Virus record (IMG/VR): IMGVR_UViG_3300032242_001694 | Source of the DNA: a virus | DNA: 64,000 nt | Reading direction: 5' to 3' (one strand) | Part shown: piece after piece, positions 1-64,000 of the stretch | Layout of the letters: each line of letters opens with the position of its first letter | How positions within the stretch are numbered: the first letter of the stretch is position 1 | The notes under the pieces: model-generated | Databases searched by the model: none | Seen by the model: the letters and a program-made list of their open reading frames with translations, nothing else | What the model was told of the DNA's origin: nothing | Program-made: the position numbers and the translations under genes

Positions 1-774
1 GCCACTTCCACCAGCACCAGCTCCACCAAGAAAAAAACGTAATCTAGGAAGTAAAGATATTCCATTAGATCCATTATCAGAAGGACCGCTAACAGTGCCA
101 GCACTTCCAGAAATTGCAGGAAAAAATGGAGCAGATGCAGTTCGGCTAGACCCAGAGCCCCCGCCACTTGGCCCTGTTCCACCACCGCCAGCTCCGCCAC
201 TCATGCCACCTGTCACTACTAGCCCTGTCGTTGGTAGTAAATTCACTTGACCGGCTTGTCCTGTTAGAGATATATTACCAGCAGCTGCAGTGCACAAACT
301 TATACCTAAAGAAGCTAATGGAGCTGCTGCTATAAGATCTGCAGCAGCAACAGTACCAGCAGTTCCTACAGTTTGAGAAGAAGAACCACCACCTCCTGCG
401 TTGCCACCAGAAGCAATACCAAGAAGATAATTTGCAGTAGTGGCTGGATAAATTGAAGCATATGTTGCTATGCCAGCTAAAACAGTCCTTCCTACACCAA
501 CAGAAAAATAGAGAACATCTGGCAATAGAGCTGCTGGAAATAGAAAGTTATACTGGTTGCCAGAAGCGCCACCACCGCCGCCACCACCGCCGCCAGAAAT
601 TGCTAGACCATTACCGCCACCGCCACCGCCACCAAGCATGAATATGTTGATCATGTTTATACCGCGTGGCTTTATCCACTCGTACCAGCTGCTTCCAGCA
701 CTAGTAGAGTTACCAACAAATATCTGCTGATCGAAACCTTTTCGGTTAGTTGGCAGATTAAAGAAGTCAAGCAT
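1..774 (-). CDS. Glycine-rich virion/fibre-associated protein (partial, runs off window start)
   Basis: ATG at 774-772 overlaps the TAA of the upstream gene (TAATG). Hand translation MLDFFNLPTNRKGFDQQIF...WIKPRGINMINIFMLGGGGGGG stays open to position 1. Not in the ORF track because it has no stop in the window. Confidence 0.75.
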   Translation of the reverse strand, partial: MLDFFNLPTNRKGFDQQIFVGNSTSAGSSWYEWIKPRGINMINIFMLGGGGGGGNGLAISGGGGGGGGGASGNQYNFLFPAALLPDVLYFSVGVGRTVLAGIATYASIYPATTANYLLGIASGGNAGGGGSSSQTVGTAGTVAAADLIAAAPLASLGISLCTAAAGNISLTGQAGQVNLLPTTGLVVTGGMSGGAGGGGTGPSGGGSGSSRTASAPFFPAISGSAGTVSGPSDNGSNGISLLPRLRFFLGGAGAGGSG

Positions 775-1604
775 TAGTATTTACCAGCTACAGCCGTCAC
801 TATGTATCCGTTGGCAGTCGTAGTGCCGATACCGGCAACCAGTTTAGCTCCAGGAGGAAATGCAATATTAAGAGGATAATCAATATCTACGACTGCAGCT
901 GTAGCGATACCACTTACCGCAGGCAGTGAGATTTCTCCGATAAGCGTAGTATTCAATGTTAGTGAAGTATTCGCGATAGTCGCGCCACTAGAGTACGGGC
1001 CAAGAAAACCACCGATAATACTAGCGTTTGCAGAACTTGGTCCATTGAAGTATGAGTTGGTCTGAGTGTATGAAGTACCAGAAACGTTGGCGATATAGAA
1101 TTGTTGAGAGTTAGTAGAGCCAACCCCAATAATCAATCGATATGAAGATATGCCAGAAGTTGTTGTAGCTGGAGCAGACCAACCCCAAGTTATGTTATTT
1201 CCAGTTGCAGGAACTGTATTTGAGATTTCTGTTGAGAATGCTCCAGGCTGACCAAAAGCATCAATCGCTTGAACTTTGGCATAATATACCCCAGGAAACA
1301 TCGTTCCTGCAGTAGCAGAAACCACTCCGGTTAGAGTTTGTGGAGCCGTGGTATTAGCAGTCAAATGACCCACGCCACCCTGCGTCATCCAGAGTCTTAA
1401 TACGTTTGCTGGATTAGTGCTGTTAAATTTTACACGCACGCGCTGGACAAACCCGCCGTTTGTTGCGTCTGCCTGATAGATGGTGTATGTATTTGCGTCT
1501 GCTCCCGTGTAACCTGTAGTTGTAGTGGCTACTGGGCTAATCATTAACACAGAACCCTGTACATCACCTACACGTGAAAAGATTGGCGATTGATTACCTG
1601 CCAT
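774..1604 (-). CDS. Virion structural protein, Thr/Ser/Asn-rich beta-sandwich (FN3-like segment)
   Basis: YYAKVQAIDAFG...STEIS and W-S-A-P...SYRL resemble fibronectin-III strands; RBS AGGAG; co-transcribed with the fibre gene. Confidence 0.6.
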   Translation of the reverse strand: MAGNQSPIFSRVGDVQGSVLMISPVATTTTGYTGADANTYTIYQADATNGGFVQRVRVKFNSTNPANVLRLWMTQGGVGHLTANTTAPQTLTGVVSATAGTMFPGVYYAKVQAIDAFGQPGAFSTEISNTVPATGNNITWGWSAPATTTSGISSYRLIIGVGSTNSQQFYIANVSGTSYTQTNSYFNGPSSANASIIGGFLGPYSSGATIANTSLTLNTTLIGEISLPAVSGIATAAVVDIDYPLNIAFPPGAKLVAGIGTTTANGYIVTAVAGKY

Positions 1605-1614
1605 TATTAAACTC

Positions 1615-4600
1615 CTATATTAAATTGAATCCTGCTGCTGTAGCATAAACTTGTCCTGCTGTTATAGTAGTTCCCCAGTAAGTATTGGCAGCGGTACCCG
1701 ATGTGAATAATATCTGACCAGCTGAACCTGCGCTTCCATTTGCGATGATAACTCCATTAACTGCAAGATTCGCGGTAACTGTCAACTGCGAAGAATTAGC
1801 AATGATGTTAGTTCCAACGTTTGCCGACGTAGTAACGTATAATGTAGCAGTATTAGTTTGATTAACGATATTTATAGCAATCGCATTAACTAAACTAGAA
1901 TTTGCAGTAAAAGCAGTCCCAACGTTTGCCGACGTAGTAACGTATAGAGTTGTTGTATTAGTCTGACCTGTTATATTTATGGCCGCAGTATTAACTAGCG
2001 TTGCGTTAGCCGTAAACGTAGTGCCGACTGTGTGAGATGCTGCGTTGACTATACCTGTGTAAACTCCAGTTGTATTTGCAATCGTAACAGCATTAACATT
2101 TAGACCAATAGTATTTAAGTACGCATTAACTGTGTTGTTACCAACAAACAGAGTGGTAACGTTTGCGATAAGTCCTCCGGTTCCAGTACCTGTAGTTCCA
2201 GTGGTGTAAGAAACTGCATTTATCGAACCGCTGAATAGAGCGCCAGTAAGTAGTGCATAGTTGGCAAGATTTGTTGAGAGCTGGTTAGTGTTTACATATG
2301 ACTTACCATCAACATACGACGTAGCATTGCTGTAAGCGGTGGCTGCATTACTCGTTATCGCAGTGTTGACTGTACCAATTCTAGTGTCGGTGTATGTTGT
2401 AGCATTACTGTAAGCAGTAGCAGCATTGCTGGTTATTGCCGTGTTGACTGTACCAATTCTGGTGTCTGTATAAGTTGTAGCATTGCTATAAGCTGTTGCA
2501 GCATTACTCGTTATCGCAGTGTTGACTGTACCAATTCTAGTGTCGGTGTATGTTGTAGCATTACTGTAAGCAGTTGCAGCATTGCTCGTGATAGCAGTAT
2601 TAACGGTGATGATTCTAGTGTCAACGTATGTCGTGGCATTACTGTAAGCTGTAGCAGCGTTACTCGTGATAGCGCTGTTAACTGTAGCAATTCTGGTATC
2701 AACATAGGTAACAGCATTAGAATAAGCTGTCGCTGCATTGCTCGTGATAGCAGTATTAACTGTAGCGATCTTTGTATCAACGTATGAAGTAGCGTTACTG
2801 TACGCAGTAGCCACATTTGCAGTCATTAGAGCAGTGTTGCTGTATAGAGAGAGGTTGCTTGATAGCTGGGCGTTTGAGACAACGTTTGCAGCTGAGACGC
2901 TTCCAACAAAGCTTGTATTGTTAGACGTTGCGTTGAAAAACGTAGAGTTTATAGTTGAGTATACAGTAGTGTTGCCAACATAGATTGTGTTTGCTTGGAA
3001 ATTAGCAATATGAAATGTTGTGTTTGTCTTGTCAATGTAAGGAGATGCATCCGGCTCTGGAAGATAGTTGTCAAAGACTTTAAAAGTACCATCGCTTGCA
3101 TCTCTAAAGAAACCGGCGTGGTGGTAAGTACCGTCGTTATAGTTACCTGCAAAACCAAGATCTGGATTTGCCACGTCACTGTTGCTGTTAAGATAGATCA
3201 TGTTATCTTTAACAGACAAGCTTTGAACGTTAAGAGTAACAAGGTTACCGCTAACTGTTAAGTTTCCTTGAATCGTTACATTACCGCTTACTGTTAAGTT
3301 ACGGCCGACTAACAAATCATTTATAGTATTTGCATTATTTGCTGAAACATTGCCGGTGAAAGAATTAATTCCGTTTGAAAGCAAAGCATAATTGGCAAGA
3401 TTAGACGATAGCTGACTCGTATTAACAAATGATCTGCCATCAACGTATGAAGTTGCGTTAGAATAAGCAGTTGCTGCATTTCCCGTGATAGCCGTATTTA
3501 CAGTGCTAATGCGCGTGTCGGTGTAACTAGCAGCGTTAGAATAAGCAGTTGCGGCGTTGCTCGTGATAGCGCTGTTAGCTGTAGCAATTCTAGTATCTGT
3601 GTATGAAGTGGCATTGCTATAAGCAGTGGCTGCATTACTTGTTATAGCCGTGTTAACGGTGATGATTCTAGTATCAACGTATGTTGTAGCATTGCTATAA
3701 GCAGTAGCAGCATTAGAAGTTATAGCTGTATTAACAGTACCAATCTTTGTATCAGTGTAAGTTACAGAGTTACTGTATGCGGTAGCTGCATTAGAAGTTA
3801 TAGCGGTATTAACGGTAATAATTCTAGTATCAACGTATGTTGTGGCATTACTGTATGCGGTAGCAGCGTTAGAAGTTATAGCCGTGTTAACAGTACCAAT
3901 TCTAGTGTCAGTATATGTTGTAGCATTACTGTATGAAGTTGCAGCTTTGGTATCTGCGTATGAAGTAGCGTTGGAATAAGCAGTCGCCGCATTACTTGTT
4001 ATTGCGGTGTTAACTGTACCAATTTTTGTATCAACGTATGAAGTTGCATTACTATATGCCGTAGCAGCGTTGCTTGTTATAGCTGTATTGACCGTACCAA
4101 TCTTAGTGTCTGTGTAAGAAGTAGCGTTGCTGTAAGCAGTAGCTGCAGCAGTATTTGCAAATAATGTAGCATTAGAATATGCATTGGCTGCTTTTATATC
4201 AGCGTAAGAAGTAGCGTTACTATATGCCGTAGCAGCATTACTTGTTATAGCAGTGTTAACAGTTCCGATCTTTGTGTCAACATATGAAACTGCGTTGCTG
4301 TAAGCAGTCGCTGCATTAGATGTTATAGCAGTGTTGACTGTACCAATCTTGGTATCAACATATGAAACTGCGTTGCTGTAAGCAGTCGCTGCATTAGATG
4401 TTATAGCAGTGTTAACAGTTCCGATCTTTGTATCAGTGTAAGAAGTAGCATTTGAATATGCGGTAGCGGCATTAGATGTTATAGCAGTGTTGACTGTACC
4501 AATCTTGGTATCAACATAAGAAGTAGCATTTGAGTAAGCATTAGAAGCTTTATCGTCAGCATATGTTTTTAAAGCATAGCTAGAAGCAGCAGTTCCTCCT

Positions 4601-6630
4601 AGATTTGTAGAATCATTAGCAGTGAGCGTTGCAACATTAGATGACAAGCCAGCTGTAGTCTGGTAATTAGACAAGTTACCAGACAACTGGGCATTAGAGA
4701 CTACATTAGCAGCGGAAACACTTCCAACGAAAGAAGTGTTATTAGCAGTCAGTGTAGCTACATTGCTAGACAGTCCGGCTGTAGTTTGGTAGCTTGACAA
4801 GTTACCTGTTAGCTGAGCATTAGAAACAACATTAGTAGCTGAAACACTTCCAACAAAAGAAGTGTTGTTAGCAGTGAGCGTTGCAACATTGCTTGATAGT
4901 CCAGCCGTGGTTTGGTAGTTACTAAGGTTACCAGATAACTGGGCATTAGATACTACATTAGCAGCGGACACCGATCCAACAAAGCTTGTATTATTGGAAG
5001 TTAAAGTAGCTACATTAGAAGATAATCCAGCAGTAGTCTGGTAGTTACTAAGGTTGCTAGACAGCTGAGCATTTGACACAACATTAGCTGCAGAAACTGA
5101 ACCAACAAAAGAAGTGTTGTTAGCAGTGAGCGTTGCAACATTAGATAACAAGCCAGCTGTAGTCTGGTAATTAGACAAGTTACCAGACAGCTGTGCATTA
5201 GACACAACGTTAGACGCATCAATCGATCCAACAAATGAAGTATTGTTGGATGTTGCATTGAAAAAAGTGGTGTTTATAGTCGAGTAAACTGTAGTATTGC
5301 CAATATAGATCGTGTTGGCTTGGAAATTAGCGATATGGAATGTAGTGTTTGTCTGATCAATATACTGAGACGCATCAGGCTCTGGCAGATAGTTGTCGAA
5401 AACTTTCCAAGTTCCAGAAGCGTGATCTCTAAAGAACCCAGCATGGTGGTAAGTGCCATCATTATAGTTAGCTGCAAAACCAAGATCGGGATTTGAAAAT
5501 GTAGAATTAGAATTCAGATAAATCATGTTATCTGAGATTGATAGATTATTTGCCCCAATAACTTCTACGTTGCCGGTGATAATAAGGCTCTTCACTGAAA
5601 CGTTGCCGGTGAACGTGGCAGTTGTTGCTGTTACAGACGTTGCATTTACTGTTCCGCTGTAGTTTGGAAGATAAGATGCGATGTTTGCATTTAATCCAGC
5701 AGTAGTCTGGTAATTAGATAAGTTAGAAGAAAGCTGACTTGTGTTTACGTATGACTTGCCATCGACGTATGAAGTTGCATTGCTGTAGGCCGTGGCGGCA
5801 TTTGAAGTTATAGCGGTGTTAACGGTAACTATTCTACCGTCGGTGTAGGCAGCTGCATTGCTATAAGCGGTAGCAGCGTTAGAAGTTATAGCCGTGTTGA
5901 CTGTACCAATTCTAGTATCGGTGTATGCAGTAGCGTTGCTGTAAGCAGTAGCTGCATTAGATGTTATAGCGCCATTGACTGTGCTGATCTTAATATCAAC
6001 GTATGAAGTTGCATTGCTATACGCGGTTGCAGCATTACTGGTTATAGCAGTGTTGACTGTACCAATTCTAGTATCTGTATAAGCAGTAGCGTTGGAATAT
6101 GCCGTAGCAACATTTCCAGTCATCAATGTCGTATTGCTGTACAGAGAAAGATTACTAGAGAGCTGAGCATTAGAAACGACATTAGCAGCCGAAACGCTCC
6201 CGACAAACAGGGCGTTATTGGCTCTTCCGGTGTATGCCGTTGAGTTGATTGTAGCGTTGACGGTGCTATTGCCGTATGTTACCGTGTTGGTAAACGTATG
6301 GGTATTTGTCCAAGTGTATCTCGCAGCCGAGTTAACGCTGCCGCCACCGCCGCCACTTACCGCAAGCCAAGAACCATTTGCGTTTAAGAAATAACTGTCA
6401 GCTGCCTGTTGGTCTGCGGTTGGAGCTGCAAATGAATATGTTACCGTAGAATTTGCAAGAGACAGTGAAGTTGAATTAATCGTCGCATTGACGGTTGAGT
6501 TGCCAGTAAATATCGTATTGCTTAAGCCAATCGTAGGAGTATTAGATGTGGTTACAGTTTCTCCGGCATCAGTGTTTCCACTTGCCTGCAAAACCATATT
6601 ATTGTCGTCTAAGAAAAGAATACCCTGCAT
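1615..6630 (-). CDS. Long repetitive fibre/adhesin-like virion protein (1671 aa)
   Basis: 22 tandem 26-aa repeats in three blocks, five 42-aa repeats, a duplicated ~100-aa domain and a beta-rich C-terminus. Confidence 0.8.
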   Translation of the reverse strand: MQGILFLDDNNMVLQASGNTDAGETVTTSNTPTIGLSNTIFTGNSTVNATINSTSLSLANSTVTYSFAAPTADQQAADSYFLNANGSWLAVSGGGGGSVNSAARYTWTNTHTFTNTVTYGNSTVNATINSTAYTGRANNALFVGSVSAANVVSNAQLSSNLSLYSNTTLMTGNVATAYSNATAYTDTRIGTVNTAITSNAATAYSNATSYVDIKISTVNGAITSNAATAYSNATAYTDTRIGTVNTAITSNAATAYSNAAAYTDGRIVTVNTAITSNAATAYSNATSYVDGKSYVNTSQLSSNLSNYQTTAGLNANIASYLPNYSGTVNATSVTATTATFTGNVSVKSLIITGNVEVIGANNLSISDNMIYLNSNSTFSNPDLGFAANYNDGTYHHAGFFRDHASGTWKVFDNYLPEPDASQYIDQTNTTFHIANFQANTIYIGNTTVYSTINTTFFNATSNNTSFVGSIDASNVVSNAQLSGNLSNYQTTAGLLSNVATLTANNTSFVGSVSAANVVSNAQLSSNLSNYQTTAGLSSNVATLTSNNTSFVGSVSAANVVSNAQLSGNLSNYQTTAGLSSNVATLTANNTSFVGSVSATNVVSNAQLTGNLSSYQTTAGLSSNVATLTANNTSFVGSVSAANVVSNAQLSGNLSNYQTTAGLSSNVATLTANDSTNLGGTAASSYALKTYADDKASNAYSNATSYVDTKIGTVNTAITSNAATAYSNATSYTDTKIGTVNTAITSNAATAYSNAVSYVDTKIGTVNTAITSNAATAYSNAVSYVDTKIGTVNTAITSNAATAYSNATSYADIKAANAYSNATLFANTAAATAYSNATSYTDTKIGTVNTAITSNAATAYSNATSYVDTKIGTVNTAITSNAATAYSNATSYADTKAATSYSNATTYTDTRIGTVNTAITSNAATAYSNATTYVDTRIITVNTAITSNAATAYSNSVTYTDTKIGTVNTAITSNAATAYSNATTYVDTRIITVNTAITSNAATAYSNATSYTDTRIATANSAITSNAATAYSNAASYTDTRISTVNTAITGNAATAYSNATSYVDGRSFVNTSQLSSNLANYALLSNGINSFTGNVSANNANTINDLLVGRNLTVSGNVTIQGNLTVSGNLVTLNVQSLSVKDNMIYLNSNSDVANPDLGFAGNYNDGTYHHAGFFRDASDGTFKVFDNYLPEPDASPYIDKTNTTFHIANFQANTIYVGNTTVYSTINSTFFNATSNNTSFVGSVSAANVVSNAQLSSNLSLYSNTALMTANVATAYSNATSYVDTKIATVNTAITSNAATAYSNAVTYVDTRIATVNSAITSNAATAYSNATTYVDTRIITVNTAITSNAATAYSNATTYTDTRIGTVNTAITSNAATAYSNATTYTDTRIGTVNTAITSNAATAYSNATTYTDTRIGTVNTAITSNAATAYSNATSYVDGKSYVNTNQLSTNLANYALLTGALFSGSINAVSYTTGTTGTGTGGLIANVTTLFVGNNTVNAYLNTIGLNVNAVTIANTTGVYTGIVNAASHTVGTTFTANATLVNTAAINITGQTNTTTLYVTTSANVGTAFTANSSLVNAIAINIVNQTNTATLYVTTSANVGTNIIANSSQLTVTANLAVNGVIIANGSAGSAGQILFTSGTAANTYWGTTITAGQVYATAAGFNLI
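2310..6105 (-). repeat. Intragenic 78-bp (26-aa) tandem repeats in three blocks (~2310-2810, ~3440-4545, ~5765-6105)
   Basis: Consensus TAYSNATSY(T/V)DT(K/R)IGTVNTAITSNAA; 6, 12 and 4 full copies; synonymous positions differ between copies. Confidence 0.9.
4619..5248 (-). repeat. Intragenic 126-bp (42-aa) tandem repeat, 5 copies
   Basis: NNTSFVGSVSAANVVSNAQLSGNLSNYQTTAGLSSNVATLTA x5. Confidence 0.9.
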
Positions 6631-6648
6631 CTAAAATCCTAAAAAAAT

Positions 6649-6725
6649 TGGCGACCCCTGCACGACTCGAACGTGCGGCCTACAGATTAGAAGTCTGTTG
6701 CTCTATCCAGCTGAGCTAAGGGGCC
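6649..6725 (-). tRNA. tRNA-Arg(UCU)
   Basis: GGCCCCTTAGCTCAGCTGGATAGAGCAACAGACTTCTAATCTGTAGGCCGCACGTTCGAGTCGTGCAGGGGTCGCCA; anticodon stem ACAGA/TCTGT with loop CT-TCT-AA; encoded CCA. Confidence 0.97.
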
Positions 6726-6785
6726 TATTCTTTGGATCAATCCGTAATATATATCAGCTTCAAAATGTCATATTAAAAAGAACTT

Positions 6786-7101
6786 GTGGGGAGATTCTGT
6801 TTCTAAGCTCTCCCCGAGCTCATATTACTTATTTCTTTTCGGCAAATGCCTTGATGGCTTCAGCCAAAGCAAAGATCTCTTCTTCATCTGGATATGCGGG
6901 ATACACTCCAGCGAACCCATCTTCTTTTCTAATTACTGCTTCATTGAATTTAGCGTGGTAGCCATTCTGCAGTTGCTCGCGCGCAGCCATGTAATATTGA
7001 AAGCGCATTTCGTAAGGTGTAGCTGTCATAGTTAGTTCCTTTCTGTGTGTGTTGTGTGTAGTAGTGGGGAGATTCTGTTTCCAAGCTCTCCCCGAGCTCA
7101 T
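6786..7101. repeat. 38-bp direct repeat (6786-6823 and 7064-7101) flanking a small gene
   Basis: GTGGGGAGATTCTGTTTC(T/C)AAGCTCTCCCCGAGCTCAT, one mismatch; forms a GGGGAGA/TCTCCCC hairpin; second copy is the 3' end of the tmRNA gene. Confidence 0.92.
6829..7029 (-). CDS. Small conserved T4-like phage protein (PYE.R...YP..EEI..A family)
   Basis: Likely start MTATPYEMR at 7029, with RBS AAGGA after a CA-rich leader. Confidence 0.7.
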   Translation of the reverse strand: MTATPYEMRFQYYMAAREQLQNGYHAKFNEAVIRKEDGFAGVYPAYPDEEEIFALAEAIKAFAEKK

Positions 7102-7359
7102 TCTTAGGCAGCTAGTGCATAAGAGATAGGTGCATTATCGTTTGCATCTGTAACGTTTGCCATGATCTCAGTAGTACCTTTATCACACCTGTCGATCCTA
7201 TTTCGCCCCCATCAAAGATACACGCGTTTGGATTCGAACCATGTTCTAGTCTTCTCGATCTGCGCTTCCCACAGTGCTGACCCGTGTATCCGTGGTGGAG
7301 GCGGCGGGTACTGCCCCCGCGTCCAGTGTGCCTATGCCGTATACGTCAACGACCATTGC
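7064..7359 (-). ncRNA. ssrA: Circularly permuted (two-piece) tmRNA, alphaproteobacterial type; tag (A)NDNAPISYALAA at 7145-7104
   Basis: Acceptor segment ...GACGCGGGGGCAGTACCCGCCGCCTCCACCA ends at 7293 and precedes the canonical 5' end GGGGGCGAAATAGGATCGAC (starts 7210). Resume codon GCA AAC GAT AAT ... GCT GCC TAA. Confidence 0.93.
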
Positions 7360-7364
7360 AATTC

Positions 7365-7395
7365 TATTTATATCATGTCTTAAGCATTTTGTCAA
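7365..7395 (-). promoter_or_regulatory. Composite sigma70-type/T4-late promoter for tmRNA
   Basis: TTGACA-17 nt-TATAAATA; the -10 box is the T4 gp55 late consensus. Confidence 0.8.
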
Positions 7396-8505
7396 CTATA
7401 AAACTCGCAGCAGGATAGTGTTCTCGTTGAGTCGAGCCGTAAAGCCATTCTCTTTTAAAGTAGCAATCACCTTCTTTAGGTTCATCTTGCCCGCTTTTGC
7501 CACTTCGTCAACAATTTTTGCAGTCTGTCGCCCTGTTTTATAGGATTTTGACTGATTTTCATCAAATTTGTCGATAGAAGTGCCCTTAACTGACAATCCG
7601 CCGCGGTCTAGGGCCACAAAGTGTGTCAAAAACCCATATTTTGTGTTAAAAGTCCACAATTCTTGGGCTCCGATGACTTTTGAAGGCGGAATTGAGGCCA
7701 ACTTGTAGTCTTTAGCCTCTTTTTGGAACTTGAAGCCCTTGAGAAGCTTGTCAACCGACACGGTCTTGGGCTTACGGACTGCCCGAGTCTTCTTGGCTAC
7801 CCCTGCGTAGCGCTCACAGTCGTCGATAAGTCGGGCAATATACTCCATCCGAGCCTTGAGCTGACGAGCCGTGTAGTTCTTATAGCCCTCGAGCACGGCT
7901 TTGTCGCCATAGACACCCAGGGCTAGCTCTTCGAGGTATGGCTTGTAGTACGCAGCGACTTTTAACGCATGGGCCGGAGGCATCTCGATCTTTTGGAGGT
8001 AGGAGTACATGTTGACCTCCTCTTCTCCATCGATCATGGCCTCAACGTCGCCGATGATGTCGCTGACTTTGTCCTTGACGCGGTCTTGAATAGAAGGTTT
8101 CTCAGCCTTCTTGAGCTCTTCCTTGATCGGAGTGATGTGGACCAAGGCGTTGGTCAAGGCCCGCTCGACGTGGTCTTTCCAGACAGGGGCAGATGGGTGC
8201 TCGGGATCAAGCATCGACAGTCGCGCTGCCCAGCCGGCGTACATAGGCCACCACACGTCGGGAATGCGGTTGAGCTTCTTAGCCACTTCTTTGCGGCCGG
8301 TAGCCTCGAGATACGCCTTGACATAGTCCTTGGAGTCGTTGCGATCGCACATGGCGCTGTACCAAGTGAGAGCCTTCATCTCACTGGCGCGAATCTCCTT
8401 CTGCGTCGGCTCATCACCCATGTACTTGTAGTTGATGATGTATGTCTCAGAGCGAGACTTCTGTGCCTTCTTTTTTGTCTTTAATTGTAGGAGACTCTTT
8501 GCCAT
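7396..8505 (-). CDS. Conserved hypothetical T4-like phage protein (basic, 369 aa)
   Basis: Long ORF; C-terminal LWTFNTK...GLSVKGTSI...RLNENTILL is typical of a T4-like conserved family. Confidence 0.7.
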   Translation of the reverse strand: MAKSLLQLKTKKKAQKSRSETYIINYKYMGDEPTQKEIRASEMKALTWYSAMCDRNDSKDYVKAYLEATGRKEVAKKLNRIPDVWWPMYAGWAARLSMLDPEHPSAPVWKDHVERALTNALVHITPIKEELKKAEKPSIQDRVKDKVSDIIGDVEAMIDGEEEVNMYSYLQKIEMPPAHALKVAAYYKPYLEELALGVYGDKAVLEGYKNYTARQLKARMEYIARLIDDCERYAGVAKKTRAVRKPKTVSVDKLLKGFKFQKEAKDYKLASIPPSKVIGAQELWTFNTKYGFLTHFVALDRGGLSVKGTSIDKFDENQSKSYKTGRQTAKIVDEVAKAGKMNLKKVIATLKENGFTARLNENTILLRVL

Positions 8506-8652
8506 TATACGTATCCTTGATAAATGGATTCTTAAACTTCTCTGTGCCGATAAGCAGGATCATGCATACCGGCCAGAGGGTCATCATTGCCGCAAATACA
8601 CCGGTCCAGAAGATACTATCCGCTGCACCGGTGCATGCCTGTCCTAGAGGGC

Positions 8653-9612
8653 TCAAGCTGCCTCAGCCATCTCGATAGCTGTCTCGAGAGCCTTGGACTT
8701 GAGGTTACGGTTGCCGCCGTACCAAGAAGAAGTCAGGCGGTTGTCGGCGTTGCGCCCCATGACGTGGTCTGTCATGTAGGTCACTGCGTTGAAAGCCTGC
8801 CACCAAGAGCCTGGAGCGAACTCAGTGCCGGGTTGGTTCATGAGAACGTCAACCGCGGTCAGTGCGTTGCGAGAGACTTCTTTCTTCTTGTTCTCGTGGC
8901 TGCCAGAGACTGGGAAGATGCGCTTGAAGTAGTCAACCACACTCTCGTCAGTGTAGCGCTTGGAGCCCAAGAAAGCAGCCGCCTCCTTGTACTGAGCCAG
9001 GCGATCGTGAGCCACGCCGAGGACAGACTTGACCTCGTCGCCGTTGAAGGCTTTACGGTGAGAGATCTTCACCATGTTCTGAACTTTCTCGCTCAGCGCA
9101 GCCGTCACCGTGTTGTTGCACACCGCGCGAACTGAGGTGAAGCGTACGTCGGTGGAGAAGCCGTACTTGTGGAAGTTAGTGAAGAGCAGGTAGCCGTCGA
9201 CGCGATCACCGCCAAAGAGCTCGAAGGTGTCGTTGACCTTGGCCAAGCCCCAGACGATCTGACCGTCGCGGAGCGAGCCGGCTGTCTCCATGGACATGTC
9301 GCCTGCACCGATGAAGTCGTTAAAGAACTCGAATGCATCGGAGTTCTGGATTGGATTCCAGTCGTCGGAGACCACGTCGAGCATCGAGCTGTCACTTGAG
9401 CGAACCAGCGCAGACCGACCAACCGGTACCTGCACGCCGTTGATCTCAGCAAAAGCCGGAACCTTGCTGACAGACCAGTTGAGACCAGCAGCCTCAAGCA
9501 TCTGGTCAGGCGTCAAGTCAGCCGGAACCAGTGTACCCAGACCATGCCACGGCACCTCGCCGGTGTACGCCATCTGAGCCTTACCATTAACCATTTCAAT
9601 CATATGAGCCAT
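8653..9612 (-). CDS. DUF932 / TIGR03299-family protein
   Basis: MAH.IE...PWHGLG, ETAGSL..G, RAVCNNT motifs. Confidence 0.85.
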   Translation of the reverse strand: MAHMIEMVNGKAQMAYTGEVPWHGLGTLVPADLTPDQMLEAAGLNWSVSKVPAFAEINGVQVPVGRSALVRSSDSSMLDVVSDDWNPIQNSDAFEFFNDFIGAGDMSMETAGSLRDGQIVWGLAKVNDTFELFGGDRVDGYLLFTNFHKYGFSTDVRFTSVRAVCNNTVTAALSEKVQNMVKISHRKAFNGDEVKSVLGVAHDRLAQYKEAAAFLGSKRYTDESVVDYFKRIFPVSGSHENKKKEVSRNALTAVDVLMNQPGTEFAPGSWWQAFNAVTYMTDHVMGRNADNRLTSSWYGGNRNLKSKALETAIEMAEAA

Positions 9613-9686
9613 GTTTTTTCCCTTTCATCAACTCAGCTTATATTCTTATAATAACCAATATGGGAATAAATGTCAACTACTTTTTT

Positions 9687-10054
9687 TCACAGAGACCATC
9701 TAGTCTTTACGGGGCTCTCGTAGCCGACGATGTGATCATCCATCTCGTTGTACTCACGCATCTTGCGGTACAGGTTGATCACGTTAACGAAGTACGCCTT
9801 GGGATTAGACCAGCGGCGATCCATTAGGATGTACTCGTCGCGCTGAGCCTTGTACCGCTCGATCTCACCCGCCACTGCCAGAGAAGCAGCCTTCATGCAC
9901 TGCTTGCCAGACCAGTGGGGATTAATAAGGTGGTAGTACGCGGCTATCTCGTCGTGCACCATCATAGCCATCCGAGCGTTATCTGCCGGTGCCTCGTGTA
10001 CCTCGAGTACCACGTGTTTCCTTGCTTTCTTTACATCAATTGCCACTGCAGTCA
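9687..10054 (-). CDS. Hypothetical early protein
   Basis: Start moved to MTAVA because the track's start overlaps the promoter -10. Confidence 0.6.
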
Positions 10055-10113
10055 TCCTGTTACCGTTGATATATCTATTATACATAGAATCTAGATAATG
10101 TCAACAACATTGT

Positions 10114-10188
10114 TTAGTGTAAAAGAAAAAGGACTGCGACCAGCACAACAGCCAGCAACAGTCCTTGAATGATCTCTTTAATGTCCAT
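10114..10188 (-). CDS. 24-aa membrane peptide
   Basis: MDIKEIIQGLLLAVVLVAVLFLLH; RBS GGAGG. Confidence 0.55.
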   Translation of the reverse strand: MDIKEIIQGLLLAVVLVAVLFLLH

Positions 10189-10218
10189 GATAGCCTCCCT
10201 TGTTTAGGCTATTTAGGA

Positions 10219-10377
10219 CTATGGTAAGATAGTGGCTATGAGCATCCCGGCAGCTGCAAACAGCAGCGACATGGTGAATATCTTCGGACCATCTGGTCCA
10301 AAGAAGTAGTAGAGTCCACCGAAGATCGGTATGATTAGTAGCCCCACCAATCCGCCGACTAATAATCTAGTCTTCAC
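10219..10377 (-). CDS. Small two-TM membrane protein
   Basis: GTG start overlapping the upstream TGA; VKTRLLVGGLVGLLIIPIFGGLYYFFG... Confidence 0.5.
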   Translation of the reverse strand: MKTRLLVGGLVGLLIIPIFGGLYYFFGPDGPKIFTMSLLFAAAGMLIATILP

Positions 10378-10796
10378 TGCGTATCCTTCACAATCTGCTT
10401 ATAGCCGGCTCCTGTAGGATGGATGCCGTCTGAACTGAGTCCCTTGATCTCTACCACGGTGTCACCCTTGGTCTTGGCGATCTTTCTAATCATCTCTCGG
10501 ATGGTCTCGATGTCGACGTTGCTGGCCTTGAGGTTACCAGCGGGAAGGATCCAGTACACCTTGGCGTCGTCGTGGATGCGACCTCGAACCTTGAGCAGCT
10601 CTTGGTTGGTCTTGACATACTGGTGGTCGTTGCTGCCTAGAGATATAATAACTTTCTTGGCATTGAGCAGGTCGGTGTTATACATAGTGTTGAACTGCCA
10701 AGTATTGATACCGCCTTTGCCAACCAATACACACTCAGGCCGAGAGTTGTGTGTTCCAACGGCGATGCTGTCGCCGATAATCATGCAATCAATCAT
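10374..10796 (-). CDS. SGNH/GDSL-like hydrolase
   Basis: GDS, G.ND and DGIHP blocks. Confidence 0.75.
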   Translation of the reverse strand: MIDCMIIGDSIAVGTHNSRPECVLVGKGGINTWQFNTMYNTDLLNAKKVIISLGSNDHQYVKTNQELLKVRGRIHDDAKVYWILPAGNLKASNVDIETIREMIRKIAKTKGDTVVEIKGLSSDGIHPTGAGYKQIVKDTQ

Positions 10797-12337
10797 CTTC
10801 ACTCGTCTTATTGCTGTTGAGGTCAAAGTCATTGCTTATATGCATGCCACCTGCCAAGTAGAGCGGTACGTAGGCCTCAGGACCAAATCCTAGGCGGTCG
10901 TATATAAGGTAGCGAAACGTGCCACCCTCTCGTCCGTGGTCGACTATCTTCCTAATCACAAATGCAGCCGCAGCCAGCCTAGACTCGAGATCGAGGCTGT
11001 TCCAGATCTCTTCGTCGCGAATCGCGTCTTCGTCACCCTCAGTAGTCATCTACGCTTCCTATCTCACCTAAGTCTACTACTCGAACCAGCCTGTCATTAA
11101 TGAAGTAGCTCAGAGTCTTGGCCTGCTCTGCTGAGAGCATGATAGACTCGTCTTCTGTCTCAATGAACACCTTATCCCCGATGATATTCACCGTGGCCGC
11201 AGGCACGAACTGGTCGGCTGACTTAAGCGTGATAAAGTTAAAATCGTAGTCGTCGTGTGCTTTCTTTTTCATTCCGCGTTAATCCATGATCTTTCCATGA
11301 GACGATGATTGTCGTCCAGCTTCTTTTCCATAGCCTCGTCGCTGAGTTCCTCGTACCAGTCGACCACCTGCTTGGCCAGCATAATGTACCCGGTTGGTGA
11401 AGCCATACGGTAGCCGCAAATCTCGTGAATAGCCTTTTTGTAGATCTGCAGACGCCTGTTTTCTCGCTTCAGCTGTTCAGTCTCTTCTGCTGCATCACCG
11501 ACATGCTTTAGAGCAATGTCAACCATCCTATCAAAGCTACTCATCGTACCAGTCTCCCACCTGCTCGTACACTTTGTCTATCACGTCGTGAATAGTTTTA
11601 CATGCTTCATGGAACTTATTATAGTCTTCCTCTGAGATCTCCACGACCTTTGGCTTGTAATCTCTGCCGTAGCTGCAGTCTTCCCAGTTGGTGTCTTTGA
11701 CTAGATCCCACGGAATTAGGTTGGTGCAGGATCCGATGCCGGGTGGAACATGATCATCGCCACCCATTGCGTTGTATTCGTCTACGTACACTTTCATCTT
11801 ACGAACCCCAATAGTGTCTAGTCATCACTCTTTATCCTCTGGTCCATAGATACATTCTTCTGTAGCTTTACCTTGGTATTAGGCCAAGTCCAGCACTCAC
11901 CGGTGTCGTCGGTAAAGCAGACCCACAGCAGGTGGTGCTCCTGACCGTAGTCGATCAGGAAGTGGGCCTTAGCCGGTCCCTTCGGCGTGTCCAATGGGAT
12001 TGTTGGGTTTAGTTGGATAATCAATTGCTCTCCAATCCGTGCTTTCTGGCATCAACTCGACCATACCCGGTGCCTGCTCACTCAGCGAGTTATAGATGTC
12101 AAACGACGTGGCGTTGAACCCATACATCTCGGGGCGGCACCAGTACTCCGAGCCGGAATGGCCGTGGAACACGAGATGCTTCTCGTCCCGCCAGTCGACC
12201 CTCTCTTCCACTCGAATGATCCCACTATTTAGCCGCCACGAGCTGCCATCGCGATACCCGCCCGTCCAGCCGCCGAGCACCTTGTATCCCAATGGCAGCT
12301 TGAGCACGACCCATCGATCTGGACTGTAGTAGCTCAC
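10789..12337 (-). CDS. Run of six small hypothetical genes (10789-11049, 11039-11272, 11269-11544, 11537-11797, 11818-12024, 11969-12337)
   Basis: Tightly packed or overlapping start/stop codons on the coding strand. Confidence 0.6.
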
Positions 12338-14691
12338 TGTATCCCCATCTCTTCGCATTCCAACGGAAATTTTTCTAATGCCTCCGCTACAATCAATCGC
12401 AAGCGCTCGCGGAAACCTGGGATCTCCAGAATCTCCGCGATGCATACCATTTCTTCCACGTAGTCGCTAAACTTCCAATCACTGCGTTTCATGATGCTCT
12501 CCTATAATCAGATAGTACCACTAATCGCCAATTATGTCAACTAGACAGCTGGATCAGCGTTGTCCACTTTCGTGGGATCAATGATAGTGGTGTCGGTAAA
12601 GGTGGTGCCGAAGTCCTTGGTGTCCAGCTCGGCGCGCTCCTCGGGTGTGAAGTCGCCTGCCTCGCAGTAGTAACCCAACGCACCGCACTCCGCACAGGGC
12701 TTCCGCTTTACCTTGCCGGTACCCTTGCATGGCTCGCAGGAGATGGTGGTCTTGTTGACGCGACCAAACGCGTCCATATAGAATTCTGTCATGTCATGTC
12801 CTCCTATTGACCTACTACTTATCAGAGTTCTCTAAGCGTCCCAAAGTTGCGGGTACAGCCCGGAGTAGACTGCTGGCGAAGCCTCTCCGTGAGTACCTCA
12901 TGCGCCTTCTTGGGGCTGTCGAAGTAGCCCTTCTCGGTGAGCTCCTCCACCACGACTTCCTTGGTCTGTACGACCTTCATGGTCATGGAGTAGTACCTAC
13001 CCTTGAAGACGTTCTTCTTGAGTGCGTTGATGAGTGGGCCGTTCCATAGACCCTCCATGTGCGCCCTGTTCATCTCAGGTCGAAATCCTTCTTGATGGCC
13101 TTCTCGATGTCCTCACAGACAGCGACCATCCAGCGCTTGCCCTCGCCTACAGTCAGGGGGTCGTTCTTGATCTTGGTGACAATCCCGAGGCATGAGCGAG
13201 CAGTCTGCTTCTCGACGAGTGGCTGGTTGTCGAAGAGCCACCTAATATCAGCATACGCTGCCTCCATCTGTCCGGCTCGCTCCATCCAGAACTCTTTGTC
13301 TTTCTTAAGCTCTTCGATCTCACGCTGCTTGTTGAAGATCAGCTTGTCCGTGATCTGGCATCTGTCGAAGAGGCCATGGCCGCTCTCTAGGGCAGAGAGC
13401 CTATCGTCGATCGATCGAGTACGCTGGACAAAGTACTGCATCAGGTGGTCGATCCGCTTGTTTGGATCCACGCCGATACCCACCCCACCGCCGATGGGAG
13501 TAGCCCCCATGCCAGCGCCGCTTCCATAGAAACCATCCTTATTCATGTCAATACCCCCTAGTTAGTAACTTGTATATAGTAAACGCTAAAATAGCCATGA
13601 TGGCAACCCCGGCTGCGTCGCCGGAAACGTCGTGGATAGCCTTCGTCAGGTTAGGCCCGATCTCAAGCATTCTATTGCGCCTCCCTGTACATCTCGTCTA
13701 CCCACTTATCTAGCTCCGCCACCTGCTGGTCGTACTCGTCCTCTGCTATAAGGGCGTTCATGAGCTCGTGGTCCAGCTTGTCCATGGTCCGCTCGTAGAT
13801 CTTTTCAATCTCGTTCTCAGTCATCACTTCTCATCCTTACTCAGCTTCACCAAGGGCTCAAAGAAGGTGCCGACCAGCATGTAGATCAACACCGCCTGAC
13901 CGTAGCCCACCGTATGGACGCCGTCTACCGCCCCCACCAGACCGTCGTTCCAGAACCACATGATCAACACCGCGTTGATCAGAGTCGTCACTATCTGAAC
14001 AACCATCTGACCGATAACTTCAATCACTTTTTCACTCATTTGCGGTAACCTTTTCTCACTAGTGTCAGCTCCTCAGTGGGGCGACTTTCATACACATACA
14101 CGACATTAGGCGACTGGCCACGACTGACTCGGATGGCCTTGATCTCGTTCTCGAGGGCTTCGATCCGACTGTTGGCCTCTCTACGGATGGCCCATATCTC
14201 AGCGGTGATCTCTCTGATGCCTCTCATGGCTCACTCCGGGGTTACGTCAAATGTGAAGGTGGATACGTCCGTGGCCAAGATGCCGTAGTCGTAGGCGTCG
14301 TGGCGGTGCTGGAACCACCGGTCGTTGGACACCTCAAGGCACCAGCAGCCACCGAATTCAGCCACCATGTCCTTGGTGAAGTCCTCAATGGCGCCGATCT
14401 CTTCTTCTTCGAGACCATCCATCTCGCCATAGTTCAAGGCAGTGGCCCAGTGGGTAGGCAGTACATAGGTCTTGGTAATCATACGCGGAACCCCTCAAAG
14501 TAGCGGACGTCTGACTCGGTGGTGTAGGGATCCTCAGAGCAGATCCGAGCCACAATGGCGTCCTGATAGGCATCGATCTTGACGGAGAGCATATCCGCCA
14601 TCGAGTACTCACCGTGACCCATCAGGGAGGCGTAGTTGGCTTCCAGCCACTCGAGGCCCTTGCGCATTTCAACCAAAGTCAGCTTTTCCAT
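12334..14691 (-). CDS. Run of small hypothetical early genes (12334-12492, 12541-12792 with CxxC motifs, 12822-13073, 13070-13546, 13824-14039 membrane, 14036-14227, 14231-14482, 14479-14691)
   Basis: ATGA overlaps and RBSs; lies downstream of the early promoters. Confidence 0.6.
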
Positions 14692-14775
14692 AGCAATCTC
14701 CATTCCTTGACTATAATAAGATTCTATCATAGAAACGGAATTATGTCAACCCACTTTGTACAAAAAAGACGGCTA

Positions 14776-17700
14776 TTAAACCGTCTTGTAGTGCCTCTGC
14801 CACTGACTCGTAGGAACCCCATAGCCGGTACCAGCCATGTAGCTGTTCCACATGATCCGCATGACCTCTCTGGCCGTCCTAGCCTTGCTGATGTCGTACT
14901 TGAGGCGGTTCAGCCTAGTGGGCTTGGTGGCAGGATCCAGCATGGCCACCGCCCTAGAGCGCGCCTCCTCTAGTGGAAACGTCTCTAGGGCATTCAATTC
15001 CGCTACATCCATCTGTTTCATCTTGCAGTCACCAGAGAGGGCGACACGCGGTACCTGCCCAGAGCGGTCTTGACGTCGATGGACTTGACGTTGATCTTCT
15101 CGATGGTACCTATCACGCTGCCGCGAACCTTGGTCTGGATGATCACGCTCTGGCCGGTACGGAACTGCATGCCGGCGAGGCACTGGACCGTGTTATGGCG
15201 AGCCTTGATGATCTGCCCGACCGCGTTCAACTCGGCCACCGTATCGAGGGTGTCGATGAGTTTCTGGATCTGCTTCAATGTAGAGATAGCCATGGTGTTT
15301 TCCTCTGTTCCGATCATATTAAGATTCTATCATAGAAACAGAATAATGTCAACCCCAGTCCTTGAAGTTGCCGGCATCTTGGTTCTCTTTGTAGCCGTCC
15401 ATGTACTCGTCGTAGCCCTCCTCGCCCTCCTTTAGGGGGATGTAGAAGCCGTGTCCGGTACCATTTGGCCACCAGTGGGGATCTATAGGGCGACCGTAGT
15501 AGCTGTCTGCAGAACCCCTGTCGTAGGGCCCACCGTGGCGGGAACGGTCCTTCAGGTCAATCTCATCATCAAAGTCAGTCATTACGCTACATCCTTCTTG
15601 TACTGCTGCATCCGCTCGTCTTCGATGACGTACCAGCCCTTGCTCCGGGCCTTACGGTTGGCTGCGATGATCTTCTTGTTGGCCTCTACCATCTGTCTGC
15701 CGAGGTAGTCCAGCATGTCGCGGGTGACGGAGCCGGCGTCTGTCTTGACGGCCACCAGCTCGAGGGCGCGGAGTGCCATCATGTCCTTGGTGGCAGCTTC
15801 CTTCTTCTGGAAGTGGACGGCTGCCTCGAAGGACTCGACCCAGACGGTCTTACCATAGTACTGGGTGGTGGTCCAGCCGGCGAAGTGATTCATTGTGGTT
15901 GACATTTATTCTCTCCTTGTTTATATTATAACTATACGACATGCAGGGAATTATGTCAACCACTTTGAGTGAAATAAACCAAAAATTATGCGGCTTCTTG
16001 GTTTAATTTTGCGGTGACAGCCTTCATCGTGGCCAGGTTCTTGGCCTTGATCTCGGCAGCGCGCATGATCTGAGCTGCACTCTGGGGCTTCGACACCTTG
16101 GCGATTGCCTTGTTGACGCTGTCCCGAGCCTTCTGGATGGGATCCTTAGGGGCCTTAGGGGCTTTAGTAGAACCCTTCGGGGGCTTGCCGGTGGTGGCTG
16201 GAACAGCGCCTTCAACGATCTTGATGACGTTGATGAATTCAGCCATGACCTCCGCGGTGATGACGGTGGAGGCCAGAGGGATCGCGAAGATGGACCAGCC
16301 CTTGGCCCGCTTGATCAGGGTGTAGCGGAGGTTAACCTCTGCGGTGATGGCTTCGAGGTGCTTGGAGCCCGAGCCGACAATGAAGGTGCCGGACTTGACG
16401 TTGAGCTCTACCTTGCCGGTACCCTTGGTGGAGGGCTTGACGTAGAAGATGTTGTCGGAGTAGGGCTGTGGGAGGTAGCCGGCTTCAGTGACGGCGGCGG
16501 AGAAGGTGGCGAAGGTGGGGGCGAATTTCATGGTAGTCTCCTTGTTTCAATTCCTATTATAACTATACCCTGTTCGGGGAATAATGTCAACCGTATATTT
16601 TGCCAATTTCATAGGCAGTGATACGGTAGAAGATGCCGGCATCCAGATCGTCTTCAGTCAGGCGACCTTCCAACACGTTACGGGCCATCTCGGCGAGGCC
16701 CTCAGCCTCAAAGATACCCACGATAGAGTGGAAGTTTGCGGTCTGGTCGACCATCTCCACCACGTACACGTTCTTGAATCCGTCAGTCATTAGAGTACTC
16801 CGTCAGCCTTGAGGCAGATGAAACCGGCCAGCAGCATGACTGGGCCGAGGGCGATGAGGGCGAATAGGGTGTCTGGGTGCATCGATCAATCTCCGTTAGT
16901 TCCTATTATAACTATACCCCGTCCATGGATTAATGTCAACCTTTTTTTCCACGTTTTGTGAAATTATTTTCGGAACAATTCCACCCACTGGCCTGCGGGG
17001 CTGGCCTCCGACGACCTCCACGTGGAAGTCAGAACCCAGCTGGTCGGCAATCGACCGACACGCTGCCCAAGCCCTATCGTCAGATGGGAACTTGAGCTCC
17101 TGGACTATCTTGGCAGTCCTAGCCTTGAGCTGTACCACTACGACCTTGACACTCATATCTGGTAGGACTCCACGTCGCTGTCGCCACAGTACTCCATAAG
17201 GAAGTTCTCGGCCAGCACGTAGTGGTCGAACTGGATGAAGAGGGTAGGATTACCAGCAAAGCCATTGGCGATAAAGGACTCGATCCGGCCGTCGTGCTTC
17301 TGGACCATGGTCAGCACCTCGCCTATCTGGGTGTCGTAGGCCACGTCGATCTCGATGATGATCTTTTCAATGTCAGTCATTTAGAATTCCTTTCCTATTT
17401 CCTATTATAACTATACGACGTTCCCCGATTAATGTCAACAAAAAAAGAGGCCGGGAGCAAAATTAATTGCATCACCGGCCTCCAGGAGCGGCTAGGGAAA
17501 ATGACCTAAACCTAGCCGAGGAGCTTAAAGAGACTTGGTCCAGTCACGGTAATACTCATGCACGTACACGTCTACATGCTGGGCATGCTCTGGCCGGATA
17601 GTCAAGCTGGAGTATCTCCACAGCTTTCCACCACGGCGATACAGTGGAGCGTTAGGGTTGTCCTTGCCGAGCCGGCCCTTGAGAGCCACCCGAAGACGAG

Positions 17701-18483
17701 GCTGAGCCTTACCGGTCTCGAGTTCCTTGACGCGGAGCTTGGCGTTCGCGATCTTGACGTCAGCCCTGAGAGCCTCGAGCAGCTTGTTGTCTGTCACCTG
17801 AGGAACCGTAAAGCGATAAGCCGAGGTGCGAGTGCGATTGGTCATTTAGTATCTCCTGTTTTCATCCTATAGACTAATTATACCGACATTTTGAATTAAT
17901 GTCAACAATTATTTTTAGCAGTACTGGAGCTCCACCATGTCAGCCAGCAGGGCCAGAGCCTCATCGAGAGTCCGATCCTCGGCTCTGAGGTAGTGAGCCC
18001 CGTTGACGTCCAGCATGGCGATGTTCGAGCCATAGTACTGGTCGACCAGCCGAGCCGTGTACTGGCCTGTGGTAGAGCTGAACTCGATGGTCAGGCGTAC
18101 GTCTTTTTCTTCCTTAGCCTGTGCCTCGATGAAGGCTTCGATCTTGTTGAAGATGGTCATTTTCTGTTCTCCGTTTCAATTCCTATTATTAATATATCCC
18201 ATATAGGAAATAATGTCAACAATTAATTTGATAAATTTTCGATAATTTCAGATAAAATTTGTTGTGGGTCGATATTTCCGTCGCAGTAAAAAGCCCCAGC
18301 GTTTTGGTATTGGCCAGAGATTTCGACAAGTGTATATGAAGTAGTGTGCCAGACGTTTACAGTATCCCCGTCGAGCTCGGCAGGTAAGGGGAGCGAATAC
18401 GTGGGCTGAGTAGTAGTATAGGCAGTAACCAGCTCGGATGGGTTGGCGGATACTGGGAATTCGAATTCCACGAAATTTGTCAT
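14776..18483 (-). CDS. Small early genes, most with their own promoter (14776-15021, 15018-15293, 15349-15582, 15582-15905, 15986-16531, 16587-16790, 16896-17156, 17153-17380, 17525-17845, 17915-18160, 18223-18483)
   Basis: Promoter-RBS-ORF cassettes; no recognisable domains. Confidence 0.65.
17440..17482 (-). terminator. Rho-independent terminator
   Basis: GAGGCCGG...CCGGCCTC followed by a T-run. Confidence 0.8.
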
Positions 18484-18746
18484 TTGGTTTTCCTTTGTTT
18501 TCAGATTATATTATTAATATAATCCATAAAGGAAATAATGTCAACAAAAAAACACGGAAACTAAAAATAATTTCTGACAGAAAGTCGTTGACATAATTGA
18601 AAAAGTGGTGTTTAATGGATAATTGAGTCGAGTCGGACGGAATTTGAAATGGGTTTTCGGAAATTGAAATGCGGAAACACAGTCGGACTTTGATTAAATT
18701 TAATGGCATTTTAATCGAATATAAATAACTGCTTTTTATTCGGCAG

Positions 18747-19757
18747 TTATCGGTAAGATTTACTAATAGCTCGGTGAGTATTGGTAAGACTTACCTCTGT
18801 ATTACTGGCATTGGTGTTGTCTCTATCTATTAGAGTCGTTGTACCGGTATCTGGCGATACTGTCTCGGGAAATACTGATAGTGGTGGGTACTCAGTTATA
18901 ACAGTATTGGACTCTTCTATAGTCTCTAGTCTATTGAGTATCTGGTCAATCTTCTTGGCCAGCTCTTTAATATCTAGTCGTATGTTGTGGAGATCTTTAG
19001 GTGTCATATCGCAGGTCTCAATTTCCAGGTCTATGCATTCTGGTAGGTCTAGCTTTTTAGGTCGCCCCGATCTGGTAGGTCTCAATTTCCAGGTCTCAAT
19101 ATTCTGGTCGGGTTATCCACCAATCTTATAGTCGTCCCAGCTGGTGTGGTAGCTTCCGGTGTATGATGGCTCGAATCTATTGGAGTCTACACTTGGATAT
19201 TTCAGCGCGTCGCGGTAAGCTTGGGCAGTGAGCGTGATGCTCTTCTCTTTTTCCAGGTCTTGTCTAAGCTCTGCGCACTCGGCTTGCAGGTCTTGTATGA
19301 CCAGGTCGCTCTCCCTGAGCTCTTCTCTCAGGTCTATGATCTGAGTCTCGTAGTGTAGGGAGTCGAGCGTGTTGTCGATCAGCATCTCGTTCTGCTTCTG
19401 GAGCTTCTCGTTCTGGTTGGTCAGCATGTCCTTGATCTTGCGGATGTGGTCGAGTTCCCTACACTTCTCGTGATACGCATTGAGTAGGTCTTTAAGTGAG
19501 AATGTAGTCGCGTCTTTCATGGTATAGTTCTCCTGTTAGGAAGCTGATGCCAGGTCTTCAGTCTTCATGTACTTGATCGTGTACCAGACGTCTCCTTCTG
19601 GTGGAGTCTCTAGCCCTACTACCGTGTGTCCCTGCTTGTCTTGGATGAAGTTGATCATGACTCTGGCCCCACCCTCGCTCATGCATCGAGCCTCGTACAC
19701 TCTCGGCTCCTCGGGAATCGCTACTGCTGGTGTCTTGGTCTTAGTCTTCTTAGCCAT
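18747..19757 (-). CDS. Three hypothetical genes (18747-19085 with uncertain start, 19113-19520 coiled-coil, 19536-19757)
   Basis: ORF track; AGGAG RBS before 19520. Confidence 0.5.
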
Positions 19758-19761
19758 TTTA

Positions 19762-20190
19762 CTACCTTCTGGTATTTCTAGGTACTCTATTTAGCCATTC
19801 TTCTACCAGTACTCTCTCGAGCTCGTAAGCCTCTGACTCCCACGGGCGGTCTACGTACTTAGTATTAGAAGAATAGATCTTCCCGTCGTAGCGGTGCTTG
19901 CCATCCTGGTACAGCTTGAGCTTGCCGGTGGCGTACTGCCACACGTGCACCATCTCATGCGCCAAAGTGGTCAGCAGGGCTAGCTCGTCGAGTGTCTTCT
20001 CGAGCTGGATGGTGAACTCACGGGGTCGGTGGTCGTCGTCTTCCACGAAGCACCAGCCGTCGGCTCCTATGTCTCGCTTGACCTCTACGTCGATATACGT
20101 GTTCATGGCCAGGCGATACTGTTTCTGGAACAGGAAATCCCTGAAGAAGTTCATCGCCTGGTTGATCTGTGCCTTATTGACTCTGTTCAT
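19762..20190 (-). CDS. Zn metallopeptidase-like (SprT-like HExxH) protein
   Basis: TLAHEMVHVWQY ... PWESEA. Confidence 0.75.
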   Translation of the reverse strand: MNRVNKAQINQAMNFFRDFLFQKQYRLAMNTYIDVEVKRDIGADGWCFVEDDDHRPREFTIQLEKTLDELALLTTLAHEMVHVWQYATGKLKLYQDGKHRYDGKIYSSNTKYVDRPWESEAYELERVLVEEWLNRVPRNTRR

Positions 20191-20221
20191 TATCAGATTA
20201 TATCACGGCTGGATAATAATG

Positions 20222-20926
20222 TCAACCATTAATCTCGAACGGGCTGGTGCCGTCGAAGATGGTGAGCATCGCGTCCATGTAGAAAGCTTTCTGCTTGACA
20301 AACACCTGAGGTAGCTCGTTGTCCACTGCGATTACGATCGCGATTTGGGGAATCTTTTGGCCTGTAAGCTCCTCAGCCATGGTGGCGTAGCACGTAGCTT
20401 GGATGAAGTAGCTCTGGATATACGACTCCTGCTTGAGTCTCAGGCTGGTCTTGAAGTCTACAACTGACATCACTCCGTCGAACATGGCGATACAGTCAGT
20501 CTGGCCTGCGGTGTGTAGTCTGGCTGAGTAGAGTGGAGCCTCGATGGCGTGGATGACTCCGACTCTCTCGTCTAGGACTGGCCTGATGCTGTCAAACGTC
20601 ATCTTGTTGACAGGCATAGTCTTGGCTGGATAGTTCTCCTCGTTGAGCAGGTAAGCTTCTGCGATCGCGTGGATAGCTGTGCCGCGATTCCCAGCCTGAA
20701 CTCTTATGCGCTCAGCCTTCTCAGCTCCCACTGAGTTCTGCCACTTTACTAGGCCAGACTTGTCAGTGCGAGCTCCCAGTATCGTGGTGACTGACGGGTA
20801 TGGAACTCCGTCAGCCCCGATGTAGTGTCTGTTCCCGTCAATCTCAGTTCTTACTAGAGGCTGGAAGGTCCAGAAGTCGTGCTCGAAGTTCCGGCTACGC
20901 GGTAATCTTGAGTCTTGTCTTAGCAA
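20222..20926 (-). CDS. PD-(D/E)XK exonuclease (T4-like phage type)
   Basis: PSVTTIL, RGTAIH, AGQTDC, VDFKTS and Q..CYA motifs. Confidence 0.85.
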   Translation of the reverse strand: MLRQDSRLPRSRNFEHDFWTFQPLVRTEIDGNRHYIGADGVPYPSVTTILGARTDKSGLVKWQNSVGAEKAERIRVQAGNRGTAIHAIAEAYLLNEENYPAKTMPVNKMTFDSIRPVLDERVGVIHAIEAPLYSARLHTAGQTDCIAMFDGVMSVVDFKTSLRLKQESYIQSYFIQATCYATMAEELTGQKIPQIAIVIAVDNELPQVFVKQKAFYMDAMLTIFDGTSPFEING

Positions 20927-21638
20927 TAATATATTCCTTCACCATTGCAGAGCGAACTATGTCGTTCTCATCAAATTCTATATGCTCGAACGTCTTCATG
21001 CGATTCAGGATCTTCATGAAGTCTATTAGGCCAGACTTCTCGTGATCTTTAGTGAAGTCAGACTGCCTGAAGTCACCACAGAACACGATCTTACAGTTCT
21101 TACCCACGCGAGTGATGACTGAGTCAAGCTCGTGCAGGGTCATGTTGGCTATCTCGTCTACCACAACGATGCTATCATTAAGAGTAATACCTCGTATGAA
21201 AGAAGTACTGATGAATTCCACAATTCCTCGCTGCTTGAGATACTCATAAGCATCTCCTCGTCCAAATAGTTCTGTAAAGATTGCTTGATATGGAGCTTCA
21301 TAGACCTTGGTCTTCTCTTTGTTGTTGCCTGGTAGGAATCCCATGTCGCGCGTGGGTACCACGCTTCTAACGATTACGAGCTTCTTGTACCTGTTATCTC
21401 CATCGAGTAGCTGCTTCATGGCTAGGTAGCATGAGATAAAGCTCTTGCCTGTACCGGCGATGCCGTGCAGCATCAGGTTCTTATCTCTTGCGTAGTACTC
21501 GAACGTGATGGTCTGGTTCTGAGTTAGTGGCTCGATGTTCTTGAGCTTAAAGTTAATCTTTACGCCGTTGTCTTCGCTTCCTCTTTCCTGCTGTTGAGTT
21601 CTCTTTTGTTTTCTCGTTAGACGCTTGGTTGGTTCCAT
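20895..21638 (-). CDS. phoH: PhoH-family ATPase
   Basis: GIAGTGKS, GFLPG, FIRGITL, DE..N, GD..QSD. Confidence 0.93.
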   Translation of the reverse strand: MEPTKRLTRKQKRTQQQERGSEDNGVKINFKLKNIEPLTQNQTITFEYYARDKNLMLHGIAGTGKSFISCYLAMKQLLDGDNRYKKLVIVRSVVPTRDMGFLPGNNKEKTKVYEAPYQAIFTELFGRGDAYEYLKQRGIVEFISTSFIRGITLNDSIVVVDEIANMTLHELDSVITRVGKNCKIVFCGDFRQSDFTKDHEKSGLIDFMKILNRMKTFEHIEFDENDIVRSAMVKEYIIAKTRLKITA

Positions 21639-21662
21639 GCTTATCTTTCTTATGCGTAGTGG

Positions 21663-21902
21663 TTAGAACGTATTAATAGTAGAGCGTGAAACACCACGCT
21701 GGTTACTCCTCTTAATACTCTTGAGTAGATCTCTAAATCCATTGTCGGGCTTTTGTGGTCGACCCGACACGATCATTGGAGATCCGGTGAGAAGCTGCTC
21801 AAGGTGTGGATTCTCCTTGAGATAGTCGTCAACCGCCGAGATGCTCATGAACTCTGAGAACTCTTCGTTGGTCTTCTTATTTAGAAAATTGTACGTCGGC
21901 AT
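21663..21902 (-). CDS. FmdB-like small protein
   Basis: MPTY.F N-terminus. Confidence 0.6.
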   Translation of the reverse strand: MPTYNFLNKKTNEEFSEFMSISAVDDYLKENPHLEQLLTGSPMIVSGRPQKPDNGFRDLLKSIKRSNQRGVSRSTINTF

Positions 21903-22541
21903 TTTGCAAATCCATTAGTTCTTCTTCAATCATGTAGTCAAAGTAGTCTGGATCCATTCCATCTTCGACTGTGAGCTCTTCAACGTCGCCGACGCGTAGA
22001 GCGCGCTCGATCCTGCGCTCTAGCTTCTTGTTCTTTGTCTCCTGACGTGATTCATAATCGCCATCATAATAATCGCGTTCATTGTTTCTACGTCTCGTCT
22101 TACTCATTTGATCTGTGACTCCAGTGGTAGCAGGTCTGGAAATGCAGCGCGGACTAAGTCAGCGTCGATGCCCTTGACCGGTGGTTTCTTATCCTTGATA
22201 GCGCACAGCATGAGAGCGTCTGCAGGCGTGCAGTTCTCAAGCAGTGCAATGAACATCATCTCGCGCTGAGCCTGTGTCTTCACGGGAGCTCCACCCTCAA
22301 CGTAGTAGCTCAGCTTCTTGACTTCGCGAAGCAGGACTGACTCCTGGTCCTGCAGCTCATTAGCCTTGAACGGAGGCTGGCCTTCAGGAAGCAGCCACTT
22401 GATCCGTGGATCGAATGCTCCTTGCAAGATAGTTCTAAGCTCAAAGCTGTTGTTAGCCTGTAGAGCTGCGATCTTCTCATCACGCTTTTTCAATTTAGAG
22501 ACTGCCTCTAAAAACTCGGCCATGCCGATTACTGTAGCCAT
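21877..22541 (-). CDS. Two conserved hypothetical genes (21877-22107, 22104-22541)
   Basis: Overlapping ORFs; the second has W.LPEG.PP, typical of the gene next to rnh in T4-like phages. Confidence 0.65.
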
Positions 22542-22543
22542 TA

Positions 22544-23398
22544 TTAAAACTCCTGAATATGTTCTGTTAGATGTTTAAGCTTGTTATTGATGAAGTAGTT
22601 CCAAAGCTTGTCGCGACCCTTGGACTCAAACTTATTGTACTCGTCCAAGATCTTTTCCTCAACTGACTGAGGAATAGAGCTGAGATCGATAAGCTTGATG
22701 TTGCGCTGGTAGTTGCGAAGAGTCGTGGTGTCGACGTGAGCTGAGAGATTGCCAAAGATGTCAAGCATCGCGTCAATCTTTTTCTGAGTCAGAGGCTTCT
22801 GACGCTTGTTAGGAGTGACGAATGTGTCGTCGTCGGAGAGTACGTTGGGCACGCCATCGCCTGTATCGCCGCGAAGGATATGCTCGCGCTTGTACTGCTT
22901 GGGATTGGCGTGACTGATCCACTTCTTGCGTACTGGATCGTACTGCTTGACGTTGGCGTGAGTGTGGAGCTGGATGAAGTCTTTGTCGCCGGAGAGGATC
23001 AAGATGTCCTCGTACTCGTTGTGCTTGCAGAGCGTAGCGATGATGTCGTCGGCCTCGCATGAGTCTACATCGACAACTTTGTAGGGAAAGAACTCCTTGA
23101 GCTCAGCGCGAATCTTATTCATGCACTCAAAGATAGCAGCCCAGTCAAGCTCGGAAGCTTCCTGTGACTTCTTGCGATTAGCTTTATAGTAGGGAAATAC
23201 CTGCTTGCGCCAGTAGTTCTTGTTGTCGCACGCAATAACCAGCTCGCCAAACTCAGCGGAGAACTTATTGCGATACGAGCGGAGAGAGTTGAGAACCATG
23301 TGGCGTACCATGTTCTCCTCAACCTCAGCGTTGGTGTGATTGCCCAACTGCATCATTAGATTAGATAGCATAACTTGTGAAAGATCCACAATGATCAT
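22544..23398 (-). CDS. rnh: T4-type RNase H (5'-3' exonuclease)
   Basis: YWRK..FPYYK..R, EADD, SGDKDF.QL, GD.GDG.PN. Confidence 0.93.
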   Translation of the reverse strand: MIIVDLSQVMLSNLMMQLGNHTNAEVEENMVRHMVLNSLRSYRNKFSAEFGELVIACDNKNYWRKQVFPYYKANRKKSQEASELDWAAIFECMNKIRAELKEFFPYKVVDVDSCEADDIIATLCKHNEYEDILILSGDKDFIQLHTHANVKQYDPVRKKWISHANPKQYKREHILRGDTGDGVPNVLSDDDTFVTPNKRQKPLTQKKIDAMLDIFGNLSAHVDTTTLRNYQRNIKLIDLSSIPQSVEEKILDEYNKFESKGRDKLWNYFINNKLKHLTEHIQEF

Positions 23399-23410
23399 GA
23401 TGTTACAGCC

Positions 23411-23800
23411 TCAGCTGTTTCCTTTCTCTGGGTTTCTAAACTTTAAGTCGATGGAGTCAACTACTCGTAGTGTACCGATCTCAGCACCTTCATCGGTGAA
23501 TACGCTATTGGCCAGCTCGGTGAATGGATGCTCCATGCCGTGATACTTACAAAGAAGAGCCCTCACCGCCTCAACGATGAAAGCTCCGTCTTTAATGTAT
23601 GCGTCTTCCTGATCTTCCTCGATGCCGAAGTCAAAGGCTGCTGCCTCGAGTTGAGTGAATAGCTGTGGAATCACGTTGGCCAATGTCTCGTTGATGTGAT
23701 AGTGCTTGAGGAACGACATGCGGTCGTCGACTTCAGACTCGTCTAACGGGATAAACTTAGTGTTTGAGTTACTCTTTGGAAACTTTATGACGTTGTCCAT
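23411..23800 (-). CDS. Hypothetical protein
   Basis: MDNVIKFP start; preceded by TTGACA at 23839-23844. Confidence 0.65.
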   Translation of the reverse strand: MDNVIKFPKSNSNTKFIPLDESEVDDRMSFLKHYHINETLANVIPQLFTQLEAAAFDFGIEEDQEDAYIKDGAFIVEAVRALLCKYHGMEHPFTELANSVFTDEGAEIGTLRVVDSIDLKFRNPEKGNS

Positions 23801-23853
23801 TTGGTTCCTATTATGATATTAAACTAGCTACTCATTATTGTCAACTAGTTTAT

Positions 23854-24846
23854 TTATGCGTTGTCGCTTGCCAGAACGGTAGAGCCCTCGGTGGTGAACT
23901 TAAAGTCGTACACCTTGCACTGTGTATTGCACTCTAGATCGTTGATTAGTCCTGCTCTTTTGTCCTGTGGTACGTAGAACACGAAGAACCCGCCACCACC
24001 TGCACCGAGAAGCTTACCACCTAGAGCTCCAGCTTTCATTGCGCAAGTATAGACTTCGTCGAAGTAGTCGCTGGTGATCTCCTTGACGATACTCTTCTTA
24101 TCCATCCACGCATCGTTGAGCAGGGCACCGAATGAATCTACGTCGCGATCGATCAGGTGACCCAGCGCAATGTAAGCCTTATCGCGACTTCTCTTCACAA
24201 GATTTAACTTATCTTTATCACTCATCGCAGCGCTCTGCTTCTGCAGGATGCTGTTGGCCGAACGACCGATCCCGCTGTACACGAGTAGCAGGTTGTTCTC
24301 GAGTAGCTTCAGCGTGAACGGATCAATCTTGGATGTGTCGTACAGTATTACCTGATCTTTAGCGAACTGGAACAGGTTGACTCCACCCCAAGCAGCTGCG
24401 TACTGGTCCTGCTTACCAACGGGATACCCACACTTCTCCATCTCAATCATGCACGCGCACTCGGCGAGCTGACTCTTGTTTGGCCTGATGCCCGAGTAGC
24501 TCGAGAGCGCGTTGACGAGTCCGACTGTAAATGCAGATGAAGACCCCAGTCCCGATCCCTTGGACAAGATGTCCGAGATGGATGAGACAGTGATCTCCTT
24601 GTTGATCTGAAAGTACTTGAGCGTCTCGCTCGTGATACCGCTCTGCATTGTCTCTACGTCCGGAAACTCCTCGATCTGGTCATACATGACCTTGACACCC
24701 ATGTGCTTGGTCTTATGCAGCATAACGTAGATGTACTTGTCGATCGTGACTGACAGGGCAGCACCGAGATCATCTTTATAAAACGACGGCATGTCACTGC
24801 CGCCGGAGAAGAAGCTGATGCGAACTGGTGTGCGGGTGATGATCAT
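23854..24846 (-). CDS. hddA: GHMP kinase, HddA-like heptose-7-phosphate 1-kinase
   Basis: TP.RISF..GGSD, GSGLGSSS, GKQDQY, GGKLLGAGGGG. Confidence 0.85.
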   Translation of the reverse strand: MIITRTPVRISFFSGGSDMPSFYKDDLGAALSVTIDKYIYVMLHKTKHMGVKVMYDQIEEFPDVETMQSGITSETLKYFQINKEITVSSISDILSKGSGLGSSSAFTVGLVNALSSYSGIRPNKSQLAECACMIEMEKCGYPVGKQDQYAAAWGGVNLFQFAKDQVILYDTSKIDPFTLKLLENNLLLVYSGIGRSANSILQKQSAAMSDKDKLNLVKRSRDKAYIALGHLIDRDVDSFGALLNDAWMDKKSIVKEITSDYFDEVYTCAMKAGALGGKLLGAGGGGFFVFYVPQDKRAGLINDLECNTQCKVYDFKFTTEGSTVLASDNA

Positions 24847-25844
24847 GTCTTATACCTAAACATCTCTACTGGTTTCTTGCGCGACTCTACGTCTGGATAA
24901 TTTTTGAGCATAGAGCTGAGTAGAGTCTCCCACTTAGACTTGATGCGATCGATGTTGTAGCGACTATCCACGAAGAACTTATTGAACCGGATAACTTCCT
25001 CACTCTTCTTAGTCTCTACCATATGGATCGCTGCTTCGAGGTGACGAGCAAAGATGTTGGCGTGCTCGTTCTTGTTGTTAAAGTCACCCTGATACATGAT
25101 GTTGAGAGCTCCTGAAGTCTCAGGAAGTGCGCCAAAGTTAGGATGCACGCACAACAAGCCAGCAGACATAGCCTCAAGCATTGCGCGACAGCTGGTCTCT
25201 AGCCAGATGCTGGGATACGCGTGGATGTGAGCTGTGTTAAGGTAAGACTTGAGATCGTCGTTGGGTACGAACCCGTGATAAGTCATCTGAGGATGACTGC
25301 GAATCTCGTCGTAGAGTGGCTCGAACTGTTCATCAGCTTGATCCCAGCCATAGATCTTAAAGCTTGAGAACACGTCGAGATGAATGTTGGGATACTTCTC
25401 AGCCAGATGCTTGAACACTGGCACCAGCAGCTCCAGCCCACGCTGCGGAGTAGACGTATAGCAGATGTGGATCTTACCGTCGTAGTCTTTCTGCAGACAG
25501 CTATTAGGAGCTGGCTCGATACCAGACTCAAGGATGATAGACTTATTGTCGTAAGGCAAGCCGTGAACTAGCTGGTAGCGCTGGTACTGCCAGTCAGAAA
25601 TGAACACGAACTTGTGGATGCTGTCGATAAAGTTCTTATCTTGAAACTTCTTGCTCTCCGGATCTTCAGGTAGATCGTGACACCAGAATAGCCTGATCTT
25701 ATCTTCTTCAAACTCGCGATGGCGAGACGAGATGATCTGGAAGTTCTCGAGTAACTTCGGGTCAATGATCTGTGCTAGCTTTCTCTTCGCAATCTCCGTA
25801 CCGCCGAACGCGTTCTTGGAGATCTCATTCTCTTCAAAACTCAT
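24843..25844 (-). CDS. GT-B glycosyltransferase
   Basis: GGTE, YTSTPQRGL, YPS.W.ETSC..MLEA, GALPET. Confidence 0.85.
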   Translation of the reverse strand: MSFEENEISKNAFGGTEIAKRKLAQIIDPKLLENFQIISSRHREFEEDKIRLFWCHDLPEDPESKKFQDKNFIDSIHKFVFISDWQYQRYQLVHGLPYDNKSIILESGIEPAPNSCLQKDYDGKIHICYTSTPQRGLELLVPVFKHLAEKYPNIHLDVFSSFKIYGWDQADEQFEPLYDEIRSHPQMTYHGFVPNDDLKSYLNTAHIHAYPSIWLETSCRAMLEAMSAGLLCVHPNFGALPETSGALNIMYQGDFNNKNEHANIFARHLEAAIHMVETKKSEEVIRFNKFFVDSRYNIDRIKSKWETLLSSMLKNYPDVESRKKPVEMFRYKT

Positions 25845-26575
25845 ATTGTAAATCCACTCTTGGTTGCATCATTGAAGAACATCTTACACGTATCGAGAGA
25901 GAACTCATTCAAGTCTTTGCCGAGTATGTCAAGCTTCTTGATCAAGTCTGGAGTCATCGTGATGATGTCTGCTCCAACCCTCTCTGCCTGAATATAATTA
26001 TATGATTCACGAGGTGATGCCCAGAGTAACTCAACATTGTAAAGCATGTCCGAGTCGTGCTGCAACAAGCGATAAGCTTTAGCATCTTCAAACACTTCGA
26101 TAGGATCTACACCAGCGTCTGCAATGCGACCGGCAAAGATTGAGATGATTGATGGTACTTTTGGATTTAAGTTGGCGAGTGTAGTGATTACTTGAGCAAC
26201 TGTGAACACAGCCGTTACGTTGAGCTTGACGCCTTCATGACTGAGATGCTTAATGACTTGACTCGTGTAAAGCCCATTAGTGAACATGATTGGGATCTTT
26301 ACATAGATCGGGTAATTGTACTTACTGGACCACTCATGTATCTTGAGAGCCTGATCTACCATTCCGTAGTGGTCGTCTGCAAAGACCTCAAAGCTAATAC
26401 ACGTATCAGGTCGAGTAGTTGACAAAAAGTCCAGCACTTTGTGTGCGAACTCACCATAGTCAGTCACTCCTGCTTGTCGCATCAAAGTTGGGTTGGTAGT
26501 AAATCCCGTGATTTGTGAGTTTTGAGATGCTTTAACAATACCGTCAAAGTCTGCGCCATCAGCGAACAGCTTCAT
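25841..26575 (-). CDS. tal: Transaldolase (TalC-like)
   Basis: Start MKLFADGA at 26575; GFTTNPTL, YVKIP, NVTA.F, FAGRI.D, WASPRE. Confidence 0.9.
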   Translation of the reverse strand: MKLFADGADFDGIVKASQNSQITGFTTNPTLMRQAGVTDYGEFAHKVLDFLSTTRPDTCISFEVFADDHYGMVDQALKIHEWSSKYNYPIYVKIPIMFTNGLYTSQVIKHLSHEGVKLNVTAVFTVAQVITTLANLNPKVPSIISIFAGRIADAGVDPIEVFEDAKAYRLLQHDSDMLYNVELLWASPRESYNYIQAERVGADIITMTPDLIKKLDILGKDLNEFSLDTCKMFFNDATKSGFTI

Positions 26576-27083
26576 TATATAACTCCTTAATGATTTCACA
26601 TGCGTGTAGTATATTAGCAGCGTAGTAGTCTGGCTCTTTATCAAGAGGCTGGCCACCGATGTAGATAGTCTTTACACCAGCAGCTCTACCAGCCTCAATG
26701 TCTTTCCATGAATCGCCGATCATAAAGCTCTTACTCTTATCGACTGAGTAGTAGTTGGTGAGCTCGTTAATCATACCTGGATTAGGCTTGTAAAGCTCAG
26801 AACCTCTGCGACAAGCGCAGAGGTAATCGTCGATCTTTAGATCTCTCTTGATCTTTAGCATGATCTTAGACAAGTCGTCAAATGTCATCTTAAAGTCAAG
26901 AGCGTCTGGCTGATTTGTGACTATAAAAGTATTATATCCAAGTTCTTTAACTATGTCAATAGCTTTGTTGACGTCCGGTAGATACTCAAACTCTTCAAGC
27001 TTCCAAGGAGGTAGCTTAACACCATCCCTGTCAATCATCTTGTTGATGACGCCGTCGCGATCAAAGAATATAGCTTTTACCAT
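26559..27083 (-). CDS. gmhB: Heptose-1,7-bisphosphate phosphatase (HAD)
   Basis: FFDRDGVIN, VTNQ, KP.PGM, MIGDS..D..AG. Confidence 0.88.
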   Translation of the reverse strand: MVKAIFFDRDGVINKMIDRDGVKLPPWKLEEFEYLPDVNKAIDIVKELGYNTFIVTNQPDALDFKMTFDDLSKIMLKIKRDLKIDDYLCACRRGSELYKPNPGMINELTNYYSVDKSKSFMIGDSWKDIEAGRAAGVKTIYIGGQPLDKEPDYYAANILHACEIIKELYNEAVR

Positions 27084-27664
27084 TTTGTCTTCTTGATCTG
27101 GAGCTTAGGATGAGATACTACGCAGTGCCACACTACTGCTTGAAAAGCTTCGCTGTGTGGAGTAACTCTTTTAGGTGACAGCTCAGGAACTACCACTGCG
27201 ACGTCAGAGTGTAAAGCAGCGTAGCCGTTCTTCTTGCCAACGATACAAACTACTGTGCCGTCCATTTCACGAGCTTCTTTAATAGCTTCAATTAAGTTAA
27301 CAGACACATTCTTCTGTTCGTCACCACCACCCACTGACAAGATAAAGATGGCGTCATTGTGACGAAACTTGCTTACGTTTAGATACTCTCGGAAGACTGT
27401 GTCAAAGCCTTCATCGTTTGTGCGAGCAGTGAGTTCGCTAACATTATCTGTGGGAGCATAAGCCTCAATCCCACAGAGCTTGCGTAGATCATTGACGAGA
27501 TGGGAAGCATTGCCAGCTGAACCGCCGACACCAAGTACAAACACTCGGCCGTCGGTAACGTCTCGGACTTTGACAAGTGCATTGACCAGTTCCTCTACTT
27601 TGTTTTTGTCGATAGCATTAGCAATATCAATTACTTCGTTGAAGTACTCATTAGCAAAACTCAT
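27077..27664 (-). CDS. gmhA: Phosphoheptose isomerase (SIS domain)
   Basis: G.GGSA.NASH..NDL.K, TA..ND.G. Confidence 0.85.
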   Translation of the reverse strand: MSFANEYFNEVIDIANAIDKNKVEELVNALVKVRDVTDGRVFVLGVGGSAGNASHLVNDLRKLCGIEAYAPTDNVSELTARTNDEGFDTVFREYLNVSKFRHNDAIFILSVGGGDEQKNVSVNLIEAIKEAREMDGTVVCIVGKKNGYAALHSDVAVVVPELSPKRVTPHSEAFQAVVWHCVVSHPKLQIKKTKW

Positions 27665-28062
27665 TTCAATCGTCCTCTCAGTTCACTCGAGCTATAACTA
27701 TGCGCGCGATGGTTGAATACTATATTTATGCCGCGGATGTCGCAGATGGATTGTCCGGTAATCTTATCATTAAAGTGATCGGCACCAACAAACCGTGTAT
27801 TGATCTCAAGAGTTCCCATCATATTTACGAGATCTTTCTCGGTATCGTATGGGATGATCTCATCTACAAACTTGCAGGCGTTGAGCTGCATCCATCTTTC
27901 ATAGATCGTTTGAATAGGCTTATTCTTCTCTGGCCTGTCGATAGTTGGGTCGCTGTGTAGTCCAACTATTAGATAATCACATTCTTTCTTACACTCAGCA
28001 AGCATTGCAAGATGACCTGGATGTAGTAGGTCAAAAGCCCCGCATGTAAATCCCACGTTCAT
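27661..28062 (-). CDS. HIGH-superfamily sugar-phosphate nucleotidyltransferase (TagD/RfaE-II-like)
   Basis: GAFDLLHPGH, KNKP, ER, SSSELR. Confidence 0.85.
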   Translation of the reverse strand: MNVGFTCGAFDLLHPGHLAMLAECKKECDYLIVGLHSDPTIDRPEKNKPIQTIYERWMQLNACKFVDEIIPYDTEKDLVNMMGTLEINTRFVGADHFNDKITGQSICDIRGINIVFNHRAHSYSSSELRGRLK

Positions 28063-28619
28063 TACTTAATCCTAAATGTTCTAGCCTCACCGTGTCGACG
28101 TCCTAAAAGCTCTACCTCAAAGCCGGTATCATTGAGGAACTCGAGAAAAGCCTTGAACTCATGATTCTCATAACCAGGATAGTCCATGAACTCGTCGAAT
28201 GCAATTACAGTTCCAGAGCGAATACGCTTCTTAAGCTTCTGCAAGATACAAGCAGCTGCTGAGTAGATATCTACATCGATATGGATGAAAGACACTGGGC
28301 CTTTATTAGCTTTTAGAAAGCCATCAATTGTATCTTCGATGAGACCGACTACCAAGACTACATTGTCTTTTACAGTTGGCACCTCACACTTGAAAGATCC
28401 TTTGCCGATGCTAGGTCGCCAATCTTCAGGTAATCCTTCAAACGAGTCAAAACCATAGACCTTGTCTGTTGTATGCTCAGCAATTTCATTGATAGTTCTA
28501 CCACTGGCAACTCCAAACTCAATGATCATACCTTTAGCTTTGCAGAACTGAAGCATCTGCTCAAAGCCGTGAGGATCATAGTTGGAGTTGGCTAGAGCGT
28601 AGAGTTCTTCAGACGTCAT
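28062..28619 (-). CDS. TylF/MycF-like SAM O-methyltransferase
   Basis: EFGV.SG, GFDSFEGLPEDW, HIDVDIY, FDE. Confidence 0.8.
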   Translation of the reverse strand: MTSEELYALANSNYDPHGFEQMLQFCKAKGMIIEFGVASGRTINEIAEHTTDKVYGFDSFEGLPEDWRPSIGKGSFKCEVPTVKDNVVLVVGLIEDTIDGFLKANKGPVSFIHIDVDIYSAAACILQKLKKRIRSGTVIAFDEFMDYPGYENHEFKAFLEFLNDTGFEVELLGRRHGEARTFRIK

Positions 28620-29434
28620 TTGATCACCATGTAAGTGTTCTTGCCATCGGCAACAGTTTCGTTGTGCAAGAAGAACTCTGGATTGCGATCGGCAAACTTC
28701 TCTTTAAAGTAGTCTTCGTTGTTGATCGTGCCAAAGATCTTAGCCTGATACATAAGCAGCCAGTTAGTAGAGTCGACGATGCGTTCCATGATTGTCTCAC
28801 GGAAGTCAATCGGGATCTCACTGAGTGACCAAGTAGCGATTACCAGATCTGCTTTCTCAAGCTCTGACGGCTCAGTTGCGAAGTTACATGCGATGTCTTG
28901 CTTCTCCAGATAGTAGCGCTGGACGTTCTGTACTTCTGGGAAGTCGTAGATCGTGTACTTGCCGGTGAAGCCCATGTCATGAACTACCGAGCACATGTCA
29001 CCGTAGCCTCCACCGATCTCAACGATGCTCTTGTATCCCTGCAGCATCTCAGGAGTAAATCCGCAGATGGCAAGGTGAGCTACGTTTTGAACGCGCTGCA
29101 TGCTTGTGTCGAAGTCGTCTGCTACTTTAAGAAATCCATTCTGAGACTCAGGAATACCGATCCAGTTCTCGCGAAGCGCGTAGGCTACCTTCTCATCCTT
29201 CATCGCTGCGTCGAATGCAGCACCAAGGAAACGAGCTACTCGGCCAGTAGTTACAAGCGGTACGTTGTGAACTGATGCCCAGAGGCGGAAGCGAGAGAGT
29301 GGCAAGGTGGCTGTGTCGTGCTCGAACACCTTGCGCATGGTTGGCCAGTACTCTGGTCCATTTACCTGTTTAGCCTTGATCTGCGTCTGAGACATCTCTG
29401 ACTCATGATTAAAGTCGGACCAAATATAATTCAT
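28616..29434 (-). CDS. Putative sugar O-methyltransferase
   Basis: VEIGGGYG, YD.PE...QRYYL, ATWSLSE; start MNYIW after GGAG. Confidence 0.75.
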   Translation of the reverse strand: MNYIWSDFNHESEMSQTQIKAKQVNGPEYWPTMRKVFEHDTATLPLSRFRLWASVHNVPLVTTGRVARFLGAAFDAAMKDEKVAYALRENWIGIPESQNGFLKVADDFDTSMQRVQNVAHLAICGFTPEMLQGYKSIVEIGGGYGDMCSVVHDMGFTGKYTIYDFPEVQNVQRYYLEKQDIACNFATEPSELEKADLVIATWSLSEIPIDFRETIMERIVDSTNWLLMYQAKIFGTINNEDYFKEKFADRNPEFFLHNETVADGKNTYMVIK

Positions 29435-29449
29435 AACAAAAGTCTCCAA

Positions 29450-29818
29450 TTATTGCGGGCTAGGAGCTTGGCGCTCTAGGAATGCAGTGTTGTAAGTCGT
29501 TGCCTTGAAGTGCTTCTGAACAAGACTGATAACAGTCTCAGGATCAAAAGTCTTACAGGAAAACACGTCGAGATAGACATGGTCATGCTCGTTAACGAAG
29601 TGAGCGCAGATGTTACTGGTCTCGATAAGCTGTACTAGGGTGTACCCAGCCTTATTACCACTACCAAAATTTACAATTTGTGGTTCGCCATAAGCAACCA
29701 TGTCGATCTCAACGACAAGTTCTTTGACAAACGCATAGATGGTGTCATAGCTGGTGATCGCTTCGTGATCACAGCCGCCGGAATCGAGAATTAAGTGATA
29801 GCCCCAGTAGTCGCTCAT
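29450..29818 (-). CDS. speD: S-adenosylmethionine decarboxylase-like pyruvoyl proenzyme
   Basis: G.HLILD, GYT..QLIETSNI.AH, Y.DVFSCK.F. Confidence 0.85.
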   Translation of the reverse strand: MSDYWGYHLILDSGGCDHEAITSYDTIYAFVKELVVEIDMVAYGEPQIVNFGSGNKAGYTLVQLIETSNICAHFVNEHDHVYLDVFSCKTFDPETVISLVQKHFKATTYNTAFLERQAPSPQ

Positions 29819-29858
29819 TTCATGTATGCTCCTTTAGCGTTGAACGGTGTGTTATTTA

Positions 29859-30134
29859 TTAGAATCCATCAACGATTTCTGCGTACTCAACTGAGTCAAC
29901 GCGGAACGACCGCCAAGCATTCTTTTGGAGATCCCACACTGCGATAGTCTCTTGGTTCTCAGGACGCTTGTGTGCTTCCTCAAGAGCTACTTTGTTTGTC
30001 TGTGGTGGGAGGTTCTCAGGAAGGAGCGTGCAGATCATCTCACGCTTTTCTCCATTGACTTTTGTAAAGTGGATCTTACAAGTGTGGAGCTTTAGATCTT
30101 GCAGAAGGGTATCTCGGTTCACATAAGTTTGCAT
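29859..30134 (-). CDS. SH3/WYL_2-like small protein
   Basis: FTKVNGE.R.M.CTL ... VWDL....WRSF. Confidence 0.75.
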   Translation of the reverse strand: MQTYVNRDTLLQDLKLHTCKIHFTKVNGEKREMICTLLPENLPPQTNKVALEEAHKRPENQETIAVWDLQKNAWRSFRVDSVEYAEIVDGF

Positions 30135-30147
30135 AATATAGTTCCTA

Positions 30148-30426
30148 TTAGATGATGATGGATGACTCGTTAAGTAGTACAGCAGAAGACTGTGTCTGTG
30201 AGTTAACTCGCTCAGCTAGCTGAGTATAGCCTCCGATATGGAAGCCATCAACGACTACGACTGGATAAGACTTGGCATTAGGATACTTGGAGAGTAAGAT
30301 CTCGCGAGTGAAGTCGCGATCTAGTTTTTGCTCGTTGAACGCGATGTTCATAGTATTTAGCAACTGCTTTGCGCGGCTGCAGTACGGACAATTGTCCTTG
30401 GTGTATATTTCCACATGTCCAATCAT
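30148..30426 (-). CDS. nrdC: Glutaredoxin
   Basis: CPYC, YP.V, IGGY; promoter TTGACA at 30457-30462. Confidence 0.88.
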   Translation of the reverse strand: MIGHVEIYTKDNCPYCSRAKQLLNTMNIAFNEQKLDRDFTREILLSKYPNAKSYPVVVVDGFHIGGYTQLAERVNSQTQSSAVLLNESSIII

Positions 30427-30534
30427 AGTCCTATTATAACCTCTCTTGCCAATATTTGTCAACATCTATTTTAGATTCCGGATCATATCCGTGCATTACC
30501 ATATCAATGCTTATCAAATGTTCTAGTAACATAT

Positions 30535-31734
30535 TCACCTCAAGCTAAGTTGCTGGTCCTTCAGACCTTTTTCATATTTATTAAGCTTATCTAAGTAGCC
30601 TCTATTGCGAAGCTCTTTGAATATCAGGTTCTCAAACGAGAACTCGCCGCCGCGAGCAATCGCGCCAGCTCTCATGTCTGACATCTTTCTCTTGAGATCT
30701 TTAACGGTCTTCTCATCCATCTTATTCTTGATGATGTCGTCGATCATCTTCTTATAGAACAATACCTTGCGCTTTAAGTTGATGTCGTTCGTAAAATCGT
30801 AACCGCCGTGTTCTGGACGCTGGATCCACTCGTCTCTCTTGAGAGAGTACACTCCTTGGCCTTGCTGATAGGGTTGATCTGTTCCCTGAGCGTATGGTTC
30901 GAGTGAGTAACCGTAGATGGATACCTTGTGTGTGAGGGTCCATAAGGTCTTCTTAGACTGGAGATATTCATCTACTAAAGCTCTGTCTGGATTGATCTTG
31001 TTTCTGTCGAGTACCAAGTGTACGTCGATGTCTGAGTTGGGAGTGTAGTTAAAGTTGCAGTTACCACCAATCATGATAATGTCTTGCACGATGTCCATTG
31101 GCAGTCTAGCAAAGTCTCCCCAGCTCTTGGCGAACTCGATCAGCTTGTCTCTAACTTCAGGCTTAAGCTGCCAGTTGTTCCACAGCTTTGGATTAAGCTC
31201 ATTGTGGTACTCAAGACTGATCTTGGTTTCTTGAAGACTCTCCATCTTCATGGCAAGTCTGTCTGAGCCCTTCTCGTCTTTATACGGAGTTAGATCTAAG
31301 TCGGAAGGTGTCTTTTTTAACTTTTCATGTTCAATATGCTTTATGAACGGCTTCAGATAGTCTTGGTATGAAGCGTAGTCGATGCCGGCTTTGGTAACTG
31401 CCTGATGCTCAAAGTGCATGGCAATCTTATTGGCTATCTGGTAGTGATAGTTGTAGAGGTCAATTAAAGACTTCTCTACGATCTCATGTAGCTTGAGAAA
31501 GCGCGTTAGGTCGATGCCCTTGTACTTGGGATCAAAGTCGCGATCGCAGTAGATCTTTTTAGCATCTTTGCTATAACCACAGAGGAATGGAATGTCGAAC
31601 CCGCGATCTACTGGTGTTGAGTGGATCTTAGCAATTCTAGCTTTAAACTTAGGATTAACCTGAAGAGTCTGAGCAATATCAGACTCTCTCTTTGTAAGCT
31701 TTGGAACTGATCTAAGTCTGCCGAACTTTGCCAT
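30535..31734 (-). CDS. Two-domain protein with C-terminal Pol-beta-type nucleotidyltransferase
   Basis: GGNCNFNY..NSDIDVHL motif; late-like CATAAATA at 31762-31769. Confidence 0.7.
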   Translation of the reverse strand: MAKFGRLRSVPKLTKRESDIAQTLQVNPKFKARIAKIHSTPVDRGFDIPFLCGYSKDAKKIYCDRDFDPKYKGIDLTRFLKLHEIVEKSLIDLYNYHYQIANKIAMHFEHQAVTKAGIDYASYQDYLKPFIKHIEHEKLKKTPSDLDLTPYKDEKGSDRLAMKMESLQETKISLEYHNELNPKLWNNWQLKPEVRDKLIEFAKSWGDFARLPMDIVQDIIMIGGNCNFNYTPNSDIDVHLVLDRNKINPDRALVDEYLQSKKTLWTLTHKVSIYGYSLEPYAQGTDQPYQQGQGVYSLKRDEWIQRPEHGGYDFTNDINLKRKVLFYKKMIDDIIKNKMDEKTVKDLKRKMSDMRAGAIARGGEFSFENLIFKELRNRGYLDKLNKYEKGLKDQQLSLR

Positions 31735-31786
31735 TTAACAACCCATCTATTTGATTTTGTATATTTATGGCGTAATCTTGCTTACA

Positions 31787-32455
31787 TTATCGCTTGTATA
31801 GATCTTCTGTGTGGCTTACCAGCTCAGCGTCTTCTACGCTCTGGAAGTTATAGCGATCGTATGGATCTACGTTAGTCTTACCGACTGGCATAACGTTGAA
31901 AGCAATTACAGTTCTTGGATCTTCGTTCCTGTTTCTATCAGTGGTGTGCTCAAGCCAACCAGGAAACATCAGCAGCGATCCTTCTTCAAACGGAATCATG
32001 AAGTCGTTGTAGAATTTAGTAGCGCTGTTGTCGATTCTAGCTGGACTAATAACCCTGTGATAGTTATGAGGTGAGTAAAACCTAGTACCTGACGAGTTAT
32101 CGTTGCCGTCTAGGTAGTACACCCCAGCCAAGAACGTATTGAAGTGCATGTGGCGGTGATGGTTGCCGCCTTTAGGCTGTCTGGTCGACCACATAGAAGT
32201 GATCTCAAAGCTAGGAACAAATCCCATATCCACAAAAGCCTCGGATATCTTCAAGTTAAAGAAGCTAACAAGTGGGTTGAACAGATCTTCTTTATGGAGA
32301 TTAGGATGGCTGAGCTGGAGTACCTGCGGGTTTCTACTATTCTTAGAATAGATCTCTTCCCTCTTACAGAACTCCAGCAAAGCTTCTTTATACTCGGCGT
32401 GCTCTTCAAAGTTATCTCTGTAGACCGGAACGCCAAATAGTTCTCTGTTCATCAT
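31787..32455 (-). CDS. 2OG-Fe(II) oxygenase (TIGR02466-like)
   Basis: H.H...LAGVYYL ... FP.WL.H ... R..IAFN. Confidence 0.82.
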   Translation of the reverse strand: MMNRELFGVPVYRDNFEEHAEYKEALLEFCKREEIYSKNSRNPQVLQLSHPNLHKEDLFNPLVSFFNLKISEAFVDMGFVPSFEITSMWSTRQPKGGNHHRHMHFNTFLAGVYYLDGNDNSSGTRFYSPHNYHRVISPARIDNSATKFYNDFMIPFEEGSLLMFPGWLEHTTDRNRNEDPRTVIAFNVMPVGKTNVDPYDRYNFQSVEDAELVSHTEDLYKR

Positions 32456-32465
32456 GGTGTATACC

Positions 32466-32939
32466 TCAAGCTGCTAGGATGTCTTTTAATCTGTCTGCTG
32501 CGTATGAAGCAGCGAATGCGTTAGGCTTAATAAGTGGAATGACGTTACACATGCCGCGTACGTAGCCAACTGCCTGAGTAGCCACGCAAGAAGAGCCGTG
32601 CATAACGTCTGGATTGATGTCGAGATGAACTTCAAAGTGGCGATCACCAACGCAGTCAGCCAAGTCGAGATACAGCTGAGCAGCCTTCATCACTTCGTTC
32701 ATGAGACGCATGGATGGCCTGTCTTTTTTCTGGTCATAGTCGCGCTCTGTGACTACCTCGCCAAAGACCTTGCAACCACGGCACCCGTCGTGATGAATCA
32801 CCACCGCGACTGTGTAGTCGGCGTACCACAGGCCTTTGCGGTTGTGGCGCTCGGAGTCTGCTCCGATGTAGATTCTAGTAGTTTCGCTGGTATTTCTAAT
32901 GAAGTTCTTAACTTCTTCTAAGTCCATCTGCTTATGCAT
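32466..32939 (-). CDS. YkuK-family RNase H-like protein
   Basis: IYIGADS, RL..EV, EVHLDIN, KP.AFAAS.AAD. Confidence 0.8.
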   Translation of the reverse strand: MHKQMDLEEVKNFIRNTSETTRIYIGADSERHNRKGLWYADYTVAVVIHHDGCRGCKVFGEVVTERDYDQKKDRPSMRLMNEVMKAAQLYLDLADCVGDRHFEVHLDINPDVMHGSSCVATQAVGYVRGMCNVIPLIKPNAFAASYAADRLKDILAA

Positions 32940-32946
32940 AGTATTC

Positions 32947-33357
32947 TCACTTAGGTAGGTGTGATCGCTGTACCTTTACGCTGATCCATTGGTTATAATA
33001 ATCATCTCGGTGCAAAATGTCAACCGCAAACTGGGCGTGTGCTTCATAGTAACTACACTCACCCTTCTTGGTACAGAATCGCGTAATCTCTCTCTTAAAG
33101 TTGTATACCCCTTGAGAGGCAACGTCTTCAGCCAGTTCTCTATTGGAACCGTAATAATCTTTCCAGTCTGATTCAACGAGTGATCTCTTCTTTTTGCCCT
33201 TGACCACTTTGGTCTTGGTTCTCTTGAGAAGTTTCTTGCCAATATATTTCTTATTATTAGTGAGGTTCGTGATTAGATACACGAACCCCAAGTAGTTCTC
33301 TAATACTTCAGAATCGACAACCTGCCCGTTATAGAGCCAGGGATTGTCGTATGACAT
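32947..33357 (-). CDS. GIY-YIG nuclease-family protein
   Basis: GFVYLITN....KYIGKK, YYGS. Confidence 0.8.
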   Translation of the reverse strand: MSYDNPWLYNGQVVDSEVLENYLGFVYLITNLTNNKKYIGKKLLKRTKTKVVKGKKKRSLVESDWKDYYGSNRELAEDVASQGVYNFKREITRFCTKKGECSYYEAHAQFAVDILHRDDYYNQWISVKVQRSHLPK

Positions 33358-33623
33358 TACTCGTCCTCTTCTTCAATATCTTCTTCGTCTTCGTCGATCC
33401 ACTCATCTTCTTCCTCTTCTTCAACCTCAAAGTTGATGTCATCGAGGGCAGCGTCAAATGCTGAGTCTTCTCCGTAGCACTCATCAAGCGAGTCACAGTC
33501 TCTATCTTGAAAAGCTTCGATGAGAACTGAGTATACTTCTTCTCTGATAAGATCATCGTGAATTCTGTCTTTGAGCTCATCGATGATGTCGCTCATTAAA
33601 CTGGATCCTATTTTCCAACTCAT
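33357..33623 (-). CDS. Acidic hypothetical protein
   Basis: ORF with an Asp/Glu-rich tail. Confidence 0.6.
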   Translation of the reverse strand: MSWKIGSSLMSDIIDELKDRIHDDLIREEVYSVLIEAFQDRDCDSLDECYGEDSAFDAALDDINFEVEEEEEDEWIDEDEEDIEEEDE

Positions 33624-33626
33624 GTC

Positions 33627-34430
33627 TTACTCCTTACATTGCTTCTTTTTATCGGCCGCGATTGTTTTAAGATCAGCCGCTGGTACTGGATTCTTAGCTG
33701 TCTTTGAATCCGGTACAGGGAATGTAATACCACTTGCTTTTTCAACATCTGCGACAGTTACTTGATATTTAGTAAAGTCTGAGTCAAGACCATCCCTGTG
33801 TGGGAATAAAAATGCATAAGTCTTCTTGGTGGTGTTATCAGTCACGATCTTGAATAGGGCATCAGGCACCACTACTTTGTCTTCTCCAATGGTTTTAGAA
33901 CTAGACGAGTAGACGTTGCCGGCATAGATCGTATGAGCATGCTTAGTCTGGTAGACCCAAGCTCTTGCAGCTGACTCAAGATTCTTCCAAGTACCGCGAT
34001 TGACTGATGGGAGCTGTGGACTCATGTTTGACATGTAGAACGACTCGTGTTCTACCTGATCATCCCACGACATATCAGCGTCGTTTGCTAGATGGCCTTG
34101 ATCGTATCCAGAATGGGCGTAATCATTGGGTGTTGACCTAGCGGCTGCAGGAAGTGATTGATCAGTAGCAAAAGCATTAGTACGAGCGACACAACCAATA
34201 GCGTGATCGGGAGTAAGAGTCCAAGCCACCCAGTTAGGAATCTTGGCCACAGGATCGTGCTCAAGTATGTAAGCACTGCGACAGATAACAGGATGGTTAG
34301 CAATGGTTGTTGGAGTTCCATATGGCACCTGAATTAAGCACGAAGCTACTGGCTTTGGTGGTTGCTGTTCTGCAGCAAATACTGTAGTTGTTAGTAATAG
34401 ACTATAGAGTAAAACCCTTAAACGACTCAT
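33627..34430 (-). CDS. Secreted DNA/RNA non-specific endonuclease (NucA/Serratia family)
   Basis: YDQGHL, MSNMSPQ...NRG.W..LE; signal peptide MSRLRVLLYSLLLTTTVFA. Confidence 0.87.
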   Translation of the reverse strand: MSRLRVLLYSLLLTTTVFAAEQQPPKPVASCLIQVPYGTPTTIANHPVICRSAYILEHDPVAKIPNWVAWTLTPDHAIGCVARTNAFATDQSLPAAARSTPNDYAHSGYDQGHLANDADMSWDDQVEHESFYMSNMSPQLPSVNRGTWKNLESAARAWVYQTKHAHTIYAGNVYSSSSKTIGEDKVVVPDALFKIVTDNTTKKTYAFLFPHRDGLDSDFTKYQVTVADVEKASGITFPVPDSKTAKNPVPAADLKTIAADKKKQCKE

Positions 34431-35496
34431 CGGATACATCCTTCTTTACACCACCAATAATGTAGCTGGTGATCTCGGTTTCTTGTGGAGCAACCTGAAC
34501 CTCCGCGCCGCTGATCCATTTCTGAGTCCATGGCAGAGGGTTTGATCCATTCTTATATATAGGAGTCAATCCAACTGCAGTCATACGCTTGTTGCAGATC
34601 CACTCTACGTACTCGTTGAGAAGTGTCTCGTTGAGACCAATCATCGATCCATCTTTAAACAAGTAGTGAGCCCAAGCCTTTTCCTGCTCAGCTGCATCCT
34701 TAAACATCTTGATGCACTCGTCTTTGGTCTCTTCGCGAATCTTAGCGAAGTCAGGATCGTCAGTTACGAGTACTTTAAGCAGCTGCTGAGTACCAGCGAG
34801 ATGCAGGTTCTCATCACGTGCGATCAACTTAATGATTTTAGCGTTGCCTTCCATCTTCTTCAACTCAGCGAATGCCCAAGAGCAAGCAAAGCTGACGTAG
34901 AAGCGAACGCCTTCAAGAATGTTGACCGACATGAGCGTAAGCCACAATAGCTTCTTATGTTCGTATTCATCATAGAGAATACGAACGTTTTGTTCTCTCT
35001 TGTTGTTAAGAGAAATCAACTCATCGTAGTATTTGCTAATATCACCAGCACAGTCTACGATTTCTTGCATATCCAAGATTCCATCAAAGACTTCCGATGG
35101 ATTTGCATATATGTTTCGTATGATATGCGTGTACGATCTACTATGAATGCTTTCTGAGAATGCCCAAGTGAGGATCCAGTTCTCGAGTTCAGGAAGCGAA
35201 CAAATAGGTCCAAATGCCACGGTTGGGGCTCGACCTTGCACAGAGTCAAGAAGGATTTGACGCTTAAGGTTTGATGTGAAGATGTGCTGCTCATGCTCCG
35301 TCAATCCCTTGAAGTCTTTAGCGTCGCGATAGATGTCGATCTCTTCTGGACGCCAGAAGAACCCGAGCTGCTGAGTTGTCAGCTTCTCAAGGAACGGGTA
35401 CTTCTGCTTGTCGTAGCGAGCAATGGTTGGCGGATCATCAAAGAATGCATGCACCTTCGTTGGATCTTTACGGTTAGTTGAATCAAATACACTCAC
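34402..35496 (-). CDS. nrdB: Ribonucleotide reductase class Ia beta subunit
   Basis: FFWRPEE, ESIHSRSY, LEGVRFYVSF, DENLH, VAPQE.E. Confidence 0.97.
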   Translation of the reverse strand: MSVFDSTNRKDPTKVHAFFDDPPTIARYDKQKYPFLEKLTTQQLGFFWRPEEIDIYRDAKDFKGLTEHEQHIFTSNLKRQILLDSVQGRAPTVAFGPICSLPELENWILTWAFSESIHSRSYTHIIRNIYANPSEVFDGILDMQEIVDCAGDISKYYDELISLNNKREQNVRILYDEYEHKKLLWLTLMSVNILEGVRFYVSFACSWAFAELKKMEGNAKIIKLIARDENLHLAGTQQLLKVLVTDDPDFAKIREETKDECIKMFKDAAEQEKAWAHYLFKDGSMIGLNETLLNEYVEWICNKRMTAVGLTPIYKNGSNPLPWTQKWISGAEVQVAPQETEITSYIIGGVKKDVSDESFKGFTL

Positions 35497-35959
35497 AGCA
35501 CACTTCTTTCTTTTAGTTCATCTACTTCTGTATAGAGTTCCATTGGTACAATCCATTTGTACCAGTCTTTAATCGGCTTATCTTTATCCCTGACCATCAC
35601 TGCTAGCAGTGGCTGAAACGTTTCCATGTTTACTGTGCGACCCCAAGTGATAATATCTTCGGGAGCTACACCTCTAAAAGCGTTTTCAGCTTCTTCTTTG
35701 TTTTGACAATAATGAAAGATTGCGTCGTCAACATACGACGTCGACATTGGTCGCTCAATAATTTTCATGCAGCTTTTCTCCACAGGTGTTTCTTTTCATA
35801 ATCAATATAGCCTTCAGGTACGTTATAAAGCTTTTTAGTCTCACACTCATATAGAGCTGGAGTAAGGTCCGGCTTTACGTGTACAATAATGTAGTCATCC
35901 AAACGGTTAATCCTATCAAACAATTGCTCGTGTGTTAGCATCGGGTTTAGATCTTGCAT
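35493..35959 (-). CDS. Two small hypothetical genes between nrdA and nrdB (35493-35768, 35765-35959)
   Basis: ORF track; overlapping stop/start. Confidence 0.5.
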
Positions 35960-38238
35960 GCTTCGCAGTCCTCGTCGTCTGTTTCACCAATGGCGAGTGG
36001 AGTACCAACTTCCAACTCACCGGCTCCGTCGTTCGTGTTAAAGTAGTAAAGTTGCTTACCTCCATACTTATAGAACATTAACAGGTGTTGAAGCATAGTC
36101 GACAGGGGGATCTGTTCTTCTGGATAGAACTTAGGATTGTAGCTGGTGTTTACCGAGATACCCTGATCGATAAACTTCTGCAGGACTGCGCAGATCTTGA
36201 GATAGCCCTCGGGCGACTTTTGGTCCCAAAGTAGATCGTACTTCTTCTTAAGCTTTCTGACTTCTGGAACAACCTGCTTGAGAACGCCGTCTTTACTCTG
36301 CTTAACAGAGACCAGAGATCTCGGAGGCTCAATGCCATTGGTTGAGTTACTGATCTGAGCAGAGGTTTCCGCTGGCATGAGAGCCATAAGCGTGGAATTA
36401 CGGGTGCCATAAGTCTGAGCCTTTGTTCTAAGTGACTCCCAATCCATCTTATAGACTGGAGCTACGAGCTCGTCTACTTCTTTCTTATAGGTGTCGATCG
36501 GGAACTGACCGTGGTAGTACTTGGTCTCATTGGCTTTCGAGATCATGCCCTTCTCTTCTGCCAAGTCGATCGATGCCTTGATAAGGTAGTACGACCATGC
36601 CTCGGCATACTCATGTAGTTTTACTAGTCCATCATGATCAATTGACTGATAGCTAATATCATTGCGAGCCAACCAATAAGCGAGGTTAATAATACCGACA
36701 CCAAGAGGTCTTCTGGCCATAGTGGAGTTTCTGGCAGCAAGAACTGGATAATCTTGATAATCAAGTAACTCGTCCAAAGCACGAACAATAAGAGTACAAG
36801 GCTTTGCAAAGTCATTAGGATCACGGATCTTACCCCAGTTAATAGCAGCCAGAGTGCAGAGCGAGATCTCTCCGTCTGGATCATGCAGGTCGTTGAGTGG
36901 CTTGGTTGGTAGGTCAATTTCAGAGCATAGGTTAGACTGGCGAATAGGAGCCAACTCTTTAACAAAGGCTCCATGGTCATTCGCATGGTCAACGTTCATC
37001 AGATAGATTCGACCAGTATTCTTTCTCTCTTCCATGAAAGCAGAGAAGACGTCTATCGCGGGAAGCGACTTCTTGCGGATTTTTGTAGAGCGCTCAGCTT
37101 TTTCGTAAAGCTCACGGAACTTATCTGTGTTGGTGAAAAACGACTCATACAAGTCAGGAACATCTGACGGCGAGAAAAGTGTAATCTGTCCGCCAGAAAG
37201 CAACCTTTCGTACATAACTTTATTGAATTGGACTCCATAGTCAAGGTGTCTGACACGATTATCCTCCGTTCCTTTATTATTCTTTAATACCAAAAGCTCT
37301 TCTACTTCGAGGTGCCAAATAGGATAGTAAAGAGTCGCCGCGCCTCCGCGTACTCCTCCTTGAGAGCAGCTTTTAACGGCAGACTGGAAATGCTTATAGA
37401 ACGGAACAACGCCGGTATGAGACGCATCACCGCTCCTGATAGGAGAACCAATAGCGCGAATGGACCCAGCACCAATCCCAATACCAGCTTTTTGGCTAAC
37501 GTACTTAACGATTGCGGAGCTAGTTGCATTGATTGAGTCAAGCGAGTCTGCAGTCTCAATAAGAACACATGAACTGAACTGCTTTTGAGGAGTACGTAGA
37601 CCTGCCATGATAGGAGTTGGAAGCGAAATTTCGAAATTAGATACTGCATCGTAAAAGTCTTTTACCCACTTTAGTCTGTCTTCTTTATAGTTTCTAAACA
37701 ACACCATCGCGATAAGCATAAAAGCCATCTGGGGTGTCTCATAGTACTTATTAGCTACTCTATTCTTTACAAGATACTTGCCCCGAAACTGTTCCATCCC
37801 AGCATAAGTAAGGTTAAAATCGCGTTTATGGTCCAGAGAACTATTAAGATATTCAAGAGATTGATCATCGTACCAGACAAGAATGTTCGGGTCGTAGTAT
37901 CCTGCTGATACGACTTTTCTAATATGATTACCAAGAGAATCAGGATTAAAATTTCCATATACTTCTTTCCTCAGATTATAATTGATAAGATTACCAGCAA
38001 CATACTGATAATTAGGAGTATCTTCGCCGATAAGCTCAGCGGCAGCCTTGATAAGGGTCTCTTGGATCTCGGTAGTCTTAATACCGTTGTAGAACTGTAT
38101 GTGAGAGTTTAGCTCAATCTGAGACTCAGAAACACCGTTGATATTCTCACATGCCCATGCGACGACTTTATGAAACTTATTGAGGTTTAGTAACTCTTTT
38201 GAACCATCCCTCTTTACTACCTGAATCGTCGCCATCAT
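35947..38238 (-). CDS. nrdA: Ribonucleotide reductase class Ia alpha subunit
   Basis: ATP-cone VVKRDG, SSCVLI, SNLCSEI, C-terminal CEAC. Confidence 0.97.
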   Translation of the reverse strand: MMATIQVVKRDGSKELLNLNKFHKVVAWACENINGVSESQIELNSHIQFYNGIKTTEIQETLIKAAAELIGEDTPNYQYVAGNLINYNLRKEVYGNFNPDSLGNHIRKVVSAGYYDPNILVWYDDQSLEYLNSSLDHKRDFNLTYAGMEQFRGKYLVKNRVANKYYETPQMAFMLIAMVLFRNYKEDRLKWVKDFYDAVSNFEISLPTPIMAGLRTPQKQFSSCVLIETADSLDSINATSSAIVKYVSQKAGIGIGAGSIRAIGSPIRSGDASHTGVVPFYKHFQSAVKSCSQGGVRGGAATLYYPIWHLEVEELLVLKNNKGTEDNRVRHLDYGVQFNKVMYERLLSGGQITLFSPSDVPDLYESFFTNTDKFRELYEKAERSTKIRKKSLPAIDVFSAFMEERKNTGRIYLMNVDHANDHGAFVKELAPIRQSNLCSEIDLPTKPLNDLHDPDGEISLCTLAAINWGKIRDPNDFAKPCTLIVRALDELLDYQDYPVLAARNSTMARRPLGVGIINLAYWLARNDISYQSIDHDGLVKLHEYAEAWSYYLIKASIDLAEEKGMISKANETKYYHGQFPIDTYKKEVDELVAPVYKMDWESLRTKAQTYGTRNSTLMALMPAETSAQISNSTNGIEPPRSLVSVKQSKDGVLKQVVPEVRKLKKKYDLLWDQKSPEGYLKICAVLQKFIDQGISVNTSYNPKFYPEEQIPLSTMLQHLLMFYKYGGKQLYYFNTNDGAGELEVGTPLAIGETDDEDCEACKI

Positions 38239-39250
38239 TCTTTTCTACTCCTACCATATTTTCTTTAAATGTTTTCCAAACGGCTACCCATGAATACCTA
38301 TCTATAGTATACAAAAAACAAGCATTTCTGTCAACCGTTAAAGAATTCTTAATAGCAACATTTAGATCTTCGTGGATGTAACCGTTAACTCCGTTTACAA
38401 TAATATCAATTGGTCCAGTTACAGGATACGCAGCGACCGGAGTTCCCATCGTTTGAGCTTCTATGTTTACCACTCCAAACGTATCATTCTTGCTTGGAAA
38501 TACAAAACAGTCTGCCGCAGCATATTCCGCCGCAAGCTCTTTACCTACGAGAGCTCCAGTGAATCTTACTTTTGGATACTTTAACTTTAATTCTTTTAAG
38601 TACGGGCCATCACCGACCACAGTAAGATTATATAGGTAAGATGACAGCTGGCAAAAGGCGTCTAGATTCTTTTCTTTGCTAATTCTATTAACTGTCAACA
38701 AGTTTCTTGGCGAGATGAATATGTTTTTATTAGAAGTTAATCTCGGCGGACCAAAGATACTGGTGTCTACTCCTCGAGACCAGCTAATGTGTGTCTTGCC
38801 GATTTTGTGGTCATTCAAATAATCTATCATAGATTGAGAAGTGCAGAAGACGATCTTGTTCTTGTGGAATCTTCTCAGCCAAGAGTTTGTCCAGCTTACC
38901 GGAACGTGTAAGATGCTCTGTAGAAACTCTCCCCACTTGGTATGAAAAGCGGTGGTAAAGTTTAGATTTCTCTTGCTGCAGTAGAACAGAGCTGCGATTC
39001 CCAACACGCCTTCTGTGGCTATGTGGATGAAGTCGGGCTTGAAGTTGTCTATGATCTTGTTAAAGCCGAGTGGTATCGAGATCTTTACGTCTGGATATAT
39101 CCAAGAGCTAAAATTGCGAAAGAGAGAAGGCTCCACGATAAGTACCTCGTACCCATCTCTCTCAGCTTCTTTCTTTATGTTCTTAAGCGTGGTTACTACG
39201 CCGTTGATTGATGGCTCGTAACAGTCTGTAACTATGAGGATCTTTTGCAT
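38177..39250 (-). CDS. GT4 glycosyltransferase, Agt-like diacylglycerol glycosyltransferase
   Basis: KILIVTD...P.INGVVTTL, HIATEG.LG, TT.FHTK, WSRGVD, FVFPS..DTFG.V..EA, PVAAYPV.GP. Confidence 0.8.
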   Translation of the reverse strand: MQKILIVTDCYEPSINGVVTTLKNIKKEAERDGYEVLIVEPSLFRNFSSWIYPDVKISIPLGFNKIIDNFKPDFIHIATEGVLGIAALFYCSKRNLNFTTAFHTKWGEFLQSILHVPVSWTNSWLRRFHKNKIVFCTSQSMIDYLNDHKIGKTHISWSRGVDTSIFGPPRLTSNKNIFISPRNLLTVNRISKEKNLDAFCQLSSYLYNLTVVGDGPYLKELKLKYPKVRFTGALVGKELAAEYAAADCFVFPSKNDTFGVVNIEAQTMGTPVAAYPVTGPIDIIVNGVNGYIHEDLNVAIKNSLTVDRNACFLYTIDRYSWVAVWKTFKENMVGVEKNDGDDSGSKEGWFKRVTKPQ

Positions 39251-39405
39251 TCGGACACAACTTTAAATCTATCAAACTTCAGCTGGTATTCCATAGAGCT
39301 CTTAGCTTTAAGACACTGTTGCTCCGTATCAAATTTTATAGTCACCCATCCGGGTCTGTCTTCTGGGTTATTAACGTGAACCGCTATCAGTATCAGTATC
39401 CACAT
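39232..39405 (-). CDS. Small hypothetical protein
   Basis: MWILILIAV... after GGAGG; overlaps both neighbours. Confidence 0.55.
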   Translation of the reverse strand: MWILILIAVHVNNPEDRPGWVTIKFDTEQQCLKAKSSMEYQLKFDRFKVVSECKRSS

Positions 39406-40147
39406 CGCTCTGCCTCCAATGAATGATTTCAAACTTTCCATCCATAGTCTCAACCAAAGCTGTGCAAGACTCTACCCAGTCACCACAGTTCATGTACTCT
39501 ACATCTTCTATAATAGAAATATTAGCCGAATGAATATGCCCGCAGATAACACCATCAACGTGTTTAATACGAGCGTAATGTGCGAGAGAATGTTCATAGT
39601 TGCCTATAAAGTTTACTGCTTCTTTTACTTTCTGCTTAGCCCACTTAGACAATGACCAATAAGGAAGTCTGAGATAAGATCTAGCCCAGTGCAGTCCCGT
39701 GTTAATATTTAGGAGCAGTGAGTACGCCCAGTCGCCGACATGTGCAAGCCACTTCATATTCATGGTAACTAAGTCAAACTTGTCTCCATGAATGACTACG
39801 TACTTCTTGCCATTTAATGCTTCATAAACGATCTCATCGTGAAGCTCTACACTTCCAAAGTTATGCTCTAGAAATTGACGCATGAACTCGTCGTGATTAC
39901 CCGGAAGATAGATGATCCTCGTGCCTTTGCGAGACAGTCTGAGAATCTTCTGTATTACAGTCGAGTGTTCCTGTGGCCAGTACCAGCCTTTCTTGAGTCT
40001 CCAACCATCAAATATATCTCCAACGAGAAACAAGTTATCACACTCAATATCTTTTAAGAAAGATAGTAAAACTTCAGCTTTGCTTCCTCTAGTACCCAAA
40101 TGTATATCAGAAATAAATATAGACCTGTAATGATTGTTTTCTGTCAT
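39371..40147 (-). CDS. plcP: PlcP-type metallophosphoesterase (phospholipase C; often annotated as LpxH-like)
   Basis: SDIHLG, GDI.DGW, W.WPQ.H, PGNHD (His rather than the Arg of LpxH GNRD), HGD.FD, YWSLSKW.K, CGHIH, N.GDWVESCTA. Confidence 0.8.
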   Translation of the reverse strand: MTENNHYRSIFISDIHLGTRGSKAEVLLSFLKDIECDNLFLVGDIFDGWRLKKGWYWPQEHSTVIQKILRLSRKGTRIIYLPGNHDEFMRQFLEHNFGSVELHDEIVYEALNGKKYVVIHGDKFDLVTMNMKWLAHVGDWAYSLLLNINTGLHWARSYLRLPYWSLSKWAKQKVKEAVNFIGNYEHSLAHYARIKHVDGVICGHIHSANISIIEDVEYMNCGDWVESCTALVETMDGKFEIIHWRQSDVDTDTDSGSR

Positions 40148-40156
40148 GAATTTCTC

Positions 40157-40164
40157 TATAAATA
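40157..40164 (+). promoter_or_regulatory. T4-type late promoter
   Basis: TATAAATA upstream of the only + strand genes. Confidence 0.7.
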
Positions 40165-40272
40165 TTAACGCTCGGACCAATTACTTATAGTCTTGAGAGT
40201 GTCAGACATGATTGATCTCGCTTTATTTTATGTTTTTATTTTACTTTAAAAACAATAGAGAAAGAGATTCTT

Positions 40273-40692
40273 ATGCTACCTACAGATCCAAAGAAAGCGG
40301 CCCAGCTTGGAAAAGCTTGGGGCGAAGTTCTAGCTGAGTCTATCTTTGGCGTTGCCGATGTTTTAAAGAATGGCAAGAACATGAAAGCGGCTGCTAATGC
40401 TAAGCAGCTACAAGAAAATGCAGCCACTGCCGCAAAGAACGCTGTCATCCGCGCTAAGAACGAAGCTAAGCTTAAAGAGCAGCAGGAAGCTGCTTACATG
40501 AAGATGAGTCACTCAGAGCGCGAAGCTTACAAGAAGATCCTGCAAGAGCAGCGCGTTGCAACTACAGTTAAGAAAGCTCAAGACGACGAGATGATTGGCG
40601 TTGGTCACCTATTGCTAATAGTGTTAGGAATAGTAGCCATCCTTGGAATCTCAGTATACGGAGCTTTTGCCTATGGGATTATCCATAGATGA
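40273..40692 (+). CDS. Membrane-anchored coiled-coil protein
   Basis: Ala/Lys/Glu helix plus a C-terminal TM segment; fills an otherwise empty intergenic gap. Confidence 0.75.
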   Translation: MLPTDPKKAAQLGKAWGEVLAESIFGVADVLKNGKNMKAAANAKQLQENAATAAKNAVIRAKNEAKLKEQQEAAYMKMSHSEREAYKKILQEQRVATTVKKAQDDEMIGVGHLLLIVLGIVAILGISVYGAFAYGIIHR

Positions 40693-40826
40693 TAATGACT
40701 AACTTTGGAAATCCATATGACATCTGGGCTTTTGGCTATAGGCTGCCAATGGAAGCAGCAGTATTCTTAGGAACGCTGCTTGCTCTACTGTGCGTAGCCG
40801 CTATATGTCAAGCAAATAAGCTTTAA
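40689..40826 (+). CDS. 45-aa membrane peptide
   Basis: ATGA overlap; MIMTNFGNPYDIWAFGYRLPMEAAVFLGTLLALLCVAAICQANKL. Confidence 0.5.
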   Translation: MIMTNFGNPYDIWAFGYRLPMEAAVFLGTLLALLCVAAICQANKL

Positions 40827-41506
40827 GTACCAATATCTAAGCTGTCTTTAAGCGATGGGAACTTGGCAGTGATCTGGTACCAAGCGTCGGTGGCAACTTC
40901 ACGGTGCTCTTTCTGAGTGCCGTTGCCCATCCTCAGCTGACAATAATGTATCCAAGACCGAAGAGAGCCAGCCATATACATACGACTGTTAGTGAGGCCT
41001 TCAGGCAGTACAGCACGAGCTTGCTCCTTTGCAATTCCATTCTTAATAGCCCAGTCATAGCTACGCTGCACGTTTTCAATGATAAACTTTTGTTCCTGCT
41101 CCCATCGCTGGGAGATCATTTTGTCGTGTTCCGTAAGTTCAATAGAGTTCTGACGATTCTTCGTATCCTGTAATCGTGCCTCTCGATGGCTAAAGCCAAG
41201 ATCTCCTGTAGGGTCTGCATAGCGTTGACTAAACTCCTGAAAAGTAAATGACCTGTGTCGAAGGATCTGACGAGCGATGTCCCTCGTGGTATTTATTTCC
41301 ATGACTACGTGAACCATCTCAAACGGCGACCAGTGCTTGTGCTTGGCCAGATACTTGAGCAGCTTGTTAGCCGTAGTAATGTTGTGTTGGTTAGAGGGAT
41401 TAGACACTCGAGCCACGTATGCGATAAACTCATCCACACTCATCGACTCAAACTGGTTACCACCCTCGCAGGGCTGTGTGAGGGCTACGATCTTTGCACT
41501 GTTCAT
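40823..41506 (-). CDS. thyX: Flavin-dependent thymidylate synthase
   Basis: H.SPFE, QILRHRSF.FQEFSQRY, QKEH. Confidence 0.96.
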   Translation of the reverse strand: MNSAKIVALTQPCEGGNQFESMSVDEFIAYVARVSNPSNQHNITTANKLLKYLAKHKHWSPFEMVHVVMEINTTRDIARQILRHRSFTFQEFSQRYADPTGDLGFSHREARLQDTKNRQNSIELTEHDKMISQRWEQEQKFIIENVQRSYDWAIKNGIAKEQARAVLPEGLTNSRMYMAGSLRSWIHYCQLRMGNGTQKEHREVATDAWYQITAKFPSLKDSLDIGT

Positions 41507-41516
41507 GTTTATTTCC

Positions 41517-42536
41517 TTATACTTTACTCCAAGCAGTCAACGCCATCTTTGCTGCCAGATCCTTATATGTATACGTATCTATAACGTGCTTAATATACTC
41601 CGGACTCATGCCGGACTTTACCATGTCATTCACGTCTTTCTCTTCAATATAGTCTGGCCATATACAGACACTATATCCTAGTAGTCTAGCCTTGTCAATC
41701 TTTTTTATTGTCTCGGTGGCTCTTGGCTCGTTGTCGTAGACAATAACGTACTTGGACTTGTCGAGTCCTTGTAGAGAGGATATAAGATCACCACCAGCAG
41801 TAGCGATACTATTAGGAATAAACATGCTGTCAATAGGACCCTCAAAAACATACGTCTTACTATTGAGGTCAACTGTGTCCAGTCCATAGATCTTTGGCTC
41901 CGCCTCGTCGAGAATAATCGTGATATACTTAACATTACTCTTACCCAGCGCTCTACCTTGGAAAGCGTGTATCTTCTTCTCTTTATTAAGAAATGGAATG
42001 AGCAGTCGCGTTTCATCTTGGGCTAGTGACTTGCCAGAAAACTTGCCAGGAATGAGGCTATTGACAAAAGCGAAAAAGTTATTACAGACGTAGAGCTTAT
42101 GGTGATAAGCTGAAGGAATCTTTCTCTCATCAATGTACCTTTTGATCGGGTGGTCGTGTCTCAGCTGACTCACCTTCTTTAGTCCCTTGAGAACTGAAGT
42201 GGCAAACTCAGGCGGCTTCATCTTATTTACGAAGTTCTCAAGATCTACCTGCTGCGGCGACTTCTCATCGCGCATCTTCTCGAGCACGTACTGCGAGTGC
42301 ACGTTGCCGTCAAGCATCTTGATAAATTTAGGCACTCCCATAGATGCAGAGCAGTTGAAGCAGTGGAACCTGCTTTTGCCCTGTATCTCATAGATCCAAG
42401 CGCGAGCCTTGTACTTGCTCTTCTCGGAGTCACCACAGATAGGGCACCTGAAGTTGTACTTGCCCGATGACTTCCTGCTGAATCTTTCCAGTCTATGGGA
42501 TACTAGACTGATATACTTCTGTTCCAACCAATTCAT
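41517..42536 (-). CDS. 61: DNA primase (T4 gp61)
   Basis: RCPICGDS zinc finger, CFNC, EGPIDS, YDNEPR, KD.NDM. Confidence 0.95.
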   Translation of the reverse strand: MNWLEQKYISLVSHRLERFSRKSSGKYNFRCPICGDSEKSKYKARAWIYEIQGKSRFHCFNCSASMGVPKFIKMLDGNVHSQYVLEKMRDEKSPQQVDLENFVNKMKPPEFATSVLKGLKKVSQLRHDHPIKRYIDERKIPSAYHHKLYVCNNFFAFVNSLIPGKFSGKSLAQDETRLLIPFLNKEKKIHAFQGRALGKSNVKYITIILDEAEPKIYGLDTVDLNSKTYVFEGPIDSMFIPNSIATAGGDLISSLQGLDKSKYVIVYDNEPRATETIKKIDKARLLGYSVCIWPDYIEEKDVNDMVKSGMSPEYIKHVIDTYTYKDLAAKMALTAWSKV

Positions 42537-42602
42537 TACTAACCTCACCGTGTATTAATCTATTATACACAATTTAGATAAAATGTACACAACAATGTTT
42601 GG

Positions 42603-43555
42603 TTAGTGTCCGAATATTTTAAAGTAAGTTGAGACGTTTGATAGTAGCCAGACAAGTACCATGCCGCCGCCGATTGCAACCCAGATAAACTTCTCAAGCT
42701 TGCCAATCTTTTCATTGAGTGATCTGTGCTGGTCGGTAGACTCTTTTCTGAGTTGGTTGAGACACTCGATGATGTTGTTGTCTTGATCTCTCATCGTGTT
42801 GTATACGTCCTTGAGCTTGATGTCGACCTCATCGCGCCTCTTCTCGAGAGTGATGTGAATCTCATCTGTTTCTTTCTCTTGCTGGTTAATGCGCTGCTCG
42901 TGAACGGCGATCATCGCCTTCAGCTCGCCGGAGATCTCAGTAAGTTTTTCTAGCGCTATGTCTAGTCTATCGGTCGAGGCCATTGGGTACTAGTCTCTTA
43001 ATTGGAGTTGTCATTACAGTGATGTCTCTGAGCTTCTTCTTTTTAAGATTAACTCCAGGCTCACCTTTCGGTCCCACTCCGATTCCTTCTACGCCACCAG
43101 AACCAGCAGCGTTAGCCGGGGTGGTAGAAGCAAATGCCGCGCCATCTTCTTTTAAGTTAGTCATCTTTAACTTTCCTTAATGCCTGAACGATGACGTCGT
43201 CCATCTGTATACTATCGGTATTAATCACAGCTTCGTCTCTAATATTATATATCTTCTCAGGAAGAACGCCTAAGAGTATCAAAAATGGTTTGATATACTT
43301 AAACTGTAACTTCATCTTGAGATATAGTATACGAGCCATGTGCTCAGCACCAAAGACATTATACAGTATGATTAAATGATTGAGGATCAACCTATCTTTC
43401 AACTCGCCGCTGTCTACGTAGCGGGTGATGAGTTTCTTGATATACTTGATCCTCTTTAGATCTTCAATGAACTCTTCTGTAGAGTGACACTGGGGATTGT
43501 CGTAATACCTAGCGCAGTACATCAAGAAGTTCTCATCATTTAATTTTTCATTCAT
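42603..43555 (-). CDS. Three conserved T4-like hypothetical genes (42603-42983 coiled-coil+TM, 42967-43164, 43157-43555)
   Basis: Overlapping ORFs; YDNPQC...EF.EDL.R.KY ... LILNH in the last. Confidence 0.7.
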
Positions 43556-43571
43556 TAAATATTACTTTATT

Positions 43572-44201
43572 TTATAAGTAGAAGTTATTGGTATCGAAAT
43601 TCCAAGCTCCATCTAGATATATGGCTTTTGCAAGATTCCTATCTGGTGTTCCATAGTAAAATGGAACCCAGGCAGCAGGACTAGTTGGGCTGGTCTGACC
43701 CATCTTTCTAGCAGAGTTTACCCATATCACAATATCATCTGAGTGCATAGGTGTTTTTACTATGAAGTATATCATAGTTCCATTTGCAGCTGTTGGAAGA
43801 TAGAAGTGTTGTTGACCAGAATCGCCGTTGGCACTCAAGTACTGGATCTGCGTATTGACGCGAAGAGGAGTAGCCGTGATAGAAAAGTTACCGCTAGAGA
43901 CTCCGTTGTTGGAGCCAAGCGGAGTCTCATAGCTACTCATTGCTCTAGGTGTGTTAGTTACAGTGATCTGACCATTAGCAGCAGCACTGATATAGACTCC
44001 ATCAACTGAGACAACCCCTCTAGCAGTAGAGTTGGCAATAGGTAAAGTGGTATTTGCCAAAGCATAGCTGAAAGCATTTACTGAAATAGTCTGAACGTTC
44101 GCACCGGCAGCTCCAGGATTGGTTAAGACCATGATCCTGTCGTTAGCAGAGATCGAGGTCGTAACCCCTAGTTGCGAAACTCTCTTGGAGTCGTTTGCCA
44201 T
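43572..44201 (-). CDS. Probable virion structural protein
   Basis: K.VSQL N-terminus; Asn/Ser/Thr-rich; late cluster. Confidence 0.6.
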   Translation of the reverse strand: MANDSKRVSQLGVTTSISANDRIMVLTNPGAAGANVQTISVNAFSYALANTTLPIANSTARGVVSVDGVYISAAANGQITVTNTPRAMSSYETPLGSNNGVSSGNFSITATPLRVNTQIQYLSANGDSGQQHFYLPTAANGTMIYFIVKTPMHSDDIVIWVNSARKMGQTSPTSPAAWVPFYYGTPDRNLAKAIYLDGAWNFDTNNFYL

Positions 44202-44218
44202 GATAATCTACTCAGTTA

Positions 44219-45235
44219 TCAAAAGTCGTGAAGAACGTTGTCGTCAGCAGAGTCGGCAACCAGAGCTGGGGTACCATAAGCAGCTGTCTGAGCACCAAGT
44301 GAACCCATCGCTACAAGTGTCTCCATCTGGACGCGACCTGCACGACCACCTGTTCCTTCTGTGCGAAGAACCCAACCAGCATGAGCAGCACCATTGACTT
44401 TACTACCCGAGATAATCAAGAGACCTGCTGCAGTGTCGCCTCTGAACGTATGAGTTTCTTGAGCGCCAGCAACGCGTAGATCAGTAATTGCAATATTCGC
44501 GCCGCCTGCAGTTGTGGCAAGCTTGATAACAGTTGAGTTAGAGAATGAAACGTAGTAGTATGTGTTGCCGGTCAGAGGAGCGATTGGTGTGTTAGCAGCT
44601 GGAACGCTGTAGTACAGGCGATCACCGGCCAAGAAGAGAGTGTTTGCCGAAGATACAATGAACGAGCTGTTTGAGACACCAGCGACCGTGCCGTTGGCAA
44701 AGCCGGTTGAGTTAGCGATCAAGTTAATTGCAGCAGGAGCTGCGATCGTTACTGTAGGATCACCACCTACGATACCAGTGATCTGCTGGTTAGACGTCAG
44801 AGCAGTTACGCGTCCAACTGCAACGGTTGAGTTAGCAGCCGATACATTTGAATAGCCGTTAGCAAAAGTAAGTGTAACCGCAGCATTTGCAGCGTAACCC
44901 GATCCCGCTGAAGTCACGCGATAGATACCGTTAGATGTGCCTGTTGCCAGTGCCATTTCAGTCGCGTCAATCCCGAACACGCCAACTGCTTGACCTTGAC
45001 GGAAAGCGTTGATAGTCGTGTTGCCAAACATAGTTGAGTCAACCAAAGCGCGCGAACCGCTTACGGTGTTACCGATGTGTCCGTTTGGTGTGTGAGATAC
45101 AGCGATGGTTGCGATGTTAGAAGTTGAACCGCCGTTGACAAGCGCATAGGTGCCGATAGGCGCGCCATTCGACGATTCTTTAGTTGTCGTGCTGTTAGCG
45201 GTTACAGCCTGATCGTTTCTACCCCATTGTGCCAT
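44219..45235 (-). CDS. Virion structural protein (MAxWG...HAGWV...ETLVAM family)
   Basis: Terminal motifs typical of T4-like phage structural proteins; RBS AGGAGG; GATAAATA upstream. Confidence 0.7.
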   Translation of the reverse strand: MAQWGRNDQAVTANSTTTKESSNGAPIGTYALVNGGSTSNIATIAVSHTPNGHIGNTVSGSRALVDSTMFGNTTINAFRQGQAVGVFGIDATEMALATGTSNGIYRVTSAGSGYAANAAVTLTFANGYSNVSAANSTVAVGRVTALTSNQQITGIVGGDPTVTIAAPAAINLIANSTGFANGTVAGVSNSSFIVSSANTLFLAGDRLYYSVPAANTPIAPLTGNTYYYVSFSNSTVIKLATTAGGANIAITDLRVAGAQETHTFRGDTAAGLLIISGSKVNGAAHAGWVLRTEGTGGRAGRVQMETLVAMGSLGAQTAAYGTPALVADSADDNVLHDF

Positions 45236-45401
45236 TATAGTCTTCCTCCTAGAGAGATTGTTTTTCTTATTTATCTTTTTGTGATAGTCTTCATATCATA
45301 GTGATAGTCAGACATCTTCTTATGTTTAGTTTGAGGTGACTCAAGTTGTGTCTGAGTCACCGCCGTGTTACTAGCATTTCTCTTGTTAGTAACAGGCTTC
45401 T

Positions 45402-46829
45402 TCATTTATTCTTGCCCGGTTTAGCACCAGAGATAGTTGGTCTGCTGCGACCGGCTAGGCCGCCGACTTTTGAGCTACCACCGAGAGAGATCTTTGGAAG
45501 CTCTTCGTCGTGTGGCTTGCCAGCCAGCCAGCTATGAAGCGAGTCCACGTTCTTATGAATTCTTGAAGCAAATGCTTCTTTCTCAGAAGGAGTCTGGAGG
45601 TTGTCGTGGTGAGCCAAGATGCGGTGAGCAGTCATTGGATTCATCGCATGTTTCTTGCCATCCGCGAAGGTGAATGGGTGCATCCCGCGAGTTGAGATGA
45701 CCTGACGAGCCTGCTGGATTGGATGAGTGTCAGGACTGTCAGAAGCTGAGTCTTTCTTAGGACGACCGCGTGCTTCATCGATACGACTTTCTTTAACAGC
45801 CGAAGTGTTGTCGTAAGGACTTTTCATGCCATTTGCCTTGAGCATGTTGTGAGTGTTTATCTTTTTCTCAAGCTCTTTGTCATCATCACCAAAAGTCTGG
45901 TGTCTAGGAGAGCCGGCAACGTATCCATACTTTTTATTAAAGGAATCCATTCCATGCTTTTCAATATGATCGCGACGTTCTTTAGCTTCCTTGTCCCAGT
46001 CAGCTTGAGACTTGCCGTATGAGTCTTTAGGACCGGTATATCCCGGAGTGTTGTATGGATTCTTAGGATTAATGAGATGAGCGTGGCCAGACGCCATCTT
46101 TGAATCATACTCGCGCTTGTGCAGGGCATCGACCTCATCGTCTCCAACTGCTGCTCCACCTTTAGGAACTAGACCATGATCATTGTCGTGCTGCATACGA
46201 GCCCCAGCTTGGTCGCTTTTGCTCATCTTCTTATATTCATCAGCAGTTGGCGAACCTTTACTTGGACTAGATTCTTTATCATCTTCCTTATCATCTTCTT
46301 TATCGTCGTCTTCTTTATCTTCTTCATCGTCGTCGTTGGCTTCATCCATCTTCATGAAGTCACCAGCAGTCTTCTTCTTATCCATTGGAGCTGCAGTCGC
46401 AGACTTACCTGCAGCCATGGAAGCAAGCTTATTAGTACGCGCTTCGCTACCACCAGTTGTATCAATTGGCTTTAGGTTCTTTACCATGTCATCGCCTTCA
46501 GAGACAAGACCAATCATCTCTTTGATCTCTTTAAGGCTTCTACGTTCTGCTACTTCTCTGAGTGACTTCTTCATCTTCTTACCTCTATTAGGGTCTGTGT
46601 CTTTTTCAAGCTTTGCAGCCAGTGCTTTTCTAGTTGCAGGAGTTTCTCTTTCCCACTCTGGAGCGTGGGCAGGCTGGTTCAAGTTGTGAATATGCTCATC
46701 GCTGATAGTATAGTCTGCATTATCGTTCTTCACGCCAACTCCCCCGTAATCTTGATTCTGGCCCCTTACCGGAGCATATGAAGTGGTGGGTTTTAGTCCC
46801 ACCACGCTCTTCTTTTGCTTCTTAATCAT
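45402..46829 (-). CDS. Probable internal head protein
   Basis: Highly charged and low complexity; many (L/I/V/M)xE sites. Confidence 0.6.
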   Translation of the reverse strand: MIKKQKKSVVGLKPTTSYAPVRGQNQDYGGVGVKNDNADYTISDEHIHNLNQPAHAPEWERETPATRKALAAKLEKDTDPNRGKKMKKSLREVAERRSLKEIKEMIGLVSEGDDMVKNLKPIDTTGGSEARTNKLASMAAGKSATAAPMDKKKTAGDFMKMDEANDDDEEDKEDDDKEDDKEDDKESSPSKGSPTADEYKKMSKSDQAGARMQHDNDHGLVPKGGAAVGDDEVDALHKREYDSKMASGHAHLINPKNPYNTPGYTGPKDSYGKSQADWDKEAKERRDHIEKHGMDSFNKKYGYVAGSPRHQTFGDDDKELEKKINTHNMLKANGMKSPYDNTSAVKESRIDEARGRPKKDSASDSPDTHPIQQARQVISTRGMHPFTFADGKKHAMNPMTAHRILAHHDNLQTPSEKEAFASRIHKNVDSLHSWLAGKPHDEELPKISLGGSSKVGGLAGRSRPTISGAKPGKNK

Positions 46830-49800
46830 TAGCCCATATTCTGGTTAACTGAGTTGTTATTAACGTTTCTCTTCTTCATCTCAGCTGCAGCTGCCGCCAC
46901 GCGATCGCCTTGATCGGCTGGACCGCGACTAGCTGTTGCTGGAGCTGCAGCCGCCGCGCGAGCACCTGGAGCTTCAACTGAAGAACCACGACCTGCTCCC
47001 GCTGAAGCAGCTGGGCGAGGGGCAGGAGTAGGTGCAGGTGCTGCTCTTGCTGCAGTAGCTGCTGGTTTTGCAGCTGGGGCTTGAGATGGAGGTCCAGACA
47101 TCGGTCCAAGAGTTCCAGCTTTCTTGGCAGCGTCGTACTGTCTTAGAGCACCAAGTGGTGACTGATCATTGTAGTCAACTGGCGCTTCTGTTTTACCGCC
47201 ACCAAATGTGCGTTCCATCCAGTTAGGCTTACGTTCACCGGCCGCAGCTGGAGCTGGAGCTGCTGGCTTAGCAGCCTGTGGAGCTGCTGGCTTTGGAGCC
47301 TGTGAAGCTGCTGCGCGAGCACCTGGAGCTTCAACTGAAGAACCGCGACCTGCTCCTGCTGAAGCAGCATTCTGAGCTGATTGGGCGTTTGAAGCTGCTT
47401 GGCGATCTCCTTGATCGGCTGGTCCTTTTGCTGGAGCTGGGCTAGACTGTGTCTGTGCTGCGCGTTGACCTGGTTGTTCACCATATTGACCACGGCCAGC
47501 GCCTGCTACTTCTGGAGCTGCTGGCTTAGCAGCCTGTGGTGTTGGTTTTGGTTCTTCAGAATCTTGCGCATCTTTCTCAATGTCTTCATTCTCAAGTTTC
47601 TTCTTACCTTCCATTACTGCTTCTAAGTAAGCAAGTTCTTCTCTAGAAAATGTTACTTCTTCATTTTTTAGCTTGTCAACTGCCATCTTTGATCTGCTCT
47701 TAGCTTTTTTAATAAGACTATTCTGAGACTTATCAGCTATGCCGCCACTTCCGCGATCAGATGCAGCCGCTGCGTTCTGAACAGTCATCGCATCAGCTGC
47801 AGCTTGGCGATCTCCTTGATCAGCCGGTCCTTTTGCTGGACTAGCCGATTTAGCAGGTGATGTGCGCTCATCATCGCCCATCTCAGCTTGACGATTAGAT
47901 CTGCTGTCTTTTTTCTCGTCATTAACATTAGGGCCAGAAGTAGTAATCTCAACCCCACCGCTCTTTGCACCTTTACCAATTTCAATAGGATCTTTATCAC
48001 CTGTAGATACGCGTGTAATAGTTGTACCATCTTTATTAGTGTTAGTTTTCACGCTGGAACTGGCACTAGCACTGGATTTGCCAACAACAGTTCTACCTTT
48101 ACCTATAGTATCACTCGACGAATCATTGTTATCTTTGTCTTGAGATTTTAGATAGCGGTCTATTGATTGTTTACCAACGTCTTTATAACGATTTGGGTCA
48201 CTACTCCAAGAACTGCTACTAGAAGATGATGTCATCTTAGGAGCTGGACCATCTGATGAATCAAGAGTCATGTCTTTAATCTTAGAAGGATTAGTCATCT
48301 TAGGAGCTGGACCGTCAGGCGAATCATTTTCATCAGCTTCCATCTCAAGCTTCTTTGCTCTCTTAGCTTCAATGAGATCTCTGATGCGATAAGCTACAGA
48401 TTCGTTCTTGATCTTTGATGAGACTACGTCACGGCGATTCTTGAGATACTTGTCGCTCTTGTTGACCTTGCCGTCGTTGTTGACGTCATCGTCTTCTTTA
48501 CCAACTGGGTCAAGAGCTTCATCCATCTCTTTCTTGCTGCGAAGCTTCTTGAAGTCATCAGCATCAATCTTGCCATTGTGGTTAGCGTCAATCTTGCCTT
48601 GGTTACCCTTAAGCTTCTCCAACATGATCGCTTTAGCTGCTTCGACCAGAGATGAAGAAACGCCTAATGATTTATCCGATTTCATGAACGGATTCTGGTT
48701 TGGCATCTTAATCATGTTATGTCCTTCTGTTTGGGTTTTAGACTTTTTATTCTTATCATTTTCGTCTTCTGCGTCTTTACCAGTATCTACCGATTTTCCT
48801 GGACCCGGACCATATATTGGACGATTACCTGGGATGAATAGACCTCTGTTGCTAAAAGAAGCATGTCCACTGCTCTGGCCAAATCCAGATCCGGCTGGAC
48901 GAGTTGTATCTACGTCTGGAGCTGGATGACGTCTTACAGAAGGCTCTGTTTTTGGCGAAGCTGATGTGTCGGCGTGAGGTGTAGTTACTGGAGGAGGCAA
49001 CACTGGAGCTGGTGGTGTAATAGCTGCAGTCTGTGCAGCAGTCTGTGGGACAGATTGAGCTAATGCTTGTGTCTGTGGGACAGATTGCGCTTGAGTAATA
49101 TCAGCAGGCTTTGTAACTGTGCCTGCCGCGCCAAGTGGATCTGCAATTGGCTTTGCTTTAGGAGTCGCTTTAGCAAGTGCTCTAGCTCTAGCAGCTTCTC
49201 TTGTCTTCTCCATGTCAACGTCTGCAGCTTTCTTAACTTCCGCGGCAGCGTCGGCTGTATCTATCTTTGCTGGTTCTTTTACTTCTGCTGGTTTTGAGAT
49301 ATTCTTAAATGCTTCTCCTCTTTCAGCTTCACGTCCAGCATTTGCGGCAACATGATGCTGCTGCATCGCGGCATGGTGAGCTTCTTTTTCAGAGTCTGAC
49401 ATAGTCGTTCCAGTATGACTACCTGAAAGTCTATCGTCTTTACTACCAGCTGCAGTAATTTTAGTAGGTTCTGTATCAGCTTTTGTCATAGCCGACAAAC
49501 CTGCGCCTCTAGTGGCTTCTCTTCCAATTTCAGATTTTGTATCGTCTTCTTTTTTCTTATCTAAGTACTGTCTTCTAGCAGCTTCAGCTGGAGTTTCTGA
49601 TCTAGACTTAAGAGCGTCAGCTGCTAGCTTTCCAGCACCAATTGCAGCGCCGCCGCCTAATAAACCTCCAATAATTGGAGCAACAAAAGGTAAAGCCATA
49701 GCAAATTCATTAAGGCTATCTTCAATAGCTTGGACGCGATCAATCTCAGCTTGACTAAAGAGCTCATAATCTTCTTTGACGCTATTACCAGCGCCTTTCT

Positions 49801-50161
49801 GACCAATCATCTTGTTCTGCTTGTTTCTCTCGTGAACGCCTTTTTTATCTTCGTCGCTTTCGCTCTCGATCTTATCATCAGTCTTTGGCTTTAGATCAAC
49901 TCTAGTAACACCACCTTTAAGTTGCTTAGCGTCGTCTAGATTTTGGTTACCCATTTCTTGCTCGGGAGGAGCGACCTGCTTGGTAGCCATGTCCTCAACT
50001 ACTTTAGTCAAGATCTCGCCCTGCTTGCCAAGCTTTGACTTCTCGCTCGTGGCTTTCTCGTCGTCTGGACGACCGACGTTACGCATGTTGCTGCGAATCT
50101 TGGTGTTCTTATCGAACATGACCTCGAGGATAGAGTGATGCAGTGATCTATACTTTTCCAT
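46829..50161 (-). CDS. Large probable internal head protein (1110 aa)
   Basis: DxNxxGKIDxxD and D.NNDGK...SD.YL.NRR motifs; internal repeats GPADQGDR x3 and [18 protein letters not shown] x2. Confidence 0.65.
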
Positions 50162-50162
50162 T

Positions 50163-50600
50163 TTACGCCTTAGTTACTGACCTAAGCATCCAATCATGCT
50201 TATAGTGTCTATCGATTCTATCCTGTAAGAAGTTGGCTAGACCAACTGCGTTCTCTTTCTCAGCAAGCTTTTGAGTCTCTTTGAGGATCACGATGATCTT
50301 CATGTTGTCTTCTTTAAGCTTTGAAGCCATAGAAAGAGCTGATGGAATATTTATCTCATCTTTAACTACAGAGTCTTCCATGTAGCGAACAAAAGAACCT
50401 GGAGCGTACGCACCCAGAGTCCTAATCTCCTCAGCAATAGGGTCTACCGCTGAGAAGTACTCTTGATACAAGTCACCAAAGAAGTCGTGGAACATTGGAA
50501 ATGTTGGTCCCTCAACGTTCCAGTGGAAGTTGTGTGCCTTGAGGTAGATGGCGAAGGTACTCGCCAACACAACCTTCATCTTTGATACTAGCTCTTCCAT
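50163..50600 (-). CDS. dps: Dps / mini-ferritin
   Basis: K.HNFHWNV.G..F...H, D.IAE.IR.LG, H.K..WML. Confidence 0.92.
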
Positions 50601-50908
50601 TAGTGGCCCTTTGCCTTTTCTGCAGCAGCTTTAGCAGCAGATGCTGCCTTGTCGCCTGCACCTTCCATTGCCTTCTCTACTGACGAAGTCACAGTCGCAG
50701 CAATCCCAGCGTATGGAGTGTTGGCAGTAGCCGAAGCCACTGACTTTTCAAGTACTTGCTCAGCTGCTTTAACACCTGCCTTGACGACAGTGTCTGCATT
50801 CGCGATAACAGCATCCGCTGCCGCGTTCTTAATTACTTCTGCCTGCTCTTTAGACTCTTTACGGAAAGATCTCAAGAAGCTCTTTGCAAATTCTGGTAGC
50901 ATAATCAT
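50600..50908 (-). CDS. Ala-rich hypothetical protein
   Basis: ORF with overlapping neighbours. Confidence 0.6.
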   Translation of the reverse strand: MIMLPEFAKSFLRSFRKESKEQAEVIKNAAADAVIANADTVVKAGVKAAEQVLEKSVASATANTPYAGIAATVTSSVEKAMEGAGDKAASAAKAAAEKAKGH

Positions 50909-51525
50909 TCTCCCTTATAATGTTTCATATTACCCGATGGATCCACGTGAAATGCGTTGAAGTGGACGTCAGGATGGTCTCTTCTCATATTTAGGAAAGC
51001 ATCTAGGTTCGGCTTACTGTCGTCGTACATGCTTACTTTCTTGTATCCGTGCTTCTTAATGTGATCAGAAATAACACTTGCTTTCTTCTCAGCCGGCGAA
51101 GCGCTTCCAGCTATATTACCCACGCGGTGAACGTGGATGCTATTCATGTCCATTCCCTGCCTGCGGAACGTGTCAAGGAACTTATCCTTGTTGTCAAAGT
51201 CAGCTCGAGCAGTCAAGAGATGGACCTTGCTTCCTGGATGCCTGCCGATGTTCTGCTGGATCCTATTGACCCTGTTAATCATGCTTGGAATCGGCTTAGA
51301 CTCTTTGTCAAACTTCTCTGCGTTCTTAAACTCTGAGTAGTCATATGTGTGTCCAGCTGGAAGCCTGTGGGTATTGTACTCGCTGTTTGATAGTCTCTTA
51401 ACAACTTTACCTGAAGGATCCTTGACACCAATCTGAGCAGTGGTGTGCATGAGGGTGTCGTCGATGTCAACGTAGTGAGCGTGACCTCTTCTCTGCTCTT
51501 CAAGGAATCTTCTAAAGCTAATCAT
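50905..51525 (-). CDS. HAD-superfamily phosphatase with IP-like N-terminus
   Basis: DIDDTL, LTAR, K, YDDS..N; starts MISFRRFLEE. Confidence 0.78.
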   Translation of the reverse strand: MISFRRFLEEQRRGHAHYVDIDDTLMHTTAQIGVKDPSGKVVKRLSNSEYNTHRLPAGHTYDYSEFKNAEKFDKESKPIPSMINRVNRIQQNIGRHPGSKVHLLTARADFDNKDKFLDTFRRQGMDMNSIHVHRVGNIAGSASPAEKKASVISDHIKKHGYKKVSMYDDSKPNLDAFLNMRRDHPDVHFNAFHVDPSGNMKHYKGE

Positions 51526-52322
51526 TGGTCCCTCAAGATCTTAACGTGGTGTATTCTATAAGTGGACTTAGTCTTTGGATCTGCATGCTCTTCATAACCT
51601 AGATGCTGTAAAGTCTGGCCTCTCTTGACAATAGACTCATGCTCGTCGCCAAAGTCACTCTCTCCGCTGACATGAGATACTGGATCGCCAGGCTCAACGT
51701 GAATATGCATGATGTGTCTGGTTTCGCCTGGCTTGATATAACCTTCTGCGTAGCCATGCGCCAGAGTCTTGTCGTGTGTTGCCGATATATAAGCGGGCGA
51801 GTGGAGCTTTCCCTCTTCATCGGTATGATCCTGTGGATTAAAAGATAGACCGGAATATAAGCTCATAGGCTTCTTGATCTTATTCTTATCAATCGCGCTG
51901 TCCAATGCCTTATACATTGGTCTTAGATTCTTTTCGTGTGTCTCAGACTTAAAGCCATGAATAAGCGGTCTATTCATGTCCTTGCTGTGATTATCATCGC
52001 CAGTGTAGTGATCTATAATGTCTCTGTGATTATCAGAGAATTTATTATCTTTTTGAAGTTTTGCGCTGATAGCAGCTGGATCTTTACCAAGGTGCTCGTT
52101 GTCGTTTTTCTTCTTCCAGTCAGAGATCATTCCTTGATCGCCGATGTCTTCTTTAAGCTTCTTTAAAAATTTAGAAACACTGGTACCGAGCTGCTTAAAG
52201 TGAATAGGTTCAGGTATGACGCCACTCTTAGGCTCAATCACTCTAGGAGTTGCCTGCCTAAAGTGAATAGCCACTGGAGTAGAACCCATCTTATCCTTTA
52301 AGTATTCACCAAACTTCTTCAT
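51522..52322 (-). CDS. ADP-ribosyltransferase-like protein (Alt/Mod/VIP2 fold)
   Basis: YT.....N..L, LD..I, LYSG, YISAT, EHE..V.RG. Confidence 0.7.
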   Translation of the reverse strand: MKKFGEYLKDKMGSTPVAIHFRQATPRVIEPKSGVIPEPIHFKQLGTSVSKFLKKLKEDIGDQGMISDWKKKNDNEHLGKDPAAISAKLQKDNKFSDNHRDIIDHYTGDDNHSKDMNRPLIHGFKSETHEKNLRPMYKALDSAIDKNKIKKPMSLYSGLSFNPQDHTDEEGKLHSPAYISATHDKTLAHGYAEGYIKPGETRHIMHIHVEPGDPVSHVSGESDFGDEHESIVKRGQTLQHLGYEEHADPKTKSTYRIHHVKILRDQ

Positions 52323-52567
52323 TACTTCTTTCTTAGATCTTCTTGATTGCTTCTAAGATAGTCCGCGCAGGTTGACATGTAGTCAGCAGCGATTGTAATC
52401 TTTGCCTGAACCCACTCGGGCAAGTTTGTGTCTGGCTCGAGCATCGAGTTAACCTGCTGTGAGTTAAACACTATGGATCTAATCTGCGACATAGTCATGT
52501 CACCTTCATAGTCATACTCGCCCTTGTCTTTTGCTTCTTGTAGATTGAATCTCTTAAACGATTTCAT
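52322..52567 (-). CDS. Small probable internal head protein
   Basis: MKSFKRFNLQE; LPEWVQ.KIT.A.DY. Confidence 0.7.
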   Translation of the reverse strand: MKSFKRFNLQEAKDKGEYDYEGDMTMSQIRSIVFNSQQVNSMLEPDTNLPEWVQAKITIAADYMSTCADYLRSNQEDLRKK

Positions 52568-53406
52568 TAGCAGTTCCACTTTCTTAGAGCTTTGTTGATA
52601 CGTGAATCTGGATCATTTGCAGTCTTAGCCGACGTAAGTCTCTTTTTCATCCCACCCATGCGAGCGCAGAATGACTTGCGGCGATTGGCAGCTTTGCTAC
52701 CCTTCTTTAACTTTGATGGCTCAGTGGTCACTGGGGCCTTCAGGTGGCCGCCCGACTCTCTATTGTAGTGGTCTCTGCCTTTTTGAGTCAAGCCGCCAGT
52801 CTCGCTCTTATATCCCTTAGAGTCTTCTTCCATTCCACACTCACAGTCGTCGCAAGAACACTTCTTCTCATTAATAACTTTCTTAATGGTGCTGAGAGTC
52901 TTAGATCTGCCTTGACCTGGAGTGTTATCTTTAAGAATACCGGTTAGCGAGTCGGTACCGACGAAGCGCGATGATGGATCATTTGGATCCTTAGACTGTG
53001 GCTCGCCGGTGGTGTAAGCTTCTGATTGAGAAGCCTTGAGGTCTTTAGCTGTAGGGCGACCTTTTTCGCCAGGCTTACGCATATGCTCGCCTGAGCCATG
53101 CTTGATACGCTCGCGCTTAGCGTGAATATTGTCCCAGAGGCCGCGTTTTTCTGATAAATCGTGATCCATGTGTGCTGCTAACCCTCCAGCGATAAATGAA
53201 TTAACTCTATTATAGGCTGTCTGCTCAGAAAAGTCAACGAGATAACCGCGAACGTACACTTCTCTAAGTGTGTCGAACGGTACACCTGACTGCTGAGACT
53301 TCTTGAATAGGGAGATTACTTGTTTTTCTGACAGTGCCACGGCGGCCGCTGCGTGCTCTACAAAATCTAGCTGAGGACTAGAAAGGAGACTCTTCTCTTT
53401 TGGCAT
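52567..53406 (-). CDS. DUF6321-like domain protein
   Basis: GLW.NIHAKR.R and RRKSFCARM.G...SRINKALRKWNC. Confidence 0.7.
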   Translation of the reverse strand: MPKEKSLLSSPQLDFVEHAAAAVALSEKQVISLFKKSQQSGVPFDTLREVYVRGYLVDFSEQTAYNRVNSFIAGGLAAHMDHDLSEKRGLWDNIHAKRERIKHGSGEHMRKPGEKGRPTAKDLKASQSEAYTTGEPQSKDPNDPSSRFVGTDSLTGILKDNTPGQGRSKTLSTIKKVINEKKCSCDDCECGMEEDSKGYKSETGGLTQKGRDHYNRESGGHLKAPVTTEPSKLKKGSKAANRRKSFCARMGGMKKRLTSAKTANDPDSRINKALRKWNC

Positions 53407-53468
53407 TGGTGTTTCCCTTAGGCTTAACCAAGAACAAGCAGGACTGCCGTGGCTTTCTGCAACAAAAC

Positions 53469-53476
53469 TATTTATA
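53469..53476 (-). promoter_or_regulatory. T4-type late promoter
   Basis: TATAAATA. Confidence 0.8.
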
Positions 53477-54091
53477 TTATTTCTTCTTTTGCATGCCTGC
53501 TGCTATGTCGTTGTAGAGCTCCTCGCTGTGCTGAGGATGGAGAGATCCGTATCTCTTCTGGAACTCTTCTTTATTGCCAGTCGCGACTAAGTTTCTAATC
53601 TTAGTAGCTGACTCGGCGTCGCCGTCTCTCTCGCCAGCTGAGACTACCCTGATGCCATTCTTGTAGTTAAATGGAACGTTACCTTTCTTATCAGGCTGGC
53701 CATTATATCTATTGAATAGGTCTTGGTACTCTTTTACGCGATCATCGCCTGCCACTACAGTCAAGTGGTCGTGACCTTCTCTATTTAGCCTAGCCGCGTG
53801 ATGAATCAGAGTTGGGTGAGCGCTGTCTGCCATTGTAATGTTAGTATTAGGAAAGATACGCTTTGCATGCTTAAGCTTCTGAGCTGGAGTGAGCGGGTTC
53901 TTCTCGTCTCCAGTGGTGTGACTCAATACGACTTCGTGTCTAGCACCCATCTGATTGGCTAAGCTCTTTACAGTATTGACCAACTTGCCGTGACCGGCTT
54001 CAGTCGGTGGCTGCATTCTACCAAACGCCATAACTGCAGGATTCTCTCCGTAGCCGGTATCTTCTTTTATGAATGATAGGAATCTTTTCAT
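53477..54091 (-). CDS. HIGH-superfamily cytidyl/adenylyltransferase with IP-like N-terminus
   Basis: FGRMQPPT..GH.KL, KNPL, V.G.DR, SAT..R; starts MKRFLSFIKE. Confidence 0.8.
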   Translation of the reverse strand: MKRFLSFIKEDTGYGENPAVMAFGRMQPPTEAGHGKLVNTVKSLANQMGARHEVVLSHTTGDEKNPLTPAQKLKHAKRIFPNTNITMADSAHPTLIHHAARLNREGHDHLTVVAGDDRVKEYQDLFNRYNGQPDKKGNVPFNYKNGIRVVSAGERDGDAESATKIRNLVATGNKEEFQKRYGSLHPQHSEELYNDIAAGMQKKK

Positions 54092-55359
54092 TTCTTTGCC
54101 TTTGACATGAAGCCGTAACCGGCGAGATTGTAACCAGCAAAACCGCCTGGTTTATCTTCAGTTGGTGGGCTTTGATCTACCAACTTCTGCATGTTACCTT
54201 GATCGTCGGTGTGAACGTAGCCTTCGTGACCGGTAGCGATTCCACCGATACTCGTTCCCGCTGTCTTACCTTTATCCATTACTCTAACGAGAACGTTCTT
54301 AGCATTAGCCAAGTGCTTGTCGAGATCCATTCCTCTTTGGAAGTGCTCGCGATTCTGATGAACGTACTGAAGCTGGTCGTTAAGAGCAGCTGATCTCTTA
54401 TCTTTAGCAGCCTGTGTCTTAACCTTGTCCATATCTTTCTGAGCAGCGCCGGTCAAGTGCTGGATGTAACCATCTACCGATGCCTCTTCAGGCTTAGTCT
54501 TTGGATCCCTGGTTGCATTTCTTCTAATGATGCTATTCATATAAGTTTCAAGAGGAATGGCATGACCACCGATTGCATCTAGAGCTTCAGGCTTCATCGA
54601 TGCATACGTCTTTCTAGCCAGCTCTTTATGGGCGTGAAACTCTCTTTGATCTTCTGGTGTGAAGTGATCTGGATTTGGCTTGAAGTCTGTGCTCATCATA
54701 TCGACATCAGGGTGTGACTTGAAGTCAGAGTCTCTAACGTCTGGTGTAGCAACCATGCTTGCCAGATCATTTCCCTTATAGCGGGTATGCATGGCAAGAC
54801 CGATCTTTGCAGCGAGAGCTTTCTTACCCTCAGCCGAGTTCCTATCATGAGAATACTCAACGGTGTTTGGCTGGTACTTTACTTGACCATGCTCAACTTG
54901 AATATCTTTCTTACCGGAGTGAGTGAAGTCTCCTTGCCAAACTTGATCAGGAAACCTGCCTCCGACGCTCTTGCGATCCGGAAGAACCTTATGAACGTTA
55001 TCTAGTAAGTCATGAAGCTTTGCTGCTAATCCAGGTGCATGGCCGTGATTGCGGTCAATGTCTTCATGTGTAAAGTTTAACTTGGGATCTTTATTAAAGA
55101 CTGACTTACTGCCGATAAAACGCTCGCCGGTTTCAGGATGATAGCCAGCCACAACCGCTGGCGCGCCGTCAACTTTAGTCTTAAAATGATGTCCTGGAGT
55201 CTCTTGTCCGGTAAGATGTTTAGCAGTCGCTTCAAGTGAGTTGACTGATCTCGCCACGCCGTCGTGACCGCCCGTAATGTGAAGTCTATTGACATGCTGT
55301 AAGTGCTTAAGCTTGTCTTCGTTTACTTCTTCTAATAAGTACTGATAAAAGCTTTTCAT
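54088..55359 (-). CDS. DUF6267-like protein with ATP-dependent ligase motifs
   Basis: KVDGAP, QGD, EGYV, KLVD; starts MKSFYQYLLEE. Confidence 0.7.
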   Translation of the reverse strand: MKSFYQYLLEEVNEDKLKHLQHVNRLHITGGHDGVARSVNSLEATAKHLTGQETPGHHFKTKVDGAPAVVAGYHPETGERFIGSKSVFNKDPKLNFTHEDIDRNHGHAPGLAAKLHDLLDNVHKVLPDRKSVGGRFPDQVWQGDFTHSGKKDIQVEHGQVKYQPNTVEYSHDRNSAEGKKALAAKIGLAMHTRYKGNDLASMVATPDVRDSDFKSHPDVDMMSTDFKPNPDHFTPEDQREFHAHKELARKTYASMKPEALDAIGGHAIPLETYMNSIIRRNATRDPKTKPEEASVDGYIQHLTGAAQKDMDKVKTQAAKDKRSAALNDQLQYVHQNREHFQRGMDLDKHLANAKNVLVRVMDKGKTAGTSIGGIATGHEGYVHTDDQGNMQKLVDQSPPTEDKPGGFAGYNLAGYGFMSKAKK

Positions 55360-56681
55360 TGTGACTTCTCGCTAGGTCCGTAAAAATCATTTCCACCATG
55401 TTCTCCATGGCCTTCGCTGGTAACTGGCTGTTTAACTTTTTTTGCTTTAGGTGCTGCCGGAGCCGGAGGCATATTAACTTCCGGAGGAGGCGCAGCTTTC
55501 TTTGCAGCGAGTCTCTGTTGTTTATCTAGTTCTCTCTGTTGCTTTCTTGCGATAGCATCAGCTTCCAGTTTCTTAGCATGATTAAATAAATCTTTTTTGA
55601 CACCTTGTGAAGATGTGACTGGAATACTGTTTCTATACTGATGATTACCTTTTGAGATAATCATGATGCGTCCGCCGGATCCTTTTTGATCCGTATCTCT
55701 ATCTCTTCTGACAACTACTTTAGATGGAATCATTTCAGAGCAATCGTCATTTGTATTTACATGCTGGTGAGTAAGAGGATGGAGATCCATGGTAGGAATA
55801 CCTCTATGATTCCTGCCTTCTGGATCTGAGACTGCAGCCGGCATGAAATGCATCGATCCTTGAATAACGGAGTGCACGTTATTGACTCCATAATTACTGC
55901 CGTGATCTTTACCATACATGGCTCTGTGAACAATCTTTCTTTGCTCGGGATCGCTGTCGTCTAAGTCGTGATGGTATATCAAGCCTTCTGGTACCGTATC
56001 GTATCCTTGATTATTTTTATGCTTTCTAAACATGCCAGCAATTTTATCTAGTACCGGATGATCCTTGCCATTGACTTCGTGATCTTGAAGACCTCCGAGC
56101 TGTTGGAAACCACCTGCAGCTTTCAATGAATGCCATGATACCGGATTGCCATGTTCATCATGTAAGAACATGTCAGCTTTTGGCTTTGCACCTCTGTGCC
56201 CATACTGATTTGCAATTTCTTTAGTAACACGCTGTGCACCGGCAACATTTACAAACTTACCACCACCAATGTGGAGTCTCATATAAGGAGCGTTGCCTTT
56301 TGCTTTATTGATTGCGTCTTGAATATTGTTCATCTGATCGGCTTCTGCCGCTTCTTGGTCTTTACCAACTCTTCCGCCGGTCGGTTTATAGAACTTGCTC
56401 ATTGGTATGTGGTGTTCATTACCAGCATCGTCATGATGAATACCGTGCCAGTCTCCATTAATATTCTTAACACCGCTGAGTCTTACTACGTCACCGGCTT
56501 GTAAACCAGATTTTTTATGATCTGCCGAAAGAGTCCAGTCATTTCCATGTTTATCCATAGCTTCTGGACCATAGTAAACTTTATGATCGTAAGTACCTCT
56601 TTTACTATCAACTTTAGAAGATAGTGTACCGCGAGATGCTATGGGACCTCTCTCAATTAAATATTCTCTGAAGCTATACAT
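55356..56681 (-). CDS. Probable internal head protein with PD-(D/E)XK-like core
   Basis: PKAD...SLK; starts MYSFREYLIE. Confidence 0.6.
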   Translation of the reverse strand: MYSFREYLIERGPIASRGTLSSKVDSKRGTYDHKVYYGPEAMDKHGNDWTLSADHKKSGLQAGDVVRLSGVKNINGDWHGIHHDDAGNEHHIPMSKFYKPTGGRVGKDQEAAEADQMNNIQDAINKAKGNAPYMRLHIGGGKFVNVAGAQRVTKEIANQYGHRGAKPKADMFLHDEHGNPVSWHSLKAAGGFQQLGGLQDHEVNGKDHPVLDKIAGMFRKHKNNQGYDTVPEGLIYHHDLDDSDPEQRKIVHRAMYGKDHGSNYGVNNVHSVIQGSMHFMPAAVSDPEGRNHRGIPTMDLHPLTHQHVNTNDDCSEMIPSKVVVRRDRDTDQKGSGGRIMIISKGNHQYRNSIPVTSSQGVKKDLFNHAKKLEADAIARKQQRELDKQQRLAAKKAAPPPEVNMPPAPAAPKAKKVKQPVTSEGHGEHGGNDFYGPSEKSQ

Positions 56682-56708
56682 CGATACCTCTTATAACAGG
56701 GTTTTTTA

Positions 56709-56716
56709 TATTTATA
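56709..56716 (-). promoter_or_regulatory. T4-type late promoter heading the internal-protein block
   Basis: TATAAATA. Confidence 0.82.
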
Positions 56717-56721
56717 AAATA

Positions 56722-56751
56722 GAAAAAGGGACGAGCCCATAGACTCGTCCC
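56722..56751 (-). terminator. Rho-independent terminator
   Basis: GGGACGAG-TCTATGGG-CTCGTCCC-TTTTT. Confidence 0.85.
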
Positions 56752-56864
56752 CCTCAGTTCTAGATTGGTATGGTCGAGTGGAACCCCACCATGCGTCTCG
56801 ACTCTTCCTGACTTTTACATCTTGCCTCTTGCTCTGCAGTAGCAATACATACCATTTCTAGAAT
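56722..56864 (-). ncRNA. Candidate structured small RNA
   Basis: Own TATAAATA (56866-56873) and own terminator; long closing helix TTCTAGA.ATGGTATG / CATACCAA.TCTAGAA. Confidence 0.7.
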
Positions 56865-56889
56865 CTATTTATATGATACTGATGATTTT

Positions 56890-57075
56890 TTAGCTGATAG
56901 CACAAAACTTTTTTAAGAAAAAAGCAGGTGTCCAACCGTCGAATACAGCTCCAAAGTTTAGGTTCCGCATGATCTTCTTAGCCTCATCTTTGTCTTTCAA
57001 AGCAACGATCACGTGATCGGTGCTCTGCTCAACTACGCTCCACATACCTTCAATTTGAACAAGCTTATATTTCAT
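56890..57075 (-). CDS. Small conserved hypothetical protein
   Basis: TAATG overlap with the helicase; LN.G..FDGWTP.F. Confidence 0.7.
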   Translation of the reverse strand: MKYKLVQIEGMWSVVEQSTDHVIVALKDKDEAKKIMRNLNFGAVFDGWTPAFFLKKFCAIS

Positions 57076-58472
57076 TAACTAAATCCTTCAAGTTTAGTCC
57101 GGTCAAACTTACCAGCCTTTTTGCTACGCTCTCTATCTTCAGTACCAAACTTAGTCTTGTCCATTAACGGACCATCAGTCAATCCTTCCTGCTCTTTCTG
57201 CTCGACGTCGAATAGCCTCATCTTAGTCTTATCAATCCCAACGATAAACTTGCGAATAGTTGCTGGATCTGAAAAGCGATTCTTAAGCTGCTTGACCATG
57301 ATCTGGTTCTGCTCAGCCAACTCGTCCGTAGCGATAAGAGCAAACATTAAGTCAGCTGTAGCAGGCAGGCCGAACGACTCAGACGTATCCTCAAGACCAA
57401 CGTCGCTTGACGAGTAGCCAGAGCGAGTAGTCTGAGTAGCCGAGATGACTGGCACGTTAAACTCAACGGCTAATCCGCGAAGCTCTTCTGCAATCGCCTT
57501 AACGTAGGTGTATGAGTTGATGTTGTTGCCAGCCTTGAGACGGCTTGACATGCAGATGTTGAGGTAGTCGATATAGATAACGTCGGGAATGAAGTTCTTC
57601 TTGAGCTTGAGCTCGTTGAGAAGATGCCTGAAGTTACCCGAGCCCGCGCAGGCTGTTGGGTATTCCTTGATGATCAGCTTACCCTTGGCCTTAGATTTGA
57701 GCTTGGCAACGCGCCGCTCGTACATGTCTTTTGGAATGGTAGCCAACTCAGAGATTGGCAAGTCAAGCAAGTTGGCGTCGATGCGCTCAGCAATCTTTTC
57801 CTCGGACATCTCCAGTGTAATGTAGAGCACGTTGAGACCGCCAAGTAGATTGGCCGAGGCGCAGTGACACATGAACAGAGACTTACCGACTCCGGTGCCC
57901 GCTAGGGCTATGTTAAGAGTCTTACGCGGTAGACCGCCGCCGGTAATCTTGTTAAAGTAGTCCATATCGAACGGAATACGGACTTCTTTAGTGTGGTAGA
58001 ACTCAAAGCGTGTGTTGGAATCTTCGAGAAAGTCATGGCCGATGCTAGTATCAAACGACACTCCCAATGCGTCTGATAAGATCTTTGGGATCGAACCCTT
58101 AGCACGTTCACCAGTCTTGTCATCCAAGATCTGGATCGATTGCATAATCCCATTATAGATCGCTTTTTCTTGGCAGAACTTCTCAGTCTGGTCGAGGAGC
58201 CAATCAAGCTTTGTCTCTTCGGCCGAGAGACTCTCAATGACTTCTTTGGCCTCGTTGAAAGTCTGTTGACCAAGAGACTTGTTGGCAAGGTCAATTCCAA
58301 GCGCTTCCTTTGAAGGAAAGCTGTTGTACTTCTCGACGTACTCATGCATGAGTCCAAAGACTGTCCGATCGGCAACATTGTGAAAGTACTCCTCTCTCAG
58401 AAACGGAATAGCTTTGCGGCCATAGTCTTCATTGTAGACCAGATTGCTGAAAATAAGTTTCTCGACTGACAT
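57075..58472 (-). CDS. 41: Replicative DNA helicase (T4 gp41)
   Basis: AGTGVGKS, ITLEM.EE, IDY, AEELRGLA, ESFGLPATAD. Confidence 0.96.
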   Translation of the reverse strand: MSVEKLIFSNLVYNEDYGRKAIPFLREEYFHNVADRTVFGLMHEYVEKYNSFPSKEALGIDLANKSLGQQTFNEAKEVIESLSAEETKLDWLLDQTEKFCQEKAIYNGIMQSIQILDDKTGERAKGSIPKILSDALGVSFDTSIGHDFLEDSNTRFEFYHTKEVRIPFDMDYFNKITGGGLPRKTLNIALAGTGVGKSLFMCHCASANLLGGLNVLYITLEMSEEKIAERIDANLLDLPISELATIPKDMYERRVAKLKSKAKGKLIIKEYPTACAGSGNFRHLLNELKLKKNFIPDVIYIDYLNICMSSRLKAGNNINSYTYVKAIAEELRGLAVEFNVPVISATQTTRSGYSSSDVGLEDTSESFGLPATADLMFALIATDELAEQNQIMVKQLKNRFSDPATIRKFIVGIDKTKMRLFDVEQKEQEGLTDGPLMDKTKFGTEDRERSKKAGKFDRTKLEGFS

Positions 58473-58521
58473 GATTCCCCTTCGTATTCATACTCGTACT
58501 TGGTCCAGCTTGGTTGAGGTC

Positions 58522-59568
58522 TCATTCCTCAACCTCCTCTTCATCCATGATTGGACCCATCGACATCTTGTACTTCTTCTCGATATGGTCTGCCAAGTCA
58601 GTCTCTTGGAACATCTTGATCCAGAAGTCTTTGTTATCGACGATGTCGCCAGCACGCATGCTTGGAGTGTTGACCTCGCCGGTATCTTGGTTAACCGTGG
58701 CGTACCAGCCAGCCTTGGGCTTGACGATGTAGCCGCCGTCGATAGCGACGTCAAGCAGACCTGACCAGCGATTGATTCCGCCTTCGTATGAGATGGTGAT
58801 CGGGATCTTAGACTTCTCGCGAACGTAGCGAGACTTCTCAACGTTGATGACGAAGTGATAGCCCTTGATCTCCTTGTCGTCTTTGTCCTGCTGACGACCA
58901 AGGATCCAGATATTGTCCGAGCCATAGTAAGAACCGGTACCACCGCCAACGATGTCTTTTGGATAGAGACCAATCTCTTTGTAGGTGTGGTTGATGACGA
59001 TCATTGGAATGTCCTTGAGCGTCAAGTGAGGAGTCACCATGCGGAACAGGCTCTTAAGCTGCTTGGCTCGCGACATGTCAGCGACTGACTTACCATCGAG
59101 TGCGTCGTCAACTTCTTTCTTAGAAGCCAAGTTACCAATGGAGTCGATCACGATCATTACCTGATCCTTGCGGTCAAGTGTATTGATCTGCTGCATGATG
59201 TCGAACTTCAACTCCTCGATGTCAGTGATCGGAGTATGGACCACGCTGTCGAATGGAATACCAAATGCGTTGAAGTAAGACTGAGGCGTACCAAACTCAG
59301 AGTCGTAGAACAAGACCACCCCGTCCTTGTACTTCTTGAGAAATGCAGAAGCCATCAGCAGCGCAAAGCCAGTCTTAAAGTGCTTGCTTGGTCCAGCCAA
59401 CATGGTAAGTCCTGGCGTGATACCACCATCTACAGTTCCACTCAGTGCTACGTTAATCATCGGGACAGGAGTCGTAATCACGTCTTTCTTAGTATAGATC
59501 TTACTATCAGTGAGAGTTGAAGTCATCTCAATAGTTGAGTTCTTAATCAGCTTATCCTTCAGCGACAT
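58522..59568 (-). CDS. uvsX: RecA-like recombinase
   Basis: AGPSKHFKT, YDSEFG, DSIGNLASKKE, VEKSR.V.EK. Confidence 0.96.
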   Translation of the reverse strand: MSLKDKLIKNSTIEMTSTLTDSKIYTKKDVITTPVPMINVALSGTVDGGITPGLTMLAGPSKHFKTGFALLMASAFLKKYKDGVVLFYDSEFGTPQSYFNAFGIPFDSVVHTPITDIEELKFDIMQQINTLDRKDQVMIVIDSIGNLASKKEVDDALDGKSVADMSRAKQLKSLFRMVTPHLTLKDIPMIVINHTYKEIGLYPKDIVGGGTGSYYGSDNIWILGRQQDKDDKEIKGYHFVINVEKSRYVREKSKIPITISYEGGINRWSGLLDVAIDGGYIVKPKAGWYATVNQDTGEVNTPSMRAGDIVDNKDFWIKMFQETDLADHIEKKYKMSMGPIMDEEEVEE

Positions 59569-59636
59569 TATATTCTCCGTTTGATTGTCATATATTAATA
59601 GTATATCACGCTTATGTATATTTGTAAACTACTTTG

Positions 59637-62138
59637 TTAGAAGAATGAGTCGAGAGTTACTTTCTTCTCAGTCTCCCACCCGATGGTGTTGGTGATGTTA
59701 GTTAGCGGATCCAAGAAAGTCTTGGCAAACTGCTTCTCGCGGTCTATATATTTCTCAAGACCAAACTCAGCCGGCAGGACGTCAGGAGCCGCGATGGCGT
59801 TGTTGTGAATAGGATTAGGAGTCTTGAGATAGACAACCTTGATCTTATCACCGTTCTTAATCGGCTGGATATTCTTGAGACCATTCTTCTTGATCAAGTT
59901 GTTGAACATGAGTGCGGCCTTGACGTGCATGGGTGTACCGTCGATAAAGATAGAAGAAGAGCTGCGGTACTTCTCGATGCCCTTGATGCCGCTGGGTGAA
60001 GCGATTTGCTCGAACGGAAGAGTGTAGTACTCATTCTTAAAGTCCAAGACAAACTTGTGAAGGTCTGCCTCTTCTTTATTCATGATGATCTCAAGCCCCT
60101 TCTTAATAGCAACTCGGCAGATGCCTGGAGTCGAAGAGCGCACCGCCTCGATGCCCTGCATCTTAAGCTGAGGCTTGTCGTACTGCACGCCCTCAACGTT
60201 CCAAGCATTGAGGATGTACATCTTCTTTGCTTTCCAGATACCCTTGTTGGCGATAGTCTCGCGCTTCATCTTCATCTTCTGCTCGCGAGCATTCATCATG
60301 TCGGCGAGTTGTTGGTAGCACTTATCGATGTATGGTTGGATCTTAGCCTCTACGAAGTCGTCTAGGACTTTGACGATTTCTTGGTCGGTTTTACCACTGA
60401 GCATCTTCTGTACAAGAGGGCCGAACTCAACGTATATTGAGTCGGTGTCAGATGCAATGACATAGTCCGCATCCTCATCGAGCATTCTACTAATGAAAGC
60501 ATTGATCTTTTTTTCAATCCAGCGAATACTAAGTTGTCCGGAAGTCGTAATCGCTTCTGCATTATTAAAGGAGAACCATCTGAAAAACTCATTCCCCAAT
60601 GCACCGTAAGCAGAGTTGAGCTGGATCTTTTTCGCCAATTGCATATTGTGGTAACGCGCGATGAGCTTGACACACTCCGGGTCCTTGGTAGCTTCGTATT
60701 CTTTCTTGGCTTGGAGCATCTTTTCTTTGTAGACCACGCGATCATTGTACATCTTCTCCATAAGTGCTGGAAGGAAACCCTGCTTGTCTTTGCGGTACGT
60801 ACACCCGTTAGCCGCGTACGCGACCGAGCCGTCGCGGTATTCCCAGTTACCGTCAAGCATGTAGTCGATAGATGGGAACCCAACCTTATCGACGAATGTC
60901 TCAGGACTGATGTTGTACTGCATGATAAGGTGAGGGTAGAGCGAGTTCAAGTCGAAAGACACAACCCACTTGCTCATGCCAATCTTTGGCTCCTTAACGT
61001 AGCCGCCAACGAGATCACCAGGCATGTGCTGCCTTTTACTCTGAGGAATAACGATCTTCTGCTTAAGCAGGTAGTTGTGGATGATCACGTCCCACGGGCG
61101 AACAGTGGTCATCGTGTCGCCGTAGTTGACCTTGGCATCGTACGCAAAAGCCATAACCTGCTCGATGAGCTTGAGCTTGTCGTCTAGCTTGTCAACCAAC
61201 ACGACGTCGTGAATGTTGTAGTCAACAAACAACTCATAGTTCTTCTCGTACAGGTCGAACAGACTGCCGTAGTCAGAGTAGTCTAGCTTGTTCTCGCCAA
61301 GTTCTACATTGGCGATGTGGTCAAGCTTGTAGCTCTCTTGGTTCTTAAACGAGAACTTCTTGTATAGCTCGATGTAGTCCAGCGAGGCAATACCAACCAG
61401 CTCAAACACCTTGTCGATGCGAGTAGCAATATCCTTTGACGAGTTGGAAGATGACTTGCCGCGAACGATTTCGCGATCGTTGACCATACCCCACGGCGAC
61501 AGCTTCTTAACTTCGCTGTCGCCGAGTACTCGAGTGATGCGATTGACGATGTATGGAATATCAAAGTGCTCGATGTTCCATCCCGTGATGATGTCTGGAA
61601 TCCAATCCTCGTGGTTCCACAGTATTAGAAACTTAGTCAGCAGTTCCTTCTCGTCCTCACACATGACGTAGCGAACGCTGCTTGACTTAGGCTTGTAGAA
61701 CTTAGTTCCAAAGACTACGACCTTGCCGTTCTTGCTGAGTGAGATATTACTGATTGGAACCGCAGCTGTCTGTGGGTCCGGAAAGCCTTGGTCAGTTGGA
61801 GTCTCGATGTCAATGCTTACGATAGATACGAGAGTTGGATCGTAGTCAATTTCGTCTGGATACTCTTCGTTGATGTAGGCGTAGTGATAGTTTGTCAGTC
61901 CAAAGAACTCAAAGTTATCGATGTCCTGATAGCGCTTGATAAAGTCGCGAGCCTCAGGCATAGATGAGAACTCGATCTTCTCAGCAGACCTCCCATCGAG
62001 AGTCCTGTATTCTCCGTTAGGACTCAAGATGTAGAGGCTTGGCTTGTAGTCGATGACGTCTTTGATTCTCTTGCCACGATAGTAGCCTCGGCGGTAGATC
62101 TTACTACCGCGCGAGTATATGTTCGTATAGAACGTCAT
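59637..62138 (-). CDS. 43: Family B DNA polymerase (T4 gp43)
   Basis: DIET, FDIPY, DLNSLYP, K..LNS.YG, DTDS. Confidence 0.97.
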   Translation of the reverse strand: MTFYTNIYSRGSKIYRRGYYRGKRIKDVIDYKPSLYILSPNGEYRTLDGRSAEKIEFSSMPEARDFIKRYQDIDNFEFFGLTNYHYAYINEEYPDEIDYDPTLVSIVSIDIETPTDQGFPDPQTAAVPISNISLSKNGKVVVFGTKFYKPKSSSVRYVMCEDEKELLTKFLILWNHEDWIPDIITGWNIEHFDIPYIVNRITRVLGDSEVKKLSPWGMVNDREIVRGKSSSNSSKDIATRIDKVFELVGIASLDYIELYKKFSFKNQESYKLDHIANVELGENKLDYSDYGSLFDLYEKNYELFVDYNIHDVVLVDKLDDKLKLIEQVMAFAYDAKVNYGDTMTTVRPWDVIIHNYLLKQKIVIPQSKRQHMPGDLVGGYVKEPKIGMSKWVVSFDLNSLYPHLIMQYNISPETFVDKVGFPSIDYMLDGNWEYRDGSVAYAANGCTYRKDKQGFLPALMEKMYNDRVVYKEKMLQAKKEYEATKDPECVKLIARYHNMQLAKKIQLNSAYGALGNEFFRWFSFNNAEAITTSGQLSIRWIEKKINAFISRMLDEDADYVIASDTDSIYVEFGPLVQKMLSGKTDQEIVKVLDDFVEAKIQPYIDKCYQQLADMMNAREQKMKMKRETIANKGIWKAKKMYILNAWNVEGVQYDKPQLKMQGIEAVRSSTPGICRVAIKKGLEIIMNKEEADLHKFVLDFKNEYYTLPFEQIASPSGIKGIEKYRSSSSIFIDGTPMHVKAALMFNNLIKKNGLKNIQPIKNGDKIKVVYLKTPNPIHNNAIAAPDVLPAEFGLEKYIDREKQFAKTFLDPLTNITNTIGWETEKKVTLDSFF

Positions 62139-62195
62139 TAAAACCCCATGATGTTAGTATTGATTGTTCTATATTACACTATATTAGAGTAGATG

Positions 62196-62807
62196 TCAAC
62201 CAAAGATTTCAAGAGCTTCTTCATAGAGCTCGGTGCGTTCCTGCAACCCGATACTTCCACCGTTGATGAGCTTGGTAGCTTTTACGACATCGCCGGCATC
62301 GGCCACTGCATTAAGGTGACGGCTGTTCCAGAACCAAGCAGCCGACATTGCAGCTCCTTCTGGAGTCTCCAGATAAGTCACAGCCTCATCAATAGACATA
62401 CCAACGCCGTTAGCGAATGCATTATAGTTATCATGGCCAGTAAGCTGAATAAGACCGCGTCCACGGTACTTGTAACCATCGCCTGTCTCCTCTGTTCCAT
62501 TACCCATGCGGCCGCCATATACTAAGTTGGCAATCTTTTCTGGCTGGCGTGCGTAATCATTAGGATCGCGATCATGGAAATATTTAGGAAATACTCTAGA
62601 AAGTTGCTCGGCTTTATAGTTTAGATTTTCTCTAACGTGAACTAAACCACCCGACTCATGTCCTACTTGAGCTAGGAACATAGCAATTCTATTTGGTGTG
62701 TTGATCTCAAAGCGCTCCATTGCAGAGTTCAATGGATCTACAAACTTATCGATGATCTCTTCGTCAGTGTCTTCAAAGAATGACTGTAGTTGGTCTTTAG
62801 TAATCAT
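62196..62807 (-). CDS. Glycoside hydrolase family 19 endolysin
   Basis: FLAQ..HES, ENL.Y, YRGRGLIQLTG..NY, INGG..G...R. Confidence 0.9.
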   Translation of the reverse strand: MITKDQLQSFFEDTDEEIIDKFVDPLNSAMERFEINTPNRIAMFLAQVGHESGGLVHVRENLNYKAEQLSRVFPKYFHDRDPNDYARQPEKIANLVYGGRMGNGTEETGDGYKYRGRGLIQLTGHDNYNAFANGVGMSIDEAVTYLETPEGAAMSAAWFWNSRHLNAVADAGDVVKATKLINGGSIGLQERTELYEEALEIFG

Positions 62808-62824
62808 AGCATGCTCCATAAAGT

Positions 62825-62848
62825 TAAGGGGGAAGTTACTCCCCCTTA
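62825..62848. terminator. Terminator-like hairpin
   Basis: TAAGGGGG...CCCCCTTA. Confidence 0.65.
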
Positions 62849-62922
62849 TTTATTACATCCAGCGATTTCTGGTATAGTACTCAGCTTTCTTCTCTTGCGC
62901 TTTCATTAAAGCGTCGAGTAGC

Positions 62923-63108
62923 TTACTTAGCAGAAGAAGCATTATAGAACTCCTTTGCGTGCTTGCGAGCTATGAACTCAATATCACAACGAGCAACACC
63001 CAAATCGCGAAGATCGCGATCAGTAAGTCCGTTAAGTTCATATTGAGTTTTGCGAAAGGTAGCGTACTCGCTCCACTTACGTAGAACGATTGAAAATAGT
63101 GATAACAT
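62923..63108 (-). CDS. DUF1127 small protein
   Basis: R.T..EL..L.DR.L.DLG..R.DI. Confidence 0.85.
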   Translation of the reverse strand: MLSLFSIVLRKWSEYATFRKTQYELNGLTDRDLRDLGVARCDIEFIARKHAKEFYNASSAK

Positions 63109-63111
63109 TTG

Positions 63112-63606
63112 TTACTCCTTTGATGACTTAGTTTTTGCTGAAGCCATCTCAGTAGTTTCTTCAATGTCAATCTTCTTAGGCTTCTTATGTTCGGGAATCA
63201 TGTGTTCCAGCCAGATCTTTAGCATCCCGTTGACCAGCTGGGCATTCTTGATCTCAACGTGATCATTCAACGCGAACATGCGACTGAATGGACGCTCGGC
63301 AATACCCTTGTAGATTGCCTCAGTCTTTTCGTCTGAGTTATTAGACACGCTTCCCTTGATAACAAGCTTGTTATCTTCAAGAGTCATCTCAATGTCTTGC
63401 TTGCCAAAGCCGGCAACAGCCATCTCGATAACGTAGACATTGTCGTCAGTCTTCTTTAGATTAAATGGAGGGTAGGCACTCATTGCCGTGTTACCCATCT
63501 GCTCAAAAGCTTTACTAATTTGAGCTGCCATCTTGTCGTGGCCGATCATGTAGCGATCGAGCTTAGCGAATTCTGGGAAGTAGTGATTGATATTCCAGTT
63601 TGTCAT
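63112..63606 (-). CDS. hsp20: Small heat-shock protein (Hsp20/IbpA-like)
   Basis: YPPFN, IE.AVAGF, GIA.R.F.R.F.L, NG.L.I.L...IPE. Confidence 0.93.
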   Translation of the reverse strand: MTNWNINHYFPEFAKLDRYMIGHDKMAAQISKAFEQMGNTAMSAYPPFNLKKTDDNVYVIEMAVAGFGKQDIEMTLEDNKLVIKGSVSNNSDEKTEAIYKGIAERPFSRMFALNDHVEIKNAQLVNGMLKIWLEHMIPEHKKPKKIDIEETTEMASAKTKSSKE

Positions 63607-63662
63607 GTTGACCTCCTAAAAGCAAGGTTGTTTGTATTTGGTATCCCTAGCGGCGATACCTG
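63607..63662 (-). promoter_or_regulatory. ROSE-like RNA thermometer in the hsp20 5' UTR
   Basis: ACCTTGCT-TTT-AGGAGGT hairpin occludes the SD; upstream hairpin GGTATC...GATACC. Confidence 0.72.
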
Positions 63663-63701
63663 TATTATATATACCAGACTAGCTATGCACTAGCGGTATA
63701 C

Positions 63702-63935
63702 CTAGTGGAACTTTCGTTCCATCTTCTCCTTTGTGGTAACCATCACCTTCTGCATGTCTTTATCACAAAAGAAAACTGGGGTAAGGCCAGCGTCTTTAAA
63801 CTCTTCAGCTGATCTCAAGAGTCTCGTGAAGCTATTCTCAGGGTCTCTCTCAATATTAAGTTCTGCTGCTTCTTTCACCATTCTCTCCGGTAAAACTTTA
63901 AGGTTATCTACTCTTAGTCCATAGACTGTTTTCAT
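63702..63935 (-). CDS. Hypothetical protein
   Basis: ORF with RBS AGGAG. Confidence 0.65.
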   Translation of the reverse strand: MKTVYGLRVDNLKVLPERMVKEAAELNIERDPENSFTRLLRSAEEFKDAGLTPVFFCDKDMQKVMVTTKEKMERKFH

Positions 63936-63959
63936 TGGAACTCCTTATTATTTTTGTTA

Positions 63960-64000
63960 TTAGTCCCATAGCGATCTGTAGTACTTTCCAAATAATCTTA
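63960..64000 (-). CDS. C-terminus of a hypothetical phage protein (partial)
   Basis: ...RLFGKYYRSLWD-stop. Confidence 0.5.
   Translation of the reverse strand, partial: RLFGKYYRSLWD

Follow-up and report, generated by a model that had tools for sequence, protein, structure and literature searches.

A nine-gene cassette predicted to make and transfer an activated, methylated seven-carbon sugar in a T4-like lake phage

The nine tightly packed genes at positions 23854-29818 of the window (the whole stretch of 64,000 nucleotides analysed, IMG/VR record IMGVR_UViG_3300032242_001694), which comes from a T4-like lake phage, should, as predicted from their sequences, allow an activated, methylated seven-carbon sugar to be made from ordinary sugar phosphates and attached to a target. 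All nine lie on the minus strand and most of them overlap. A sequence-only reading had described a heptose-type cassette here, and this observation is confirmed, since profile matches placed every gene at its position and in its family; the interpretation given with it is partly supported. Here it is proposed, as a somewhat probable reading, that the block is transcribed early and encodes all that is needed to make a nucleotide-activated, O-methylated glycero-manno-heptose and to transfer it.

The core order GmhA-GmhB-TAL-GT4-HddA, with overlapping start and stop codons, was found in all 31 distinct related phage contigs; given the same cassette in the same slot in all of them, the arrangement is not a product of chance. 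The catalytic motifs are intact and conserved over 41-46 homologues. Gene content, motifs and synteny are direct observations, as are the absence of an alternative transferase and the glycosyltransferase fold described below. Both the family matches and the translational coupling of the conserved gene order agree with the pathway logic (TAL, GmhA, HddA, GmhB, nucleotidyltransferase, glycosyltransferase and methyltransferases). Every pathway enzyme scores beneath its own NCBIfam equivalog cut-off, so the substrates are not secured by these matches. In a variant cassette, genes typical of NDP-sugar tailoring (SDR, Gfo/Idh/MocA and TylF) are added. Many relatives at about 60% identity are present in the metagenome database, and the kinase is encoded on 185 IMG/VR stretches; the enzyme combination is recurrent among many uncultured phages.

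The GmhA-like SIS ketose-phosphate isomerase (27077..27664, minus strand; PF13580, SIS_2) scores 49-53 bits against the NCBIfam GmhA models, under cut-off, and its PDB matches are phosphoheptose isomerases in 13 of 13 cases. The GmhB-like HAD-IIIA phosphatase (26559..27083, minus strand) matches NF006506 with 79 bits and NF050049 with 71 bits, both under cut-off, and has the conserved motifs DxDG, TNQ, KP and GDxxxD. The HddA/WcbL-type GHMP sugar-7-phosphate 1-kinase (23854..24846, minus strand) was assigned by its PDB matches to WcbL (4usm, 6e-40), Campylobacter jejuni HddA (4n3o, 4e-36) and 3k85 (6e-35), with NF049969 at 156 bits, under cut-off.

The transaldolase (25841..26575, minus strand) is of the TIGR02134 type (273 bits, cut-off 282), with conserved DGAD, TTNPTL and VKIP motifs, and its start is most likely the ATG at 26575, giving 244 aa as in its relatives, and not the GTG at 26656. 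It had been read as a supplier of precursor and not as the cyanophage type, which agrees with its position between gmhB and the glycosyltransferase gene in 31 of 31 relatives, its TIGR02134 type and its identity of only 35% to cyanophage talC. We know of no bacterial heptose pathway that needs a dedicated transaldolase, and this gene is invariant and translationally coupled (31/31), which would suit an octose instead: the transaldolase would transfer three carbons to ribose-5-P, presumably plentiful in an infected cell making nucleotides, and the resulting octulose-8-P would be isomerised, 1-phosphorylated, 8-dephosphorylated and activated. The lmb/ccb clusters hold transaldolase, isomerase, phosphatase and transferase genes toward GDP-octose, and the lincosamide pathway also includes the kinase LmbP; we know of no other characterised pathway in which a dedicated transaldolase comes together with genes for an isomerase, a GHMP kinase, a phosphatase and a transferase. 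Compared by description, its combination (LmbR transaldolase, LmbN isomerase, LmbP kinase, LmbK phosphatase and LmbO transferase) is cassette-like, whereas its product is a C8 sugar, GDP-activated by an HddC-like enzyme, for a Streptomyces antibiotic. The isomerase, kinase and phosphatase of the cassette are far beneath the equivalog cut-offs of the heptose enzymes; however, heptose enzymes are their best matches, the transaldolase is nearly an equivalog of the housekeeping TIGR02134 enzyme, and the clusters of Caulobacter phage Cr30 and cyanophage SynMITS9220M01, with the same kinase, isomerase and transferase clades, do without a transaldolase. We therefore regard an octose as unlikely.

Both of these phages share further features with the cassette. 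Cr30 carries genes for Grx, an epimerase, a GT4 orthologue with 41.5% identity, an HddA-like kinase with 40% and GmhA; a TagD-like transferase (46%) lies about 5.5 kb from GT4-HddA-GmhA, provided that the linear record is closed end to end. In SynMITS9220M01, a glycosyltransferase, GmhA and an HddA-like kinase accompany a HAD-transferase fusion and an HldD-like epimerase. The fetched loci of the two contain no transaldolase, cassette-type GmhB or methyltransferases, and their heptose clusters are described by annotation only (PMC7378029).

The proposed sugar-1-phosphate activator is a nucleotidyltransferase of 133 aa with a cytidylyltransferase fold and an HxGH motif, here HPGH (27661..28062, minus strand; PF01467, CTP_transf_like). 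The cassette has its isomerase, GHMP kinase and HAD-IIIA phosphatase families in common with the HddA/HddC-type heptose route; in the cassette, this small enzyme replaces the HddC-type (PF00483) guanylyltransferase, and a transaldolase, methyltransferases and GT4 are added, with all enzymes below equivalog cut-offs. An alpha-route GHMP kinase beside a HIGH-family transferase instead of HddC had already been noted as unusual. Neither the complete 167.8-kb relative (G001) nor four further large records yielded an HddC-type transferase, and its absence from the complete genome indicates that the pairing is real and conserved. In G001 the cassette enzyme is the sole nucleotidyltransferase of either fold, and the single PF01467 gene of G001 and of a second relative, G002, is in each case the cassette's own. 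A difficulty for the proposed activation is that, to our knowledge, the characterised HIGH-family heptose transferases all act on the beta anomer, whereas GHMP kinases produce the alpha anomer. Phage enzymes of the cytidylyltransferase fold have precedents in heptose activation (bioRxiv 10.1101/2023.12.21.572611; likewise Tang et al. 2024, by the summaries in PMC11573728 and PMC11461863).

The family-wide C-terminal motif of the nucleotidyltransferase is R-x-H-x-[YW]-S-[ST]-[ST], and the heptose-transferase motif (F/L)xxGxSTT with its R5 is absent from the cassette enzyme. In appearance, R-x-H-x-[YW]-S-S-S is closer to the RTEGISTT of cytidylyltransferases. The enzyme could instead be an accessory cytidylyltransferase (for example for CDP-glycerol or CDP-ethanolamine), in which case a host enzyme would activate heptose-1-P or the compound would be used as it is. 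The opening R of the motif, shared with the cytidylyltransferase signature, would agree with this, as would the undiscriminating per-domain PDB scores (ethanolamine-P cytidylyltransferase 41, HldC 38 and TagD 37 bits), a subgroup of relatives (L051 and L086) that keeps every other step and has no transferase gene, and the nearest homologues in cultured phages (Vibrio pv27 and Acinetobacter Ab1-TPeters, 50-55% identity), which are solitary and without heptose genes; more speculatively, the neighbouring pyruvoyl decarboxylase paralog could be a source of amine-phosphate. An accessory role is nevertheless quite improbable, as the gene is present in 29 of the 31 relatives and overlaps its neighbours, no other transferase of any kind is encoded by G001, and rfaE_dom_II is the top NCBIfam match (71 bits against 49 for TagD, a lead of 22 bits). 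Furthermore, in SynMITS9220M01 a transferase of this clade forms a fusion with a HAD phosphatase, beside GmhA, the HddA-like kinase and the HldD-like epimerase, and a GT4 enzyme normally requires an NDP-sugar.

The glycosyltransferase (24843..25844, minus strand; PF00534) is a retaining GT4-type enzyme of the GT-B fold with an invariant E-x7-E motif, a combination whose stereochemistry agrees with an alpha-linked donor made via the GHMP kinase. Its AF2 model has a pLDDT of 91.9, and the top Foldseek matches are all GT4 enzymes, including the protein O-glycosyltransferases GtfA and SdgB. Among relatives, its identity is 65-72%. Orthologues occupy the same Grx-RNaseH slot in the cultured T4-like phages phiM12, DLP6 and Cr30, and in phiM12 the sugar pathway is absent. 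GT4 is ancestral in this slot, and the sugar pathway is an addition made around it.

The remaining three genes lie at the head of the cassette. Two O-methyltransferases had been described, and this holds for B (28062..28619, minus strand), a TylF/Methyltransf_24-type enzyme clearly of a sugar-O-methyltransferase family, with PF13578 (35 bits) and PF05711 (26 bits) above cut-off and a match to phrog_6608 at 1e-45. Methyltransferase A (28616..29449, minus strand; start probably at 29434 instead of 29449) is SAM-dependent, with a GxGxG motif and a class I methyltransferase fold, but its assignment as an O-methyltransferase is not clear, the matches to TIGR04371 (NanM, 35 bits) and PF00891 (Methyltransf_2, 18 bits) being weak and under cut-off. 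A was found in 10 and B (by tblastn) in 7 of the 31 relatives, some others carrying different TylF-type genes instead. The outermost gene (29450..29818, minus strand; PF02675, 78 bits), previously called speD, is a divergent AdoMet_dc-like pyruvoyl-decarboxylase paralog and not the usual phage SpeD: Ser68, His73 and Cys88 are conserved, T-S replaces the E-S of canonical SpeD, and it is 29% identical to a canonical SpeD that one relative (L007) encodes in addition to the paralog. It is at the same place in 30 of the 31 relatives, and its membership in the cassette is uncertain.

A consensus sigma-70-type (early) promoter, TTGACA-18-TATAAT (30433..30462, minus strand, 12/12 match), lies just upstream of the likely true grx start (ATG 30426), and a second one (26931..26959, minus strand, 12/12 match) lies within gmhB, about 360 nt upstream of the transaldolase start and at the same position relative to TAL in two relatives (L008 and L045). 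The chance expectation of a perfect match in the 14-kb region was estimated at about 0.005, and near-consensus promoters recur upstream of grx or of the AdoMet_dc-like gene in relatives. From these consensus promoters, the cassette is probably expressed early. The sequence-only reading had preferred decoration of the virion or surface, citing a late-type motif, AATAAATA (29853-29860, minus strand), which overlaps the stop codon of the upstream gene. With 5 copies in the window against 2.1 expected, the motif was judged not enriched, and it lies upstream of the cassette in only 3 of 32 distinct relatives, so this sign of decoration did not hold. Late addition of a methyl-heptose to capsid or tail proteins, as in glycosylated mycobacteriophages and chlorovirus capsids, would fit the matches of GT4 to GtfA and SdgB and its acidic, soluble character, and methylated sugars are borne by the chlorovirus capsid protein. 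It appears doubtful, however, with consensus sigma-70 promoters driving the region and with early nucleotide-metabolism and replication genes around the cassette, far from the structural genes.

This early setting would suit a DNA acceptor, in which the NDP-heptose would be the donor for hydroxymethyl-pyrimidines in phage DNA, attached by GT4 or by the glycosyltransferases of a separate hmC cluster. Parallels are the glucosyl-hmC of T4, the arabinosyl-5hoC of RB69 and DLP3, whose pathway has the same logic (SIS isomerase, kinase, GmhB-like phosphatase, transferase and GT4-like glycosyltransferase), and the heptosyl-5hmC of a metagenomic phage gene set. Additionally, G001 has a T4 gp42-type dCMP hydroxymethylase (3e-84), and six other relatives have a TET/JBP dioxygenase. 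The hydroxymethyl-base modules are, however, 20-90 kb away from the cassette and vary among relatives (a gp42 cluster in G001, TET/JBP in G002) while GT4 holds at 65-72% identity, and just one of 10 records yielded gp42. The TET/JBP gene of G002 belongs to a complete cluster for amino-acid:DNA transfer (ADDT, 5hmU-kinase-type P-loop kinase, GATase and MazG), which requires no sugar. That such different modules surround the same cassette argues against DNA as the acceptor. Similarly, the GT4 family is acidic (pI 5.4-6.4, N-domain 5.4), unlike what is expected of a DNA-binding glycosyltransferase, its phiM12 orthologue has no sugar pathway beside it, and the cassette encodes methyltransferases, yet we know of no report of an O-methylated sugar on DNA. 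Modification of DNA by the NDP-heptose is accordingly judged a poor prospect.

A parallel on DNA is metagenomic phage "contig 53", in which a bifunctional HAD/APH-like enzyme, a cytidylyltransferase and a T4-betaGT-like GT-B put one or two heptoses on 5hmC (preprint, bioRxiv 10.1101/2023.12.21.572611). By description, it shares with the cassette a phage phosphatase, a kinase, an enzyme of the cytidylyltransferase fold and a GT-B acting on heptose; it has an APH-like kinase, a host isomerase and a betaGT-like enzyme linked to 5hmC-forming enzymes, whereas the cassette has a GHMP kinase, a phage isomerase and transaldolase, an acidic GT4 and methyltransferases. Viral HBEs have also been reported, with the phosphatase given as absent from viruses in that survey (Tang et al. 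2024, by the summaries in PMC11573728 and PMC11461863). These HBEs have the same cytidylyltransferase-like fold as the cassette transferase, which matches rfaE_dom_II best; the cassette differs in its GHMP (alpha-route) and not PfkB kinase, in its transferase without (F/L)xxGxSTT and R5, and in the presence of a phosphatase.

In the favoured heptose pathway, whose substrates, anomer, nucleotide, timing and acceptor are all inferences, the transaldolase would form sedoheptulose-7-P from fructose-6-P and erythrose-4-P, the GmhA-like isomerase would convert it to heptose-7-P, and the HddA/WcbL-type kinase would produce the alpha-1,7-bisphosphate. The GmhB-like phosphatase would leave alpha-heptose-1-P, which the small HxGH nucleotidyltransferase, in place of an HddC-type enzyme, would convert to NDP-alpha-heptose. 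The retaining GT4 would then transfer the sugar as an alpha-heptoside, and the accessory methyltransferases would O-methylate it before or after transfer. It is about an even call that, within the infected cell, something other than DNA is the acceptor, either soluble or a protein and not linked to lipid; a phage structural protein is an improbable acceptor, and a DNA base a still less probable one. As the older resident of the slot, GT4 may use host donors in phages such as phiM12, and the lake-phage clade would have given it a donor supply of its own.

The window belongs to a T4-like myophage, with every large gene on the minus strand, and its gene content includes a gp43-type DNA polymerase (49% identity to its cyanomyophage counterparts), UvsX, a DnaB-like helicase, primase, NrdAB, ThyX, RNase H, PhoH and exonucleases. 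Between 23854 and 29818, nine abutting or overlapping ORFs on this strand were assigned with Pfam, NCBIfam and PHROGs. These are an AdoMet_dc-like gene (29450-29818), a SAM methyltransferase with weak NanM/Methyltransf_2 signals only (28616-29449), a Methyltransf_24/TylF enzyme (28062-28619), a CTP_transf_like enzyme of 133 aa (27661-28062), a SIS_2/GmhA-like isomerase (27077-27664), a HAD-IIIA/GmhB-like phosphatase (26559-27083), a TIGR02134-type transaldolase (25841-26656), a GT4 glycosyltransferase (24843-25844) and a GHMP kinase (23854-24846), confirming the nine-gene cassette noticed in the sequence-only reading. The true start of the transaldolase is almost certainly 26575, and that of the first methyltransferase is probably 29434.

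Catalytic motifs are legible in the translations and kept across 41-46 homologues: the transferase has HPGH, the phosphatase DxDG, TNQ, KP and GDxxxD, the transaldolase VKIP with its Schiff-base lysine, the GT E-x7-E, and the kinase the glycine-serine loop of GHMP enzymes. The pathway enzymes are all divergent, with every score below the NCBIfam equivalog cut-off; at the level of sequence, their family assignment is secure and their substrates are putative. The model of methyltransferase A gave TM-scores of 0.36-0.43, with the N-terminal 110 residues poorly modelled, and its fold gave no substrate. A conserved 129-aa gene downstream of the cassette (23411-23800) was excluded as a member, having its own promoter, no family match and an acidic, soluble product. 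Elsewhere in the window, a second GT4, separate from the heptose cassette, adjoins a metallophosphoesterase downstream of nrdA (38177-40180), and an ADP-ribosyltransferase-like gene (PF03496, 51522-52322) and a ferritin-like gene (50163-50600) lie between replication genes.

The kinase aligns end to end with WcbL (4usm, 6e-40), Campylobacter jejuni HddA (4n3o, 4e-36) and a Bacteroides homologue in the PDB, and it conserves the GHMP motif, with a score of 156 bits against NF049969 (cut-off 600). Its sequence places it in the GHMP family as an HddA/WcbL type, at the rank of family and short of equivalog. It is the sole kinase of the cassette, which has no PfkB-family heptose-7-phosphate kinase. 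All PDB matches of the isomerase are phosphoheptose isomerases. The best matches of the isomerase and phosphatase are GmhA and GmhB, with catalytic motifs kept and scores of a quarter to half of the cut-offs; Glu65 of GmhA is replaced by Asp in the cassette isomerase. The glycosyltransferase matches PF00534 and PF13692, with E216 and E224 invariant, and the top 50 Foldseek matches of its model (pLDDT 91.9) are GT4 enzymes (1e-10 to 1e-13), so that it classes as a retaining GT4 with a GT-B fold and the E-x7-E motif.

The nucleotidyltransferase has the PF01467 fold and HxGH, scoring 71 bits with rfaE_dom_II (cut-off 181), and its PDB scores leave ECT, HldC and TagD unseparated. Across 39 family members the C-terminal motif is R-x-H-x-[YW]-S-[ST]-[ST], and neither (F/L)xxGxSTT nor a clean RTEGISTT was found among them; the former is, according to the accounts of Tang et al. 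2024 in PMC11573728 and PMC11461863, the C-terminal motif of heptose transferases, with R at position 5 in promiscuous members. An HddC-type PF00483 (NTP_transferase) gene is absent from the nine cassette genes, from the relative phage record G001, which is complete (167.8 kb, with terminal repeats), and from four other large relative records (G002, G003, G004 and G006); G001 and G002 have one PF01467 gene each, the cassette's own. The pairing of an alpha-route kinase with a HIGH-family enzyme instead of HddC, pointed out from the sequence alone, therefore holds. The kinase family is common to the cassette and the HddA/HddC-type GDP-alpha-heptose route, whereas the HddC-type guanylyltransferase occurs only in the known route. 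The NDP-beta-heptose enzymes (HldE, or HldA with HldC, 'HENases') share the fold and HxGH with the cassette, but their PfkB kinase and (F/L)xxGxSTT are not in it. To our knowledge, an HddA-type GHMP kinase and an HxGH transferase are combined in no characterised pathway, and alpha-specific activation has so far been shown for no cytidylyltransferase-fold enzyme; a literature search on GHMP, heptose and cytidylyltransferase found nothing. GHMP kinases yield alpha-1-phosphates. Because such a phosphate is joined here with a retaining GT4, an alpha-linked NDP-sugar would be the internally consistent product, and we infer that the cassette makes one.

Two further phage lineages link the transferase clade with heptose genes. 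In the cyanophage SynMITS9220M01, gene SynMITS9220M01_206 (L002:16052-16804), annotated as hypothetical, has an N-terminal HAD phosphatase and a C-terminal half of the cassette transferase clade, and in the heptose cluster this fusion comes after an HddA-like kinase and GmhA and ahead of an HldD-like epimerase. In the Caulobacter phage Cr30, a gene of the clade lies ~5.5 kb from GT4-HddA-GmhA if the linear record is closed end to end. In Vibrio and Acinetobacter phages, the nearest transferase homologues have no heptose genes around them. Two relatives (L051 and L086) have an otherwise full cassette without the nucleotidyltransferase gene, leaving a gap of 64-180 nt between the AdoMet_dc-like gene and gmhA (L051:7002-7185; L086:7115-7179), and the 95-kb record of this subgroup yielded neither a PF01467 nor a PF00483 gene.

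The transaldolase is flanked by gmhB and the GT everywhere, belongs to the TIGR02134 type (273 bits, cut-off 282) and has only 35% identity to cyanophage talC; this embedding, type and distance support the proposed role of precursor supplier rather than that of a cyanophage-type enzyme. The lincosamide NDP-octose pathway is parallel to the cassette in gene content, since the lincosamide GDP-octose route likewise has a dedicated transaldolase, which builds octulose-8-P from ribose-5-P, with an isomerase, kinase, phosphatase and transferase. By this analogy the product could be a lincosamide-like octose instead of a heptose, C7 and C8 not being separable by sequence, although this appears unlikely, with a modest chance of being right.

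The AdoMet_dc-like gene had been labelled speD. It retains the pyruvoyl AdoMet decarboxylase residues Ser, His and Cys, with T-S replacing E-S and a divergent signature downstream, so that the E-S self-cleavage site of the ESH...HTWPE signature is missing from the cassette copy. It scores 48 bits with TIGR03330 (cut-off 76), has 29% identity to a canonical SpeD coexisting with it in one relative (L007:2045-2416 and L007:6441-6794), has no PDB match by phmmer and finds only viral AdoMet_dc clusters in the ESM Atlas. The label is thus better replaced by that of a distinct, divergent paralog, perhaps a pyruvoyl decarboxylase acting on a different substrate. The gene is directly upstream of the transferase or the methyltransferases in 30/31 relatives; Grx and WYL_2 are equally syntenic, and its functional link to the cassette is therefore unproven.

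The kinase has very many metagenome relatives at ~60% identity, and a profile scan found at least 185 encoding stretches in IMG/VR. Loci were retrieved for 80 of the 185 stretches, and 31 distinct loci span the slot. Each of GmhA, GmhB, TAL (the transaldolase), GT4 and HddA is present in all 31; the AdoMet_dc-like gene occurs in 30, the transferase in 29 and the two methyltransferases in 10 and 7, so that the core is constant and only the tailoring genes are accessory. Contigs of 74 kb and 141 kb have the order Grx, WYL_2, cassette, a gene of 125-132 aa, RNase H, DUF6433 and PhoH. In one variant locus (L012:6592-8965), the transaldolase and a divergent GT4 (48% identity) are separated by inserted genes for an SDR, a Gfo/Idh/MocA oxidoreductase and a further TylF-type methyltransferase, the pattern expected of NDP-sugar tailoring, which suggests a further tailored sugar. 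The whole cassette was found in no cultured phage. The search for close relatives of the transferase and kinase in bacteria gave nothing beyond one MAG contig: the single match in 185,579 species genomes, JBBARF010000123.1 (10.7 kb, kinase 63% identity), comes from a Bacteriovoracaceae MAG and is probably a phage fragment binned into it.

Orthologues of the GT4 (36-43% identity) are present in cultured T4-like phages, namely Stenotrophomonas DLP6 (117973-118926), Caulobacter Cr30 (4525-5508), Sinorhizobium phiM12 (108348-109295), phiM7, phiM19 and phiN3, as well as a Rhizobium and an Ochrobactrum phage. In phiM12, DLP6 and Cr30, whose hosts are Alpha- and Gammaproteobacteria, the orthologue sits in the same Grx-RNaseH slot as the cassette GT4, without the sugar pathway. 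The phiM12 region reads Grx, DUF2693/WYL_2, GT, a pair of unknown genes, rnh and phoH, and in DLP6 the GT comes after Grx, with a methyltransferase and a GT-A close by. In Cr30 the gene carries the annotation 'family 2', yet is GT4-like. Since cultured phages have orthologues in the slot, the GT is older there than the sugar pathway, with which the lake-phage clade has given this ancestral GT4 a donor supply of its own. The GT4 family is acidic (pI 5.4-6.4; N-domain 5.4), which weakly favours a soluble or protein acceptor over DNA or a lipid-linked one. Publications on DLP6 and phiM9 held nothing usable on DNA modification or the GT.

Regarding timing, a late-like motif had been taken to favour virion or surface decoration. 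This motif, AATAAATA (29853-29860), coincides in part with the upstream stop codon and is not enriched (5 copies vs 2.1 expected), and a comparable motif lies upstream of the cassette in only 3 of 32 relatives; its reading as a late promoter is therefore rejected. Instead, the minus strand has two perfect TTGACA-N17/18-TATAAT sites, one (30462-30433) in front of 30426, where grx probably begins, and the other (26959-26931) inside gmhB, when ~0.005 perfect matches are expected by chance in this 14-kb region by our estimate, and near-consensus sites occur at matching places in relatives. Because these sigma-70 sites are perfect and recurring, grx, WYL_2 and the cassette look like an early unit read by the host sigma-70. 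The -10 hexamer of the first site is only 6 nt from the probable grx ATG, which would mean either a leaderless grx mRNA or a start codon located further downstream. The heptose pathway reading stands for the most part; the late expression and virion decoration drawn from the motif find no support.

DNA as the acceptor of the sugar seems quite unlikely, with a small chance. There are precedents, as a phage HAD/APH-like enzyme, a cytidylyltransferase and a GT-B make heptosyl- and diheptosyl-5hmC (bioRxiv 10.1101/2023.12.21.572611), and arabinosyl-5hoC phages use an analogous set of isomerase, kinase, phosphatase, transferase and GT4-like enzyme; G001 also carries a T4 gp42-type dCMP hydroxymethylase. 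However, gp42 is present in only one of ten relative records, and six of the nine without it have a TET/JBP dioxygenase instead. These modification modules are swapped among relatives and lie 20-90 kb away with their own downstream enzymes, whereas the cassette and its GT are unchanged. In G002 (41-56 kb), the TET/JBP gene is part of a complete thymidine-hypermodification cluster with ADDT (amino-acid:DNA transferase), a P-loop DNA kinase, GATase and MazG. Known phage DNA sugar-hypermodification sets (T4 gp42 with GTs; 5mYOX/ThyA-homologue with GT) link an enzyme forming hydroxymethyl- or hydroxy-pyrimidines to the GT; in the window, only ThyX was found and no enzyme of that kind. The TET/JBP modules of G002 and others also include a GNAT-like protein. 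The gp42-type enzyme of G001 (95-103 kb) is accompanied by DUF1599, dCMP deaminase, a UDG-fold protein and several unknown ORFs of 300-390 aa; a nearby 354-aa ORF was rejected as a T4 beta-GT, having a 13-bit hint only, without Pfam or PDB support.

Here it is tentatively proposed, as a possibility short of probable, that this widespread freshwater T4-like clade makes an O-methylated NDP-alpha-heptose or octose, neither GDP-alpha- nor ADP-beta-heptose, by means of a cytidylyltransferase-fold enzyme of new anomeric specificity, and that the ancestral GT4 would use this sugar early in infection on a cellular or phage target other than DNA. Heptose genes in phages are usually labelled 'LPS auxiliary genes', without any test. 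Annotated phage heptose clusters are already known (PMC7378029, PMC7029224), and both phage NDP-heptose enzymes and phage DNA bearing heptose have been reported before; what is new is a version that is complete, fed by a transaldolase, based on a GHMP-plus-HxGH pair and methylating, and that surrounds an ancestral early GT4. The whole route from central sugar phosphates to transfer is encoded by the phage, occurs in at least 185 viral contig stretches and is apparently expressed early. Cr30, which is cultured and has the GT4-HddA-GmhA-transferase core, offers a direct way of testing this. A product that proved to be a new nucleotide sugar would extend known sugar-activation chemistry; finding its acceptor would explain the conserved glycosyltransferase of the phiM12/DLP6/Cr30 T4-like group; and a novel sugar on a non-DNA target, if true, would represent a new type of phage takeover chemistry.

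What the first reader, a model, noticed from the sequence alone, without database searches (positions are those of the whole stretch)
38177..40147. Phage-borne plcP-agt-like membrane lipid remodelling module coupled to ribonucleotide reductase
Seen: a metallophosphoesterase with GNHD and the W.WPQ.H, YWSLSKW.K and GDWVESCT blocks, then a small gene, then a GT4 glycosyltransferase whose 3' end overlaps the nrdA start by ~60 bp. Established: in alphaproteobacteria (S. meliloti PlcP, A. tumefaciens Agt, SAR11, Roseobacter) this pair cleaves phospholipids to DAG and rebuilds P-free glycolipids under phosphate starvation. Inference: the phage mines host membrane phosphorus for dNTP synthesis while preserving the bilayer, independently of host PhoB control. 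It could also change the envelope seen by competing phages. I do not know of this being characterised in a phage.
Basis: partly seen in the sequence, partly recalled or inferred. Interest (0 to 1): 0.88.

Follow-up and report, generated by a model that had tools for sequence, protein, structure and literature searches.

The report
Phage-borne PlcP-Agt lipid-remodelling gene cassette
A T4-like lake phage carries its own copies of the two bacterial enzymes that swap phosphate-containing membrane lipids for sugar lipids, so it probably frees host membrane phosphorus during infection; I found no paper describing this in a virus, and databases label the first enzyme as the lipid A enzyme LpxH.

Summary
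On the minus strand lie four overlapping genes: a 258-aa metallophosphoesterase (39371-40147), a 57-aa ORF (39232-39405), a 357-aa GT4 glycosyltransferase (38177-39250) and nrdA (35947-38238). The GT overlaps nrdA by 62 nt. The window is a T4-like phage.

The phosphoesterase is a PlcP-family protein, not LpxH. It is 51-59% identical to alphaproteobacterial proteins that mostly sit just upstream of an Agt-type GT. It scores far below both LpxH cut-offs.

The GT belongs to the Agt/GTcp diacylglycerol glycosyltransferase clade and keeps the residues shown to be essential in GTcp.

The cassette recurs in independent assemblies. More than 550 IMG/VR contigs carry the phosphoesterase, including complete phage genomes. 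About 60% of the 80 best have the GT next to it, and several have pstS beside it.

Function is inferred, not shown: phospholipid to diacylglycerol to glycolipid, releasing phosphorus. The link to ribonucleotide reductase is positional and specific to this lineage. I found no Pho box.

I found no published description. This scan has already flagged the same module on other phage DNA (87 notes, at least 72 genomes).

The parts
39371..40147 (-). PlcP-family metallophosphoesterase (258 aa; predicted intracellular phospholipase C). No signal peptide: the catalytic D-x-H motif begins at residue 14.
   Evidence: Pfam Metallophos. LpxH equivalog models score 52.8 and 48.9 bits against cut-offs of 134 and 190. 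51-59% identity to alphaproteobacterial proteins, 58 of 80 followed directly by an Agt-type GT. Tree. The AF2 model's top 25 PDB matches are all LpxH, aligned over about 255 columns, including a helical insertion at residues 121-194.
39232..39405 (-). 57-aa conserved phage ORF of unknown function, overlapping the end of the MPE gene by 35 nt and the start of the GT gene by 19 nt.
   Evidence: 79% identical in L002 and 53% in L104 and L158, at the same position. A profile search finds 61 clusters of about 57-aa proteins. Two invariant Cys. AF2 pLDDT 95.6, beta-beta-alpha-beta. No fold or family match.
38177..39250 (-). Agt/GTcp-clade GT4 glycosyltransferase (357 aa; predicted UDP-sugar:diacylglycerol glycosyltransferase).
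   Evidence: Pfam GT4 and GT1 domains. Motifs NRISKEKN and FPSKNDTFG, plus H103, R159, D256, E264 and W321, are conserved, matching the residues shown essential in GTcp (PMC8231724). One strong hit per alphaproteobacterial genome, including A. tumefaciens (39% identity, 1.7e-66; next hit 3e-5). Tree.
35947..38238 (-). nrdA (class Ia ribonucleotide reductase alpha subunit). Context gene; its start is overlapped by the last 62 nt of the GT gene.
   Evidence: NF006578 1146.7 bits, full length 1-763. The overlap is 44 nt in L002.
40182..40189 (-). TATAAGTA, a T4 late-promoter-like element (one mismatch to TATAAATA) 35 nt upstream of the MPE start. Candidate promoter of the cassette.
   Evidence: ACTATAAGTA is shared by the window and L002 within otherwise divergent upstream sequence. 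ATAAATA is the commonest 7-mer upstream of the viral MPE genes (14 of 70). Inference only.
38306..38334 (-). Sigma70-like promoter candidate (TTGACA-17-TATACT, 11 of 12 matches) inside the GT 3' end, about 68 nt upstream of the nrdA ATG.
   Evidence: Both hexamers are conserved in L002 while the spacer differs. The total number of promoter-like sites in the region is not above chance (13 against 15.4 expected), and the hexamers also encode conserved residues, so this is only a candidate.

Best explanation
A lineage of T4-like freshwater phages carries a viral version of the bacterial PlcP-Agt lipid-renovation pathway. The cytoplasmic PlcP-type metallophosphoesterase would cleave the phospho-head group from inner-membrane phospholipids, leaving diacylglycerol. 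The Agt-type GT4 would then glycosylate the diacylglycerol from a UDP-sugar to give phosphorus-free glycolipid (glucosyl- or glucuronosyl-DAG). The host membrane stays intact while its lipid phosphorus is released as phospho-alcohols, which host phosphatases can convert to phosphate for phage nucleotide and DNA synthesis. Shown here: gene presence, family membership, intact catalytic and substrate-binding residues, conservation of the cassette across phages, and recurrent neighbourhood with pstS and with nucleotide-metabolism genes. Inferred: the substrates, the products, the timing of expression and the benefit to the phage. The 57-aa ORF between the two genes is a real conserved phage gene of unknown role.
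For: (1) PlcP membership. The protein is 51-59% identical over its full length to proteins of 80 alphaproteobacterial genomes. It has a single homologue in each of three genomes tested, including A. tumefaciens at 54%. All metal-binding motifs are invariant. (2) Not LpxH. NCBIfam gives 52.8 and 48.9 bits against cut-offs of 134 and 190, PDB LpxH chains match only at E about 1e-6, and E. coli LpxH sits on a branch of length 10 in the tree. (3) Operon logic is as in bacteria. In 58 of 80 bacterial loci and 48 of 80 viral loci, a homologue of the window's GT lies directly downstream of the MPE. This is the published plcP-agt arrangement (PMC4796936; PMC9239053). (4) GT membership. It carries the Agt/GTcp signature motifs, with Asp in place of the usual GT4 Glu, and the residues whose mutation abolished GTcp activity are invariant. 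It has one strong hit in the A. tumefaciens genome. The window's other GT4 is unrelated. (5) The carriers are true phages. The pair occurs in complete genomes with direct terminal repeats: 149 kb T4-like, 338 kb and 480 kb. At least 551 IMG/VR contigs carry the MPE, and 72 of 73 viral MPEs form one clade with SH-aLRT 97. (6) Phosphate context. pstS lies next to the MPE in six other viral loci, including MPE-GT-pstS in L150, and in the cultured Pelagibacter phage Mosig. (7) Lipid-enzyme architecture. The AF2 model aligns over its whole length to LpxH, including the helical insertion.
Against: No activity, product or expression data exist for any phage copy. The reference enzymes that were characterised (S. 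meliloti SMc00171, MED193, HTCC7211, PA3219) could not be fetched, so membership rests on their orthologues in Agrobacterium, Rhizobium, Labrenzia/Roseibium and Methylocystis. The bacterial sample in both trees is only the 80 best-matching genomes, all Alphaproteobacteria, so the apparent separation of viral and bacterial clades may partly reflect sampling. In this lineage the GT has substitutions at otherwise conserved positions: DCYEPS for DAWxPQ, EGVLG for EGPLG, NR for GR, and ND for TD. It could therefore prefer another donor or acceptor. About a third of viral loci carry the MPE without the GT, so bilayer 'rebuilding' is not obligatory. No Pho box was found here. PlcP releases phospho-alcohols, not phosphate, so a further phosphatase is needed, and none is identified in the cassette.
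Confidence: 0.65

Rival explanations
1. The pair remodels the envelope mainly to change the cell surface or membrane properties rather than to supply phosphorus. Possible purposes are superinfection exclusion, altered receptor display, or stabilising the membrane until lysis.
For: Published work links lipid renovation to phage adsorption and to changes in the membrane proteome in hosts (PMC9938194 and PMC9804370). The upstream element resembles a late promoter more than a Pho box.
Against: PlcP and Agt act at the cytoplasmic face of the inner membrane. The recurrent neighbour in other phages is pstS, a phosphate-uptake gene. Many phages carry the MPE alone, which removes phospholipid without adding a new surface lipid.
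Confidence: 0.15
2. The enzymes have drifted to other substrates. For example, the MPE may hydrolyse a lipid A precursor or another pyrophosphate- or phosphodiester-linked lipid, and the GT may glycosylate a different acceptor, so the cassette is not a phospholipid-to-glycolipid pathway.
For: Databases call the MPE LpxH. Its fold and lid are LpxH-like. The window-lineage GT has substitutions at conserved positions. L086 has an MPE 79% identical to the window's but a GT only 42% identical, which shows that the GT partner is exchangeable.
Against: The LpxH equivalog models are missed by a wide margin. The nearest bacterial relatives are the PlcP orthologues of Alphaproteobacteria, mostly in plcP-agt operons. 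All residues shown essential for GTcp catalysis and for DAG and UDP-sugar binding are kept.
Confidence: 0.12
3. The segment is host DNA wrongly joined to a phage contig, or a recent non-functional passenger.
For: None found.
Against: The same order occurs in independent assemblies from several samples and in IMG/VR contigs. The genes overlap their phage neighbours. GC content (0.415) matches the surrounding phage DNA. The viral copies form their own clade with long internal branches.
Confidence: 0.02

Closest known systems
Bacterial PlcP-Agt lipid-renovation pathway (S. meliloti SMc00171; Phaeobacter sp. MED193; SAR11 HTCC7211 PlcP and GTcp; A. tumefaciens Agt; P. aeruginosa; M. trichosporium OB3b)
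   Same: Same two protein families in the same order (plcP directly upstream of agt), with the same catalytic motifs. The MPE is 51-59% identical and the GT 32-42% identical to alphaproteobacterial operon members. For comparison, OB3b PlcP and Agt are 51% and 43% identical to the HTCC7211 enzymes (PMC9239053).
   Different: It is carried by a lytic T4-like phage. There is no recognisable Pho box. An extra 57-aa ORF lies between the genes. The GT has a C-terminal extension that overlaps nrdA. The viral copies form clades separate from the sampled bacterial ones.
LpxH (UDP-2,3-diacylglucosamine diphosphatase), the name given in databases to the phage proteins
   Same: The same metallophosphoesterase fold with a helical lid. 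LpxH chains are the best structural matches.
   Different: About 20-23% identity. It scores below both NCBIfam LpxH cut-offs, lies on a very long branch in the tree, and has no lipid A genes nearby.
Phage phosphate-stress auxiliary genes (pstS, phoA, phoH of cyanomyophages and pelagimyophages)
   Same: Host-derived genes on T4-like aquatic phages that relieve phosphorus limitation. In several related phages the PlcP gene lies beside pstS.
   Different: Those genes import or scavenge external phosphate. This module would mobilise an internal pool, the membrane phospholipid.
'Putative UDP-2,3-diacylglucosamine hydrolase' of Pelagibacter phage Mosig (Mosig_00120) and of Synechococcus phage S-SRM01
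   Same: Members of the same viral PlcP clade (48.6% and 35.6% identity). In Mosig the gene is divergent from pstS.
   Different: Neither cultured phage has the Agt-type GT next to it. Neither genome paper discusses the gene.

Membership tests
PlcP (LpxH-like metallophosphoesterase phospholipase C of lipid renovation) | Intact calcineurin-type metal-binding motifs (DxH, GD, GNHD/E, H, GHxH) | tested here: met
   D14, H16, D44, N84-H85, H120, H204 and H206 are present and invariant in a 14-sequence alignment. Pfam Metallophos 9.6e-12.
PlcP (LpxH-like metallophosphoesterase phospholipase C of lipid renovation) | Orthology to characterised PlcPs rather than to LpxH (the published screens use BLASTP E < 1e-40 to a characterised PlcP) | tested here: met
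   51-59% identity with tblastn E of 1e-91 to 1e-97 against alphaproteobacterial proteins, including Agrobacterium, Rhizobium, Labrenzia/Roseibium and Methylocystis. These E-values are relative to the candidate stretches only. There is one homologue per genome. LpxH models score below cut-off and E. coli LpxH is far away in the tree. Caveat: the characterised sequences themselves were not available, so their orthologues were used.
PlcP (LpxH-like metallophosphoesterase phospholipase C of lipid renovation) | Gene neighbourhood with a DAG-using lipid synthase (agt or btaBA) | tested here: met
   An Agt-type GT lies 121 nt downstream with only the 57-aa ORF between. The same adjacency is seen in 58 of 80 bacterial and 48 of 80 viral loci.
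PlcP (LpxH-like metallophosphoesterase phospholipase C of lipid renovation) | Phosphate-starvation (PhoB/Pho box) control | tested here: inconclusive
   The E. coli/rhizobial-type Pho box pattern gives 3 matches in the window against 8.4 expected by chance, and none is convincing upstream. No TTAAC-type repeats like those upstream of the Mosig gene were seen. The host's Pho box consensus is unknown.
PlcP (LpxH-like metallophosphoesterase phospholipase C of lipid renovation) | Phospholipase C activity on PE, PG or PC yielding diacylglycerol | not testable with these tools
   Needs an enzyme assay or lipidomics.
Agt/GTcp clade of GT4 (UDP-sugar:diacylglycerol glycosyltransferase) | GT-B GT4 architecture | tested here: met
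   Glyco_transf_4 (residues 15-164) plus Glycos_transf_1 (181-294).
Agt/GTcp clade of GT4 (UDP-sugar:diacylglycerol glycosyltransferase) | Signature motifs GRVAxEKN and FPSxTDTFG, a His-Asp catalytic dyad (Asp replacing the usual GT4 Glu), a Gly-rich motif, and the DAG-site Arg and Trp (PMC8231724) | tested here: met
   NRISKEKN and FPSKNDTFG are present. H103, R159, R189, E193, K194, D256, T257, G259, E264 and W321 are invariant in 18 homologues. G17 and G84 are invariant and G81 is nearly invariant. Deviations: G to N at the first motif position and T to N before the Asp.
Agt/GTcp clade of GT4 (UDP-sugar:diacylglycerol glycosyltransferase) | Specific relationship to characterised Agt rather than to other GT4 enzymes | tested here: met
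   In the A. tumefaciens genome there is one hit at 39% identity and 1.7e-66 covering residues 1-342; the next best is 3e-5. The tree groups it with Agt homologues, and the window's other GT4 sits on a branch of 7.5. All named NCBIfam GT4 equivalogs score far below their cut-offs.
Agt/GTcp clade of GT4 (UDP-sugar:diacylglycerol glycosyltransferase) | Synthesis of glucosyl-, galactosyl- or glucuronosyl-DAG | not testable with these tools
   Needs expression and LC-MS.
LpxH (lipid A pathway) | Reaches the curated equivalog score | tested here: not met
   NF003743 52.8 bits against 134; TIGR01854 48.9 bits against 190.35.

The most novel reading that the evidence does not exclude
Phage PlcP(-Agt) is a major, so far unrecognised class of viral phosphorus auxiliary genes. 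It lets lytic phages of several lineages (T4-like and jumbo) draw on the host's membrane phospholipid as a phosphorus reserve for DNA synthesis. In this lineage it runs under the phage's own transcription programme (a late-type promoter, no Pho box), wired into the thyX-nrdAB nucleotide cluster, with a dedicated 57-aa partner protein of a new fold family. If so, part of the 'lpxH/LPS' signal in viromes and part of the 'bacterial' plcP signal in metagenomes and metatranscriptomes would be viral.
Probability: 0.3. Interest if true: 0.78.

Novelty: new variant of a known kind. Interest (0 to 1): 0.66.

Why it matters
Phosphorus often limits phage production in lakes and oceans. The known viral answers (pstS, phoA, phoH) act on external phosphate. 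A phage-encoded route that converts membrane phospholipid into phosphorus-free glycolipid would be a second, internal source. It also bears on annotation: these genes are filed as lpxH or 'LPS biosynthesis' in phage genomes and virome AMG tables (for example PMC9611531; Mosig and S-SRM01). Surveys that use plcP as a marker of bacterial phosphorus stress may be counting viral copies. The enzymes are small, soluble and easy to express, so the hypothesis can be tested directly.

Tried and rejected
- LpxH reading: rejected on the NCBIfam cut-offs, identity and tree.
- Generic 'cell-wall' GT4, PimA, MshA or Mgs reading: all named GT4 equivalogs score far below cut-off, and PDB sequence matches are only local, at E about 1e-6.
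- Misassembled host DNA: rejected.
- Pho box search with CTGTCAT-N4-CTGTCAT and up to 3 mismatches: 3 matches against 8.4 expected, so nothing usable.
- Small ORF as a signal peptide or TM protein: the hydrophobic N-terminus is modelled as a beta-strand of a compact beta-beta-alpha-beta domain.
- Fold searches for the small ORF gave no informative match: Foldseek PDB best E = 1, VIA-align best Z = 5.3, and the Atlas returned only 'hypothetical' clusters.
- Small ORF as an obligate part of the cassette: not upheld. It also occurs next to NT5C or RimK genes without the MPE, although it follows an MPE in six lineages.
- Complex prediction with MPE + GT + small ORF (partner = small ORF): 'no answer', score 0.00, controls not run. 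This is no evidence either way.
- Word-indexed homologue search for the small ORF found only 3 close relatives; the profile search was needed.
- Literature: searches for plcP with viral/AMG/phage terms, for the Mosig and S-SRM01 genome papers and for the pelagimyophage survey found no description of a phage-encoded PlcP.
- No whole genome is held for this window, so other phosphate genes of this phage outside the 64 kb could not be checked. There is no pstS in the window.

Full report
**What is there.** All genes in this part of the window lie on the minus strand. In transcription order they are:
- thyX (40823-41506);
- a short divergent plus-strand gene (40273-40692);
- a metallophosphoesterase (MPE) ORF at 39371-40180, whose real start is most likely the ATG at 40147 because all homologues begin there;
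- a small ORF (39232-39405 from its ATG);
- a GT4 glycosyltransferase (38177-39250);
- nrdA (35947-38238);
- two small ORFs;
- nrdB (34402-35496);
- a signal-peptide-bearing Endonuclease_NS nuclease (33627-34439).

The four cassette genes overlap one another by 35, 19 and 62 nt.

**It is phage DNA.**
- The window encodes a gp43-type polymerase about 49% identical to cyanomyophage gp43. It also encodes a DnaB-like helicase, a T4-type primase, thyX, nrdAB and a SegE-like homing endonuclease.
- GC content across the cassette (0.415) matches its surroundings.
- The same order (MPE, 56-aa ORF, GT4, nrdA, nrdB, nuclease, SegE) occurs in independent assemblies from several JGI and ENA samples, among them a 159-kb contig.
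- It also occurs in IMG/VR contigs. Misassembly is therefore excluded.

**The phosphoesterase is PlcP-type, not LpxH.**
- It misses both NCBIfam LpxH equivalog models by a wide margin: 52.8 against 134 bits, and 48.9 against 190.
- It matches solved LpxH chains only at E about 1e-6.
- By contrast, it is 51-59% identical over its full length to proteins of 80 alphaproteobacterial genomes. These include Agrobacterium, Rhizobium, Bradyrhizobium, Labrenzia/Roseibium and Methylocystis.
- In three of those genomes it has a single homologue.
- In 58 of the 80 bacterial loci, a homologue of the window's GT follows immediately. This is the published plcP-agt operon (PMC4796936; PMC9239053).
- All metal-binding residues are invariant.
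- An AlphaFold model (pLDDT 79) has LpxH structures as its 25 best matches, aligned across about 255 columns, with a helical insertion at residues 121-194. This is the architecture expected of a lipid-acting LpxH paralogue.
- There is no signal peptide, so the enzyme should act at the cytoplasmic face of the inner membrane.

**The glycosyltransferase is Agt/GTcp-type.** The biochemical study of the SAR11 enzyme GTcp (PMC8231724) defines the clade by three things. The first is the motifs GRVAxEKN and FPSxTDTFG. The second is a His104-Asp256 dyad, with Asp replacing the usual GT4 Glu. The third is a list of residues whose mutation abolishes activity.
- The window protein has NRISKEKN and FPSKNDTFG.
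- In an 18-sequence alignment, H103, R159, R189, E193, K194, D256, T257, G259, E264 and W321 are invariant.
- In the A. tumefaciens genome it finds one protein at 39% identity (1.7e-66, residues 1-342), and the next hit is 3e-5. A. tumefaciens Agt is a characterised member of this clade, whose members are under 25% identical to other GT4 enzymes.
- The window's second GT4, in a heptose operon, is unrelated.
- Caveat: this phage lineage has substitutions at otherwise conserved positions: DCYEPS for DAWxPQ, EGVLG for EGPLG, N for G, and N for T. Donor or acceptor preference could therefore differ.

**How widespread it is.**
- Of the best 80, 48 have the Agt-type GT directly downstream, 28 have no GT within the flank, and 3 end too soon to tell.
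- Carriers include complete genomes with direct terminal repeats: a 149-kb T4-like phage (gp43 51% identical) and jumbo phages of 338 and 480 kb.
- Several arrangements occur. They include thyX-MPE-nrdA without a GT (L102, L105), nrdA-nrdB-MPE (L098), MPE-GT, and MPE-small ORF-GT (window, L002/L087, L104, L158).
- In a maximum-likelihood tree, 72 of 73 viral MPEs form one clade (SH-aLRT 97) apart from 43 alphaproteobacterial PlcPs. The clade includes the cultured Pelagibacter phage Mosig and Synechococcus phage S-SRM01. E. coli LpxH lies on a branch of length 10.
- The GT tree separates viral and bacterial sequences in the same way.
- Both trees sample only the best-matching bacteria, all Alphaproteobacteria. 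Monophyly of the viral genes is therefore suggested, not proven.
- L086 has an MPE 79% identical to the window's but a GT only 42% identical and no small ORF. The partners have been exchanged during evolution.

**Evidence for a phosphorus role.** The MPE sits next to pstS in six other viral loci:
- directly downstream in L162, L163 and L154;
- directly upstream in L160;
- as MPE-GT-pstS in L150;
- MPE-GT, then pstS 1.5 kb on, in L109.

In Mosig the MPE gene is divergent from pstS, with TTAAC-type repeats in the shared intergenic region.

In the window lineage the neighbours are thyX, nrdAB and a secreted non-specific nuclease. That is a nucleotide-supply theme, but it is only positional evidence.

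**Regulation.**
- I found no Pho box: 3 matches against 8.4 expected by chance.
- Thirty-five nt upstream of the MPE start lies TATAAGTA, one mismatch from the T4 late promoter. It sits within ACTATAAGTA, which is shared with L002 in otherwise divergent sequence.
- ATAAATA is the commonest 7-mer upstream of the viral MPE genes, in 14 of 70.
- No terminator is predicted between the MPE and nrdA.
- A near-consensus sigma70-like site (TTGACA-17-TATACT, 38334-38306) lies inside the GT 3' end, ahead of nrdA. Both hexamers are conserved in L002.

nrdA may therefore have its own promoter, and 'coupling' of the cassette to RNR remains unproven. All of this is inference from consensus matches.

**The small ORF.**
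- It is a real gene. It is 53-79% identical at the same position in three divergent phage lineages.
- A profile search finds 61 clusters of about 57-aa proteins with two invariant cysteines.
- AlphaFold gives pLDDT 95.6 for a beta-beta-alpha-beta domain.
- It has no Pfam, PHROG or fold match.
- It follows an MPE in six lineages. It also occurs beside NT5C or RimK genes without one. Its role is unknown.

**Most likely mechanism.** During infection the phage PlcP converts inner-membrane phospholipids to diacylglycerol plus phospho-head groups. The Agt-type GT converts the diacylglycerol to glycosyl-DAG. The membrane is thus kept while lipid phosphorus becomes available, after dephosphorylation by host enzymes, for phage nucleotide synthesis.

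I put family membership at about 0.9 and this physiological reading at about 0.65. The rivals are envelope modification for exclusion or stability (0.15), drift to other substrates (0.12) and artefact (0.02).

**Novelty.**
- Full-text searches of PMC and bioRxiv found no paper describing a phage-encoded PlcP or PlcP-Agt.
- The genome papers for Mosig and S-SRM01 and the pelagimyophage survey do not mention it.
- A viral metatranscriptome lists the gene as lpxH under LPS biosynthesis.
- The enzymes belong to known families. A viral, apparently widespread version is a new variant of a known kind.

This scan has noted the same module repeatedly on other phage DNA: 87 notes in at least 72 genomes, several followed up with the same conclusion. 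I used those notes as leads only.

**In passing.** The window also carries an alphaproteobacterial-type two-piece tmRNA (RF01849, 123.6 bits) and a tRNA-Arg. These point to an alphaproteobacterial host.

Noticed in passing
window 7063-7399 (-) and 6649-6725 (-): The phage carries an alphaproteobacterial-type permuted tmRNA (Rfam alpha_tmRNA RF01849, 123.6 bits; tag ANDNAPISYALAA by ARAGORN) next to a tRNA-Arg(tct). This hints at an alphaproteobacterial host and is an unusual cargo for a T4-like phage.
   Followed up: partly
window 39232-39405 (-); L002 8716-8886; L104 6725-6898; L158 2027-2194: A family of about 57-aa phage proteins (61 clusters at 50% identity) with two invariant Cys and a confidently predicted beta-beta-alpha-beta fold, but no known relative. 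It often follows the PlcP gene but also occurs beside NT5C or RimK genes.
   Followed up: yes
L150 5905-8822; L163 6001-7798; L162; L154; L160 3892-5581; L109: In other viral contigs the PlcP-like gene lies directly next to pstS. L150 has PlcP-Agt-pstS in a row, with a PEPCK gene 1.7 kb upstream.
   Followed up: partly
L001 (Pelagibacter phage Mosig) about 5850-5997: The intergenic region between the divergent pstS and the PlcP-like gene contains repeated TTTAACA/CTTAACA units at about 11-bp spacing, resembling a Pho box. The gene is annotated as a UDP-2,3-diacylglucosamine hydrolase.
   Followed up: no
L086 5992-7717: This contig's MPE is 79% identical to the window's, but its GT is only 42% identical and the small ORF is missing. 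The GT partner has therefore been replaced by recombination.
   Followed up: no
window 33627-34439 (-): An Endonuclease_NS non-specific nuclease with a signal-peptide-like N-terminus (MYPMSRLRVLLYSLLLTTTVFAAE) overlaps the end of nrdB. It is conserved at the same place in L002-L005.
   Followed up: partly
L175 774-3940 (and a 66.6-kb ENA contig): A member of the small-ORF family is followed by a RimK-like ATP-grasp gene and a CHASE2-guanylate/adenylate cyclase gene in a phage-like contig that also carries a Tad3-family gene.
   Followed up: no
window 40273-40692 (+): This is the only sizeable plus-strand gene in the region. It is divergent from the cassette, and a TATAAATA lies on the plus strand at about 40155-40165. 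Its counterpart in L002 is a block of four minus-oriented genes that includes a DUF4337 protein.
   Followed up: no

Follow-up and report, generated by a model that had tools for sequence, protein, structure and literature searches.

A shared N-terminal peptide on six operon-encoded proteins of a Kyanoviridae-like phage is a probable T4-type capsid targeting sequence

Six otherwise unrelated proteins, encoded together in a 64,000-nucleotide stretch of DNA (the window) from an uncultured T4-like phage, were found to share a short N-terminal tag. This decapeptide, with the consensus M-[KLI]-[STK]-F-x-x-[FY]-[LI]-x-E, probably (at roughly 0.75) serves Kyanoviridae-type phages as the capsid targeting sequence (CTS) serves phage T4, by the same head-loading mechanism. 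Because this is the same tag as the head-loading tag of T4, the six proteins are very probably packed into virions and delivered with the DNA; their packaging, cleavage and injection are proposed here by analogy. No paper describing such a tag on the enzymes of this phage family was found in the literature.

The tagged operon

All six tagged proteins are contained in seven consecutive minus-strand genes (50905 to 56681), which are listed here with their surroundings.

56724-56755, minus strand: strong intrinsic terminator hairpin of 14 bp with 7 G-C pairs and a T-run, closing the upstream gp41 and small-gene unit
56709-56716, minus strand: T4-type late-promoter box TATAAATA, 27 nt 5' of the g1 ATG, directly after the terminator hairpin
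55356-56681, minus strand: g1, 441 aa; tag MYSFREYLIE at 56652-56681
54088-55359, minus strand: g2, DUF6267, 423 aa; tag MKSFYQYLLE(E) at 55330-55359
53477-54091, minus strand: g3, cytidylyltransferase-like, 204 aa; tag MKRFLSFIKE at 54062-54091
53469-53476, minus strand: a further TATAAATA box, 62 nt ahead of g4
52567-53406, minus strand: g4, DUF6321 at the C-terminus, 279 aa; without canonical tag
52322-52567, minus strand: g5, acidic, 81 aa; tag variant MKSFKRFNLQE, one residue longer, at 52535-52567
51522-52322, minus strand: g6, ADP-ribosyltransferase fold (PF03496), 266 aa; tag MKKFGEYLKD at 52293-52322
50905-51525, minus strand: g7, HAD-type phosphatase, 206 aa; tag MISFRRFLEE at 51496-51525
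50600-50908, minus strand: g8, Ala-rich, 102 aa; degenerate tag-like stretch KSFLRSFRKE, residues 9-18
50163-50600, minus strand: Dps/ferritin-like protein of the same operon, untagged
45402-50161, minus strand: 1110-aa low-complexity protein and 475-aa protein at the operon end (context)

The TATAAATA box that the sequence-only reading had placed at 56709 ahead of the operon was present, right behind the terminator; the window holds seven copies versus 1.9 expected, counted as a sequence motif only. For g5, the ATG overlapping the g4 stop as TAATG was chosen as the start, the longer GTG start of the ORF lister being judged less likely. The tagged genes are placed between gp41 and gp61 in one operon.

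The six N-termini quoted in that reading were all found as given, on the minus strand. When the strict pattern M-x-x-[FY]-x-x-[FY]-[LIV]-x-[ED] was scanned, it matched five of the 96 ORFs of the window versus 0.014 expected from composition, all five inside the block, and the sixth tagged ORF, g5, has a form longer by one residue. Among all other ATG-started open frames of at least 60 codons, read in the six frames of the window, none has the strict tag. Position 4 is F and position 7 is F or Y in all six proteins, and the L/I-x-E motif reads LIE in g1, LLE in g2, IKE in g3 and LEE in g7, with LQE in g5 offset by one residue; the g6 tag ends in LKD, with Asp at position 10.

The claim of an operon of tagged genes thus stood for these six and had to be narrowed for two others, as g4 lies inside the operon without a canonical tag and g8 has only a degenerate copy (AKSFLRSFRKE), shifted 8 residues inward. 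No relatives of g8 were found in the fetched loci. The N-terminus of g4 reads PQLDFVE, of which PQL-x-x-V-E is kept among its orthologues, and small DUF6321 proteins of other phages bear the canonical tag. Regarding the rest of the operon, the 1110-aa protein has a longer tag variant as its N-terminus, the 475-aa protein lacks in the window the MLTFRGW[FI]TE start of its orthologues in loci L037 and L039, and no tag was detected in the Dps/ferritin-like protein or in its 28 orthologues.

That the proteins are unrelated apart from the tag was confirmed by blastp without the first 12 residues, which gave no match between block proteins with an E of 0.01 or lower. Their Pfam, PHROG and fold assignments also differ, and the six are not paralogues. 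The sequence-only reading had named a tag equally common on replication proteins as evidence against itself; the tag was absent from gp41, UvsX, gp43, primase and NrdA, and also from the sugar-pathway genes of the window.

Match to the T4 targeting sequence

In T4, the CTS of IPII and IPIII is MKTYQEFIAE and that of IPI is similar (PMC8442874). Genetic analysis assigned targeting to residues 4 and 7 and processing to residues 8 and 10; the CTS of IPII/IPIII is processed by the prohead protease gp21, Asp at position 10 blocks cleavage while targeting is kept, and CTS fusions remain in the head and reach the host (PMC9026906). The identification of the tag as a T4-type CTS was strongly supported by this comparison, positions 4, 7, 8 and 10 coinciding with those defined in T4. 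Applied to the T4 genome as a positive control, the generic DNA form of the pattern found ipII and ipIII.

Like the T4 internal proteins (IPs), the proteins of the window combine a ten-residue N-terminal peptide with otherwise unrelated sequences, and the peptide carries one aromatic residue at position 4 and another at position 7, then Leu/Ile at position 8 and Glu at position 10, the last two forming the L/I-x-E protease motif. Late expression, predicted here from the TATAAATA boxes, would also be shared, as would a T4-type head morphogenesis, known in this case from relatives because the head module lies outside the window. Unlike the T4 system, the phage is Kyanoviridae-like and not a member of the Straboviridae, position 4 favours Phe rather than Tyr, the cargo consists of 200-440-aa enzymes instead of small basic proteins of 8-20 kDa, and the genes form a single operon between gp41 and gp61 instead of the T4 ip loci.

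A gp21-type protease and a gp22-type scaffold are encoded by the tagged relatives, namely the Kyanoviridae genome C48C1 and all 16 cyanophages, the gp20-gp23 head module of the present phage lying outside the window. In C48C1, the major capsid protein stretch GGFLTE/T aligns with GSFLTE/AEIGG of T4 gp23 (residue 65), and from this capsid site the specificity of the prohead protease looks conserved. Glu10 is missing in g6 and in about half of its tagged relatives; because of the Asp10 in its tag, g6 may be targeted but not cut.

Conservation among relatives

In 85 IMG/VR loci plus the window, the tag was detected at 111 of 1677 ORF starts, versus a mean of 0.58 for permuted arrangements, and the tag-bearing ORFs fall into 12 unrelated protein clusters. 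Among 96 non-redundant tags from relatives, position 4 was F in 92 and Y in 4, position 7 F in 67 and Y in 29, and position 8 L in 65 and I in 31, whereas positions 2, 3, 5, 6 and 9 were variable. Val at position 8, permitted by the pattern, was found in none of the 96; the pattern demanded Glu at position 10, and its presence in all 96 tags is therefore no observation. When the tag core was scanned without the Met requirement, 112 occurrences had their first Phe at ORF positions 3-6, where 0.11 were expected. Another 8 had it between positions 7 and 40, and 26 had it further inside the ORF, this last group also being in excess (7.6 expected).

A pattern-independent view was provided by the best 120 homologues of DUF6267, selected by homology alone: 78 begin with the tag and in a further 22 it lies within a few residues of the start (100 of 120), and most of the remaining 20 show it after an over-called start. 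In the DUF6267 orthologues of S-PM2, S-SM1 and Syn9, the tag is absent. Where the cytidylyltransferase is fused behind DUF6267, a single tag is left. With the disorder of the tag in the AlphaFold models, these observations speak for a modular element. A relaxed pattern in C48C1 also matched a helicase and a PTOX-like protein, probably by chance.

Predicted nature of the cargo

The label nuclease-like for g1 proved plausible, with moderate confidence. Its tag is followed by an SH3-like domain (residues ~40-105), a restriction-endonuclease-like domain (~107-346) of possible PD-(D/E)xK type, and then a long helix that leads into a disordered tail of Ala, Pro and Lys. Structure matches were obtained to MspI (Z 7.4, 172 aligned), HhaI (Z 6.8) and HinP1I (Z 5.4), and 14 sequences keep D170 and S185-L-K187 without exception, an arrangement that we liken to the D-Xn-(N/Q)-x-K motif of MspI/HinP1I.

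For g2 (DUF6267), ligase-like is a good call, and the ligase fold is probable. The tag is followed by an acidic linker and an RNA-ligase-like nucleotidyltransferase domain, in which motif I, K62-x-D64-G65 (KxDG, with the nucleotidyl-accepting lysine), is invariant in 19 diverse homologues. The model (pLDDT 90.7) gave its best matches with RNA ligases (REL1, Z 8.0, rmsd 4.1, 203 aligned; Rnl2, Z 7.2; Rnl1, Z 6.8), and the top 14 were all RNA or DNA ligases, with Z values at the grey level of the tool; the best Foldseek match had an E of 0.027.

In g3, the tag is followed by a 7-residue linker, the first strand and the GRMQPPTEAGHG motif. It had been described as a HIGH nucleotidyltransferase; cytidylyltransferase-like is a good call (phrog_3041, E 2.7e-40; TIGR00125 at 21.1 bits, below the 27.7 cut-off), but the motif is T-x-x-G-H and not HIGH. 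The protein reads PPTEAGHG, one residue more than the PPTIGHG of its orthologues.

The ADP-ribosyltransferase (ART) label of g6 was retained for the fold, which scores above the Pfam cut-off (PF03496, 30.6 bits vs 23.4, E 2.6e-7), with SAT and EHE motifs present, but not for the canonical Arg, which is Ser across the family. The aromatic-X-Gly stretch, which we take to be the catalytic-Arg site of R-S-E ARTs without alignment to a solved ART, reads LYSG in g6, and among 150 representatives of the family the first aromatic-X-Gly match has Ser in 113. Thus, the enzymatic activity of g6 is uncertain.

For g7, the HAD phosphatase label is plausible with moderate confidence: behind the tag and a linker stands DIDDT (residues 20-24), a DxDxT motif I with which the first strand ends and which reads D[IVM]D[DE]T throughout the orthologues shown. 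Profile matches were phrog_415 (E 1.8e-5) and Pfam Acid_phosphat_B (19.4 bits, below the cut-off of 27).

A tagged orthologue in virions and comparison with other systems

The product of SSM1_190, the 'cytidylyltransferase' T4-GC190 of marine cyanomyoviruses, was detected by mass spectrometry in purified virions of the cyanophage S-SM1 with 25 counts, and the same table lists GC1453, GC1454, GC1455, GC425 and GC426 (Sullivan 2010, PMC3037559 Suppl. Table 8); between them, these make up most of the syntenic block there. The N-terminus of S-SM1_190 is MKKFSAFLNE. The protein is orthologous to g3, as seen in tblastn (hit H96) and in blastp (7e-21), likewise tagged and located between gp41 and gp61, but with ~70 extra residues between tag and catalytic domain. 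The untagged DUF6267 (GC71) is absent from that virion list. Two untagged block proteins, SSM1_188 and SSM1_191, do appear in the virions as tabulated, and therefore the tag is not the sole route in. In the published Syn9 and S-PM2 virion proteomes, which are shallower surveys, T4-GC190 was undetected, although Syn9 gp184 is tagged (MKKFSAFLSE). T4-GC190 was published as a structural protein with its role unstated, and the available text and tables of that work mention no targeting tag (Sullivan 2010).

T4 Alt is an ADP-ribosyltransferase packaged in the head and injected with the DNA. It is comparable to g6, which a T4-like phage encodes as a candidate for head packaging, in that both have a NAD-utilising-enzyme fold. 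Alt is processed by gp21 (PMC9026906). In contrast, g6 has no detectable sequence relation to Alt (blastp E 4.9), Alt begins with MELITE and not with a CTS, and g6 and its family have Ser for the catalytic Arg of R-S-E ARTs. The giant phages phiKZ, 201phi2-1 and SPN3US also package several proteins in the head, enzymes included (ejection (E) or inner-body proteins), which are matured after Glu by a T4-related gp21-like prohead protease. However, they belong to a different lineage, with an S/A-x-E cleavage motif and long propeptides, and no short common N-terminal address tag has been described for them.

Alternative explanations

The tag could direct proteins to the virion or to an assembly intermediate as something other than ejected cargo, either scaffold-associated factors lost at maturation or neck and tail components. 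Block neighbours do encode true structural proteins (the MAQWG family, S-SM1_195, GC425, listed in virions; PMC3037559), and the T4 core proteins gp22 and gp67 are likewise processed, most of their fragments leaving the head (PMC9026906). Nevertheless, we consider this improbable: the cargo proteins are folded enzymes whose catalytic motifs are conserved, S-SM1_190 is still found in mature purified particles according to the table, and fusions to the T4 CTS are kept in the head and delivered to the host (PMC9026906).

A similarly low probability is given to a general amphipathic helix serving in membrane binding, oligomerisation, Hsp20 chaperone docking or regulated degradation, with no packaging role. 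An i, i+3, i+4 spacing of hydrophobic residues is common to such helices in general, and the AlphaFold models put a short helix at residues 4-10, within a tag region that is disordered (pLDDT below 50 at residues 1-16 of g1 and 1-14 of g2). Against this, the tag agrees with the T4 CTS position for position, L/I-x-E included, is confined to a predicted late operon adjoining structural genes and occurs on soluble enzyme folds with no other membrane features, and one tagged orthologue is listed in virions.

Finally, similarity at the RNA level (a translation-initiation or RegA-type repressor element) or by recent DNA duplication or cassette recombination is very unlikely, although shuffling around a conserved CTS is known from the internal-protein loci of T-even phages and a regA-like gene is present in relatives, and is largely refuted by codon analysis: all synonymous codons are used at the conserved positions (Phe4 by TTT 63 and TTC 35 times, Leu by all six codons), the tags within the window agree at 55% of their bases and at 41% of third codon positions with no extended identity, and the regions upstream of them differ from each other. 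Across the family, what is conserved of the tag is its peptide and not its DNA.

Proposed mechanism and significance

For the preferred reading, head loading by a CTS-type tag, the mechanism would be that of T4, in a new phage family and with enzymes as cargo. The operon would be transcribed late from the TATAAATA boxes, along with the head genes. The tag would form a short amphipathic helix whose two aromatics (positions 4 and 7) attach the nascent protein to the gp22-type scaffolding core during prohead assembly, and a gp21-type prohead protease recognising L/I-x-E would then cut after Glu10, freeing the mature enzyme inside the head, where it would stay with the DNA and exit with it at infection. 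Most of the mature cargo is basic (pI 8-9.6). The set so loaded would comprise the nuclease-like g1, the RNA-ligase-like g2, the cytidylyltransferase-like g3, the small acidic g5, the ART-fold g6 and the HAD phosphatase g7. Core docking, cleavage, ejection and a role in host takeover or counter-defence are what we infer from the T4 parallel.

More tentatively, and with considerable doubt, the tag may be a portable address label across Kyanoviridae-like phages (cyanophages, pelagiphage relatives and freshwater uncultured phages), marking a conserved enzyme set that is pre-loaded and acts at DNA entry. If so, the set would consist of the RNA-ligase-like protein, the cytidylyltransferase (often fused to the ligase-like one) and the HAD phosphatase, the nuclease-like and ART-like additions being lineage-specific; examples of their roles would be the repair of RNA cut by host anticodon nucleases, or an attack on host nucleic acids before phage expression. 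Sequence alone would then suffice to read which proteins are injected by thousands of uncultured T4-like phages.

The T4 CTS has so far been discussed for T-even phages, and here apparently the same label, with the same critical positions, stands on enzymes of a distant T4-like branch that includes abundant marine cyanophages. This offers a possible reason for the presence of a 'cytidylyltransferase' and neighbouring hypothetical proteins in purified cyanophage particles, and gives DUF6267 and the tagged small DUF6321 proteins, both widespread families, a likely location inside the head, from which they would be delivered at infection. The non-DNA cargo injected by these phages could thus be catalogued from sequence, and the prediction is testable in cultured S-SM1 or Syn9.

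Organisation of the putative late operon

The replication proteins of this uncultured T4-like phage, of which the window is a fragment, are closest to those of cyanomyoviruses and related phages, with gp41 sharing 58-62% identity with its counterparts in Synechococcus/Prochlorococcus phages and in Stenotrophomonas phage DLP_6. The minus strand carries nearly all genes. After gp43, UvsX and gp41 comes a terminator hairpin, followed by a late-promoter-type box and then by tightly coupled genes that run from g1 to the gene of a 475-aa protein.

Features of the predicted late operon and its borders
56724-56755, minus: terminator hairpin, 14 bp
56709-56716, minus: late-promoter-type box TATAAATA, 27 nt before the g1 ATG
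55356-56681, minus: g1, 441 aa
54088-55359, minus: g2, 423 aa, DUF6267
53477-54091, minus: g3, 204 aa, cytidylyltransferase-like
53469-53476: second TATAAATA, between g3 and g4
52567-53406, minus: g4, 279 aa, DUF6321
52322-52567, minus: g5, 81 aa
51522-52322, minus: g6, 266 aa, PF03496 ART fold
50905-51525, minus: g7, 206 aa, HAD
50600-50908, minus: g8, 102 aa
after g8: Dps-like protein
after the Dps-like gene: 1110-aa low-complexity protein
last gene of the string: 475-aa protein
45268-45274: ATAAATA box, after the 475-aa gene and ahead of a structural-type MAQWG protein

The stretch that separates the operon promoter from the small gene behind gp41 contains a further TATAAATA at 56866-56873 (minus); within 56722-56873 (minus) it is followed by about 105 nt and the strong terminator, a unit that could be either a 31-codon ORF or a late small RNA. 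At 8000-18000, 10 kb hold many small minus-strand ORFs, with about 54% G+C vs. about 44% elsewhere in the window.

A shared N-terminal tag

The strict tag M-x-x-F-x-x-[FY]-[LI]-x-[ED] opens g1, g2, g3, g6 and g7, and g5 carries a form longer by one residue, confirming the shared N-terminus that the sequence-only reading had claimed for six unrelated late-operon proteins. Strict matches were found in 5 of the 96 ORFs (0.014 expected), all inside the g1-g7 block, and the pattern occurred on no other ATG-started open frame of at least 60 codons in the six frames of the whole window. g4 is without the canonical tag, and the copy in g8 is both degenerate and displaced. When the first 12 residues were removed, no mutual similarity was detected among the block proteins. 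An RNA-level or DNA-cassette origin of the tag likeness was rejected on the basis of codon analysis: all synonymous codons are in use at the conserved positions and the six tags of the window agree at just 55% of bases and at 41% of third positions, which argues that the constraint acts on the peptide and not on RNA or a recombination cassette.

Other N-termini were also observed. That of g4 and its orthologues (52567-53406, minus) follows the pattern M(V)KKF-x-x-F-[DE]-x-QL or PQL-x-x-V-E, perhaps a propeptide of another type. The 1110-aa protein (within 45402-50161, minus) has a longer tag-like start ending in I-x-E, similar to MENKFKSLESVIRE of the relative locus L057. The window copy of the 475-aa protein is untagged; its orthologues in loci L037 and L039 start with MLTFRGW[FI]TE.

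Comparison with the T4 capsid targeting sequence

The capsid targeting sequence (CTS) of T4 is MKTYQEFIAE (PMC8442874). A review of the work of Black (PMC9026906) states that the ten N-terminal residues of IPIII are enough for packaging, that residues 4 and 7 matter most for targeting and residues 8 and 10 for processing, and that Asp10 stops cleavage but not targeting; gp21 cleaves after L/I-x-E. The tags of the window retain exactly positions 4, 7, 8 and 10, in agreement with their earlier likening to the CTS of T4 internal proteins. Applied to T4 as a positive control, the generic DNA pattern recovered ipII and ipIII. T4 internal proteins are described as basic (PMC9026906), and likewise the mature cargo here is mostly basic (pI 8-9.6).

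T4 gene 61.1, encoding a hypothetical protein of 54 aa (NC_000866 18966-19130, minus; L092:267-431), starts with MKTFKEFIKE, a perfect fit to the tag consensus; with its location between genes 41 and 61 it occupies the position that the tagged block has in the window.

Conservation of the tag in the family

Among the best 120 homologues of DUF6267, found by homology alone (36-98% identity), the tag was at the very start in 78 and within a few residues of it in a further 22, and most of the remainder showed it behind an evidently over-called start. When gene-strand ORF starts of 85 IMG/VR loci plus the window (1.08 Mb) were analysed, 111 of 1677 had the tag; patterns obtained by permuting its residue classes averaged 0.58. 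The 123 tag matches fell into 12 unrelated clusters, including DUF6267, small DUF6321 proteins, HAD phosphatases, the g1 family and several unknowns. The consensus of 96 non-redundant tags was M-[KLI]-[STK]-F-x-x-[FY]-[LI]-x-E, then Ala/Glu/Ser and an acidic linker; Val, permitted by the pattern at position 8, was nevertheless absent. In an unanchored scan for the core F-x-x-[FY]-[LI]-x-E, with Met not required, there were 112 cases with the Phe at ORF positions 3-6 (0.11 expected), 8 with it at positions 7-40 and 26 with it deeper (7.6 expected over all residues).

In scans of whole records, each genome had from one to about six tagged genes, most of them in or near the gp41-gp61 block, with the window phage and phage C48C1 at the high end. 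A relaxed pattern also matched a helicase and a PTOX-like protein in C48C1, which are probably false positives. For the cytidyltransferase CDS0089 of C48C1 (L008:9001-9064, OQ984149 about 63451-63514), the annotation appears to begin the gene too far downstream: the reading frame continues without a stop on the 5' side, where it codes for (V)IKNFSQYLLEE, a tag lacking an ATG, making a GTG or ATT start likely. At the DNA level, searches of the block against isolated phages detected only about 110 bp of cyanophage similarity, in the C-terminal DUF6321 part of g4, the sole stretch of the block conserved with marine cyanophages (70-83%).

The tag as a separable module

The tag is a separable module. 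In the AlphaFold models of g2 (pLDDT 90.7) and g1 (pLDDT 77.1), residues 1-14 and 1-16, respectively, fall below pLDDT 50 and precede well-folded domains, and in g3 and g7 a short linker separates the tag from the first catalytic strand. The DUF6267 orthologues of cyanophages S-PM2, S-SM1 and Syn9 have no tag. Stand-alone cytidylyltransferases are tagged, whereas those fused behind DUF6267 in one polypeptide of 600-720 aa have a single N-terminal tag only. Such fusions are frequent (loci L042, L045, L069, L071, L072 and L086, and proteins such as P0111), which argues that both enzymes work together.

Predicted functions of the tagged proteins

Sequence-only PDB searches with g1, g2, g3, g6 and g7 gave nothing usable, and Foldseek gave no match at E<=0.001 for the g1 and g2 models; consistent rows, of ligases for g2 and restriction enzymes for g1, came from the wider VIA search alone. 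NCBIfam and relaxed Pfam scans detected only the cytidylyltransferase domain of g3, below threshold.

In g2, K62-x-D64-G65 is invariant and the top structural matches are all RNA/DNA ligases, with moderate Z values (REL1, 8.0; Naegleria RNA ligase, 7.8; Trl1, 7.3; Rnl2, 7.2; Rnl1, 6.8). The ligase fold proposed earlier is likely, with g2 as a predicted RNA-ligase-like nucleotidyltransferase. The model of g1 has an SH3-like domain, then one resembling the monomeric restriction enzymes MspI (Z 7.4), HhaI (6.8) and HinP1I (5.4), and D170 and S185-L-K187 are invariant; this is suggestive, short of proof, of the nuclease-like protein once proposed. The nucleotidyltransferase and HAD phosphatase assignments remain plausible for g3 (PHROG cytidyltransferase, E 2.7e-40; motif PPTEAGHG, one residue longer than PPTIGHG of its orthologues) and for g7 (motif DIDDT), the family of which has the PHROG label 'polynucleotide kinase' (E 1.8e-5).

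The ADP-ribosyltransferase assignment of g6 stood in part: the protein is above the Pfam ADPrib_exo_Tox cut-off and retains SAT and EHE, but Ser is found in g6 and in 113 of 150 family representatives at what we take to be the site of the R-S-E catalytic Arg, a tentative placement made by motif and not by aligning g6 with a solved ART. No relationship between g6 and T4 Alt was detected (E 4.9). As Glu10 is missing from g6 and from about half of its family's tags, g6 may be targeted without cleavage at position 10. This ART-like family (51522-52322, minus; P0132-P0281) is large, of phages and uncharacterised (391 cluster representatives at E<=0.001), with IP-x-PIHFK conserved directly behind the tag and a Lys-rich linker, and [TVL]YSG in place of the canonical Y-R-G.

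Virion and protease evidence from relatives

Mass spectrometry of purified S-SM1 particles detected the T4-GC190 'cytidylyltransferase' with 25 counts (Sullivan et al. 2010, PMC3037559 Suppl. Table 8), and GC1453, GC1454, GC1455, GC425 and GC426 are in the same virion table (PMC3037559). These six correspond in the S-SM1 record to SSM1_190, 188, 191, 192, 195 and 197, which span most of a gp41-gp61 block syntenic with that of the window. SSM1_190, the orthologue of g3, starts with MKKFSAFLNE, and SSM1_192 with MLSFKELQEKK; SSM1_188 and SSM1_191 are untagged, yet present in virions. The untagged S-SM1 DUF6267 protein (GC71) is absent from the virion table (PMC3037559). In the Syn9 virion survey, shallower than that of S-SM1, the tagged gp184 went undetected, as did T4-GC190 in that of S-PM2; the virion evidence for a tagged orthologue comes from one phage, S-SM1. 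The 1110-aa protein had no significant blastp match to SSM1_191, a DPVG-x-EDDD-V-x-NDG stretch being alike by eye only.

The window does not reach the head genes of its phage. Phage C48C1 (Kyanoviridae) has at least five tagged genes together with annotated protease, scaffold and capsid genes. Its capsid sequence GGFLTE/T aligns with GSFLTE/AEIGG of T4 gp23 at residue 65, the maturation site in T4.

Proposed role of the tag

The tag with its statistics, conservation and position, the promoter boxes and the tagged orthologue in virions are best explained, with a probability of roughly three in four, by a T4-type tag for capsid targeting and protease processing that loads a set of enzymes into the head. 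Its mechanism is of a kind already known from T4. As far as the searchable literature goes, no paper mentions DUF6267 or connects cyanophages with a capsid targeting sequence, and there is no description of a CTS-type tag for this phage family or for these enzymes. [quoted passage not shown]
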